Program-made: the position numbers and the translations under genes
The notes under the pieces: generated by a model
Seen by the model: the letters and a program-made list of their open reading frames with translations, nothing else
Databases searched by the model: none
Told to the model about the DNA's origin: nothing
IMG/VR virus record: IMGVR_UViG_3300028844_004072
Coordinates: 1 to 43,536 of that record
Length of the DNA: 43,536 nt
From: a virus
Lineage: Duplodnaviria > Caudoviricetes
Strand: one strand, 5' to 3'
Shown: one piece after another, positions 1 to 43,536 of the stretch
How positions within the stretch are numbered: the stretch's first letter is position 1
Layout: each line of letters starts with the position of its first letter

Positions 1-144
1 ACAGAATACCGAAAAGCAAAACACAGCCGTACTTAACGAAATCACCTAACCTATCGAAACATGACCCGATAGCCGGATACGATTACCCAGCGTTTACAAC
101 AAACACAACGATAAAGCAGCAAGTTCGATACGCAAGAGAGCTAA
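1..144. repeat. Terminal direct repeat, left copy (circular assembly overlap)
   Basis: nt 1-144 are identical to 43393-43536, and the reading frame continues through the junction. Confidence 0.97.
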
Positions 145-2096
145 TAGGTTCGCTCGAGACAACAACTAGTGAAGAAAACAAAACGTTTAACGAGCTATCA
201 GCGCAACGCGACGAAATAAAAAATCGCCGCGATGACGCTTACGCAAAACTTCGCAAGTCGAGCACCTTAGCGAATAGCGAAGTTTTCGTACTGGACGACC
301 TGCTTAACAAACGCGCACAAGAGGAAACGAAATCTATATCGGTAAAAAAAGTCGGCGTCGATGAAGGCGGAACCGATGACCCGATGACCGGAAAGCCGAG
401 AGACGTTTACGCTTTATATTCTGTGTATTACGAGCAAGACGAAAACGGGAATCGACGTGCAGTACCGTTCGAGGTGTATCGCGCAGCTATTGGGCGTCGC
501 AACCTGCAAGGGAAAAACACACCGCACGGTACGGCGGCAGAGAATGACGAAGAAGCGGCCAAGCAAATTCTCACCAGCGGTGCAGAAATAAGAAATTTGT
601 TTCTCGAGCATCCATCCATACCAGACCGTGACTACCATCGGGAGCAACGCTTTTTAGCAGAGCGAGAGGGGCGGAAAAAAGCGTATTTTGGAATGGAGCC
701 GATGATAAAACGATTACGCGCAGAAGCATACGCGGGCGAAACACACGCTCGGCAGGGAAGTTATGCGGAAGCGTTGGGAAAAATGCAATTAGCTAATGAA
801 ATCGCCGTGGGACTCAAAAAGGCCGGAGTCCCAATAGACCCCAAGCCGTTCAGCTACGCGCAAGATGACGCAGCAAATCTATCCAAAGCAGAGAAAGACC
901 TAGATTCATTTACAGACGTATCCGGGAAAGAGTTTGCATCGTTGCTTGTAAAAAAACAAACGAATCAACTCCGCAATATGCAACTCAAGGTGGCAAGTAA
1001 TCCCGAGTATCATCGCTGGTCGCCAAACAATAAAGCGGTCGACGAGCAAGGACTTCCGCTAATTATTTTCCACGGCACCGATTCAGGAGGTTTTGACGAG
1101 TTTCGACGTGGCGACGTTGAAGGACACGTTTATGGCTCTACAAACGTCGACGTTGCCGCAACATACACCGGCGGAAATTACCGGGACGACGTAACACCAG
1201 CACTCGCAAACACCGCAGAAGATGTAGCCGCTTCGCTATCGAACAGTCCGAGATTGCGGATGGCAAGAGTAACAGACAATAGAACCGGGCAGCAAAAATA
1301 CGCAGTGGTAAAGCAATTTGATTTTGCACCAAATCCGCCGCCGCTAACACGCGAGGCGCTCCGAGAAAAAGACAAGTTGATTCCATTGTGCTCAGAGGAA
1401 GAATTTGTAGTCCGATGGAACGAATGGTTAAGCAGCAAAGACCGAACGTGGGACATAGAAGCAAGAGGTGTGTACCCGTTGATATTCAGCTTGCAAAAGC
1501 CTCTTATCGTTGACGGTCAAGGAGCGACGTGGAGTGAAATACCAGTTATGCCGGAGGACGCAGGTATGCTATCCACCTCGGAGTTATTCAACAACAGAGT
1601 CGTTGCGGAATTAGTCGATATGAAATACGACGGCTACACGGATGGACTGCTCGACGACATACGCGGGTACGTTCGGCGATACCGCCAAACGGCGGATTTG
1701 GTAACGGGCGACGTAGAGACGGCTGAAAATATGGAGCGGCGCGTCGAGGAAATAATGGAAAAAGTTATGACCGGCACGTATAGCATGCAGCCGCTTTTTG
1801 ACATGATCGACGAAATTGCAGTAGAAGAACCACCATCGGAAATACTACACGATCTATTTGAAGTACCGCGAACATTGACGACACGCGAATACGCGCAGTT
1901 TGCAGAGGATCTTGGGCACGACGGAATTATATGGAAAGATATTCACGATCTTGGTGGATACCCGGACGCTTCCGTCTTAACCAGTGACGTTTTTGTTGCG
2001 TTCGATTATTCAAACGTTAAGTCGGCGCACAACATCGGCGGTTTCGGACAGAAACGCGAGGACAGAAACAAACTTTTATATTCGGCGGTCAGTTAA
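3..2096 (+). CDS. C-terminal 697 aa of the giant polyvalent protein (continues from 40293 across the origin); ends in an ART-PolyVal-type ADP-ribosyltransferase domain
   Basis: The frame is open from nt 3, upstream of the track's M at 384. Motifs VDEQGLPLIIFHGT (H at 1071), GVYPLIFSLQKP, GHDGIIWKD and VAFDYSNVKSAHNIGGF match the ART-PolyVal pattern. Confidence 0.85.
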   Translation, partial: RIPKSKTQPYLTKSPNLSKHDPIAGYDYPAFTTNTTIKQQVRYARELIGSLETTTSEENKTFNELSAQRDEIKNRRDDAYAKLRKSSTLANSEVFVLDDLLNKRAQEETKSISVKKVGVDEGGTDDPMTGKPRDVYALYSVYYEQDENGNRRAVPFEVYRAAIGRRNLQGKNTPHGTAAENDEEAAKQILTSGAEIRNLFLEHPSIPDRDYHREQRFLAEREGRKKAYFGMEPMIKRLRAEAYAGETHARQGSYAEALGKMQLANEIAVGLKKAGVPIDPKPFSYAQDDAANLSKAEKDLDSFTDVSGKEFASLLVKKQTNQLRNMQLKVASNPEYHRWSPNNKAVDEQGLPLIIFHGTDSGGFDEFRRGDVEGHVYGSTNVDVAATYTGGNYRDDVTPALANTAEDVAASLSNSPRLRMARVTDNRTGQQKYAVVKQFDFAPNPPPLTREALREKDKLIPLCSEEEFVVRWNEWLSSKDRTWDIEARGVYPLIFSLQKPLIVDGQGATWSEIPVMPEDAGMLSTSELFNNRVVAELVDMKYDGYTDGLLDDIRGYVRRYRQTADLVTGDVETAENMERRVEEIMEKVMTGTYSMQPLFDMIDEIAVEEPPSEILHDLFEVPRTLTTREYAQFAEDLGHDGIIWKDIHDLGGYPDASVLTSDVFVAFDYSNVKSAHNIGGFGQKREDRNKLLYSAVS

Positions 2097-4916
2097 ATGA
2101 AAACTTTCTCACAAGCGGTAGCGGATTTCCTTGACCAATATAGGGCGAACGAAAAGCAAGGTCGGTTTATATCCGTTGACTCCGACGGCGACGGAGATAA
2201 GCAGGCGATATGGGTACAGGACGACGGAACCGTAAATCCACAAAGTAGCAACCCCGGAAAGTGGAAAGGCTACGAGCCCGAATCGGTAGAAGAACCACAG
2301 AAAACAGGGAAACCAAAATACAAAACTAAAGACATTGGTTTGCGACCGTTTGTTTTGCAAGAAGCACAAAAGAACAAGGACGGTACGGTACGAAAAAACA
2401 GCAAGCCAAAGTTAAGGCAAAGCGAAGCCGTAAAGAAAGTAATGCGATTCGACCGCGAAGCCGGCGAATGGCGTGCGCTAACGAAAACGGGCAAGCTAAT
2501 CGAGCGACAGCCAAGAGAGAGCTTTGACGAGGTAGCAAAATCGAGGGCGTTCGACGTAGGTTATGATCCGACGAAAGAGGATGTTGCTAGAGTCAAAGAA
2601 ATAGCAAAGCAAGTGCAGAAAGAAACTAACGAGCGGTCGCAAGAAATAGTCGATGCGATGCGAGAGCTATTTGCAAACAGGCCGGGCGGATTGTCGGCGT
2701 GGCAAGCAAAAGCAAGAGCCGCCTCGGACATACGCACCCTAGAGGATGCAGGAATTGACCAAATAATTGCAGGTCAAACGTACTCGGACGCCGAAACCAA
2801 TCTCTTGCCTATTATCCGAGCTCACGCCGGGTATCTAATGCAAGGCGGCGACGACGACGAGCAAGCCGTATTTGAGGCGCTGCGAAAACCGCTTCCGAAA
2901 CCGGTACCCTTAAACAATCCCGGTGTAGTAGAGCGGGCGGGAATTTTGTTTGCAGAGGAACGAGAACAAAACAGTGAGCTCGAGTCGGAGTATTCGCGGG
3001 AGTTCATCGACCTATTAGCCCAAAAGCAAAAACTATATGACGAAAACGCCGATTACGAGCAAATAGCGGAGCTAGATCGCGTAATGGAATCGCAGCACAC
3101 AGATGAGTTCAACCGATTTTACGGCGACGATGAAGAAATATGGGGCGACGATAGCGAATCGGTGCCGTTTCAAGCGACTTCATTTACAGACGCAGTTGAG
3201 CTCTACAAAGCAACAGAAAACGGTCGTTTTATAACCGTACGACCAAATGATGAAGAAGAAGGGCACGCAATATTCGTCACCGACGACGGAGTAGTAAACC
3301 CGAACAGCAAAAACCCCGGCCAGTGGAAAAAGTTTAAGACGTCAAAACAAAATCGCATTGAAAAGGGCGAGGAAGGAGCAGGGAGATTTACGACCGAAAA
3401 AATGCAACAAGCGAGAGAGGAATACGTTAAAAGACGTGGCAATTTCTCGATTAGAGACAAAAACTTCGATGCAGTTGTAAGGCGACTCGGAGGGGAAGAA
3501 AAACTACTTCAATCACCGCTAAAAGAATTAGACACGACGCAAGTTACCGCACGCGCAATGCTCGAACAAAAGAAGAAAATAAAAGAGCTAAAGCAAATGA
3601 AAGGAGGCGTTGTAAAGTTATTTCAAAATCGAGTATTTAATACGAGCAAATTGTTTATTGATTCGGAAACAATGCTTGATCTACAGAACGAAATACCGCG
3701 AGTCGAAGGGTGGCAAAAAGAGCTAAAAGATATGCTAAAGAAGATCGGTAGAGAAAACGACTTCTATTACGACACAGACCGACCCGGCAGAGGCATGATT
3801 CGCGCGTTTGAGTTCTTAACAAAAGAAAACTCGGCAAGACAGTCGTGGGGATATGAGGTTGCTACTTATAGCGGTTTGAACGGCAAAGCACTCGATTCAC
3901 TTATGACGAAGCACCGAAACGCGGTGCGAAAAGCAGTCAAAGCGGGAGAAGACGTACCCGCTTACATCACCGACACCTATTCGCACCTTCCTTGGGCACC
4001 GGGCGAACAGACTTCTAAAAAAAGCGAGCCGTACGTCAAATGGCTCGATCAACACAAAGAGACAGGCAAGTTTCGCGTGCAGGCCAGCGAAGGCAGGAAA
4101 ATACGAAAGCAGGCTAACGACGCAGTAGATAGCTATAGAAAAACATTGCTATCGAAAAACAAAGCGATGAATACCGAGCTCGCTCGATTGAAAGATGAGC
4201 TCAACGGTATGCGGGACGCATACTGGAAAGAAAATGTATTCGACGACAAAGCGAAGGACGAAGCCTACCACGCAAAATCCGACGAGTTAAAGCAGAAGAT
4301 AGCCACGACTCAAAAAGACATGCGAACGTTGCTGCGAACCGAAATTGACAAAATACCCAGCAACCGCAAAAGGCCGGTCGAAAAGCGAGCAATCAACGCA
4401 AATCTTACGGGAGACACTATGGTGACACAGCAAGCACTCGATTCAGCGGTCGATTGGATCGAGCATATATCCGGTGGCGCACTCACCAACTACAGCGTCG
4501 ACGTCACTACAGCAAAGCCTTCCGACGGTGTTTCTTACCACCGATCCGCGTACTACTCCGACCAAAACACCGTAAAAATGTCGCCAGCGCAATCGCTTAC
4601 CACATCGGTTTTGATTCATGAACTATGTCATTCGATTGACCACAAGACCGAAATTGGGCCGAAAACTAAAGCGTTTCAGGCGCAAGCCATACAGAAGCAC
4701 AAAACAAAAGCTCTAGGAAAGCGATACAAAACGTACGAAATCGGCTCACAGGACGGATTTACCGATGCGTACACAGGTAAGTTTTACAACGGCGCAAGAT
4801 CGTCAGAAGTTTTGACGATGGGCGCACAAAAGCTATACGAAAACTGGGTCGCATTAGCGGAGAAATCACCAGACCACTTCAATTACACCATAGCAGCGCT
4901 GAGAGGATTGTTATGA
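2097..4916 (+). CDS. Large multidomain putative virion/head protein with two N-terminal repeats and a C-terminal zincin (HEXXH) metallopeptidase-like domain
   Basis: 939-aa ORF abutting the previous stop. VLIHELCHSIDH (4617-4631) is followed by YTGKFY...SEVLTMG. A GRFI[ST]V...AI.V.DDG.VNP.S.NPG.WK module occurs twice. Confidence 0.7.
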   Translation: MKTFSQAVADFLDQYRANEKQGRFISVDSDGDGDKQAIWVQDDGTVNPQSSNPGKWKGYEPESVEEPQKTGKPKYKTKDIGLRPFVLQEAQKNKDGTVRKNSKPKLRQSEAVKKVMRFDREAGEWRALTKTGKLIERQPRESFDEVAKSRAFDVGYDPTKEDVARVKEIAKQVQKETNERSQEIVDAMRELFANRPGGLSAWQAKARAASDIRTLEDAGIDQIIAGQTYSDAETNLLPIIRAHAGYLMQGGDDDEQAVFEALRKPLPKPVPLNNPGVVERAGILFAEEREQNSELESEYSREFIDLLAQKQKLYDENADYEQIAELDRVMESQHTDEFNRFYGDDEEIWGDDSESVPFQATSFTDAVELYKATENGRFITVRPNDEEEGHAIFVTDDGVVNPNSKNPGQWKKFKTSKQNRIEKGEEGAGRFTTEKMQQAREEYVKRRGNFSIRDKNFDAVVRRLGGEEKLLQSPLKELDTTQVTARAMLEQKKKIKELKQMKGGVVKLFQNRVFNTSKLFIDSETMLDLQNEIPRVEGWQKELKDMLKKIGRENDFYYDTDRPGRGMIRAFEFLTKENSARQSWGYEVATYSGLNGKALDSLMTKHRNAVRKAVKAGEDVPAYITDTYSHLPWAPGEQTSKKSEPYVKWLDQHKETGKFRVQASEGRKIRKQANDAVDSYRKTLLSKNKAMNTELARLKDELNGMRDAYWKENVFDDKAKDEAYHAKSDELKQKIATTQKDMRTLLRTEIDKIPSNRKRPVEKRAINANLTGDTMVTQQALDSAVDWIEHISGGALTNYSVDVTTAKPSDGVSYHRSAYYSDQNTVKMSPAQSLTTSVLIHELCHSIDHKTEIGPKTKAFQAQAIQKHKTKALGKRYKTYEIGSQDGFTDAYTGKFYNGARSSEVLTMGAQKLYENWVALAEKSPDHFNYTIAALRGLL

Positions 4917-5206
4917 AAACCGAGCCAAGCGATATGATTGCAGAAATTTTGCCGCTCGCAAAAATACACACGACCAGCGGAGATTGTGTCGTGTTAATGG
5001 GTGACGGGGTTTGGTACAGCAATAACGAAAGTTTGTCCGACGCCGTAAACCAAATCGCTAGTTTCGAGCACTATCGACCCGAATATGGGGAACCAAAAAA
5101 GTGGGCGACGCTTACAGCACATGAAAAAACGAAAGGTTCGTTATCTATCTACTTTGCGGACGCAGAGAAACCCGAACCGGGTGCAGAAACAAAGGTAAAT
5201 TTCTAA
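4913..5206 (+). CDS. Hypothetical protein (97 aa) coupled to the metallopeptidase gene
   Basis: ATGA overlap with the upstream stop; fills the gap before the protease gene. Confidence 0.7.
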   Translation: MKTEPSDMIAEILPLAKIHTTSGDCVVLMGDGVWYSNNESLSDAVNQIASFEHYRPEYGEPKKWATLTAHEKTKGSLSIYFADAEKPEPGAETKVNF

Positions 5207-5246
5207 TAGCTTGCACTAAATCGAAAAAAACGGTTAAAACGACGAA

Positions 5247-7295
5247 ATGGCCACAGCAGTACGGACACAAATGACAGTCCCGCAAGCGAATGAAACAGAA
5301 GAAGATTTCATCGTGCGGTCGCACTACGCACTCGCGTCGGCTTTACCAGATCCGGCGCAACGAAACCGCGTTATCTGGCAAGCGTGGGATAACGCACGTG
5401 GTAACGAAATGTACGCTCGAGCATCGCAGCATTTTGCCACCGAGCAATACAGCCCGACGGAGCCGCGACCATTTTTTATGGAGCACGAAAAAGTCAACTA
5501 CGGGTCGGACGGATCCGAGCAAATCACTAACTACGACCTTGGTGAACTCACGAAGATTGTTCGTGAAAACAATCACCGGATCCAAGACACGGACGCATAC
5601 ACAGCCCTAGTCGATAAGCACACGCTACCACCACCGTATCGCGACCCAGATCCGCCAAAAAACCTAGGATTTGTCGGCCCCTACAGGCTGGGTATGGTCG
5701 GACGAAAAAATCCGCGATGGGGCATTTTTGCAAATGAATGGCAGAGAAACGACAAGGCAAAGCAGTTAAGCGATAGACCGAATCGAAGCGTTGAAGTGCT
5801 GCAACTTAAAGCTAACGGTCGTCGGTATATCGACCCGATAGCCGCGTTGTCGGAGGCACCACGGTTGCCACTTCCAACGACAGCACAGTACGCAGCAGAC
5901 GCAGAAGCGGAAGCTATCACCGTCGAAAGATACGACGCTACTACAGCTATTGGGTCGTTTCCGGGTAGCTCAAACACAATGATAAAGACCGCAAAAAAAG
6001 GCAAAGCAGATATGTACGGAAGCGCACCCGTCGATCAAGACATGATTCGAGAGGTACTAAACGCGTTAATGAGTACGGAGGAGTGGCAAACGATTAGCAA
6101 CGCTGCCGCGATGATCGGGGACGATCAACCCGTAAACACCGGACAAGGCGAGCTCGGCGATATGCCGATGGACGACCCGATGGCGGGCGGTATGGCTGAA
6201 CCGCCAATGGCCGAGCCAATGGCGGATCCAATGGCGGATCCAATGATGGGCGGCGAAATGGAAGAAGAATACGTACAGGAGGACGTAGAGAACGCACCTA
6301 TGCCCGATCAAAACGGGATCGGTCAAATGGGGCTAACCGCAGCGGCTCAGGGAGCGCACGCTAATAAAATGCTTGGCAATTCTGCCGGATCCGCGATGCG
6401 GAAAGGCGTAGACCGAAACGCAGCACCAGCACTAGCAGCAGCAGGGCGATTGGCAGCCGGAACAGCAGCGAGGGCAGCAGGAGGAACCGCAGCACGAACA
6501 GCAGGCGGGACGGCAGCGAGAGGCGCGGCACAAGGCGGAAAATCGAAGCTAGGGCAGACTGCAAAAGAGATGGGAACAGATATGGCAATCGACGCAGTAG
6601 CGAACAAAATCGGCGGTGGCGGCGGCGGTGGCGGCGGTGGCGGCGGCCAACAAGAAAATAAACCGGGAATCCTAGCGAGGATTCTATCAGGGCCGGGAGC
6701 GCAGGACGCAGCAGCGGCCCCACCCGCACAGTTTGGAGCCACCAAAGGCTATCACCGTTATTCAACCAACGCAGAGGACAATTCTATGCGACGCGATCAG
6801 TATGCAGCACTTACCGCCGAAAACCAGCAAATGCGAACCGAGCTCAACGAGCTCAAAAACCACAACGATAGCTTGCTTACCGAACAAGCGCAAATGTATG
6901 CAGCGACACAGCACGAAGTCGTGCAATTACGGCAAAACGCTATCGACGCAGAGCGAAAAGAGCGATTGACACACCTTGCACACCAATACTCAGCCGTCAA
7001 CCTACGGAACGAGATGGACGAGTGCCTATACGCAAGTGGCTCAGAGATGAGCAACGACGAGTTTGAAAAGCGAATTGAGTTAATTCAGCACTACGCAGCG
7101 GCTTCGGCACCATCATCGCCGCTAATCCCGCTCGGCTACGACGGAACCCTTGCAAACGGCGACGTTAATAGCGACCGCTTTGCTGCCAAGGTTGCAGATA
7201 AAGCACTCGAGTTAGTCAACGCCGGTATCAAATCAGGCAAGCGACTTTCCTATTCAGAAGCAGTAACGCAAGCAAAAACCGAGCTCGCAGAGTAA
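5247..7295 (+). CDS. Prohead protease/scaffold fusion (Mu gpI/Z-like)
   Basis: Lies just upstream of cement and MCP. The N-terminal globular part has DKH..., RSVE and PIAAL..AP. A low-complexity linker leads to a coiled-coil C-terminus ending YSEAVTQAKTELAE. Confidence 0.7.
   Translation: MATAVRTQMTVPQANETEEDFIVRSHYALASALPDPAQRNRVIWQAWDNARGNEMYARASQHFATEQYSPTEPRPFFMEHEKVNYGSDGSEQITNYDLGELTKIVRENNHRIQDTDAYTALVDKHTLPPPYRDPDPPKNLGFVGPYRLGMVGRKNPRWGIFANEWQRNDKAKQLSDRPNRSVEVLQLKANGRRYIDPIAALSEAPRLPLPTTAQYAADAEAEAITVERYDATTAIGSFPGSSNTMIKTAKKGKADMYGSAPVDQDMIREVLNALMSTEEWQTISNAAAMIGDDQPVNTGQGELGDMPMDDPMAGGMAEPPMAEPMADPMADPMMGGEMEEEYVQEDVENAPMPDQNGIGQMGLTAAAQGAHANKMLGNSAGSAMRKGVDRNAAPALAAAGRLAAGTAARAAGGTAARTAGGTAARGAAQGGKSKLGQTAKEMGTDMAIDAVANKIGGGGGGGGGGGGQQENKPGILARILSGPGAQDAAAAPPAQFGATKGYHRYSTNAEDNSMRRDQYAALTAENQQMRTELNELKNHNDSLLTEQAQMYAATQHEVVQLRQNAIDAERKERLTHLAHQYSAVNLRNEMDECLYASGSEMSNDEFEKRIELIQHYAAASAPSSPLIPLGYDGTLANGDVNSDRFAAKVADKALELVNAGIKSGKRLSYSEAVTQAKTELAE
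6612..6647 (+). repeat. GGY trinucleotide run encoding poly-Gly, next to GTAAR and PMAD/E peptide repeats in the protease/scaffold linker
   Basis: ggcggtggcggcggcggtggcggcggtggcggcggc, read directly from the sequence. Confidence 0.9.
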
Positions 7296-7329
7296 ACAAA
7301 AAACCACCACCTAAATAGAGGAATTAACT

Positions 7330-7722
7330 ATGGCCGGGAACGGACAACAATTTAAAGCGGGGGCGAACATTAACCCTTCCGTATTCGTCAAATTGTCAGC
7401 CGATAACAAAGTCGTGACGGCAGCCGCCGGTGACGAAGCTATCGGCGTTATGCACGAATCACTGTGGGACGCACCCATCCCCGGAAACACTAATACCTAC
7501 GCCGTTCCCAGCGGTCAGAGCAAGCGTGTTTACCAAGCGACCGAAAGCTGCGAGGTAATCGCCGGCGCGAACCTAGCCGCCGGAAATCTAATCGCTCCCG
7601 ACCTTAACGGACAAGGAATTGTCGCTGCCGTAGGTTCTGGCGTTCCCTACGCCGGAATTTGCACGCAAGGCGCAGATGCAGGCGGCAAAGCAAAGATTCT
7701 CGTCACCATCGGAATCGCTTAA
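7330..7722 (+). CDS. Capsid cement/decoration protein (DUF2190-like)
   Basis: 130-aa Ala/Gly-rich ORF between scaffold and MCP; AGANINP..FVKL, AIGV and AG.NLAAG..IAPD..G pattern; GAGG RBS. Confidence 0.75.
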   Translation: MAGNGQQFKAGANINPSVFVKLSADNKVVTAAAGDEAIGVMHESLWDAPIPGNTNTYAVPSGQSKRVYQATESCEVIAGANLAAGNLIAPDLNGQGIVAAVGSGVPYAGICTQGADAGGKAKILVTIGIA

Positions 7723-7736
7723 ACAAAACCCAAAAA

Positions 7737-7791
7737 TTCGTCCCGGGCGGGGGCGCGAAAGAAACGAAAACCCCACCCAAATTAGGACGAA
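7737..7791 (+). promoter_or_regulatory. Predicted mRNA hairpin covering the MCP ribosome-binding site
   Basis: TTCGTCC (7737-7743) pairs with GGACGAA (7785-7791); GGGCGGGG (7745-7752) pairs with CCCCACCC (7771-7778). Confidence 0.5.
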
Positions 7792-7794
7792 AAA

Positions 7795-8838
7795 ATGGCA
7801 TACGCTTTACCCGGCGGTAACAATACTTTTGTTAAGGATCTCGATGCGTCGGGACGCCTTATCACAGAATTTAGCCGTAACCCAGATGACTTCGCGTTGA
7901 ATAGCTATATTCAGTTGTCGAACGTGAATAAGTCGAGCGGATACTATCTCAAAATCACACCGGAAGAAGCAGCTCGCGTATTGAGCTCGGATCTTGCCGA
8001 GTTTGTATGGCCCGACGGCTCCCCGCGACCAGAGCGAAACAACGGAACCGAAAGTTTTACGTTCGAGGGGTATGAGACGGAGCGTTATAACTTCGACTTT
8101 ACAATCGGAAGAAAATCTTCCGAACAAGCGGACTGGAACATCGTCGAATCGCACGCTCGCATGAAAGCGCAGCAGGCAATGACTGCCCGCACGCAACAAG
8201 TCCACGGCTTGCTGCAAGACAACAACACTTGGGCAGCTAACCATAGCTCCGACGTTGTTGCTATTGCCGGTAACACTGGGACTTGGGATCAGAGCACAGT
8301 TGCTCGCCAAGACATCAAGCGTTCGCTCGCATTCGCGGTGGAAAAGGTGATGATTGCAACGCTATCGGTCGTTCGCAGGAAAGACCTTCAGCTTGTTTTG
8401 AGCCCACACGCGGCGCACGCAATGGCGGAGAGCCAAGAGATTGTCGACCACATCAAGAGCAGCCCGGACGCCTACAGCCAAGTAAAAGGTGAAGTAGGAA
8501 AGTGGGGCGAGTATGGATTGCCCGACAACTTGTACGGTATTCCCATCGTTGTGGAAGATGCAGTTCGAGTTTCCTCGAAGCGTGGAGCAACGTTGGCTAG
8601 TGGTTTCCTTTGCGACCCCGTTCAAGCATATTTGCTTGCACGCCCCGGTAGCCTAGTCGCTGAATCCGGTGGCCCGTCGTTCTCGAGCGTCCACTTGTTT
8701 GTGCAAGAGGACATGACCGTTTACACGAAAGACGACGAGGACAATCGCCGCACAGTTGGTAACGTTGTCGACGACTTTGACGTTGTTGCGACCGCACCAG
8801 CTTCGGCGTTCAGGTTCACTGATTGCGTTCAACCGTAG
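7795..8838 (+). CDS. Major capsid protein
   Basis: 347 aa; synteny (scaffold-cement-MCP-adaptor); HK97-like ending LPDNLYGIPIVVED...VVATAPASAFRFTD. Confidence 0.85.
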   Translation: MAYALPGGNNTFVKDLDASGRLITEFSRNPDDFALNSYIQLSNVNKSSGYYLKITPEEAARVLSSDLAEFVWPDGSPRPERNNGTESFTFEGYETERYNFDFTIGRKSSEQADWNIVESHARMKAQQAMTARTQQVHGLLQDNNTWAANHSSDVVAIAGNTGTWDQSTVARQDIKRSLAFAVEKVMIATLSVVRRKDLQLVLSPHAAHAMAESQEIVDHIKSSPDAYSQVKGEVGKWGEYGLPDNLYGIPIVVEDAVRVSSKRGATLASGFLCDPVQAYLLARPGSLVAESGGPSFSSVHLFVQEDMTVYTKDDEDNRRTVGNVVDDFDVVATAPASAFRFTDCVQP

Positions 8839-8848
8839 TGAGTGAAAA

Positions 8849-9364
8849 ATGGCCTACGCCGACGGAAACGACTTAGCAGCACGCTACGACATTGACTGGG
8901 TGGGTGATCTCGCGACCGACAACCGCGAGCACCTATCCCGTGGCGCGATTGCTACGCACCCGTCGGTATTAGCAGCGCTGGACGGAGCTTCGGGGCAAGT
9001 CCAAGCCGCCTTGATACAAGGCGGCCAATACACCGTAGACGACTTATCGACGCTGACAGGCGTAAATAGAGCGTATCTCGCAGACTTAGTTTGCGGGCTT
9101 GCGATCATTCGCCTCTACGAGCGTCGGGGCGAGTCGATACCAGCAAACGCAGAAGCGAGCCAACAAAAGTGGTGGACGTTGCTGGACAAACTTGCGAACG
9201 GGCAAAACATTTTCAATCTACCCAGTCAACTTGACGCAACGATTGTCGACCACGCAGGGCCAACCGCAGTTCAACTCGAGCACCGAAACGATTTGACGGT
9301 ACGCAGCAAGCAGTTCCCGCCACCAATCACACGCTTACCGACCGCACAAGGCGGAGGAACCTAA
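8849..9364 (+). CDS. Head-tail adaptor (Mu gp36/DUF1320-like)
   Basis: N-terminus MAYADGNDLAARYD...LAALDGASGQVQAAL..GG.Y; directly follows the MCP. Confidence 0.7.
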   Translation: MAYADGNDLAARYDIDWVGDLATDNREHLSRGAIATHPSVLAALDGASGQVQAALIQGGQYTVDDLSTLTGVNRAYLADLVCGLAIIRLYERRGESIPANAEASQQKWWTLLDKLANGQNIFNLPSQLDATIVDHAGPTAVQLEHRNDLTVRSKQFPPPITRLPTAQGGGT

Positions 9365-9365
9365 T

Positions 9366-10112
9366 ATGGTTTTGAGAAAAGGATACGTCGCTCCGCAGGC
9401 CGTCGGCAACATTCCCGACCCAAACGCTGGCGCGGGAACCGAGCAAAATAACGGCGTTGACGTTAAAGTTAGCGGTGCCGTCAATATCTACATCGGCGAT
9501 ACTATGTCGCAAACAGGCGAGCTCTACTGGATGGGTCAGCAAATTGACGACACAGCGATTGTGACTCGCGAGTTCTTTAACGACGTACCAGCGGATTCGC
9601 ACGGCGGGCCTCAAGGCCCACCGATTGATCGACAAGTGCTCGGGCGAATCGTTCAACTCAGCTTCAACCTAAGCACGTGGAGCCAGCGCACGCGAACGTG
9701 GATTGAGCAGCAAAACTACTACTCAGTACCGGGCGCTATCTACGATTGGGAAGTGGGCGAGCCGCTTTTTCAAACACACGGCTTTCGAATCGTTTTGGTG
9801 CCCGCTCGCGACAATCGCATTACAGCGGCTCAACCAGCAACGAAATCTCAAGATTGGTTCTGCTACAACTTTCCTATGTGCGTTATGGCCGGGCCCATCG
9901 AAGCCAGTCAGAGCACGAAATTTACGACGCTCTCATTCACGATGGAAGCACACCGCGTGCCTCAGATAAGCAATACTCTTTCAGGCGTTATTTGGAACCG
10001 CGACGTAACCGGAGTCGATCAAGCGGTTGCCGCTAGGCAAGAGGAAATGCAAGCACAATACGACGCGATACTCGCCGAGCGAGCGAAAACTGCCCCCGTG
10101 CCGGAGGAATAG
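9366..10112 (+). CDS. Putative tail tube or other virion structural protein
   Basis: 248 aa, beta-rich pattern, last gene of the head operon. The function is inferred from position only. Confidence 0.4.
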   Translation: MVLRKGYVAPQAVGNIPDPNAGAGTEQNNGVDVKVSGAVNIYIGDTMSQTGELYWMGQQIDDTAIVTREFFNDVPADSHGGPQGPPIDRQVLGRIVQLSFNLSTWSQRTRTWIEQQNYYSVPGAIYDWEVGEPLFQTHGFRIVLVPARDNRITAAQPATKSQDWFCYNFPMCVMAGPIEASQSTKFTTLSFTMEAHRVPQISNTLSGVIWNRDVTGVDQAVAARQEEMQAQYDAILAERAKTAPVPEE

Positions 10113-10165
10113 GCGGGCGGCTTGCGGGCTCCCCTTCCTTCGCCACCGGCCCGCAGGCCGTTCGC
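10113..10165 (+). terminator. Long GC/GU hairpin at the convergent junction (terminator-like, no U tract)
   Basis: GCGGGCGGCTTGCGGGCT (10113-10130) pairs with GGCCCGCAGGCCGTTCGC (10148-10165), 18 bp including G-U pairs. Confidence 0.55.
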
Positions 10166-10167
10166 TA

Positions 10168-10593
10168 TCATCGCAATCGCGAGAAGTGTTCCGTTGCGAT
10201 ATGGCACATTATTGAAATGTCGTCGGAATCGCGTGCGTTCGTCGTTCTGCCGCCGTAACGCAGTTCGATCTTACTAGGCTCAATTTTCGTGAACCAGTAA
10301 TCTCCTTCGGAGTCTCGCACGACTAGCAAGGTATCGAGCCCGAAAGCGTACGAGTAAAACAACGCTTGTTTGATTTTCGTGCTGCCGAACATCAGCGTTG
10401 GGAACTTGCCAAATTTGTGGCTTCTGCACTTAATCTCGACAAAAGCGACGGGTTTTTCGTTTCTAACCGCCGCATAATCTAGCTTGTCGTAACCAGCGAG
10501 CTTTTTGAGCTCGCAATTCCAAGCCGTTTCGCACGCTTGTCGAACTTCCGCTTCTCGCGCTTCATCTTCAGGAGTTTCGTATTTTGGCCGCAT
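10168..10593 (-). CDS. PD-(D/E)XK family nuclease
   Basis: KLDYA...VAFVEIKCR motif; the only convincing minus-strand gene. Confidence 0.75.
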   Translation of the reverse strand: MRPKYETPEDEAREAEVRQACETAWNCELKKLAGYDKLDYAAVRNEKPVAFVEIKCRSHKFGKFPTLMFGSTKIKQALFYSYAFGLDTLLVVRDSEGDYWFTKIEPSKIELRYGGRTTNARDSDDISIMCHIATEHFSRLR

Positions 10594-10760
10594 TAAAAAG
10601 TTCCTGCAATCATTGTGGCAAACCTAATAGCGATGGAAAAACGATTTGCTTTAAATGTCATTGCCCGCAATGCAAAAGACTTTGCGTGCTTTGCGAGTGC
10701 GGAAAAGTGGACAAAACGAAAAATTAAAATCGTCCACATTTATTTTGTGCCATTGTCGCA

Positions 10761-10788
10761 GAATCTACGAATCTACGAATCTACGAAT
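10761..10788. repeat. Tandem 8-mer (GAATCTAC) x3.5
   Basis: gaatctacgaatctacgaatctacgaat in the divergent intergenic region. Confidence 0.9.
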
Positions 10789-10812
10789 TACCTTGTCGCA
10801 GCCGTATTATCC

Positions 10813-10869
10813 TCGGACATTCGGACACTAAACGTCCGAAATTCGGACACTAAACGTCCGAATGTCCGA
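10813..10869. repeat. Nested palindromic array built from TCGGAC half-sites (operator- or origin-like)
   Basis: TTCGGACACTAAACGTCCGAA occurs at 10820-10840 and 10842-10862, flanked by TCGGACA and TGTCCGA. Confidence 0.9.
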
Positions 10870-10913
10870 CGATATCGACGGCTCGCAATGTTGCAATTTT
10901 TTTTTAATTGGAG

Positions 10914-10954
10914 TTGACACGTGAGAAAACCGATAGTATCTTACATTCTCACGT
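10914..10954 (+). promoter_or_regulatory. Sigma70-like early promoter with an overlapping inverted repeat
   Basis: TTGACA (10914)-N17-TATCTT (10937); inverted repeat ACGTGAGAA (10919-10927) / TTCTCACGT (10946-10954). Confidence 0.7.
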
Positions 10955-10982
10955 TTCACTTTATCGCACGAAAGGCTAAGAG

Positions 10983-11156
10983 ATGAAAGTAAAAGTCGAA
11001 ATCAACCGCAGGAATGTCGTCACAAACATCGAGAACAATGAGGAGTGCGATGGCTTTGGGAAAGCGAAGATCGAAGTGGGGGATAAACTAAAAAACGAGT
11101 TTCTTGCACTTCTTATGATGAATCCCCACCGTTTTGAGATCGTTCGATCCGCATAA
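10983..11156 (+). CDS. Small hypothetical protein (57 aa, MKVKVEINRR...), below the ORF-track cutoff
   Basis: Translated by hand; preceded by an ACGAAAGG RBS-like motif downstream of the promoter. Confidence 0.65.
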   Translation: MKVKVEINRRNVVTNIENNEECDGFGKAKIEVGDKLKNEFLALLMMNPHRFEIVRSA

Positions 11157-11185
11157 CGACGTCACACACAACAAGGCAAAAAACA

Positions 11186-11683
11186 ATGGATATTGAACTA
11201 ACAGTCGTTTTTGCGAACGGAACTAGGAAAAACGAATTCTCGAAGGAAATCGTAAAATGGGAAGTGCGTTGCGAGATTGAAAGCAGCGACGATTTAGACG
11301 TGCATTATTCGTTCAAGGATTACACAAACCCTATGCGAGCTTGTTTGTTTCGCACGCTCGACGCTCTAATCGAGGACGGCATTGTGCGTGAATACAATCA
11401 CCGGGAGCGCGACGGCGACTCTAGCGATAGCAAGATGATCCCGAGCTTTGCGTGGAAATCGGAACGTGGATCGCTCGTAACAGCAAAGCACGTGCTCGGG
11501 ACGCAATGCGAGTTTATTTGTATCGTCGAATTAAAACTCGATTTTCTTCAAGAATTTTGCGTTTGCCGCTATTGGAGCGGGGATCCAACTTGGTTCAGTG
11601 GTCGCTACCACGGCGACTTGGCAAGCGCGTTAAAGCAATACAACGCAACGTCGGCGGTAAACGTCACTCTAGCGGAGTGCTAG
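11186..11683 (+). CDS. Hypothetical early protein
   Basis: 165-aa ORF with an AAGG RBS; no recognised motif. Confidence 0.65.
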   Translation: MDIELTVVFANGTRKNEFSKEIVKWEVRCEIESSDDLDVHYSFKDYTNPMRACLFRTLDALIEDGIVREYNHRERDGDSSDSKMIPSFAWKSERGSLVTAKHVLGTQCEFICIVELKLDFLQEFCVCRYWSGDPTWFSGRYHGDLASALKQYNATSAVNVTLAEC

Positions 11684-11693
11684 TGACACGTGG

Positions 11694-11722
11694 TTGACAC
11701 GTGATATGGATTATGGTAAGCT
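11694..11722 (+). promoter_or_regulatory. Second sigma70-like promoter
   Basis: TTGACA (11694)-N17-TAAGCT (11717) with a TGn extension; shares GTTGACACGTGA with the 10914 promoter. Confidence 0.65.
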
Positions 11723-11754
11723 ACTGTTTTGACGCTCAAACGAAAGGTAAAGCA

Positions 11755-12327
11755 ATGAGCAACAAATATGAGTATGAGTACGAGTGGAAACTAGAGCAGC
11801 ACGTCTACTACAGCGCGAGGTACAACGGTACGGGCTTCGATCCGCCTACCAGCGACATAGAGGCATCCTATGAGTTTAACGCTTCGAGGAATAACGGCGT
11901 TCGCATAAGTGGCGATGAGCTTCCCGTCTTGTTTGAGTTTCTCGAGGACTGGCACGACTGTCAGCCGTCGGAAAAGTGGGTGCCGATAATCAAGCACGCA
12001 GGCGACGCTACAGTCGGCTACGAAATCAGCTTGCAATTCCGAAAGTTCGACTGCAAAACGGCGAATCTAGTACAGCAAGGTTACGCCTACGTCGATCAAT
12101 CAAATTGGCAGCTAGACACATACTTCGTCGACGCGAGAGATCGGCAATTCAGAAAAACAGAGAAGCGTCACCAGCGGGACATTACGAACGCTATGGCGGA
12201 TCACTTCAGTGCGTTTCGCAATCTCAGCAACGCTTACGAATTGCGGCAGCAAAGCGGTCACACGCACCACCAGAACGAGCTCAACCAGCTTAATCGAGCG
12301 TGGATTGAGCGAGTCGCTGAACAATGA
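11755..12327 (+). CDS. Hypothetical early protein
   Basis: Start moved to ATG 11755, which follows ACGAAAGG; the track's 11701 start lies inside the promoter. Confidence 0.7.
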   Translation: MSNKYEYEYEWKLEQHVYYSARYNGTGFDPPTSDIEASYEFNASRNNGVRISGDELPVLFEFLEDWHDCQPSEKWVPIIKHAGDATVGYEISLQFRKFDCKTANLVQQGYAYVDQSNWQLDTYFVDARDRQFRKTEKRHQRDITNAMADHFSAFRNLSNAYELRQQSGHTHHQNELNQLNRAWIERVAEQ

Positions 12328-12365
12328 TTGCTGCAATATCACTATTACTCTGGTGGATCCTATGA
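12324..12365 (+). CDS. Putative 13-aa hydrophobic micropeptide (MIAAISLLLWWIL)
   Basis: ATGA overlaps with both neighbours. Confidence 0.45.
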   Translation: MIAAISLLLWWIL

Positions 12366-12436
12366 GCGAAAAACAATCAGCGTTGCTAATTTTTCTTTTT
12401 TGGTTACTTGGTCTTTTAATGGCAGGTGGAATATGA
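12362..12436 (+). CDS. Putative 24-aa membrane micropeptide (MSEKQSALLIFLFWLLGLLMAGGI)
   Basis: ATGA overlaps with both neighbours; single hydrophobic stretch. Confidence 0.55.
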   Translation: MSEKQSALLIFLFWLLGLLMAGGI

Positions 12437-13344
12437 GCAGAAAACGAGAACAGTGGTTACTCGAGCGAAAGAAAGGCATTGGCGGAAGCGACATTGCCGC
12501 GATAGTCGGCCTATCGAAGTGGCAAACGCCGATGGACGTGTGGCTCGACAAAACTAGCAAGGAAACTAATGACGAAACGAATCTTGCGATGGAGCTCGGC
12601 AATTACTTGGAACCGCTCGTAATCGAGAAATACAAGCAAGCTACAGGCAACAGCGTAATCTCGAATTTCAACGCGATACGTGACGAAAAACACGAGTTTG
12701 CTCGATGCAATCTCGACGGATTCGTCCTGACACAGGAAGGCGATAAGGGAGTATTAGAAGTCAAAACAGCCGGCAACAGCAGAGAATGGGGGGATCCGGG
12801 AACGAGCGATATACCTAAGCACTACTACTGTCAGTGTCAGTGGAATATGCGAATTGCCGGCGTCGATTGGTGCGACGTTCCCGTGCTCTTTTTTGACTAC
12901 GGACGCCGAATCGAAGTGTATAGCGTGGACGCGGATGCAGAGTTTCAGCAATGGCTCATCGAGGAAGCAGAGCGATTTTGGCAAGGCGTGATAAACGACG
13001 TTATGCCATCAGCGGCGACGAGTCGCGAGTGCGAGAAAGCGTATCCGCATCACAACGTCGGCTCGGAAGCGGAAGCCGACAACGATTTATGCGATGCAAT
13101 CGAGGCTTTGCGCGAGATTAAGAAGCAGCAAAAGAAACTAAAGGAAACGCAAGACATGCTGGAGGCTGGAATAAAACTAGCGATGCAAAACAGCGAAAAG
13201 CTAGTCGATGGATCGAACGTGCTCGCAACGTGGAAAAGCAGCAAAACAAGCAGGTTCGATCAATCGCGATTCAAAAAAGATCATCCTGAATTGGCAAAGC
13301 AATTCACAACTACAACTACCAGCAGAAGGTTTTTACTGAAATGA
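12433..13344 (+). CDS. YqaJ-like (lambda exonuclease family) recombination nuclease
   Basis: WLLERKKGIGGSDIAAIVG, GNYLEP, CNLDG, LEVKT and YYCQCQW; start moved to ATG 12433. Confidence 0.93.
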   Translation: MSRKREQWLLERKKGIGGSDIAAIVGLSKWQTPMDVWLDKTSKETNDETNLAMELGNYLEPLVIEKYKQATGNSVISNFNAIRDEKHEFARCNLDGFVLTQEGDKGVLEVKTAGNSREWGDPGTSDIPKHYYCQCQWNMRIAGVDWCDVPVLFFDYGRRIEVYSVDADAEFQQWLIEEAERFWQGVINDVMPSAATSRECEKAYPHHNVGSEAEADNDLCDAIEALREIKKQQKKLKETQDMLEAGIKLAMQNSEKLVDGSNVLATWKSSKTSRFDQSRFKKDHPELAKQFTTTTTSRRFLLK

Positions 13345-14138
13345 GTGAATCTAAAATCAACCCGGCACTAGCGGAAATCGTCGAAGCGGAAACACAGGCT
13401 CTAACGACGAGCGAACAGGCTCGCAGCCGAGGCATCATCGAAGCCGGGCTAACAGTCGCGGCGGCGAGGCCGAGAAACGAGGCGAAGGCGATAGAGCGGG
13501 TACAAAACGCGTGTCAGCGCGTGAGGCTCGCAGAGTCAGCGTGCTACACGTACAGCAAAGGCGGCTCGGAAATCACCGGCCCTAGTATTACTCTCGTCAC
13601 ACAAGTCGCGTTAGCGTGGGGAAACATTGACTGGGGATACCGCGAGCTATCGCGAGCTCGAGGCGAAAGCACAGTAGAAGCGTTTGCGTGGGATCAACAG
13701 ACGAACGCTAGGTACTCGAGGCAGTTTATCGTTCCGCACCGAATCAGAGTCGGTGGTCGCCAGCGGGAGCTACGCGAAGATGAGCTTGCTGACTGGATCG
13801 CGAACCAAGCGCAGCGTCGCGTGAGGACATGCCTAGAGAACGTGATACCGCGTGACGTAATTGAGGAAGCGGTCGACGAGTGTAACCGCACGCTGAAGTC
13901 GAGCATCGACCTAGACAGATCGAAGATTATGACAATGATCGAAAAGTTCGAGGAGTTGGGGGTGACACGTGAACAAATACAGGCGAGGATACAACGCAGC
14001 ATCGATGCAATCCAGCCAGCACAGTACCTAGCGATGCGACGAATCTACACGTCGATTGCCGACGGTATCACGACCGCGCAGCAGGCGTTTCCAGTAATCG
14101 AGCAAGAAGAAGCTCCGAAAGAGAAAGGCAAGAAGTGA
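13341..14138 (+). CDS. Putative single-strand annealing recombinase partner of YqaJ
   Basis: Coupled to YqaJ by ATGA; RPRNE...YTYSKGGSEITGPSI...WGN pattern. The function is inferred from context. Confidence 0.55.
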   Translation: MSESKINPALAEIVEAETQALTTSEQARSRGIIEAGLTVAAARPRNEAKAIERVQNACQRVRLAESACYTYSKGGSEITGPSITLVTQVALAWGNIDWGYRELSRARGESTVEAFAWDQQTNARYSRQFIVPHRIRVGGRQRELREDELADWIANQAQRRVRTCLENVIPRDVIEEAVDECNRTLKSSIDLDRSKIMTMIEKFEELGVTREQIQARIQRSIDAIQPAQYLAMRRIYTSIADGITTAQQAFPVIEQEEAPKEKGKK

Positions 14139-14446
14139 TGGGAAGCGAAAGAATAGAAAAAATCGTTTCGGACAGGATTTGGCAACGGCTCGCGGAACGA
14201 AACACGTCAGTCAGGCAGGTCGCTCGCGAGAACGGAGTTTCGAGCGCTTCGGTGCAGCGTATTGCAAACGGCACTCACGCAGGAACGAAGCACCTAGGGA
14301 AGCCAAGACAGTGCAATCCAAGAAGCCCCGTTGCAAAAGAAACTGTCGAGGCAGTAAAGAAGAAGCGACTAGACGGCGCGACGATTAAAGAGCTCGTAGA
14401 GTCGTTTGGTATTAGCGTTTCTAGTGTTTACAGGTTCATCAAGTAA
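14135..14446 (+). CDS. HTH DNA-binding protein (two HTH-like motifs)
   Basis: SVRQVARENGVSSASVQRI and TIKELVESFGISVSSVYR. Confidence 0.75.
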   Translation: MMGSERIEKIVSDRIWQRLAERNTSVRQVARENGVSSASVQRIANGTHAGTKHLGKPRQCNPRSPVAKETVEAVKKKRLDGATIKELVESFGISVSSVYRFIK

Positions 14447-14519
14447 AAAAAAGAAAGCCGGGCAATCACGAAATGAGCGTACGTGAAAACCCGGCTTCAA
14501 CGAAAGGTAAGGTCATTAT

Positions 14520-15392
14520 ATGTCGCAACAAAAAAAACACCACTGGTTTCCGCTTTATTCGGACGCGTGGGTAGTCGGAACTCGCGTATTGACGTACAGG
14601 CAGCAAGGAATTTACTTGCAGCTATTGATTCTGCAATTTCAGAGCGAATTTCAGGCAATCGACAAGAAGCGAGCGGCGAGAGTTCTGAACATCGAGCTAG
14701 ACGACGCGGATTTAGACGAAGTGCTTAATGAAAAATTTAGGCCGATTCGACTCGAAGGCGACCCAGCGAAACAGGTGTATCGCAACCAACGGATGAAAGA
14801 AACAGTCGAAGAACAGGAGGAAAAAAGCAAGAAGCGTGCAGCGAGTCTCGAGCGTGCTCGCAAAAGCAAGGCAGCAAAAGCGCAACGACTCGCGGACGAG
14901 TACGTGGAGTTGCGCTCTGTAACAGAGTGCAGCGGCAGCGCAGAGTTGCGTCCTGATACAGGCAAAGAGTTAGAGTTAGAGTTAGAGCTAGAGTTAGAGA
15001 CAGAGGAAGATAGTAAAGAGATAGATAACAACGCGAAGAAAACGCGTCGTGTAAATAAGCAAGCAACGGCATTTATGGATAGCTGGAACGAAGTAGCTCG
15101 AGCTCATCACGAATTGACTTGTATCGACACGTGGAGCAGAAAAAGGCAAGACAAGTTTCGCTCGCTCAAAAAAGCGATGGGCGAAAGTTGGCTAAACGAA
15201 ACGTGGGCACGGGCGTTGGCGCAACTACCCATTCCTAATCGCGAATCCTTTAGGTGGCAGCCTACATTTGATTGGTGCATGGCAGAGGCAAATTTACTCA
15301 AACTAGCGGAAGGTAATTACAGCAATGGCGCAAAAACGAAAACAGATAGCGAAAAGCGAACCGAGCGAGTCAATGAATTCCTCGAGTGGTGA
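14520..15392 (+). CDS. Replication initiator (DUF1376/YdaU-like N-terminus)
   Basis: WFPLYSDAWVVGTRVLTYRQQGIYLQLL; ELELELE linker; C-terminal FDW...N..KL.EG.Y typical of lambdoid O-type proteins. Confidence 0.8.
   Translation: MSQQKKHHWFPLYSDAWVVGTRVLTYRQQGIYLQLLILQFQSEFQAIDKKRAARVLNIELDDADLDEVLNEKFRPIRLEGDPAKQVYRNQRMKETVEEQEEKSKKRAASLERARKSKAAKAQRLADEYVELRSVTECSGSAELRPDTGKELELELELELETEEDSKEIDNNAKKTRRVNKQATAFMDSWNEVARAHHELTCIDTWSRKRQDKFRSLKKAMGESWLNETWARALAQLPIPNRESFRWQPTFDWCMAEANLLKLAEGNYSNGAKTKTDSEKRTERVNEFLEW
14966..15007 (+). repeat. AGAGTT hexamer tandem inside the initiator gene
   Basis: agagtt agagtt agagtt agagct agagtt agagac agagga. Confidence 0.85.
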
Positions 15393-15990
15393 ATTAGAGC
15401 GACAACAGAAGCTACGGTTTGCGGCTGTAATCGAGCAGCTTGGCGTGATTTACAACAAGGAGATTGACAAGGTTCTGTTACGAGTGTACTGGGCTGCGTT
15501 GAAGGACGTGTCTATCGACGAATTGGAAAAAGCCGTGTATTCGCATATCGCGCTCGAAAAGTGGTTTCCCAAGCCGTGCGAGCTTCGGAGAATCGACGCA
15601 ACCGCAGTCAGTTTTCGGGCGTGGGACACAGCGATCACAGCGGCAGAGCGAGTAGGTGCTTACAAAACCGTCGACTTCGAGGATCAGGCTATCAACGCAA
15701 CGATACGATTTATGGGCGGTTGGCGGCAGTTTTGCGCGATGAAGAACGATGAAGAACACTGGCGGCGGCAGGAGTTTTTGCAATCGTACCGGGAGTTTCG
15801 GAACCACGGCCTATCAGGTCATCAGGCGGCACCGCTTGTCGGTATCTCGCAAAAACAAGACGCGATTGGTATTGCGTCGCACCCGGTAGATGCGAAAAGA
15901 TTAACGGCGCGTACTGCAACTAACACGGCTCAAACACGAAAGGCATTAGAAAATGAAGGGATTAAAGTACAAGCGATTAAGGCTGTTTGA
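15325..15990 (+). CDS. Putative helicase loader (DUF6475-like); the start may be 15373
   Basis: Follows the initiator; YW..LKD...KWFPKPCEL and VDFEDQAINATIRFMGGW. Confidence 0.6.
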   Translation: MAQKRKQIAKSEPSESMNSSSGELERQQKLRFAAVIEQLGVIYNKEIDKVLLRVYWAALKDVSIDELEKAVYSHIALEKWFPKPCELRRIDATAVSFRAWDTAITAAERVGAYKTVDFEDQAINATIRFMGGWRQFCAMKNDEEHWRRQEFLQSYREFRNHGLSGHQAAPLVGISQKQDAIGIASHPVDAKRLTARTATNTAQTRKALENEGIKVQAIKAV

Positions 15991-16195
15991 AATCTGTTTG
16001 GTCAGGAAAACACGGGACACCGTGTTTGTCGGAGACAGTAACGACCGCGTTTTTTCGATACCGAGATTCGTCGAGGGCAACGTGCCGCACGATGCGATTT
16101 TCGAGGACGGAAGAATGTGGATTATTCAAGATTTAGAAAACAACACGGTTCGATGGAAATACAACCAGCCTATGTTTGACGGTTGGGATCAATAA
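15953..16195 (+). CDS. Hypothetical protein
   Basis: 80-aa ORF filling the operon. Confidence 0.5.
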   Translation: MKGLKYKRLRLFEICLVRKTRDTVFVGDSNDRVFSIPRFVEGNVPHDAIFEDGRMWIIQDLENNTVRWKYNQPMFDGWDQ

Positions 16196-16213
16196 CACAA
16201 AAAGGGGCGAGAG

Positions 16214-16531
16214 ATGGAATTATTACATTGGGCACTACAGCAGCGCGACGCGGCTCTCGAGTCGGTTTCAAAAACAACGTGCGAGCAATGGCGTTCGGAA
16301 GCAATGGCTTTGGTGCGACAAGAAATCAAAGACGGCGAGACTTTTACGGCGGAGGACATTCGATTGCTTTGCGAATCTCGAAATCTGGTTCCGCACCACA
16401 GAAATGCGTGGGGAGCGTTTACGAAATTTATCTTACGGCGAGGTTACATGATTGAAACGGGGGATTGGGTGCCGATGGTCAGCAAGCGAAGCAAGGGTCG
16501 TCGAACGCCGCAGTATCGGAGGACGGTGTAA
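16214..16531 (+). CDS. Hypothetical protein (possible winged helix)
   Basis: 105 aa; FTAEDIR...PHHRNAWGA pattern; TAATG coupling to the next gene. Confidence 0.65.
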   Translation: MELLHWALQQRDAALESVSKTTCEQWRSEAMALVRQEIKDGETFTAEDIRLLCESRNLVPHHRNAWGAFTKFILRRGYMIETGDWVPMVSKRSKGRRTPQYRRTV

Positions 16532-17172
16532 TGATTAAACTCACGAAGATCGGAATGAGGTGCGCAAGTAAGTTGCCGCTAATCAAAACTTACGACGACG
16601 ACGACGATTGCTTCTATTTTGAATTTCCATTCAAGGCAATTTCATTAAATCGGTATATCGCTTTACACCGAATGACGAGAATGAAGTTAAGGCGTCTCGA
16701 GGCGTTAATTATCGCATCGCATTTTTGCGCACCGCCGTCGCCAGAAGGTCATGACAACATAAAGCTCATGCACGCATTGAGAAACGAAATACTTTCACCA
16801 ACGGACAAAAATAAAGAGAAGGCAAAGACGGCTAAAAAGGAGCTAAAAGCACAGAAGTCAGCGATATTAGACGTGTTAAAACAGAAACAGATTCATTTAC
16901 CGCCACTTTGTAAGCCAATGCCGTTCGCGGAAGCAACAAGCGACGACGGCACAGCAAACAAGGTGTGCATTGCTTTTACTCACAAGCGACGTCGACTACT
17001 CGACATAGATAATTACGTAACTAAACATTTACTAGATACGTTCGTGCGAGTCGGATTGCTTGATTGTGACGATCCGCATTATTTGGCGGGCGTTATTCAA
17101 TATCATATTAAAACGGAAAAAGGCGACCCTTCGCCCGATAAAATAGGCGTGTACGTTTACGCGTACGATTAG
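16531..17172 (+). CDS. RusA-like Holliday junction resolvase
   Basis: ISLNRY and RRLLDIDNYVTKHLLDTFVRVGLLDCDD (D.DN..K..D..DD acidic set), with a central insertion. Confidence 0.7.
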   Translation: MIKLTKIGMRCASKLPLIKTYDDDDDCFYFEFPFKAISLNRYIALHRMTRMKLRRLEALIIASHFCAPPSPEGHDNIKLMHALRNEILSPTDKNKEKAKTAKKELKAQKSAILDVLKQKQIHLPPLCKPMPFAEATSDDGTANKVCIAFTHKRRRLLDIDNYVTKHLLDTFVRVGLLDCDDPHYLAGVIQYHIKTEKGDPSPDKIGVYVYAYD

Positions 17173-17225
17173 CAATGCGTGAATAGCTTGCAAGAAAGCG
17201 TCAGAATTGTGTAGGCTCCGAATTA

Positions 17226-17283
17226 CCAAGCGGGCTGGGGGTAGTCGGAGCCGCCCCTTTCGATTTACCCCGGCTCGTTGGGT
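17226..17283 (+). other. Long G-U-rich hairpin in the leader of the late operon
   Basis: AGCGGGCTGGGG pairs with CCCCGGCTCGTT, with an inner stem TAGTCGGA/TTCGATTTA. A possible TTGCAA-N18-TAGGCT promoter lies at 17188-17217. Confidence 0.5.
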
Positions 17284-17303
17284 GTTAAAAAAAAGGCAGG
17301 AAA

Positions 17304-17591
17304 ATGAAAATAGCGGTAATTTCAGTGGTCGCCGTCATCGGGCTATTGCTCGCAGACAACGGCGTGGACGCAGGCGTGCAGAAGGCAGGAAGATCGGTTA
17401 AGAAAGAAGTAAGCCGCGAGGTGAGCTCGGAGCCCGTCGAATTGCCGGAAATCAAGGTTGAGGCAATCATTCCAAGGCGTATGCTTTCGCGCCCGAGCGT
17501 TAGTCGGAAAATCAGCGTAGAACGCTCGAGGGTTGGCAGGAAGCGTCTATTCCCCGTTCTTCGTCGGCGAGCGCTAGGGTGCGAAGCGTAG
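17304..17591 (+). CDS. Small protein with signal peptide and basic C-terminus
   Basis: Hydrophobic N-terminus MKIAVISVVAVIGLLLA; AGGCAGG RBS. Confidence 0.65.
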   Translation: MKIAVISVVAVIGLLLADNGVDAGVQKAGRSVKKEVSREVSSEPVELPEIKVEAIIPRRMLSRPSVSRKISVERSRVGRKRLFPVLRRRALGCEA

Positions 17592-17965
17592 TTGTTTTAA
17601 CGGCGATTTGCCTACTTTACCGTGGCAGCGTCGCAGAAAACATTAAAATCGAGCAGCCGGGACGTAACCGCGTTCTGGCTGTTTTTGTTGCGCGCTCTCA
17701 GCAAATAGCACAAAGCCGAGCAGACTATATGGCTCACTACAATTTGCGTGGACACCCACCCGATTTGGCTGGCGATTGGAAACAGTTAGACAACGCGACG
17801 TTCGAGGGGGTAGGCTGGGCACGGACAAGTTTGGTTTCGACGTGCAGGCCGTCGGGTCGGAGCTCGCATAAAAACGACACTTCGAGAGTGCTTCTAGGCG
17901 ACGCGATTGCTCAGTCAAAACACGGCTACTTTCGCGTCAGAATATGGGGAAAAGCAAATGATTGA
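17579..17965 (+). CDS. Secreted small protein, possible minimal CAP/SCP-like domain
   Basis: Signal-like N-terminus; AQSRADYMA...GH...FEGVGW...TC.P...DAIA...GYFRVRIW. Confidence 0.5.
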   Translation: MRSVVVLTAICLLYRGSVAENIKIEQPGRNRVLAVFVARSQQIAQSRADYMAHYNLRGHPPDLAGDWKQLDNATFEGVGWARTSLVSTCRPSGRSSHKNDTSRVLLGDAIAQSKHGYFRVRIWGKAND

Positions 17966-18221
17966 AAAAGCATTGAGACGAGAGGAACGAGAGCGGATAC
18001 GAGAGTACGCGCGCGAGCGGTGGGAATCACGAATGAGACAGGGCGGCATGAACTCTCGAAACGCTTCGATGGTGCAGCAGGACGTCGAACGGTTCATTCG
18101 GAGGAAGAAAGTCGGAAGCGGCATCATCGCGACAATACTAATGAATATTGCGATTCGATTCGCTCAGTCCTTAATCAGAAAATGGCTCAACGATTGGATG
18201 GTGGAAAATGAAGGACGATAA
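17958..18221 (+). CDS. Hypothetical protein with a C-terminal hydrophobic/amphipathic helix
   Basis: Start moved to ATG 17958; GIIATILMNIAIRFA. Confidence 0.6.
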   Translation: MIEKALRREERERIREYARERWESRMRQGGMNSRNASMVQQDVERFIRRKKVGSGIIATILMNIAIRFAQSLIRKWLNDWMVENEGR

Positions 18222-18573
18222 AGGGTTCAGGTTTCTCGTTGGGTGCTTCGTAATTTTCGCGGGATGGAAACTTTACCAGAGCGGTTGGTTGCAATTCGTA
18301 TTCGGGGATTCAGTCGACGGCACCGAGGTCGGAGACGCAAACGCTATTGCGGTGTTAATTGATGCGTTGATGCAAGCAGTCGATTTAGTCGGATACGTTG
18401 CGATTCTATTGGTTACCGGTGCGTGGCCGACGATCCAGAGCATCATTCGATCAATAACACGTATGCTCGACCCGGAAAGTCACAAAACAGAGGGCGACGA
18501 TATTCGAGACAGTCTCGAGGTGCTGCGTATGGAAATGATTTCCGAGATACGCAAGCAGAACGAAAAGAAATAG
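18208..18573 (+). CDS. Membrane protein (holin candidate)
   Basis: Two hydrophobic segments and a charged C-terminus. Confidence 0.55.
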   Translation: MKDDKGFRFLVGCFVIFAGWKLYQSGWLQFVFGDSVDGTEVGDANAIAVLIDALMQAVDLVGYVAILLVTGAWPTIQSIIRSITRMLDPESHKTEGDDIRDSLEVLRMEMISEIRKQNEKK

Positions 18574-18574
18574 C

Positions 18575-18937
18575 ATGAACGCAGAAACGCAAAAAGCTAT
18601 TGTTCTCGCTGTAATGGCGTTAGTGATTTACTTGGCGTCGCAGACCAAGCCACAGGGGAAGCAGAAGGCGATGGACGAAACGCCGAACGCAATCGTTCTG
18701 GTCCCACCAGCGGGTATGGCGGGAAGCGCGCTAATCGACGAGTGGGCAAAAGAAAACGGATACGAGCTACGGCGTTACTCAGAAAACGCAACCGTCGATG
18801 ATACGGAAGCGTGGGTGTATCCGCTTTTTAAGGCGGCGAAGGCAAAGCAGCCAGCGGCAGCTATCGCGAAAAACGGGGACATAACGGTTGTAACCGTCGG
18901 CGACGATTTTCTCGAGGAGCTAGAAAAGTGGAAGTGA
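18575..18937 (+). CDS. N-terminally membrane-anchored hypothetical protein
   Basis: AIVLAVMALVIYLA. Confidence 0.6.
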   Translation: MNAETQKAIVLAVMALVIYLASQTKPQGKQKAMDETPNAIVLVPPAGMAGSALIDEWAKENGYELRRYSENATVDDTEAWVYPLFKAAKAKQPAAAIAKNGDITVVTVGDDFLEELEKWK

Positions 18938-19737
18938 ATTTTGACGCAACGCCGCGAGATGAGCACGGGCTAGTCGAGAGAGACTATTCATCGGAACCAG
19001 TGGGGACAGTTTGCGGTGGATTCGGCGGAAACTACCTACCGCGAAGCGAGTGGCCGGAGCGTATCGCGATGCACAGATCGCGACGCAGCCGACCTATCGA
19101 CTTTCACAAGTTCCACTCGGTACCGATTCTGAACCAAGAAAGTACGAAATATTGCTGGGCGTATTCCGTTGTGGCGGGCGTTATGAATCGACTTGCTTTT
19201 CAGGGTATCAATTCGCCAGTACCAGAGCTTTCAGCGACCGCAATCGGTGCCGTTGGCATGAACTACAGAAACCAAGGCGGATTCTGTTCGCAGGCCGTCG
19301 ACATGATCCAGAAGCAAGGCGGCGTACCTAATGCGTCCGCGTGGCCGAACGGCTTTCGTATTGATCGAAGCTACGAAAACACGGCAGAGGTACTCGAAAG
19401 CAGGAAACGCAACCGGCTAGTTGATTTTGTTGATCTTGGCGTCGACCTTGACGCAGCAATCTCAAGTATGATCGACGATGATCCGATTCCCGTTACGTTT
19501 AGCCTGCCTTGGTGGAGGCACGCGGTTCTTGGGCTCGAGGTTTTGGACACAGAACAAGGGCCGGCAGAAAGCCTAAAGCGGTATGGAATTCGGTTTGTAA
19601 ATTCTTACGGTCCCGGCTGGGGAAAAAACGGCTACGGCGAATTCTACGGATCCAAAATGGAAGCTTGGGAATACATCGCCGTGCAGCAAGTAAAAGCAAG
19701 AACCGAAGCAAATTTCAAACACGAAGTATTGGTGTAA
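18928..19737 (+). CDS. Papain-like (C1) cysteine peptidase
   Basis: Catalytic set NQESTKYCWAYS (Q...CW), WWRHAV (H) and FVNSYGPGWGKNGYG (N). Confidence 0.88.
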   Translation: MEVNFDATPRDEHGLVERDYSSEPVGTVCGGFGGNYLPRSEWPERIAMHRSRRSRPIDFHKFHSVPILNQESTKYCWAYSVVAGVMNRLAFQGINSPVPELSATAIGAVGMNYRNQGGFCSQAVDMIQKQGGVPNASAWPNGFRIDRSYENTAEVLESRKRNRLVDFVDLGVDLDAAISSMIDDDPIPVTFSLPWWRHAVLGLEVLDTEQGPAESLKRYGIRFVNSYGPGWGKNGYGEFYGSKMEAWEYIAVQQVKARTEANFKHEVLV

Positions 19738-19742
19738 TTTCG

Positions 19743-19997
19743 ATGATAGCAGAGACAGATATTACGCAAGTGTCGATGTTGCTCGGTGCTGTGGCTACTC
19801 TGGGCGGTGTAATAGCAGCCTTATGGAGGCAGATGATTGCACACTTCGGGAGGGTTGACGAAAAGCTGGACACAACACATCGGCAGTTGCGAGAGTGTCA
19901 AGAAGATAGGATTTTAATTTGGCAAACAATCGCAAGGCAACAAGGCCTCGAGGTCGAAGTGCTTCAAAAAAAAAGCGAACTTGGAAAAAGGCACTAG
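19743..19997 (+). CDS. Small single-TM plus coiled-coil protein (holin-like)
   Basis: Start moved to ATG 19743; MLLGAVATLGGVIAALW. Confidence 0.55.
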   Translation: MIAETDITQVSMLLGAVATLGGVIAALWRQMIAHFGRVDEKLDTTHRQLRECQEDRILIWQTIARQQGLEVEVLQKKSELGKRH

Positions 19998-20000
19998 CTA

Positions 20001-20603
20001 ATGATTAATTACATAACCGACATAAAACCATTGCAAGACCAAGGCGTTAGCAATTCCGTAATTGCACAGCACCTTTCGGCAAGGACTGGTTCAGCAATGA
20101 GCACCGAATCAAGCCGCGAGACTTTACAAGAATCGGGTGCTGTCTTAACCGATCCGGTGATGATAAACCAGCGTTCGGGTGGACTCATTGACTATTACCA
20201 AACACTCCAAGCCGGAACCGATCAAACCTTGATTGCGTGGTTTCTTGCGGAAGTGTTTAACGAGTCATCCACGTCAATCGGAACGAACGAGTACCCGCGC
20301 AGCCTAGAATTTGCACAGGTAGAAGCGAGCTTGCCAGACGACATCAAGCTAGTTGCCGAAACCTTAGTGAACCAAAGTGGCGGGCGACCCGATGCTGGAT
20401 GCACAGAAGCCGAAGTGATTTCCTATCAGGCTTCATACGAGCAGCAGCAGCAAATCAATCAGGAGATGCAAGCGTTAGAGCAGCGATACATGGAGCAGTA
20501 CAATCTAAACATTGCACCGCTAATCAACTCGCAAGTGACTGATGAAAATCAATGGCAATCTGCGTTACAGAAAATGGCCGACGACTTTATTCCTGCGGAG
20601 TGA
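20001..20603 (+). CDS. Hypothetical protein (first gene of the fibre/tail block)
   Basis: 200-aa ORF; no recognised motif. Confidence 0.7.
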   Translation: MINYITDIKPLQDQGVSNSVIAQHLSARTGSAMSTESSRETLQESGAVLTDPVMINQRSGGLIDYYQTLQAGTDQTLIAWFLAEVFNESSTSIGTNEYPRSLEFAQVEASLPDDIKLVAETLVNQSGGRPDAGCTEAEVISYQASYEQQQQINQEMQALEQRYMEQYNLNIAPLINSQVTDENQWQSALQKMADDFIPAE

Positions 20604-20607
20604 GTAG

Positions 20608-21936
20608 ATGGCAACCTATTACGTTGATAGTAACGCTACTGGATTAGATGACGGTTCGTCTTGGACGGATGCTTGGACGAGTATTGCGTCATCAACTGGT
20701 GTTTCTGGCGGAGATACTATTTTAGTTGCGAGCAATCATAGTGAAGCAGTCAATGCAAATTTGCAGTATGATTTAACCGCAATAAATAATCCCGCGTTGA
20801 TAATTAGTGCTTCAACATCGACAAGTGCTTACCAAGCTGGAGCGTCAATCTCTGGTGCTGCATTTGACGGCTATGGTCTAATGATTAAAGGACTCGATCT
20901 TCCGACAGTCGGCGGAACTGGTCACTTGGGACTGTACAGGCATGGTCATTATTTTTTTGAAGATTGCACTATAACTCTTAGCAATAATTATAGATTTTTT
21001 GCAAGAGTCGCATCTTTCAAGTCATGCACATGGGATCAGAGCGGAGCAAACGTAAAGCACCAGTTTGACGATAATACCGATTTGCTGTTTGAGGATTGTG
21101 ACATCATCGGTTATTCGGCTGGCACGTTTAGATTCATCTTTCCCTATACATACAAGTACACGCTAACGTTTCGGAATTGTGACATTTCTAACATAACGTA
21201 CATGGTTGAAGATTATATCACTTACGGAACAGTCATCATCGAAAATTGCACGCAATCTTTAACGAGTGTAGTGCAAAATGAAAATTACCTCAGATATGTA
21301 AATTACTCGATCACAAACAGCGAAGCAGGCACATTGACTAACCCCTCAGTTAAGTCATTTTCTGGATCTGAAGGGAGGTTTGTTTCATCAGAAACAACCG
21401 AGTACAGAACGGGTGGAGCAAGCGACGGAAACACGAACTATTCTTTCAAGATAAGAAGTGCCGCGACACGCCATGTTACAGACATTTATTCCATTCCAAT
21501 TACAACGTATGTCGAGTCAGGGTCTCAAACAATAACTGTTTACCTTGCTGGTTCTGCATCGTTAAACGACGATGATTTTTACATCGAAGTATCTTCACCG
21601 AGCGAAGAAGTTTCGCCAACATCTCGCAACAAGTTCCGAACCACAAAGCCAGACCCGCTTGCTACACCAACAGCATTGACCAGCGACACATCGTCTACAT
21701 GGAACGGAACCGGCGTAGGAACAAAGCAAAAGATTGAAGTTGCTATCTCACCTACGATTGCCGGAACGGTCACGGTTAGGTGCTACTTGGCTAAACCTTC
21801 AACAACCGTTTATGTCGATCCAAAGATCAGCACAACAGGCAATCAACGAGTGTTCAATGGTGTGCTTGTTGATGGAGAAGCAGCACCATCAGGCGGGGGC
21901 GGTTCAACAGTAGTTCACCCGCTGTACGCAAATTAG
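20608..21936 (+). CDS. Putative tail spike/receptor-binding protein, pectin-lyase-like beta-helix
   Basis: N-terminus TYYVDSNATGLDDGSSWTDAWTSI; repeated FEDC/FRNC/IENC strands. Confidence 0.65.
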   Translation: MATYYVDSNATGLDDGSSWTDAWTSIASSTGVSGGDTILVASNHSEAVNANLQYDLTAINNPALIISASTSTSAYQAGASISGAAFDGYGLMIKGLDLPTVGGTGHLGLYRHGHYFFEDCTITLSNNYRFFARVASFKSCTWDQSGANVKHQFDDNTDLLFEDCDIIGYSAGTFRFIFPYTYKYTLTFRNCDISNITYMVEDYITYGTVIIENCTQSLTSVVQNENYLRYVNYSITNSEAGTLTNPSVKSFSGSEGRFVSSETTEYRTGGASDGNTNYSFKIRSAATRHVTDIYSIPITTYVESGSQTITVYLAGSASLNDDDFYIEVSSPSEEVSPTSRNKFRTTKPDPLATPTALTSDTSSTWNGTGVGTKQKIEVAISPTIAGTVTVRCYLAKPSTTVYVDPKISTTGNQRVFNGVLVDGEAAPSGGGGSTVVHPLYAN

Positions 21937-21945
21937 AGGGAATCA

Positions 21946-23199
21946 ATGACTGCACTAAACACTCCAATCGTCTTTAATAGCAGCACTGGTAACGATGCGA
22001 CTGCGAGCGGTTCGCCGAGTACGCGAGCGTTTATAACTACGCTTTCGCTACAAATTACAGCAGGTTCAGCGACAACGTACGGCACGGCAAACGGTGCGAT
22101 CAATGTAGGTGATCTGGTTTATGCGCCAAACCAAACGAGCGGCAGAAAATTTAACGTAATCGCAAGCATTAACACAAGCGTTTCGCCAACTGTTTACACG
22201 TTCGACGAAGTTTGGGACGCGAGTGATTTTAGCGCAACATGCTACAGCGGTGGCAAGCGTGCTACGTTTGATAGCACTTCATCTCGACAGGCATTTTCTG
22301 ACTTGGCTGGCGTAAGTTTCAAAACTGAAACTGACCAGACATTAACTTCTACTTTGAATATGGGTGGTGCGTTCAACCAAATAGAGGGCGCAAGCACAAC
22401 ACAGAGAAGTGTAATAACACAAACAGCAGCGGCAGGCGTTCTTAACGCCACTAATAGCTCAAGACTATTTAATTTGAAGATTCAGGGTAATGGTTATACA
22501 GCTTGGAGTGGTGGAGGTCCTTCAACTTTGAAGGAAGCCGTCAATGTAGTTTTTGGAGATCAAACCAACACTATCGGAGTAGCGTTTGGATCATATGGTG
22601 CTTTCCGTTTTCATGAATGTGTTATCCAGTATTGTACTGGCGGGGTGAATATACAAAGCATTTATTCTTCCATTTCAATGTTTAACACTAAATATGTGAA
22701 CAATGTAGGTAGTGCGAATTTAACTCATGGTTCATCCACTTCTTACATTATTGGTTGTTTATTCGCTAATAACGCTGGGGTAGGTCTAATAGCAGACATC
22801 TATAGAGTAAAGACGCACATATCGGGATGCACATTTGCTAATAACGGAAGCCACGGCATTTCTGGTAATTATCCCCCTAGAAGCTGTTATGACAACATAT
22901 TCGCAAACAACGGCGGTTATGGAATTAACATTACCAACTCGTCTAAAAACAATGAAATAGTCTTTGTTGCCAACAATCAGTTTTACGGTAACACCTCTGG
23001 AAATGCGAATGGATTTGACTTGGGATTATCTCCCGTTGCTACAGATCCGCAATTTAATGATCCGTCCTCTGGAGACTTTACTACCAGTCAAGCAAATTCA
23101 AATATACTTGGAGATATAGAAAATAAGGATCGTTTGACTAGAGGTTACGCAGGTCTAGCAGAGGCAGGTAACACAAAATTTCATCCATTGGCGCAGTAG
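21946..23199 (+). CDS. Putative tail spike, right-handed beta-helix
   Basis: Repeats GCLFANNAGVGL, GCTFANNGSHGI and NIFANNGGYGI; DPQFNDPSSGDFT. Confidence 0.7.
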   Translation: MTALNTPIVFNSSTGNDATASGSPSTRAFITTLSLQITAGSATTYGTANGAINVGDLVYAPNQTSGRKFNVIASINTSVSPTVYTFDEVWDASDFSATCYSGGKRATFDSTSSRQAFSDLAGVSFKTETDQTLTSTLNMGGAFNQIEGASTTQRSVITQTAAAGVLNATNSSRLFNLKIQGNGYTAWSGGGPSTLKEAVNVVFGDQTNTIGVAFGSYGAFRFHECVIQYCTGGVNIQSIYSSISMFNTKYVNNVGSANLTHGSSTSYIIGCLFANNAGVGLIADIYRVKTHISGCTFANNGSHGISGNYPPRSCYDNIFANNGGYGINITNSSKNNEIVFVANNQFYGNTSGNANGFDLGLSPVATDPQFNDPSSGDFTTSQANSNILGDIENKDRLTRGYAGLAEAGNTKFHPLAQ

Positions 23200-23208
23200 G
23201 AACAAATT

Positions 23209-24480
23209 ATGGCGCAAGAACAAACAGCGTTAGTCGGTGAATCAATTTCCGTACTCGTCAACGTGATCGATGCAGCATCTCACGTTGCAGCAACGATTAA
23301 CACAACAACAACGAGGATTGAAGGTTTTCCGGCTACTGCACCGACTGTCATAACGGTGAACGTCGGGATTTATCGCATTGTCTTCAGCGGTGTTAGTCCT
23401 GCTCCTTCGGAAGGCGACAGGCTGATCGTGAAGATCAACGGTCAAATCACTTCAACTGGAACTGCATGGACCGAGTACGGCATTCCCGTCAAGATCCTAG
23501 CAAACGATGTCAGCACGTTTGATCAGGCAGTCGATGCAGTCATTACCGATGCAGCTAGTCGAACTGCTAGTCAGGCAAATGTAAGCGGTCTATCAACATT
23601 CGACCCAGCAGCAGACACAGTTGCAAACGTGTCGTCCGTGGCGAATGTTACTAACGCAGTGACAACAGATGCAGCATCGCGCACTGCGTCACAGGCGGAC
23701 GTGTCAGCACTTGCAACATCTGCTTCGATTGCAGCACTCAACGACTTCGATGCAGCTACAGACACAGTTGCTAATGTGACTCTTGTCGGAACGACGACAA
23801 CGAACACTGACATGCGTGGCACAGATGGAGCAAACACAGTAACCCCAAACACGGTTGCTCCAGACAACGCAGCAATTACAGCAATCAAGACAAAAACTGA
23901 TCAGCTTGCGTTTAGTGTGGCTAATCAGGTGGATGCAAATTCGCTAACCGGCGGTACATCTCCTGCTGATATTTGGTCTTACGCGACAAGAACTATCACA
24001 AGCGGTGGCATTACGCCAAGCGAAGTCGCGGATGCAGTTTGGGATGCGAGTTACGCAAGTCATGTATTGGCTGGAACTTTTGGAAAGCTGATGGATCAGT
24101 TACGCAAGGCAAACAGGGCCATCGATGGCGAAGTCTCTGGAACGCCAACTGTTTCTGCGTTTGACTCAAATCTCACGGGGTACGCAACAGGTGCGTTTGA
24201 TAGCGAGGTTCTAGTGTTTTTGTCGGGACCACTCGAAGGGGAAGCGAGGCCGATTCTTGCATATGACGCTACAAACGGTCGACTGACTTTCGAGGAAGTT
24301 TGGACGGGCGTTCCCAATTCTTCAGACGAGTTCGTTATTTTGCCACAGCATGTCCATCCTATTAGCGAAATACAAAACGGATTAGCGACTTCTTCGGAAG
24401 TGGCGACAGTGATAAAAACCGGCGTACAATACACGGCAACAGCCCAGTCAGGCGATACAATACAGGTAGAATTGTCGTGA
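23209..24480 (+). CDS. Ala/Thr-rich repeat-containing virion fibre-like protein
   Basis: TDAASRTASQA[ND]VS x2 and FD.A.D.V x3; IWSY.TRTIT and VADAVWD motifs. Confidence 0.6.
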   Translation: MAQEQTALVGESISVLVNVIDAASHVAATINTTTTRIEGFPATAPTVITVNVGIYRIVFSGVSPAPSEGDRLIVKINGQITSTGTAWTEYGIPVKILANDVSTFDQAVDAVITDAASRTASQANVSGLSTFDPAADTVANVSSVANVTNAVTTDAASRTASQADVSALATSASIAALNDFDAATDTVANVTLVGTTTTNTDMRGTDGANTVTPNTVAPDNAAITAIKTKTDQLAFSVANQVDANSLTGGTSPADIWSYATRTITSGGITPSEVADAVWDASYASHVLAGTFGKLMDQLRKANRAIDGEVSGTPTVSAFDSNLTGYATGAFDSEVLVFLSGPLEGEARPILAYDATNGRLTFEEVWTGVPNSSDEFVILPQHVHPISEIQNGLATSSEVATVIKTGVQYTATAQSGDTIQVELS

Positions 24481-25109
24481 CTCAACAAAATTCATTCGCA
24501 AAATTTTTTGGTGCGCAGTATCCGCTCGAGGGAAATGTAGCGCAAGTCGCACCTACTTACGGCGACGATATTAACATTTTGAACGGAACGCTAAACACGG
24601 GAGGCGGCGTAGTTCCGTCACCAAGCGACGTAAGGCTAAACGTGGCAGTCGCAGCAACCGTTGGGAATTTAGTGCTGCCTGACGTGTCGCAAGTGTTAAT
24701 TGGTGTAACTTTTGGATCAAACGGCACGCAATTTACAGGAACATTGGTTAATAACGTGATTCCAACACCACCTGCTGCGGATATGATTCGCTTAAAAATT
24801 CAGGTAGCTATAAACGGCGATGCAGTCGATGAGGCCACCGTCAAATGCACTTTGATCGAAGCGAATAGCATTGTAAATAACAATATCGACCCGTCAGTGA
24901 CCGGCAACACAGTGAATACGATTGACGGCTACGCAGAAATTGACCTATACCGACAGGTAGCGTTCACCCGGGGAACCGGCGATTATATGATTCAGGTAGA
25001 GCACCACGGGCAGATTCTCGCGAGCATAAAGGCCGCAATGCCAGATCAAACGGAAATTTTTCTCAGCGAGCTCGTCGCTCTAGCAAATCCAACTTACACA
25101 GGGGGCTAG
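24477..25109 (+). CDS. Putative virion structural protein
   Basis: GTGA overlap; P..S[DQ]V...V....GxL repeats. Confidence 0.55.
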   Translation: MTQQNSFAKFFGAQYPLEGNVAQVAPTYGDDINILNGTLNTGGGVVPSPSDVRLNVAVAATVGNLVLPDVSQVLIGVTFGSNGTQFTGTLVNNVIPTPPAADMIRLKIQVAINGDAVDEATVKCTLIEANSIVNNNIDPSVTGNTVNTIDGYAEIDLYRQVAFTRGTGDYMIQVEHHGQILASIKAAMPDQTEIFLSELVALANPTYTGG

Positions 25110-25110
25110 T

Positions 25111-25452
25111 ATGTTTCAGCGGTGGCGAAAACGTCGACTCGAGAGGCGAGTACGTCGGGAGCAGTTGCAAAGGTGCATATTTACGTACGAAACGCAGCAA
25201 GGAACCCGGCACGGGGATCCGATGCAAATCGCTATGGCGTTAAAAACTGATCCAGATTACCTGCCGCGACACCTCGACGAAGCACTAAAGAACGATCCGA
25301 TTTCAATGGAAATTGTCGCAAATGCAGCTTCTCGAGCTTTCGGTATCCCGCGACTCAAAGAAGCTACGGGTGACGGCATGACCATCGCGGAGCTTATCGG
25401 TTTGGTCGACGCTTTCGATCTATGGTGCTACCGGCTTCAAAAAAAAACGTAA
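25111..25452 (+). CDS. Tail assembly chaperone (lambda gpG analogue)
   Basis: Ends CTT CAA AAA AAA ACG TAA (LQKKT*) and overlaps a -1 frame ORF, just before the TMP candidate. Confidence 0.7.
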   Translation: MFQRWRKRRLERRVRREQLQRCIFTYETQQGTRHGDPMQIAMALKTDPDYLPRHLDEALKNDPISMEIVANAASRAFGIPRLKEATGDGMTIAELIGLVDAFDLWCYRLQKKT

Positions 25453-25718
25453 TGTTTACGGACGTCGCAGCTACCTACGGAGCGGGCGACCTATCTCAGC
25501 TAATCAGAAAACGCTACGACCTAGCCTTCAGTTTGTGGTTAAATAGCAACCGATCTCGGCTTCGACAAGCGGAAATCGTAAGGCTCGGAGCTCTTACAGC
25601 AGTCAGCGGGGGGCAAGGAAAAGGCTGGTTTTACGCAAATACCGATACACGCGAAGAAGCTATAAGCCAGTACGAGCGGCATAAATCGCAGATGAACAGG
25701 GAATCGGCAAAGCGATGA
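25439..25718 (+). CDS. -1 frameshift extension of the tail chaperone (gpGT analogue)
   Basis: A9C slippery run at 25439-25448; the -1 frame is open to 25718. Confidence 0.65.
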
Positions 25719-26596
25719 GAAACGAGGCAAACAGTCAATCGTCAACAATCGACGACATAATGCAGAAGTCGCGGCAGCCGCGCCAGCCAGAGCCGCAGTA
25801 CGACCCACGGGGAGGGGAACGCGGTACGCAGCCCGAGACGACAGCAGAAACGATACTTACGACGCAAACGGAGGGTGAAGCACAACCCCGTCAGCCACAG
25901 GCGACCGGCGAGAATACGAACGAAACGAGTCGATTCGACGACAATGAAAACGTCGATCCGCAAGGCTCGGACGTAATGAGAGACATAACCGAACGGAGCG
26001 GTCAGGGTGGAAGATCCCGGGCAGAGAATCTCGGTCGTAACGTAGGAATGGCCGCAGGAGCCTTTCAGTCGGTAACAGTCGGAATCGGGGCGGCGAACGC
26101 AGCACTAAACGGATTGTCGAACGCAGCGTTGAAAGCTAACGCCGGGCTCGCGATGTATAACGCGACGATTGCGGAAGCGGTCGCTCAGGCAGAAGCCGAC
26201 CAAATCAATCGACAGATAAATCAAGGCGAAATAATGGGGCCGCAGTATCGCAGGCTCTCAGAATCGCAAAACGAGTATCGGGATATGATGAACGAGATAC
26301 AGGCACCGCTTCAGGGTGCTGCACTCGACGTAGCCGCTTCATTCAGCGAATTGCGTAACAGTTTAGTGTCATTTGTGTTCCCGTACTTAAAACCTATGGC
26401 GCTCGGTATAGAGGATATTGCGGCGTGGGTGACTGGACGCGAAAAAGACGAAGCCGCAGACAGCCCGCTCGGAGCTCTCGGATTTCTTAGCGACGTTTCG
26501 GATGGGAAGTTTGACGGCAACGGCACTACTTATTTCAACGTAGGCAACAGGCCGCTAATGAGCGACGCTGATCGCCGGAGGATATTTGGCCCGTGA
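25715..26596 (+). CDS. Putative very short tape-measure protein
   Basis: Position after the G/GT pair; Ala/Gly-rich helical middle (GMAAGAFQSVTVGIGAANAALNGL); only 293 aa. Confidence 0.5.
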   Translation: MRNEANSQSSTIDDIMQKSRQPRQPEPQYDPRGGERGTQPETTAETILTTQTEGEAQPRQPQATGENTNETSRFDDNENVDPQGSDVMRDITERSGQGGRSRAENLGRNVGMAAGAFQSVTVGIGAANAALNGLSNAALKANAGLAMYNATIAEAVAQAEADQINRQINQGEIMGPQYRRLSESQNEYRDMMNEIQAPLQGAALDVAASFSELRNSLVSFVFPYLKPMALGIEDIAAWVTGREKDEAADSPLGALGFLSDVSDGKFDGNGTTYFNVGNRPLMSDADRRRIFGP

Positions 26597-28578
26597 TTAT
26601 TGTTTATTACAACGGCGTCGCATTAAAGGATTGCGTTGTAAAGCGGTTCCAGCAGGAGCAGCGTTACGACGAATCGAAAACCAATGCGAGATACGATAGT
26701 TTTGTGATTACGGTCGAATGTACGCTTGTCGAGGATGTGCAGCAGGACAGCGGCATTGGCCCGCAATACGACGAAAACCATTTTGCCTACGTGCCGGGTG
26801 CAAGTTATTACTACGGAAACGTAGGTACGTACGAACAGTTGCGAAACCGTTTGATTCACCCAAGGGGAGATTTTCACCTTATTTTCGGTGCTCAAAACGG
26901 GGCCAACCAAACGGGACGCTTGCCAGCTTTAATCGCTACCGGCAGGGAGAGCGTCGGCGGAAGCACTGATATTCCCGACGATCCGGGCAACCCAACCGCA
27001 CAACTAGATAGAGGAAATTACCTCGACCAAGAGGCGGGCCCGCACGTAATTGACGTAGCTTGCGAGCAAATATGGGGTGGAAAAGCAATTCGCATATCGG
27101 CGACATTCAAAATCGCGGTTACTAATTGCAACGACCCGAACGCAGAAATTGGCAAGCCGTCGCAATATGCAAATGATGATTGGTTGCGTCAGGATCCGCA
27201 AAACACCATCGTTTCAAACACGTGGAGAATGACAGAAGCGAAAGATGCGAACTGGAAAACAACTCGAACAATAGAGGGCGAAATTCGCACGCATAATCGC
27301 AATTTCGTGCAGCTTCATCGGCAGTTACTTTTGCCGCCGTTGCTGAAAGGGTACAAGCGAGTCTCGCAGAATTATGCAAGCGATGACCAAGGGACGTTAA
27401 TGCGTTACGCTATCGTCGACGAGCAAGCGTACGCGGCACCACCGGCACCGGCGATAGATTGGAGTTGCCAGCACACAGAATCGACGACAATGATGGGCGC
27501 GAACCAAGTCGCCAATATTGTGGTTAAATTGCGTGGCGATATGGACGTCGACAAGAAACAGTTGATCGCGGCAGCAGGCAAGGTTTTATCGCTTCGGCTC
27601 GTCGATTTAAGGCAGCAATCGAGCAACGACCAGCAGTATTCGTCGATCATACAAGAGCTCGCGTTGGTCGATCAGGTCGACCAGCCAGAGGTTACGCTAA
27701 GGGCGAGCGTTCGATACACGACGTCGCAATACACTTGGCTCGCTATGCGGATCCAATCGATGATGGGCGGGCCTTCGGGTAATTTGCAAGGGCAGGACAT
27801 CAGCGACGGATACCCAAACTACGATGCAAAATCGTGGACCACGCCGCTGCCTTACGACGGAGACAGCCCGCAAGGGTTATTGCAAAACTATTTGCAATCG
27901 CCGTGCACCGATTGGCACGGAATGATCGGGGAGGGGCAGCAGCCGTACGTTTATCGACCCGAAACATCGAACGAGGAGGGATACGTCGACCGCTATCCCA
28001 GTGAGCGGCTACCGTCGCTTGAGGTCGATCAACCGGAATGGATTAAACCGGACAGCCCCGGAAACGAAATTAACAACGACAAATACAACGTTTACCAGTA
28101 CCCGTACACGAATTATTCATTCGTTACGACTTGGGAAACGGCACTTGGCAAAATGCACTTACCGGTAAGCAACTATTCGTCGGACCCGCAGGAGCCAGCG
28201 GATGGAGCGGTCGTGCTATCTATGAACGACGGCATCACACGTTTGTTCTACGAAATTGAAGCCACGCGATTCGGTCGGTATCCGGTTATTCCCCAGTTTA
28301 ATGACGAGATTGAGGACGAGAATGGGATTACTTTTAAGCTACTAGACCGCAAGATCGTGATGCGTCCAGCGGAAATAACTTCTGACGGTCGCTCGAAAAT
28401 TATGGGAATCGGAGTGAGTCTGGTTTACGGGGCAACTAAAAAAATACCCGCAAGCGCGATCCTAAACCCGGGAGCTCTACCGTTCGACAAAACGGACGCA
28501 AAGCAAGTAGAGGTTAATTGGTCGGATATTGTCGACAGCCAAAATCGCATGATAAATAACGTGAAAGGTGCGCCGTAA
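26593..28578 (+). CDS. Putative tail tip/baseplate protein
   Basis: 661-aa beta-rich ORF after the TMP candidate; positional call. Confidence 0.5.
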   Translation: MIIVYYNGVALKDCVVKRFQQEQRYDESKTNARYDSFVITVECTLVEDVQQDSGIGPQYDENHFAYVPGASYYYGNVGTYEQLRNRLIHPRGDFHLIFGAQNGANQTGRLPALIATGRESVGGSTDIPDDPGNPTAQLDRGNYLDQEAGPHVIDVACEQIWGGKAIRISATFKIAVTNCNDPNAEIGKPSQYANDDWLRQDPQNTIVSNTWRMTEAKDANWKTTRTIEGEIRTHNRNFVQLHRQLLLPPLLKGYKRVSQNYASDDQGTLMRYAIVDEQAYAAPPAPAIDWSCQHTESTTMMGANQVANIVVKLRGDMDVDKKQLIAAAGKVLSLRLVDLRQQSSNDQQYSSIIQELALVDQVDQPEVTLRASVRYTTSQYTWLAMRIQSMMGGPSGNLQGQDISDGYPNYDAKSWTTPLPYDGDSPQGLLQNYLQSPCTDWHGMIGEGQQPYVYRPETSNEEGYVDRYPSERLPSLEVDQPEWIKPDSPGNEINNDKYNVYQYPYTNYSFVTTWETALGKMHLPVSNYSSDPQEPADGAVVLSMNDGITRLFYEIEATRFGRYPVIPQFNDEIEDENGITFKLLDRKIVMRPAEITSDGRSKIMGIGVSLVYGATKKIPASAILNPGALPFDKTDAKQVEVNWSDIVDSQNRMINNVKGAP

Positions 28579-29129
28579 TGGCTAATACTGTCCGACGCTT
28601 TACGACACAGATGGAAGTGCTGACAACGCTTCGCGAAAGGCTGATTGAAAAAGTGCCAGCCTACACGGAAGCGAATTGCTTTATCCTAGACCAACCGATA
28701 CCGCCAGATTTTCCGATTGGACGGGAGTTCTGTACGGTAGCACCCGGCGGCGGAGCGTTCGTCGAGGCCACGTTTGCGGGCGGCGGCTATACGACTCTTA
28801 CGGAAAACGCAACGACCGTTGTAACGCCAATGGTGCGGCAAGTTCGCGACGCACCCAGAACAGCGAGTAAAGCTTTGTTATCGCAGTCCGACGGATTGCT
28901 CGAGAGAAAGTGGCAGGTTCTTCGAGCTCTACTTTACGGCGACTTTGATTTATCCATCACCGACGACCAAACCGCGTTGACTCGGATCCTATTGCGTGAG
29001 CAGCTTTCGATTCGCGTCGCAGATCCACCGGGCTTTACGCAAATCGGACAGACGCAAATGATGGGATTGAGCATGACGTTCAACACGCCGTTTGATTGGG
29101 GACTGCCCGAACTTGAAACCAACGGCTAA
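28578..29129 (+). CDS. Putative tail completion/structural protein
   Basis: 183 aa, TAATG-coupled; positional call. Confidence 0.4.
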   Translation: MANTVRRFTTQMEVLTTLRERLIEKVPAYTEANCFILDQPIPPDFPIGREFCTVAPGGGAFVEATFAGGGYTTLTENATTVVTPMVRQVRDAPRTASKALLSQSDGLLERKWQVLRALLYGDFDLSITDDQTALTRILLREQLSIRVADPPGFTQIGQTQMMGLSMTFNTPFDWGLPELETNG

Positions 29130-29131
29130 AA

Positions 29132-32100
29132 ATGTCAACTGAAGCAACTGTAAAAATCGTGGCGGGAAGCACGGACATTCCTATCGTTATGGACAACGAT
29201 GGAATTGTAGCCAAATACCTTTCTCGCAGGCTCAAGTCCGATGAATGGCCATTTTCCGACACGCCGGACGAAGAATTTTCCGCTTCTATTAATCATGGAA
29301 CGGGAATTGTTGCAGAGGCACCAGTTTTTGCAGACCTTCCAACAGTAGCAATTAACTCATACCTGCACCCTCTTGGTGCGTCGCGATTTGGGCGAGGCTT
29401 GTTTTTAATAAGCTGCGAACACATGCCGGACCTTCTCAGTTCAGCATGGGGCCAATCGTGGGATGGAATCGGTAACATACCGACCCCCGGAGGCGGCCAG
29501 TTGTCGCCGGTAACATTGTCAATGGAAGCAGACGGTACAGCTTTTACGGCGAAGCTGTATTTGCAAACACCAATACAACTAGACGTAACAACGCACTTGT
29601 CGCAAGAGCCTAGGCAACTATGGATTTGCCCATTTGTTGACGCGCGTTTTGCGGTTTTGCACCAGCCATTAGACCCACTACCGTTAAACGTAAAAAGCAG
29701 CGAAGGGAAAACTTGGCTTGACGTTGAAACTGCAATTTCATCGCAAATTACGCCGAGCGTAACCAGCGCGGGAGGTGCGCCTGCTACGGCTTTCCTATAT
29801 CCAGATCCCGGATACTTTTCGGTTGCGCGATCAGCCGGATATGCGCTTGATCATGTAGCACATTCTTCAGGTCGACGCGTTACGTTCGATCCCGACGCGG
29901 AAGTGTTTCACGTCAGCACAGCAGACGCAGCAATTACAGCGCTAGATAGTGACCAAGCAGCTTTAGCAACGGAAGGATTCCCGGCAGTTCTCGGGGAAGT
30001 TAAGGGAAACCCAGCGCAGCCAGACGCCGAGGAGTTTCATTTCACTGCGAGAAAACTTTACGATTATTTTGACAATAGTTCTTGGCACAGCGAAACGGCA
30101 ACTTCGGGCGCAGCAAGTGGAGAAACAGGAAGCCCGCAAATTCACTCAACGTTTTATCTCGAGCACTTTGGAACAAGCGTTGACAGCGGCAGCCAGCAAA
30201 GGTGGACGGCCCTAACAGCAGAAATTGCATCAGAGTACAGGAAATGGCAGCAGCGACAATTTTGCTTATCGTTTGCTTCATTCCCTGCTACTACCGGGTT
30301 AGCAATTAACCATTTTTGCGATTACACGTTTATAAAAATTGGATGTTACGGAGAATCTCCGGCTTGCGTTACGACACAGCAAAGCAGCCCGGTAGGCGTT
30401 TACCCACAGGTAAACATTTCGCAGTCGACAAATTTGTACCGCCACAATAAAGAAATGGCGAGAATGACGCTTCAGAGCGGCGGCATACCGCTTGGGGCAA
30501 CATCGGGGCAGGCGACAATTACGCCAAACGAATCTGCAACAAATTACGACGGTGTATCACAGCCTTTAACTATTGGATTACTAGGGCCAGCAGATCCAGC
30601 AATACCGAGCGGGACCGTGTTGGCGTGCTATTACCAGTCGCACGAAGGGTGGTTTGCGATTGAAGGCGGATCCGGTACGCCGGTCGAAATTAGTTCAGAT
30701 CCGTGGATCAGATTTCGCGTGTTAAGGCCCGTTGGGACAAACGAATCAGGCCAATGGGAGGCAGAGGTAACGCAGCACCTAAACACCGACGACTTGCCGG
30801 GGCAAACAGAGCCAAGCCCGATTTCTTGCGGGACAGTTCTTCAAATTAACGACCCCAACAACTTATTTGCCGAGGTAGTTTTTGCCGATCAAGTTCAGGT
30901 AGTTAATTGCGTCGACGCAGAACTAAGTAAATGGAAAGCAGGAAGCACAGGGACAGCGTACTACCGCACACCAACTAGCGCGTGCAATGTTCCCGAAAAC
31001 ACCTACCGATGGGAAGTGGAAACGTGTAGCCAAACGATAAAGGAAGTACGCGGCGTAGTGCTTGACTGCGTAACAAAAAACAATTCCCCCGGGGGAGGAT
31101 CGCCCGGAAACGGGACGGGATCCATAAAGATTTCCGACACCGATTTTTTTAACACTTCGCAGTATCCGGCAGTCGATTTTCCAATGGAATTGACCGACGG
31201 ACCTACCGGGGAAAACTATTGCTGGGAATTGCAGTTTGACAATCCCTTTGGGCTAGACGTTGTAAGCGGTTCCAAGGTAAGGCTGAGAAGAAGAAGCGAA
31301 AAGAAAACTTCATTGCCATTAAATGCAATAACGCCGCACGGTGAAGGCGAAACGGAAAGAGCTTGGTATTTGTGGAAAATCGAGGAGGACGATTATTTCG
31401 GCGAAGGAAAATTTGCAAGATGGATTAAAGCAAAAAAACTGCTATCAGGTACGGGAGACTTTCAGTTTTCCGTAGATGGAGCGTTTGAGCTTGAGGAATA
31501 CTGGGACGGGCAAGATCCAAGGCAAGGCTCAACTTACAATAGCCCGTGCAGGCCGGGAATAAAATGCGTAATGAATTGCGAGTGCATTACGGAGGACATG
31601 AAGGTAACGGCATTTTACGACCCAAACACACACGCGTATCAAATCGTTTCTACAGAGGCCGCACTATTAGGCACGCCAACCGTTATTCAATTTGTTAAAG
31701 ATTGGTCGGTAACATCAGGATGTTCGTTCGCGTGGGAAGATCAGCCAATAAAAGCGTTTCCATGTGAGGCGCCTCCAGTACCTCAGCAGGCTACGCTTCA
31801 AACCATTCCAATTGACGTGGTTACAGGGGCGTATCGAGGCGATAGCAACGACGTGTGTTTCCATCGGTCGGAAATACAAGTTTGCGCAGCGCAAGTTGTT
31901 CCGCCGGAATGTGTGAATGTTTGCTTCCCGTGTAATTGCGACGACTACGACTGTAGTTGGGTGTATAACGAGGAATCAGGACTTTGGGATCCCGTAACTG
32001 AATGCCCAGACTACATTCCAGATTGCAATTGCACGGGAGAGCGACCAACAAATACGCCAGCGCCGGGAGAGCCGACGACAATTAGCTTCCCTTGCGGCCC

Positions 32101-32932
32101 GGTGGTAGTTAATCCGTGTGCCGAGTGCATTGAATGCCCGGATCCCTGCCCAAGCCAATCTTACGAAATAACTTGGGCTTCCCTAGGTGCAGACTTAACA
32201 AACGGCGATAGGGTCGAATCGACGACAGTTACATACGGATCGGTAGAAGAATGTTGCAGAACGGCTACCGTCACGTTTACGAAAAACAACGGGGATCCAC
32301 AGCAAAGAACGGTGACGATGTGCTTGCAAACTTCTTCAGTAATCCCCGCGTGTCAAGCGCAAGGCCTAGGTGAATTGCAGTTAAATTGGGACCAAGCGAC
32401 GGTTCATGGAATGACGCTCCCAACAGACCTAGGCCCAAGGCAGCCAAACCCGTATTGCGAAGGGTCTTACGGATTAGGCGGATGTGGAGTACTCCCAGAT
32501 TTCCCCGACGCAGGCGGCGGTTCAACATGGGACTACATACAGGCGGACGCGGTTTGTTGCGTTGTAGAATCTCAACAACTGGTAGAAAGCGCAAAAGGCG
32601 TGCATTACATTGGTTCGGGCTTTCATACTGCTGAACTAGGCGGTGCGATGCCAGAGGCCGAGCCAGAGTCAAAGCAAAGTCTTTCCTTGGGTGATGCGTT
32701 TGCAGAAGCTTATCCCGTATTTTTTGCATCATGCAATTGCACGGCGGGAGTCAAAGCAGTCATGGACAGATGGCAAAGAAGTAATAACGAGCCAACTATG
32801 GAGCAAGCAACAAAGGTAGCTTCCACTATTTACGGCAAGTTAGGAACGACTAACAAATCGCATTGGCCAATAAAAACTATTGCGGCTTTAATTTACGATT
32901 TTAGTAGACAAAGGAAAAACGATAATGGCTGA
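29132..32932 (+). CDS. Large tail protein with a Cys-rich C-terminal third
   Basis: 1266 aa; e.g. ECVNVCFPCNCDDYDC and PCAECIECPDPCP. Confidence 0.6.
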   Translation: MSTEATVKIVAGSTDIPIVMDNDGIVAKYLSRRLKSDEWPFSDTPDEEFSASINHGTGIVAEAPVFADLPTVAINSYLHPLGASRFGRGLFLISCEHMPDLLSSAWGQSWDGIGNIPTPGGGQLSPVTLSMEADGTAFTAKLYLQTPIQLDVTTHLSQEPRQLWICPFVDARFAVLHQPLDPLPLNVKSSEGKTWLDVETAISSQITPSVTSAGGAPATAFLYPDPGYFSVARSAGYALDHVAHSSGRRVTFDPDAEVFHVSTADAAITALDSDQAALATEGFPAVLGEVKGNPAQPDAEEFHFTARKLYDYFDNSSWHSETATSGAASGETGSPQIHSTFYLEHFGTSVDSGSQQRWTALTAEIASEYRKWQQRQFCLSFASFPATTGLAINHFCDYTFIKIGCYGESPACVTTQQSSPVGVYPQVNISQSTNLYRHNKEMARMTLQSGGIPLGATSGQATITPNESATNYDGVSQPLTIGLLGPADPAIPSGTVLACYYQSHEGWFAIEGGSGTPVEISSDPWIRFRVLRPVGTNESGQWEAEVTQHLNTDDLPGQTEPSPISCGTVLQINDPNNLFAEVVFADQVQVVNCVDAELSKWKAGSTGTAYYRTPTSACNVPENTYRWEVETCSQTIKEVRGVVLDCVTKNNSPGGGSPGNGTGSIKISDTDFFNTSQYPAVDFPMELTDGPTGENYCWELQFDNPFGLDVVSGSKVRLRRRSEKKTSLPLNAITPHGEGETERAWYLWKIEEDDYFGEGKFARWIKAKKLLSGTGDFQFSVDGAFELEEYWDGQDPRQGSTYNSPCRPGIKCVMNCECITEDMKVTAFYDPNTHAYQIVSTEAALLGTPTVIQFVKDWSVTSGCSFAWEDQPIKAFPCEAPPVPQQATLQTIPIDVVTGAYRGDSNDVCFHRSEIQVCAAQVVPPECVNVCFPCNCDDYDCSWVYNEESGLWDPVTECPDYIPDCNCTGERPTNTPAPGEPTTISFPCGPVVVNPCAECIECPDPCPSQSYEITWASLGADLTNGDRVESTTVTYGSVEECCRTATVTFTKNNGDPQQRTVTMCLQTSSVIPACQAQGLGELQLNWDQATVHGMTLPTDLGPRQPNPYCEGSYGLGGCGVLPDFPDAGGGSTWDYIQADAVCCVVESQQLVESAKGVHYIGSGFHTAELGGAMPEAEPESKQSLSLGDAFAEAYPVFFASCNCTAGVKAVMDRWQRSNNEPTMEQATKVASTIYGKLGTTNKSHWPIKTIAALIYDFSRQRKNDNG

Positions 32933-33356
32933 TGTAGTAGTGGTAGCAAACGACTTGCTTCGATCAGGAACGACCGGCTCCGTACGCGCGGTTGAGTTCG
33001 GAGAAGCAATCACAGCGGGGCAGATGTTATATCAAGACGGCACCGATCAGAAATACTATCTAGCGGTCGCGACCGATCCAACAAAACCGGCAAATACAGG
33101 GCAACTTGCAATATCACTAACGACAGCGGCAGCCGATCAAACCGGCGTTGTTGCAAGAACAGACACGCAAATTGATTTCGGCGCCACGGCACCTTTAACT
33201 CAGGGAGAGGTGTACGTATTGTCGTCGGCTAACGCCGGTGGAATTGCACCAGTCGCCGACCTAGCAATCGCGTCGACACTAACGATACTCGGCTACGCTA
33301 TCTCGACAGAGATTTTACTACTCGGGCTGAACGTGACAGGAGTTGCGAAAGCCTAA
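32925..33356 (+). CDS. Small virion protein (cement/decoration-like)
   Basis: GEAITAGQMLY...KYYLA and GEVYVLS...GGIAPVADL pattern. Confidence 0.55.
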   Translation: MADVVVVANDLLRSGTTGSVRAVEFGEAITAGQMLYQDGTDQKYYLAVATDPTKPANTGQLAISLTTAAADQTGVVARTDTQIDFGATAPLTQGEVYVLSSANAGGIAPVADLAIASTLTILGYAISTEILLLGLNVTGVAKA

Positions 33357-33375
33357 CACTTACTACGGGGTTAAG

Positions 33376-34431
33376 ATGAAAACTTGGCAAGAGCTATCTA
33401 ACAGAGTACGTGAGCTCGAGCGTGAACATCTCGCTTGGGAAAACGATGATGCTGCGCCGACGGTAGAGTTCCAAAGGCGCGAGGTCAAAGTAATCACGCA
33501 GAAGTTAGATAGAGAGTGGTCGCTTTTATGCGATGAAATACAGGGCGGCGTTAAAATCGAGGAAGTGGCTTACTCGCTTGTTTTGGCATTAGACGAATGG
33601 AGCGACGAGGTAGACAAGTTCCGCGACGACCATCACGCAAATCCGGGCGGAAGCGAGTCGCTATGGAAATCTTGGCAAAAAGCGTTACTACACGCTCAAA
33701 GAGAGCCACGGCCAATAATGCTTGAATCCATTAGCTACTTGGCTCGAGTTCAAAAAGTGACGCCGGTGCAGATTGCGAAAATTTATCACTGGAAGGATGA
33801 GTTTAACCAGCCAGACACTAGGCGAGTGCTTAGTGTTATTGAATCCGGCGAGGACATCCCGACGGTCAGCCCGCACTACTTGAAGATGCAGGAAGAATTG
33901 CGAGAGCAATGGGAAAAACGCCAGAGCCGCAAGCAGCAAACGAAGGCCGTGGTTGAGAAGCCAATAAGAACCGATCCGATTATTGCACCGGAGTCGATTG
34001 CGTTGCTTCTCGAGCAGGGCGTTCCTAGCAAGCAAATTGCAAGAATGAAAAACGTCGACCAGCAAACTGTAATTGACTACGCAAGGGAAATTGGCGTTCC
34101 GGTGGACGGCCAAGCGCCAAACCCCTCTTTAACGGCAGAGCAGCACCTTACAGCAGTTCGCGAAAAAGAAAACGAGCAATTAAGCGAAGCAAAGAAATAC
34201 ATGAAAGAGAGGCAGGAAGCGGCAGCGATGCGCGAAGCCAACGGAGAGATAAACACATATCAGGAAATCGGAAACTACAAAGAGCAAGTCAGGCAAATGG
34301 CTTTCGACGGGTGCACTAAAAACCAAATCGTGACGCTTCTTAAAGAGCAATACCCGGACAAATGCAAACCTTCATCGGTCAGTCAAATTATGGCAGCGAT
34401 GGAGAGGGAGGCAGCAGCAAACGGGGAATAA
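33376..34431 (+). CDS. Hypothetical protein with HTH-like segments
   Basis: Start moved to ATG 33376; GVPSKQIARMKNVDQQTV. Confidence 0.65.
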   Translation: MKTWQELSNRVRELEREHLAWENDDAAPTVEFQRREVKVITQKLDREWSLLCDEIQGGVKIEEVAYSLVLALDEWSDEVDKFRDDHHANPGGSESLWKSWQKALLHAQREPRPIMLESISYLARVQKVTPVQIAKIYHWKDEFNQPDTRRVLSVIESGEDIPTVSPHYLKMQEELREQWEKRQSRKQQTKAVVEKPIRTDPIIAPESIALLLEQGVPSKQIARMKNVDQQTVIDYAREIGVPVDGQAPNPSLTAEQHLTAVREKENEQLSEAKKYMKERQEAAAMREANGEINTYQEIGNYKEQVRQMAFDGCTKNQIVTLLKEQYPDKCKPSSVSQIMAAMEREAAANGE

Positions 34432-34434
34432 ATC

Positions 34435-34974
34435 GTGAGCAAAAATGGCAGCAAATCGTCTGGAGTCGCTAGACGTCAACAGAAAGACCTAGCGACTCGG
34501 GCTAATATCAGAGATTGCGACGCGTTAACAATGCACCTTGAAGGTTACTCGACAGCCGAGATAGCCGAGCGTTTGGATATAAGCGAGCGGACGGTTTATA
34601 AAGCCATAGACAGGGGCAGGGAATCTTGGAAGCAAGAGAGAATCGAGCTTCATCAAGACTTGGTTGACACCGTGTTAATGACGCAGCGAAGAATTTTGTC
34701 GCTCGCGTTCGCTTCGTTTGACAAAAGCAAAACAGAAGAAAACCCACCGGGCGACCCTCGCTTCCTCGCACTCGCAGAAAAAGCGAATACAGCAATCGGT
34801 AACATAGTGGCGGCCCACAAAGACGACGGCGGGAAGGTTGACGCTCTTGCAAGATCAGGCCTTATTGAGGTTATCGTTCACACACGCGGAGAAATTAATT
34901 CGCTTCAGCAGATGCACTACTCAGAGCTCGAGAAACTTGCTGCAAACACGATAGACGTAAAGGCTCAAAAATGA
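34435..34974 (+). CDS. terS: Terminase small subunit (HTH)
   Basis: GYSTAEIAERLDISERTVYK; ATGA-coupled to TerL. Confidence 0.7.
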   Translation: MSKNGSKSSGVARRQQKDLATRANIRDCDALTMHLEGYSTAEIAERLDISERTVYKAIDRGRESWKQERIELHQDLVDTVLMTQRRILSLAFASFDKSKTEENPPGDPRFLALAEKANTAIGNIVAAHKDDGGKVDALARSGLIEVIVHTRGEINSLQQMHYSELEKLAANTIDVKAQK

Positions 34975-36389
34975 TCGCGTCGGCAACAGACTCGGTTCCG
35001 GTTCTACCGATTAGCCAAGTGCAGGCAAATTTCCTTGCAAGCGATTTCCCAATCACGGCAATGGTGTGCGGTCGTGGAGGCGGGAAAACCTTTATCGGTA
35101 GTTACCGCATTATTACGCGAGCTCGCCATAACGATCATTGGATGGCCGTGAGCCCAGACGCGGGCGTGTCGATGGAAACGACAGTTCCGACGTTTATTGA
35201 AAACTGCGAAAAGTTAAATTGCCTGAATCGCGTTGTAATGAGCCCATACCCGCGAATATGGTGGAAAACACTAGATGGGGGCGAAGCGCAAATTGTTTTT
35301 AGATCGGCAGAAAAACCAGACAAGCTACGCGGCCCTAATAAAAGCGGGTTATGGCTCGACGAGGCAAGCTATCAGCCGGTCGATGCAATGCGGATCGCTC
35401 GAGCTACGTTGCGACGCGGCGGCGTTATGGGCCCGACAATCTTGACGATGACACCGCGAGGCCGCTCCCACTGGACGTTTGAATTGTGCTACGCACGCGC
35501 GGAGGGCCACGAACCAAACCAAGTTGTCATCCAAGGAATCCCGTACGTTCCGAAAAAAGGCGTAAAGCTAATACAGGCAAGCACAGCGGATAATCCGTTT
35601 CTGCCCGAGGACTTCTTTGACTCGATGCAGCAAGACCTATCGCCATTACTTGCGGCACAGGAACTTGGCGGTCAGTTTATTGACATTGACGGCTTAATGT
35701 TCCGACGCGAGTGGTTCATGCCAGTCGATCAGGCACCAAGAGATGCGTTGCGGGTACGTTACTGGGACAAAGCAGCGAGCACTATCGCAACGAGTTCGTT
35801 TACAGCAGGAGTTCGCGTATCGCGTTGCCCGAGGGGTATTTTCTACATTGAGGACGTCGTGCGGGGCCAATGGAGCCCAGCAGACCGAGACACAGTAATT
35901 TTACAAACGGCACACGCGGATTCGGAGAAGTTCGGAGGCGAAGTGCTAATCTACGCGGAGCAAGAGGGCGGATCCGGTGGAAAAGAGGTAATGCAGCAGA
36001 TGATAAAAATGCTTGCAGGGTTTCCGGTTTATCGCGACTTGGCAAGCGGATCGGCACAACGCAACGTCGGCGGCGCAAAGCTACCGGGACAGGCGAAAAT
36101 AACTCGAGCACAGCCGCTCGCAGCACAAGCAGAGGCCGGTAACGTAAGGATCGTCAAAGCAGCTTGGAATCAAGAGTTTCTAAGCGAGCTCTCAGCGTTT
36201 CCCGAATCGTCACAGGCCGACCAAGTGGACGCATCAAGCGCAGCGTTAAACCGATTAGCAGCCTTAACCCAACCGGAGGATGCAGTTGCGGACAGGAAGC
36301 GATACGAAATAGAGAACAATAGGTTTGGGCAAAGTTTACAATCACTCGGAAAAAATGGGCGGCGAAATTTATACAACAGGATTCGATAA
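34971..36389 (+). CDS. terL: Terminase large subunit
   Basis: Walker A GRGGGKT, Walker B LWLDEA, coupling motif MTP, and nuclease motifs RYWDKA...EQEGGSGGK...DQVDASS. Confidence 0.95.
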   Translation: MIASATDSVPVLPISQVQANFLASDFPITAMVCGRGGGKTFIGSYRIITRARHNDHWMAVSPDAGVSMETTVPTFIENCEKLNCLNRVVMSPYPRIWWKTLDGGEAQIVFRSAEKPDKLRGPNKSGLWLDEASYQPVDAMRIARATLRRGGVMGPTILTMTPRGRSHWTFELCYARAEGHEPNQVVIQGIPYVPKKGVKLIQASTADNPFLPEDFFDSMQQDLSPLLAAQELGGQFIDIDGLMFRREWFMPVDQAPRDALRVRYWDKAASTIATSSFTAGVRVSRCPRGIFYIEDVVRGQWSPADRDTVILQTAHADSEKFGGEVLIYAEQEGGSGGKEVMQQMIKMLAGFPVYRDLASGSAQRNVGGAKLPGQAKITRAQPLAAQAEAGNVRIVKAAWNQEFLSELSAFPESSQADQVDASSAALNRLAALTQPEDAVADRKRYEIENNRFGQSLQSLGKNGRRNLYNRIR

Positions 36390-37369
36390 TGAGCTCACTC
36401 ACTCGACTTGCCCGACGCTCGCGTGACTTTCTTCTCGGCAGAACAGGAGGACTCGGTACACGTAACAATCGCACCGAAGGGAGCGTTTACATCGAAAAGC
36501 CGCCTATTGAAGCGGGGCAAGGAATACGAAGGAGCTTGCGAAGGCGCCTCGAGGATATGGGCCTACGGTCTAGGCTACAGCGAGTTAGGCAGGATGAAAT
36601 AATAGGACAGCCGCAGCCGCCAGCGTTAGGGCCAGCACCACCGCCACCGCCGGGCCCACCAATTAACGATATTATTGATCCGGGAGGACGCATACCGCCG
36701 CCGTTTCCAGCGGGCAGGCGCGGCTTCAGCGAGGACGAATGGGTAGCAGAGTGGCAGCGGCGACGGCAAGCCGAGCAAGAGCGAGAGCGAGAATACGACG
36801 AAATAGAAGTGCTCGGCAGAAGTCTCGACTTTGACGAAGATGAATTTCAACTCGCGATGCAAAACGCTGTACGCGTCACCAGCAGCAACGTTTATTCCTA
36901 CTTTTGGCAGCCGGAAAGTAAACACTCAGGGATACTTTACGTCACGTTTCTAGCACCGGCGGTAAGCAAAAATGCACCGAGAACCGGCCCCGGGCCGACC
37001 TACGCTTATTACGGCGTGACGACGCAAAAATTCAGGCGATTCAGGACTCAAGCCATTGAATCGCCCGGATCCGCTGTTTGGGATCATTTACGAGTTAGGG
37101 GCACGATTTTCGGCCATCAGGTGCAATATCGACTCGTTGCAGTCACAGGCGAGTACGTTCCAAGAAAGGCGACGCGAAAAGGTTTCAGAACGCGGCACCT
37201 AAAACCACTTGGCAGACCAAGCCAAGTTAATGCTAGACTTCCAGCCAACGCAACGAACCGAGAACGTGAGCTATACCGTCGCGGGTTCAGGCGAAGCACC
37301 CTACCGGCACAAGATTACGGACAAACAGACCGAGGAACGCCGGATAGAGGCGCACCAGACAGAGGCTAA
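36389..37369 (+). CDS. KTSC-domain protein with Pro- and Arg-rich flanks
   Basis: VTSSNVYSY...LYVTF...YAYYGV...F...ESPGSAVWDHLR. Confidence 0.7.
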   Translation: MSSLTRLARRSRDFLLGRTGGLGTRNNRTEGSVYIEKPPIEAGQGIRRSLRRRLEDMGLRSRLQRVRQDEIIGQPQPPALGPAPPPPPGPPINDIIDPGGRIPPPFPAGRRGFSEDEWVAEWQRRRQAEQEREREYDEIEVLGRSLDFDEDEFQLAMQNAVRVTSSNVYSYFWQPESKHSGILYVTFLAPAVSKNAPRTGPGPTYAYYGVTTQKFRRFRTQAIESPGSAVWDHLRVRGTIFGHQVQYRLVAVTGEYVPRKATRKGFRTRHLKPLGRPSQVNARLPANATNRERELYRRGFRRSTLPAQDYGQTDRGTPDRGAPDRG

Positions 37370-37371
37370 TA

Positions 37372-38970
37372 ATGAAAAAAGACGACGCAGCGCTACCAGC
37401 GGAGTTTCTCTACAGCAGGGCAAAAGACCCAGCGGCGGGAACGTCGGGATCTCCGAATTTTAGCCGAGAGATTTTGCCGCACGTTAGCAGCGTAAACGGC
37501 AGATACGGGCTAGTAAGCTATTCGTACCTATCCGCAGACCAAGCGATTTCCGATAGCCGAGAAAACGCGTATCGGATGCGTAACGATTGCGGGATAATGG
37601 AATCCCTGCACGCGAGACAACGCGCCGTTGCTCTACAGAATTGGTCGATTGAGCCCGAGGATTCTAGTAGCTACGAGCAGCAAGAGCTCGTTCGTTGCAT
37701 GACAGACATTTTGCAGGAAACGCCGCGATTTACCGAGATGCGACGCTGTTTGCTCGAGGCGTTATGGTACGGGCGATACATGACGCTCGGCACGTTTGAA
37801 AACAAGAGTATTGGCGGAATTAACCGTATTTGCTGCAACGGATGGAGCCCTCGCAACGGCGACAAATTGAAATTTAGATTCGACGACGGGACGCTGAAGC
37901 ACGTAAACGGCCAAGTCGGTATCCGCGTGAGCACCGCATATTCGGCACCAAGAAATTATCTGGACCCGACAACCGGAGAGGTTGTTCAGAAGGTACAGCC
38001 TACGGAGGAAGGGCTTGTCTATTGGCTGGACAAATGGGAACGTCGTCAGTCAGTCGTGCACAAGCACATGATCGAGGACGCACCGTTTTTCGAGCCAAAG
38101 ATGGCCGGGCGAATTAACGGCGTCGGTATCCGCGACTATATCTATTGGGATTGGTACGCAATGATCGAGTGCCTACAGCGAGTCGTGGAATACTTAGACA
38201 GAGCCGCGTTCGGCGTCGAAATATGGCCGTATCAGGCAGGTAGTCCAGCACAAAAAGCGGCGACCGAAAAAGCAGCCGAGGAAGCGATGGGAGGCGGTCG
38301 AACCATCATTCTCGCACCGATTCAGCCCGGCGAGGACCAAGAGCTCTACGTTCCAAGGCTTATTGAGCCGGGCCTAGGCGGTATCAACACGACTATCGAC
38401 ATGATACGAACGTACTGGGGTCACAAGATCAAAAGATTTATTCTAGGACAAGTGTTAAGCAGCGAGGCAGAAGCTACGGGACTCGGATCCGGCGTTGCCG
38501 ACGCTCACTTAGCTACGCTTGCCGATATTGTGCAATACGACAGCGTTAATCTCGAGGAAACAATCACGACGGATTTTCTTCGTCCATTGCAGCTATGGAA
38601 CTTTCCCAAAAGCGCTAACATACGATTACAGTTCCGCATTAGCACCGAGGAACCGGACAGCGACCGACGACTTGCTTCGATGAAAATGGCGTGGGATATG
38701 GGCATGAAAATTAAGGCCGACGAAGTTGCCGACACTATCGGCGTGTCGATGCCCGATGCAAGCGACGAAGTATTACAAAATCCGGCGTTCATGCAGGCAG
38801 GGCAAGCAGCGATGGGGATGCCAGAGGTTGAGTCGCAAATGGCGGCAATGCCACCGGCAGGAGTTCCAGCATCGAAGCCAATAGACTTGGGGCAGATAAT
38901 TGAGCAGAACAGCGCAAACGGCGCGGCAATGCGGCGAACGTTCAAAAACCGAGTCGAAACGTATTTGTAA
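37372..38970 (+). CDS. Portal protein (DUF935/Mu gp29-like)
   Basis: LLEALWYG and ILGQVLSS...GSGVADAH...D...LEETITTDFLRPLQLWNF. Confidence 0.88.
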   Translation: MKKDDAALPAEFLYSRAKDPAAGTSGSPNFSREILPHVSSVNGRYGLVSYSYLSADQAISDSRENAYRMRNDCGIMESLHARQRAVALQNWSIEPEDSSSYEQQELVRCMTDILQETPRFTEMRRCLLEALWYGRYMTLGTFENKSIGGINRICCNGWSPRNGDKLKFRFDDGTLKHVNGQVGIRVSTAYSAPRNYLDPTTGEVVQKVQPTEEGLVYWLDKWERRQSVVHKHMIEDAPFFEPKMAGRINGVGIRDYIYWDWYAMIECLQRVVEYLDRAAFGVEIWPYQAGSPAQKAATEKAAEEAMGGGRTIILAPIQPGEDQELYVPRLIEPGLGGINTTIDMIRTYWGHKIKRFILGQVLSSEAEATGLGSGVADAHLATLADIVQYDSVNLEETITTDFLRPLQLWNFPKSANIRLQFRISTEEPDSDRRLASMKMAWDMGMKIKADEVADTIGVSMPDASDEVLQNPAFMQAGQAAMGMPEVESQMAAMPPAGVPASKPIDLGQIIEQNSANGAAMRRTFKNRVETYL

Positions 38971-38985
38971 ACAGAGCCAAGAAAA

Positions 38986-40296
38986 ATGGAAAATTCAAAA
39001 TTACGGACACCAAAACGAGCGGAAGCATCCCCGCCGGTAAAGATAAATGCGCCGCCAGTAAAAACAAATGCGCCGCCAGTAAAAACAAATGCGCCGCCGG
39101 TAAAGATAAATGCGCCGCCGGTAAAGATAAATGCGCCGCCAGTAAAGACGAATGCGCCTAGCCGCGATGATAATTTACGAGGGCAAGCTACAGGCAATCA
39201 GCGCCAGCAGGCAAAGCCAACGTTTCGCGACACGGTAGAAAAAAAGCAGCAAGAGATTGCAAACGAAAAACAGAGCAGTATTACGCACGACGCGAAAAGC
39301 ATCGCGAAATCGCTCGGGGTCGACATAGAGACGGCTAAAAAATTACTAGAGCGGGGAACATTCGACGATCCGCCGCAGCCGGAGCAAAAACAGGGCAACG
39401 AAAAAGACGAGGCTCCGAAACAGAAAAGCGAGCCGCAGCAACCTCCAAAGCCACCACCACCACCCGGTTCACCAACTGACATGCGTCGACCACCGGTTTA
39501 CGAGACAACGCAGGCAGGAATTGACTTACAGGGACAAGACCCGACCCTAGACAGCCATATCGTCGCTTCCGGGTCGTTCGACGCAACACCGGATCAATTA
39601 CAGCAATTCGCACAAATGCTAGGATTGCCTAATTCGGAAAGCATTGAAAACGGACACCAGTTGCGGCTCGCGATTACTGAAAGCAATGCACAGCAAACCT
39701 TACGCGACGTGCTTCAAAAAACCGGTTATTTACCGCCAGAGCCAGAGCAACCCGGTATTTTCGGCGATTTTCGCAAAGGATTTGGCGAAGGGTACGCAAA
39801 GACGAGCGGATTGAATCTCGCGAAGCGAACCGGTGGAAAAATTCTTGACAAGGTTGCAGATGCAGCTATTGGGAGATTAAAAGGTCGTTTTCAAGCGGGT
39901 CAGTATGCAGCGGTCGCAATGAAGTCGTGGGACGAAATGACGCCGCTCGAGAGATCGGATTACGAGGACGAAGAAGATTACAACCGGCAATGCAAGAGCT
40001 ACGGAAAAAAAGAAGTCGACCGTTTACAGGCGAGCGGTAAATCGGAGAAACCCGGAATTGAAATGCCGAGCAAAAGCGTCGACAACGAGGACGCAGAAGA
40101 AGGCGACCAGCTAGGGCTATTCGGTGAAGGAAAAAAGGCAAGCAAAAACAAAAAGTTCAAGCTAGAGAACGAAAAAGAAAAGGGCAAGCAAAAGCTAATG
40201 TTTGACAGAATGGACGACCACCCCGACCAGCAATCTTTATTCGGCACGTTCGCCGAAGCGGTAGAGCGATATAGCGTTGACTTAAAAAAAAAGTAG
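38986..40296 (+). CDS. Low-complexity head-associated protein; short product and N-terminus of the frameshifted giant protein
   Basis: 436 aa, ends GAC TTA AAA AAA AAG TAG; PPVK[IT]NA repeats; QxxLF-like motifs. Confidence 0.8.
   Translation: MENSKLRTPKRAEASPPVKINAPPVKTNAPPVKTNAPPVKINAPPVKINAPPVKTNAPSRDDNLRGQATGNQRQQAKPTFRDTVEKKQQEIANEKQSSITHDAKSIAKSLGVDIETAKKLLERGTFDDPPQPEQKQGNEKDEAPKQKSEPQQPPKPPPPPGSPTDMRRPPVYETTQAGIDLQGQDPTLDSHIVASGSFDATPDQLQQFAQMLGLPNSESIENGHQLRLAITESNAQQTLRDVLQKTGYLPPEPEQPGIFGDFRKGFGEGYAKTSGLNLAKRTGGKILDKVADAAIGRLKGRFQAGQYAAVAMKSWDEMTPLERSDYEDEEDYNRQCKSYGKKEVDRLQASGKSEKPGIEMPSKSVDNEDAEEGDQLGLFGEGKKASKNKKFKLENEKEKGKQKLMFDRMDDHPDQQSLFGTFAEAVERYSVDLKKK
39031..39156 (+). 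repeat. 21-bp tandem repeat x6 (PPVK[I/T]NA)
   Basis: Variants ccgccggtaaagataaatgcg and ccgccagtaaaaacaaatgcg. Confidence 0.95.
40282..40296 (+). promoter_or_regulatory. Putative -1 recoding site (A9G followed by stop)
   Basis: TTA AAA AAA AAG TAG contains A AAA AAG. The -1 frame opens only at 40281 (stops at 40272 and 40278) and then runs 1731 codons from 40293. Confidence 0.7.
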
Positions 40297-43200
40297 ATAG
40301 GTACGGGCAAGAGGATTCGATTGACGGGCAGGGAGGCCCGCAGCCAACACGCATCGGACACAATATCGGCGATAGCGTAAGTGTTCCGAAGTACGAAAAC
40401 GTCGACGGGCAGCGGCAGATTACCGGAACGTATGATTTTACGGTAACGGAACACGACGGACACAACGCCACCCTGCATCACCCCGAAGCGGGCACCTTTA
40501 CGTTACCCAAAGACAGCGTAAAGCACTTCAGCGACGACCTGAACCAAATTACCGACGTGCCGGAGCACCCGAGCAACGCGGCAATAAATACTCTACGCAA
40601 CGGGCAGGGTACGTTTCTCGGCAAGGGCGACGACGGGCTGGTTTACGACACCCACGACGGTAACGTGGCGAAAGTCACCACCGTTGTCCCCTACAACCTT
40701 CAAAATTTCCGCCACCACACGCACGCGGTCGCCGACGCACGACGACAGGCCGAGATTAACAATCAAGCGTACAACGAAGGCCACGACGTATTCCTGCCGC
40801 AGCAATTTGAGGAGCACGGGGAAAAAGGTTTTACCACACGTCCAAAGCTAGAGATTGGCGGCACGTTGTCGCCTATGCAGATTGCCGAATACCGAGAAAA
40901 GATGCAAAGGGCTTGGGAAGCCGGGTGGAGAGTAAACGATACGGTTCAGCACGGAGTCGACGCGGAAGGTCGTATTCGCGTATATGACACCGGCAAGATG
41001 AGCAAAATTAGCCCGTCGCAAGATCCACAGGGATTCGACTTAGACGATTGGGGACAACTCTCCCACGCCCGCAAGTTGATGAGCGAGCACGGACACTATG
41101 ACGAGCAGAGCGATTCAGACGACATACGCGATTTTCTGAACGACGACTCGATGCAGCAACTTGCTTGGTACAACTCGCAGCACAAGCCGAAAGACAAAGT
41201 AAATCCGCTAGAAACGTTTGCACCGAGCCAATGGAAGCGGTTTACGGACGCAATTTACGGGTTGATCCAAAACGAAAGCGAGGAGCTAGGGTTTCACGTC
41301 GATGATGTTAGATCGTTGCTCGACGAAATAGATTCACAAGTAAAAGCAACGAGGCAAACACAGCCAGCGTTTACAGCCAAGACAAATGACGAAAACGCCG
41401 ACTTCTGGATTACGCGAAAAGGCGGCGAAAAAACGGTGGGCACGCCACATAAAGATTTTCGCAAAGAAAGCATCGGCATTACGGTCGACAAAAACCAGCT
41501 TGACCCAGCGTATGCGTTTTATTTGTTCCAGCACGTCAAAGATAACTTGAATTTTTGGGAGCCGCGTGCAAGGGGCACGCTCAATCTGAAAAACATTAGG
41601 TTGAGTGACGTGAAAGAGCTCGCGAAGGAAGTAGCTCCGGCGGACACAAAGCCAGTACCGAAAGGTTACGAGTCAATACTGCCGCTGCGAAAGGCTCTCG
41701 ACAAATACGAGAGCGAAACAGCTAATCGAGTGCTCGACAAAAGACTGCTCAACGCTCAAGCAATATTCGACAATGCAGTTACCGAATACGAGCAATACGA
41801 CGACGACGATCTGCCGCACGGCGAAAGCCTCGACGCTCATATCTATGACAGAGATTTATTTTCGCAGCTTGTTCCCGACCTAAGCGAACAGGATTTGGCA
41901 ACACTTTCACTTGCAGCGTACAGAACTGGCCCGTATCACGACGACGACAACTACCTTGTAGCCGGATTTGAAATCGAACCGAGCGAATTGTCTTACGGGT
42001 CAGACACCAGAGACGCAATCGTGTCAGCACTCACGTTGCAAGCCGATCTCGGATTAAATCACAAAGGAGAAAAATTCGCGATTGGTCAGAAAGATTACGA
42101 GGGCGTGAGCTACGAGCCGCAAACCATAAGGGAGCACGAATACGATGCGTTTCTGCGCAACCAATATTTAGAGACAGACGATTTTGGGTTAGCCGGATTC
42201 ATTACCGCCGATGGAGCAATGCTTGATTTAAGTGACGGAAGCGATAGCCGGATCGTAGACCATCGCGACGCCGCTATGACGGACGACGCGGCTAGGCGAT
42301 GGGGCTTAGAGCCGGATATGGGCAAAGACTATAGCCAATACCACAAATTGCACCACATTCTTTACAACGCCAACGCAATCAGATTTGACGCAAACGCCAA
42401 TATGCTTGATATGCCCGCGTACCCAACAACGGCACAGCTACAAACCATCGCAGACTTCATAAAAGAATATGCACCAGACTATATGGTGCTTCAACTCGGT
42501 GATGTTGAGTGGGACGCAGGCAACCCGACTATCGGCCTTTTGATGCGGCAATTCGAGTCGGTGGCAAACGGCATTAACCCGGGCGACGAAGGTTGGCCGG
42601 GCTCGGAGCATGACGACGAAGAAGAAGATTACTACGCAGCACGCTATGGGGCGGAGGACGACCCGATCAACCCAGACAATCTCGACGATGGGACGCCACC
42701 CGAGCCGAAAACAGATACATCGGATAATTACCTAACTATTTCAGAACCCAAGGGCAAGACGTACGAAAAAGGGCTCGGGAAGTCGCAATCAATCGGAGAA
42801 CCGCGAGAGATAGCGAAGGAAGCCGTTTTGCAAGCAGACGATTTTGAACAATTCGACCACAAGGCGTATGCAAATCAACCGATGTCGATTAACGACGGTG
42901 CGAGACTAATTAGCGCCTACGAATATCATTTAGAGGGCAATCACGCTCCAGCGCGAACCGAAGAATACGCAAGAGAGAACATTGAGCTTTCGCATCTTGT
43001 TCCAGACTTGTATCGACGCGACGAAAAACTACAGGATCTATACAAGCGGGTTCACCGAGCCGACAACGACCACCCAGACGAAGAAAACGATGAATACTAT
43101 TACCACGTTACTGAAAGACCTAACGCAGCTACTTACCTAAGCGAAGAAAACCTACAAGACCAGAATCCAGCCGGGCTCGATTTGATTGAAAAACAGGATC

Positions 43201-43536
43201 TTCGGTACTGGATGAGTTATTACGCACACAAGCAGCGGCAACGCAATATTGAACAAAATAAATTAGGTTTTAATAACGCGCCGCTATCAGAAGAAAAAGA
43301 CAGCCCGGAGAACAAAATGAAGTCGCAGTATTTTGAAAACTGGCGGCGGTATGCAAACAGTTCGCCACTAGAGTTCGACGACATACAGGTTCACAGAATA
43401 CCGAAAAGCAAAACACAGCCGTACTTAACGAAATCACCTAACCTATCGAAACATGACCCGATAGCCGGATACGATTACCCAGCGTTTACAACAAACACAA
43501 CGATAAAGCAGCAAGTTCGATACGCAAGAGAGCTAA
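40293..43536 (+). CDS. Giant polyvalent protein, middle part (kinase-like, HsdS-like and further domains); continues at nt 3
   Basis: Translated by hand: no stop from 40293 (VDRYGQEDSIDG...) to the end, in the same frame as 3..2096. Missing from the ORF track because it runs off the window end. Confidence 0.9.
43393..43536. repeat. Terminal direct repeat, right copy
   Basis: Identical to nt 1-144. Confidence 0.97.

Follow-up and report, generated by a model that had tools for sequence, protein, structure and literature searches.

Recoding in phages has been described for tail chaperones and for short extensions of capsid or tail proteins. The lambda G/GT system yields a short and a -1 extended product from one late gene, and the locus described here would share that arrangement in a phage that appears to use a run of nine A's (A9) at its own tail site as well (position 25439); the lambda chaperones, however, are small and absent from the virion, whereas the extension here would reach about 196 kDa and carry predicted enzymes. 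Recoded C-terminal extensions of structural-region proteins are also described for T7/T3 gp10B, phage A2 and Listeria phages (passages of PMC5009743). Those extensions are short and mostly Ig-like, in contrast to 1,731 aa of effector-type domains here, and ORF A, the protein that would be extended, is not a major capsid or tail protein. With Thermus thermophilus dnaX the locus shares a nine-A run, nearby stops in the non-productive frames (described for Thermus in part of PMC5009743) and no evident RNA structure; in dnaX the unslipped product is the long one and the slipped product short, whereas here the slip would yield the long form. Retroviral and totiviral Gag-Pol is a functional analogy only, in that a -1 event would equip a particle-associated protein with enzyme cargo in a set proportion, and cleavage might follow (PMC5009743, in part). 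There is no homology to Gag-Pol: the present case is a dsDNA tailed phage with cargo predicted to modify host proteins, and one subclade is fusion-free.

The phage polyvalent proteins (Iyer et al., 2017; PMC5512222; ART-PolyVal PF18760, Kinase-PolyVal PF18762) are, like ORF B of this locus, large and multidomain, lie beside virion genes and combine ART-PolyVal with a truncated kinase, here a predicted one, and in relatives such domains are fused to portal or minor head proteins. They have been proposed to be packaged in the head and delivered at infection (PMC5512222, section 32), and the main text of that paper contains neither "frameshift" nor "slippage". Here, by contrast, the long part lacks a start codon and appears to be reached by a -1 slip, and the kinase does not match PF18762. 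The MuF-VIP2 fusions of Microbacterium phages (PMC7302621) likewise place an ADP-ribosyltransferase (ART) on a head-region protein; they are single in-frame genes with a different ART clade, and the parts of that source concerning them describe no slip. In the open-access literature we found no case in which a slip gates a polyvalent or ejected protein. As a whole, the locus is best explained by a conserved programmed A9 slip leading to a fusion with a kinase/ADP-ribosyltransferase tail that is likely packaged in the head, a reading to which we assign a probability of about 75%.

Reading frames and conservation of the probable slip site

The window, that is, the whole 43,536-nucleotide stretch of marine phage DNA analysed here, contains the following features at and around the slip site.

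37372 to 38970, + strand: portal gene (PHROG 113 portal, E 1.6e-23; relatives match Pfam Portal_Mu)
38986 to 40296, + strand: ORF A, 436 aa and 48 kDa, the short product, adjoining the 3' end of the portal gene
40284 to 40304, + strand: slip cassette, made up of A9 (40284-40292), G, a zero-frame TAG (40294-40296), a +1-frame TAG (40298-40300) and GTAC
40293 to 43392, + strand: first part of ORF B, in the -1 frame, with no start codon ahead of its conserved region
1 to 2096, + strand: second part of ORF B, the -1 frame continued over the circular junction; contiguous in L003, L006 and L009
43393 to 43536, no strand: terminal direct repeat of 144 bp, a copy of positions 1-144, marking the circular junction

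ORF A ends in TTA AAA AAA AAG TAG, and the -1 frame, after stops at 40272 and 40278, remains open to the end of the window, as the original prediction had it. The predicted continuation of this frame across the circular junction, for 1,731 sense codons from 40293, was confirmed by the frames themselves, by the 144-bp repeat and by an independent assembly (L016) that crosses the junction gap-free over 4,269 nt; an A-B fusion would thus comprise 2,167 aa. An apparent stop after 1,027 codons in L015 was set aside, as it lies beyond the point where that contig ceases to match the window. The cassette (21 nt, A9GTAGATAGGTAC) reads K-K-K-V-D-R-Y in the -1 frame. The first in-frame ATG of ORF B, at 40875, is residue 199 of the -1 frame and falls within the kinase fold; it is preceded in frame by a GTG at 40557 that the original prediction did not mention, a codon that is GTG in 3/5 lineages and GTT in 2/5. 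Among read variants between 40293 and 40875, 12 of 16 are synonymous in the -1 frame, and ORF B is under purifying selection. Within 38800-41000 a search restricted to the sigma-70 consensus returned no promoter-like site, and the + strand showed no terminator-like site.

That the run is A9 and not A10 agrees with contigs from four sequencing runs of four studies, all four free of indels; by a 31-letter rule three of them bridge the run and one ends 24 nt beyond it, with the reservations that X8, one of the three, may be the source sample and that contigs drop rare variants. An A9 run by itself is not rare: an order-3 Markov model leads one to expect 2.3 stretches of at least nine A in each genome, and 3 are observed on the gene strand; the position and conservation of the run go beyond chance. 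Five lineages (window, L003, L004, L009 and L019) share the 21-nt cassette without change, whereas their portal genes have an invariant run of 11 nt at most and a third-position identity of 46-57%. All four V-D-R-Y codons are fixed across the five lineages, against a background codon invariance at invariant residues of 1/31 for Val, 1/42 for Arg, 2/21 for Tyr and 2/44 for GAT. The ORF A homologues end in LKKK without exception (12/12). The run, the stop and the -1 frame are all retained in slip-type relatives, as had been anticipated, and a natural in-frame A-B gene was not found in searches that were weak; in L009 the run is A10, with the additional A on the 5' side and the -1 relation retained. 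The A9 at the 3' end of ORF A is very probably a programmed recoding site.

The original prediction also held an independent start of ORF B to be unlikely. This stood for the five slip-type lineages, which share no ATG, GTG or TTG before 40905 although conserved residues begin at R24, and failed for a subclade of four records without the run (L006, L007, L021 and L023), in which ORF B has an ATG of its own 4 nt past the ORF A stop. Because this subclade gives ORF B its own start, fusion to ORF A is, judging from the sequences, not obligatory, and production of the tail is possible in the absence of ORF A. In the kinase tree the ATG clade falls together with slip-type L009 and L019 (100/100), and a loss of the slip is the favoured history; a single slip clade was not rejected by the AU test (p 0.17 for portal, 0.10 for kinase), in which the outgroups are long branches. 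Cultured relatives were absent among 50,697 phage records, and a scan with P0010 as query added no new loci.

Polymerase slippage and ribosomal shifting as possible mechanisms

A second A9 run provides a comparison within the same genome.

25439 to 25447, + strand: second A9 run, at the 3' end of a 113-aa gene (25111-25452); the -1 frame there stays open as far as 25718

This site comprises a pair of small ORFs that overlap, with a conserved -1 site, within the tail gene region. A9 is present in 5/5 close relatives and also in four prophage loci of Planctomycetota (L046-L048 by homology, L045 by position), one of which, L047, has the site after the head-tail adaptor and a 9366 homologue and before a long Ala/Gly-rich gene. 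The genes at the site gave no PHROG, Pfam or NCBIfam match to a chaperone, tube or tape measure protein, and we refer to it as tail-chaperone-like (G/GT) by gene order only. In the slip-type relatives G001, G002 and G005, runs of at least nine A occur only here and at the A/B site. An A9 run alone is tolerated and not always a signal, since the third A9 of the window (19966) is absent in 4/4 homologues and ATG-type genomes hold A9 runs in frame inside another gene, without a long alternative frame.

We consider it somewhat better than an even bet that the frame change arises by transcription: host RNA polymerase would slip on A9 and add one A, fusing the -1 frame to ORF A, so that the 436-aa protein A would predominate, with a minority of products gaining one base and reading on into the 2,167-aa fusion. 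In all 15 sites examined (5 A/B, 10 tail) the run counts 9 or 10 A's and occurs in two codon phases, a length exceeding what a heptamer needs. At the A/B site of 5/5 lineages the zero frame stops after one codon and the +1 frame after two; the +1 frame of the tail site is open over 16-93 codons, a point against this reading.

Ribosomal -1 frameshifting at A_AAA_AAG or at A_AAA_AAA, immediately ahead of the UAG, could yield the same fusion in the manner of E. coli dnaX and phage tail chaperones, a credible alternative with odds of about one in three, and both mechanisms may act. Both heptamers are in the right phase, and the predicted A_AAA_AAG is indeed present in zero-frame phase at 40287-40293 in 5/5 lineages. 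In E. coli no heptamer is more prone to shifting, and the lambda G/GT shifts are ribosomal (both from portions of PMC5009743); the direction is -1 throughout, pointing to the ribosome by a rule given in a portion of PMC3711429. Against this, nine A's are retained in two phases though six or seven suffice, and A_AAA_AAG occurs in frame twice more within ORF A (39240 and 40131) without a long -1 frame. A conserved downstream structure was not found: single-sequence folds 3' of the run were no better than shuffles (z -0.30, -0.18), the consensus fold was weak (-4.3 kcal/mol, with an unfavourable covariation term) and a hairpin 35 nt downstream is present in 3/5 lineages only, the folding programs being ones whose scope does not extend to pseudoknots. 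On inspection of the alignments, the sequence 5' of the run showed no purine tract that is conserved and could act as a Shine-Dalgarno-like stimulator. Among five incomplete Planctomycetota genomes of candidate hosts, two carry tRNA-Lys(CUU); as a shift of the E. coli dnaX type goes with a host that has a single tRNA-Lys, this may also weigh against the ribosomal route.

Domains of ORF B and their gene neighbourhood

ORF B and the virion gene region hold the following features.

40368 to 40541, + strand: small beta-rich domain with which ORF B begins, upstream of all in-frame ATG, GTG and TTG codons
40575 to 41015, + strand: predicted minimal protein-kinase domain, with an LGKGDDG loop, K131, D220, Q223 and DTG 236-238 (numbering from 40281)
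41364 to 41627, + strand: mobile module of about 90 aa, in ORF B of the window, L003 and L004 and in ORF A of L006, L007, L009 and L019
41589 to 42572, + strand: conserved region with a GFI..DG..LD.S..DHR motif, 36-39% identical to L006/L009
1041 to 2063, + strand: ADP-ribosyltransferase domain of polyvalent proteins (Pfam ART-PolyVal), with inserts and HGT, HVYGS and HDGII motifs
5247 to 7295, + strand: 682-aa gene, putative scaffold/protease, preceding the probable capsid genes and rich in [RQHLE]Y[AS][ASTV]

The beta-rich domain is invariant in 6/6 rows at R24, G26, H27, F53, T54, V55, D59, G60, H61 and V80-F83, with strands at 32-76 in the predicted model. An AlphaFold2 model of the kinase domain, of moderate confidence (mean pLDDT 70, 6-row alignment), matched protein kinases in Foldseek (best E 2.4e-4 in PDB and 7.5e-14 in BFVD), with minimal kinases giving the best target-normalised TM-scores, about 0.5; the predicted kinase holds the Gly loop, Lys, Asp and DTG. 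A Pfam search of this region gave no match at E up to 0.5, Kinase-PolyVal PF18762 included. In the Atlas, a PF18762 cluster is listed at 0.91, which we note as a lead only. ART-PolyVal (PF18760) scored 34-35.6 bits against a cut-off of 31.2 and was seen in all 8 close homologues scanned, 5 of them above the cut-off. Its three motifs are present in 4/4 C-terminal copies, the placement of a putative H-Y-D triad on strands 1, 2 and 5 being an alignment reading, and the C-terminus of ORF B closes with a conserved motif, L[LVMS]Y[SQ]A. Region 41589 to 42572 received no PDB or Atlas assignment, and the middle regions of ORF B found no functional match. The several enzymes originally proposed are thus reduced to two domains, a predicted kinase fold and an ADP-ribosyltransferase, assigned at fold or profile level; as in polyvalent proteins, these biochemically disparate domains lie within one 1,731-codon frame.

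ORF A, for which a Pfam search returned no family, has a low-complexity N-terminus, a conserved middle region and a C-terminal module with Q-x-x-L-F motifs and a terminal AVERYSVDLKKK. The C-terminal module sits in frame inside long polyvalent ORFs of L047 and L070. This placement, together with the movement of the 90-aa module between ORF A and ORF B, suggests that A and B form one polyprotein unit. The 90-aa module matched DUF6943 weakly in 4/7 rows (best E 0.0014); a likeness to restriction specificity domains received no support. The motif [RQHLE]Y[AS][ASTV] is present in ORF A, ORF B and the 682-aa gene, which has 6 matches in 682 aa versus 1 in 8,847 aa of 29 other proteins and itself gave no family match above cut-off.

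Probable destination of the proposed fusion and other readings of the locus

ORF A and ORF B follow directly on the genes for terminase and portal and precede gene 7330 (PHROG "head scaffolding") and the probable capsid genes, and this kinase and/or ART-PolyVal is fused in frame to a portal protein in L011, L036, P0030, P0034 and P0118. By analogy with the proposal for polyvalent proteins, we infer that the A/B products probably enter the phage head and are delivered at infection; the "head-associated" protein and the "rare long form" of the original prediction are likewise inferred. The host is likely a planctomycete, since capsid-gene relatives with 46-56% identity were found in 5 Planctomycetota genomes among the 6 loci returned. 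More tentatively, a head protease might cut at ERY|S and DRY|G, which flank the slip, and free the cargo from A. Equally speculative is a full Gag-Pol-like strategy, in which polymerase slippage on A9 would join a 196-kDa kinase/ART cargo, in a low and fixed proportion, to a head-targeted protein, with protease release at the Tyr motifs and the same A9 signal serving the tail chaperone shift. If true, these planctomycete phages would form a family in which two loci are recoded through transcriptional slippage and a natural subclade has replaced the slip with an ATG.

Alternatively, the slip might be a mere dimmer that keeps a toxic kinase/ART cargo scarce, with ORF A no carrier and B entering the head by its own route or acting in the infected cell. 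The ATG-type subclade, which makes B without A, fits this possibility, as does the C-terminal motif of B, which could be a separate signal; exchange of the module between ORF A and ORF B across lineages and the in-frame presence of A's C-terminal module within polyvalent ORFs speak against it, and we regard it as a minority reading. It is improbable that ORF B is a separate gene translationally coupled at a weak or non-canonical codon, such as ATT 40320 or GTG 40557. A real-looking ATG stands at the matching place in one subclade, L009 has a TTG, ATT 40320 falls within a 29-nt stretch common to the window, L003 and L004, and the database homologues P0002 and P0005, known from protein calls alone, are called from a near-junction start. 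Coupling nevertheless lacks a candidate start common to the five slip-type lineages and leaves the invariant A9 cassette unexplained, and a start at GTG 40557 would remove a conserved domain.

Phase variation, in which replication slippage at A9 toggles one long gene on and off in the population, is very improbable: homopolymers are classic sites for it (PMC3711429, in part) and L009 carries A10, but the window, 7/7 other slip-type records and 4/4 runs are all out of frame, the tenth A of L009 keeps the -1 relation, and B is under purifying selection. A homopolymer assembly error within one continuous gene, for which only the general risk of homopolymers speaks, was rejected given the indel-free A9 in 4/4 runs and the identical break in independent studies and five diverged lineages.

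Under the preferred reading of a programmed A9 slip, recoding appears to set the dose of a multi-enzyme effector, and such slip-gated dosing suggests how a phage could make host-harming cargo without overproducing it. The 21-nt cassette has an internal control in the second A9 site and a natural comparison in the ATG subclade. Annotation may have a blind spot here, and slip-gated polyvalent proteins may be hidden elsewhere, since 9 of the 11 close database homologues of ORF B are called from starts within the conserved region.

The A/B junction and its conservation

A circular phage record of 43.4 kb, bearing a terminal repeat of 144 bp, makes up the window. The features considered here are:
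34971, terminase (PHROGs)
37372-38970, portal (PHROGs)
38986-40296, ORF A, a head-region gene of 436 aa
40284-40304, the 21-nt slip cassette (A9, G, TAG, a +1-frame TAG and GTAC)
40293-43392 then 1-2096, ORF B, the -1-frame extension of ORF A
7330, "head scaffolding" gene (PHROGs)
7795, probable capsid gene, named from its position, with no profile match
25439, second A9 run, at the end of a 113-aa gene; the -1 frame is open for 90 codons and the pair spans 25111-25718

ORF A ends in TTA AAA AAA AAG TAG, and the -1 frame, after stops at 40272 and 40278, stays open across the circular junction as far as position 2096 (1,731 codons), in line with the hidden protein of ~2,170 aa in the original prediction (the A-B fusion would be 2,167 aa). 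The circular junction is spanned gap-free by L016, a near-copy of the window. A check of A9 versus A10 in independent sequence revealed no indel at the run in contigs from four sequencing runs of four studies (X8, X11 and X17 bridge it and X15 stops 24 nt beyond; X8 is possibly the source sample). Nine-A runs are not rare per se in the window (3 seen versus 2.3 expected). At the start of ORF A (39030-39160), 21-bp tandem repeats (PPVKT/INA) vary in copy number among near-identical records (L016, P0164).

Searches of viral and metagenome contigs divided close relatives into two junction types. In the slip type, GTAGATAGGTAC comes directly after A9 (A10 in L009) and B lies in the -1 frame; this type occurs in the window and seven other records, comprising near-copies L015-L017 and the diverged L003, L004, L009 and L019, and its pattern is matched by 15 of 63 loci, many of them redundant. 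All 21 nt of the cassette are invariant across five lineages; the portal gene, far better conserved overall, has a longest invariant run of 11 nt across the same lineages, and only 60 of its 426 invariant residues keep a single codon. All four V-D-R-Y codons are invariant, compared with background codon invariance of 1/31 (V), 2/44 (GAT), 1/42 (R) and 2/21 (Y), a fixation partly explained by the two stop codons located there in the zero and +1 frames. LKKK is the C-terminus of all 12 ORF A homologues (39-98% identity), three of which are the types of the window, L003 and L004 themselves. The slippery run anticipated at the end of homologous genes is present in the slip-type relatives, and the arrangement is real and conserved.

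An independent start for B, already considered unlikely, finds little room. The first conserved residue is R24 in the -1 frame, and the first GTG (residue 93) and first ATG (residue 199) are not common to all five lineages. A predicted model places a beta domain at residues 32-76, ahead of the kinase. Between 40293 and 40875 the reads show 16 variants, 12 of which leave the -1-frame protein unchanged. At the protein level, in a 50%-identity library, none of 11 close B homologues carries ORF A in frame; nine are called from starts within the conserved region and two from near the junction.

The ATG type (L006, L007, L021 and L023) is one tight subclade without an A run, in which ORF A terminates in CGG TGA and B's ATG lies 4 nt downstream. 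Since this clade clusters with slip-type L009 and L019 in the tree, slip loss is the simpler reading; an AU test does not reject a single slip clade (p 0.17 and 0.10).

Probable recoding mechanism and other A9 runs

The site at 25439 is A9 in all five close relatives, and four Planctomycetota loci, 10-21 kb long, each have the tail-site run as their sole A9 (L046-L048 assigned by homology, L045 by position). Gene order suggests that the 25111-25718 pair is a G/GT tail chaperone (the lambda-type frameshift pair), an identity for which no supporting profile match was obtained. The -1 site persists in both close relatives and Planctomycetota prophages and falls in two codon phases, making the pair a candidate for transcriptional instead of ribosomal G/GT recoding. 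Runs of at least nine A's occur only at the A/B and tail sites in G001, G002 and G005; the ATG-type records G003 and G004 have three and four, the extra runs being without a long alternative frame. A third A9 in the window (19966-19974), close to where a small membrane-type gene ends, is missing in four of four homologues and is probably incidental.

The slip at A/B is very probably programmed (probability about 0.9), because no reading other than programmed recoding accounts for the invariant cassette together with the absent start and the signal common with the tail site. As to the type of mechanism, polymerase slippage on A9, which would produce the A-B fusion, appears somewhat the better candidate. 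In its favour we count runs of 9-10 A's, in two codon phases, at every one of the 15 sites, the stops that close the two alternative frames at A/B, the lack of any RNA stimulator found there, and tRNA-Lys(CUU) in two of five candidate-host genomes; the two-tRNA point is made for Thermus, and nine A's or T's named as an efficient slippage run, in PMC5009743. Ribosomal -1 shifting, a less probable but credible rival, draws on the A_AAA_AAG heptamer in the correct phase and on the single direction of the shift, a criterion used in PMC3711429.

ATG-type genomes carry in-frame A9 runs (Lys-Lys-Lys) within their homologue of the gene at 2097 (L039, 15239 and 15515; L041, 8790; L023, 11282), without a long alternative frame. 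Tolerance of these runs in another gene of the clade implies that slipping is modest or context-dependent.

Predicted cargo domains and precedents

The N-terminal region of B is predicted to adopt a protein-kinase fold (mean pLDDT 70; Foldseek E 2.4e-4 against PDB, 7.5e-14 against BFVD). It does not match Pfam Kinase-PolyVal, and its family comprises 273 clusters, many of long proteins. The C-terminal region matches ART-PolyVal, the ADP-ribosyltransferase domain of polyvalent proteins, above cut-off, with a second copy in L006 and L009; no assignment was obtained for the middle of ORF B. A 90-aa module lies within B in three lineages and within A in four others. The kinase or ART-PolyVal is joined in frame to portal in distant phages (L011, L036, P0030, P0034, P0118), and the C-terminal module of ORF A sits within long single ORFs in L047 and L070.

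Single ORFs of 1,560-2,400 codons occur in L011 (9878-15787) and L036 (5297-12232), where a Mu-type portal is fused to effector domains (ART-PolyVal, InPase, LPD1, kinase), and in L070 (995-5683), which combines a portal-like start with ORF A's C-terminal module. X15 and X17 share a co-occurring allele at 42704-43380 in which different sequence of about equal length replaces two blocks of B (357 letters in place of 360, and 277 in place of 271), and cargo therefore varies within populations.

Polyvalent proteins are predicted to be packaged and injected, according to Iyer et al. (PMC5512222); the ORF B cargo fits this description, the domain-to-portal fusions in distant phages agree, and we infer a virion role for the A and B products. 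The supplementary architectures of that study may include proteins related to ORF B.

Polyvalent proteins, phage frameshifts and A9 slippage are each already known singly, and searches of an open-access library turned up no example in which a slip controls a polyvalent or ejected protein. T7 gp10B is an example of a capsid extension. A review passage (PMC5009743) covers T7/T3 extensions without using the gp10B label. The nearest hint, in PMC10885494, is that unannotated PRFect predictions include MuF-like and VIP2 genes; that paper cites in-frame MuF-VIP2 fusions (PMC7302621).

Host, distribution and neighbouring genes

Near-identical DNA occurs in 19 runs from nine marine and sponge studies, among the 24 matches listed. 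No cultured relatives were found. Of the six loci returned for the gene at 7795, five are relatives at 46-56% identity, each from a different Planctomycetota genome and one of them sitting on a contig of 1.13 Mb, making a planctomycete the likely host on sequence grounds. The sixth, L044, is a 44.7-kb contig in a Gammaproteobacteria-labelled bin, the size of L006's phage record; it is likely a binned virus and no evidence on host.

Tyr motifs flank the A/B junction, ERYS upstream and DRYG downstream, and may be protease sites. The putative scaffold/protease gene has a high density of a related motif, with 6 occurrences in 682 aa versus 1 in 8,847 aa of other proteins, counted by a pattern that was picked after viewing the sequences and to which DRYG does not exactly conform. 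This gene (5247-7295), rich in [RQHLE]Y[AS] motifs, has homologues in L045-L048. ORF A also contains Q-x-x-L-F motifs, which may resemble sliding-clamp motifs.

Directly after ORF B, a 939-aa gene (2097-4916; PHROG 33618) contains two related internal segments starting F..A....Y[RK]A; near its C-terminus it has a HELCH motif that may be a zinc-peptidase signature. The head genes are separated from the putative tail chaperone by 10168-19997, which holds a papain-like peptidase as well as genes for recombination and replication (YqaJ exonuclease, DnaD-like loader); in L045 and L047 the head genes and the chaperone are adjacent.
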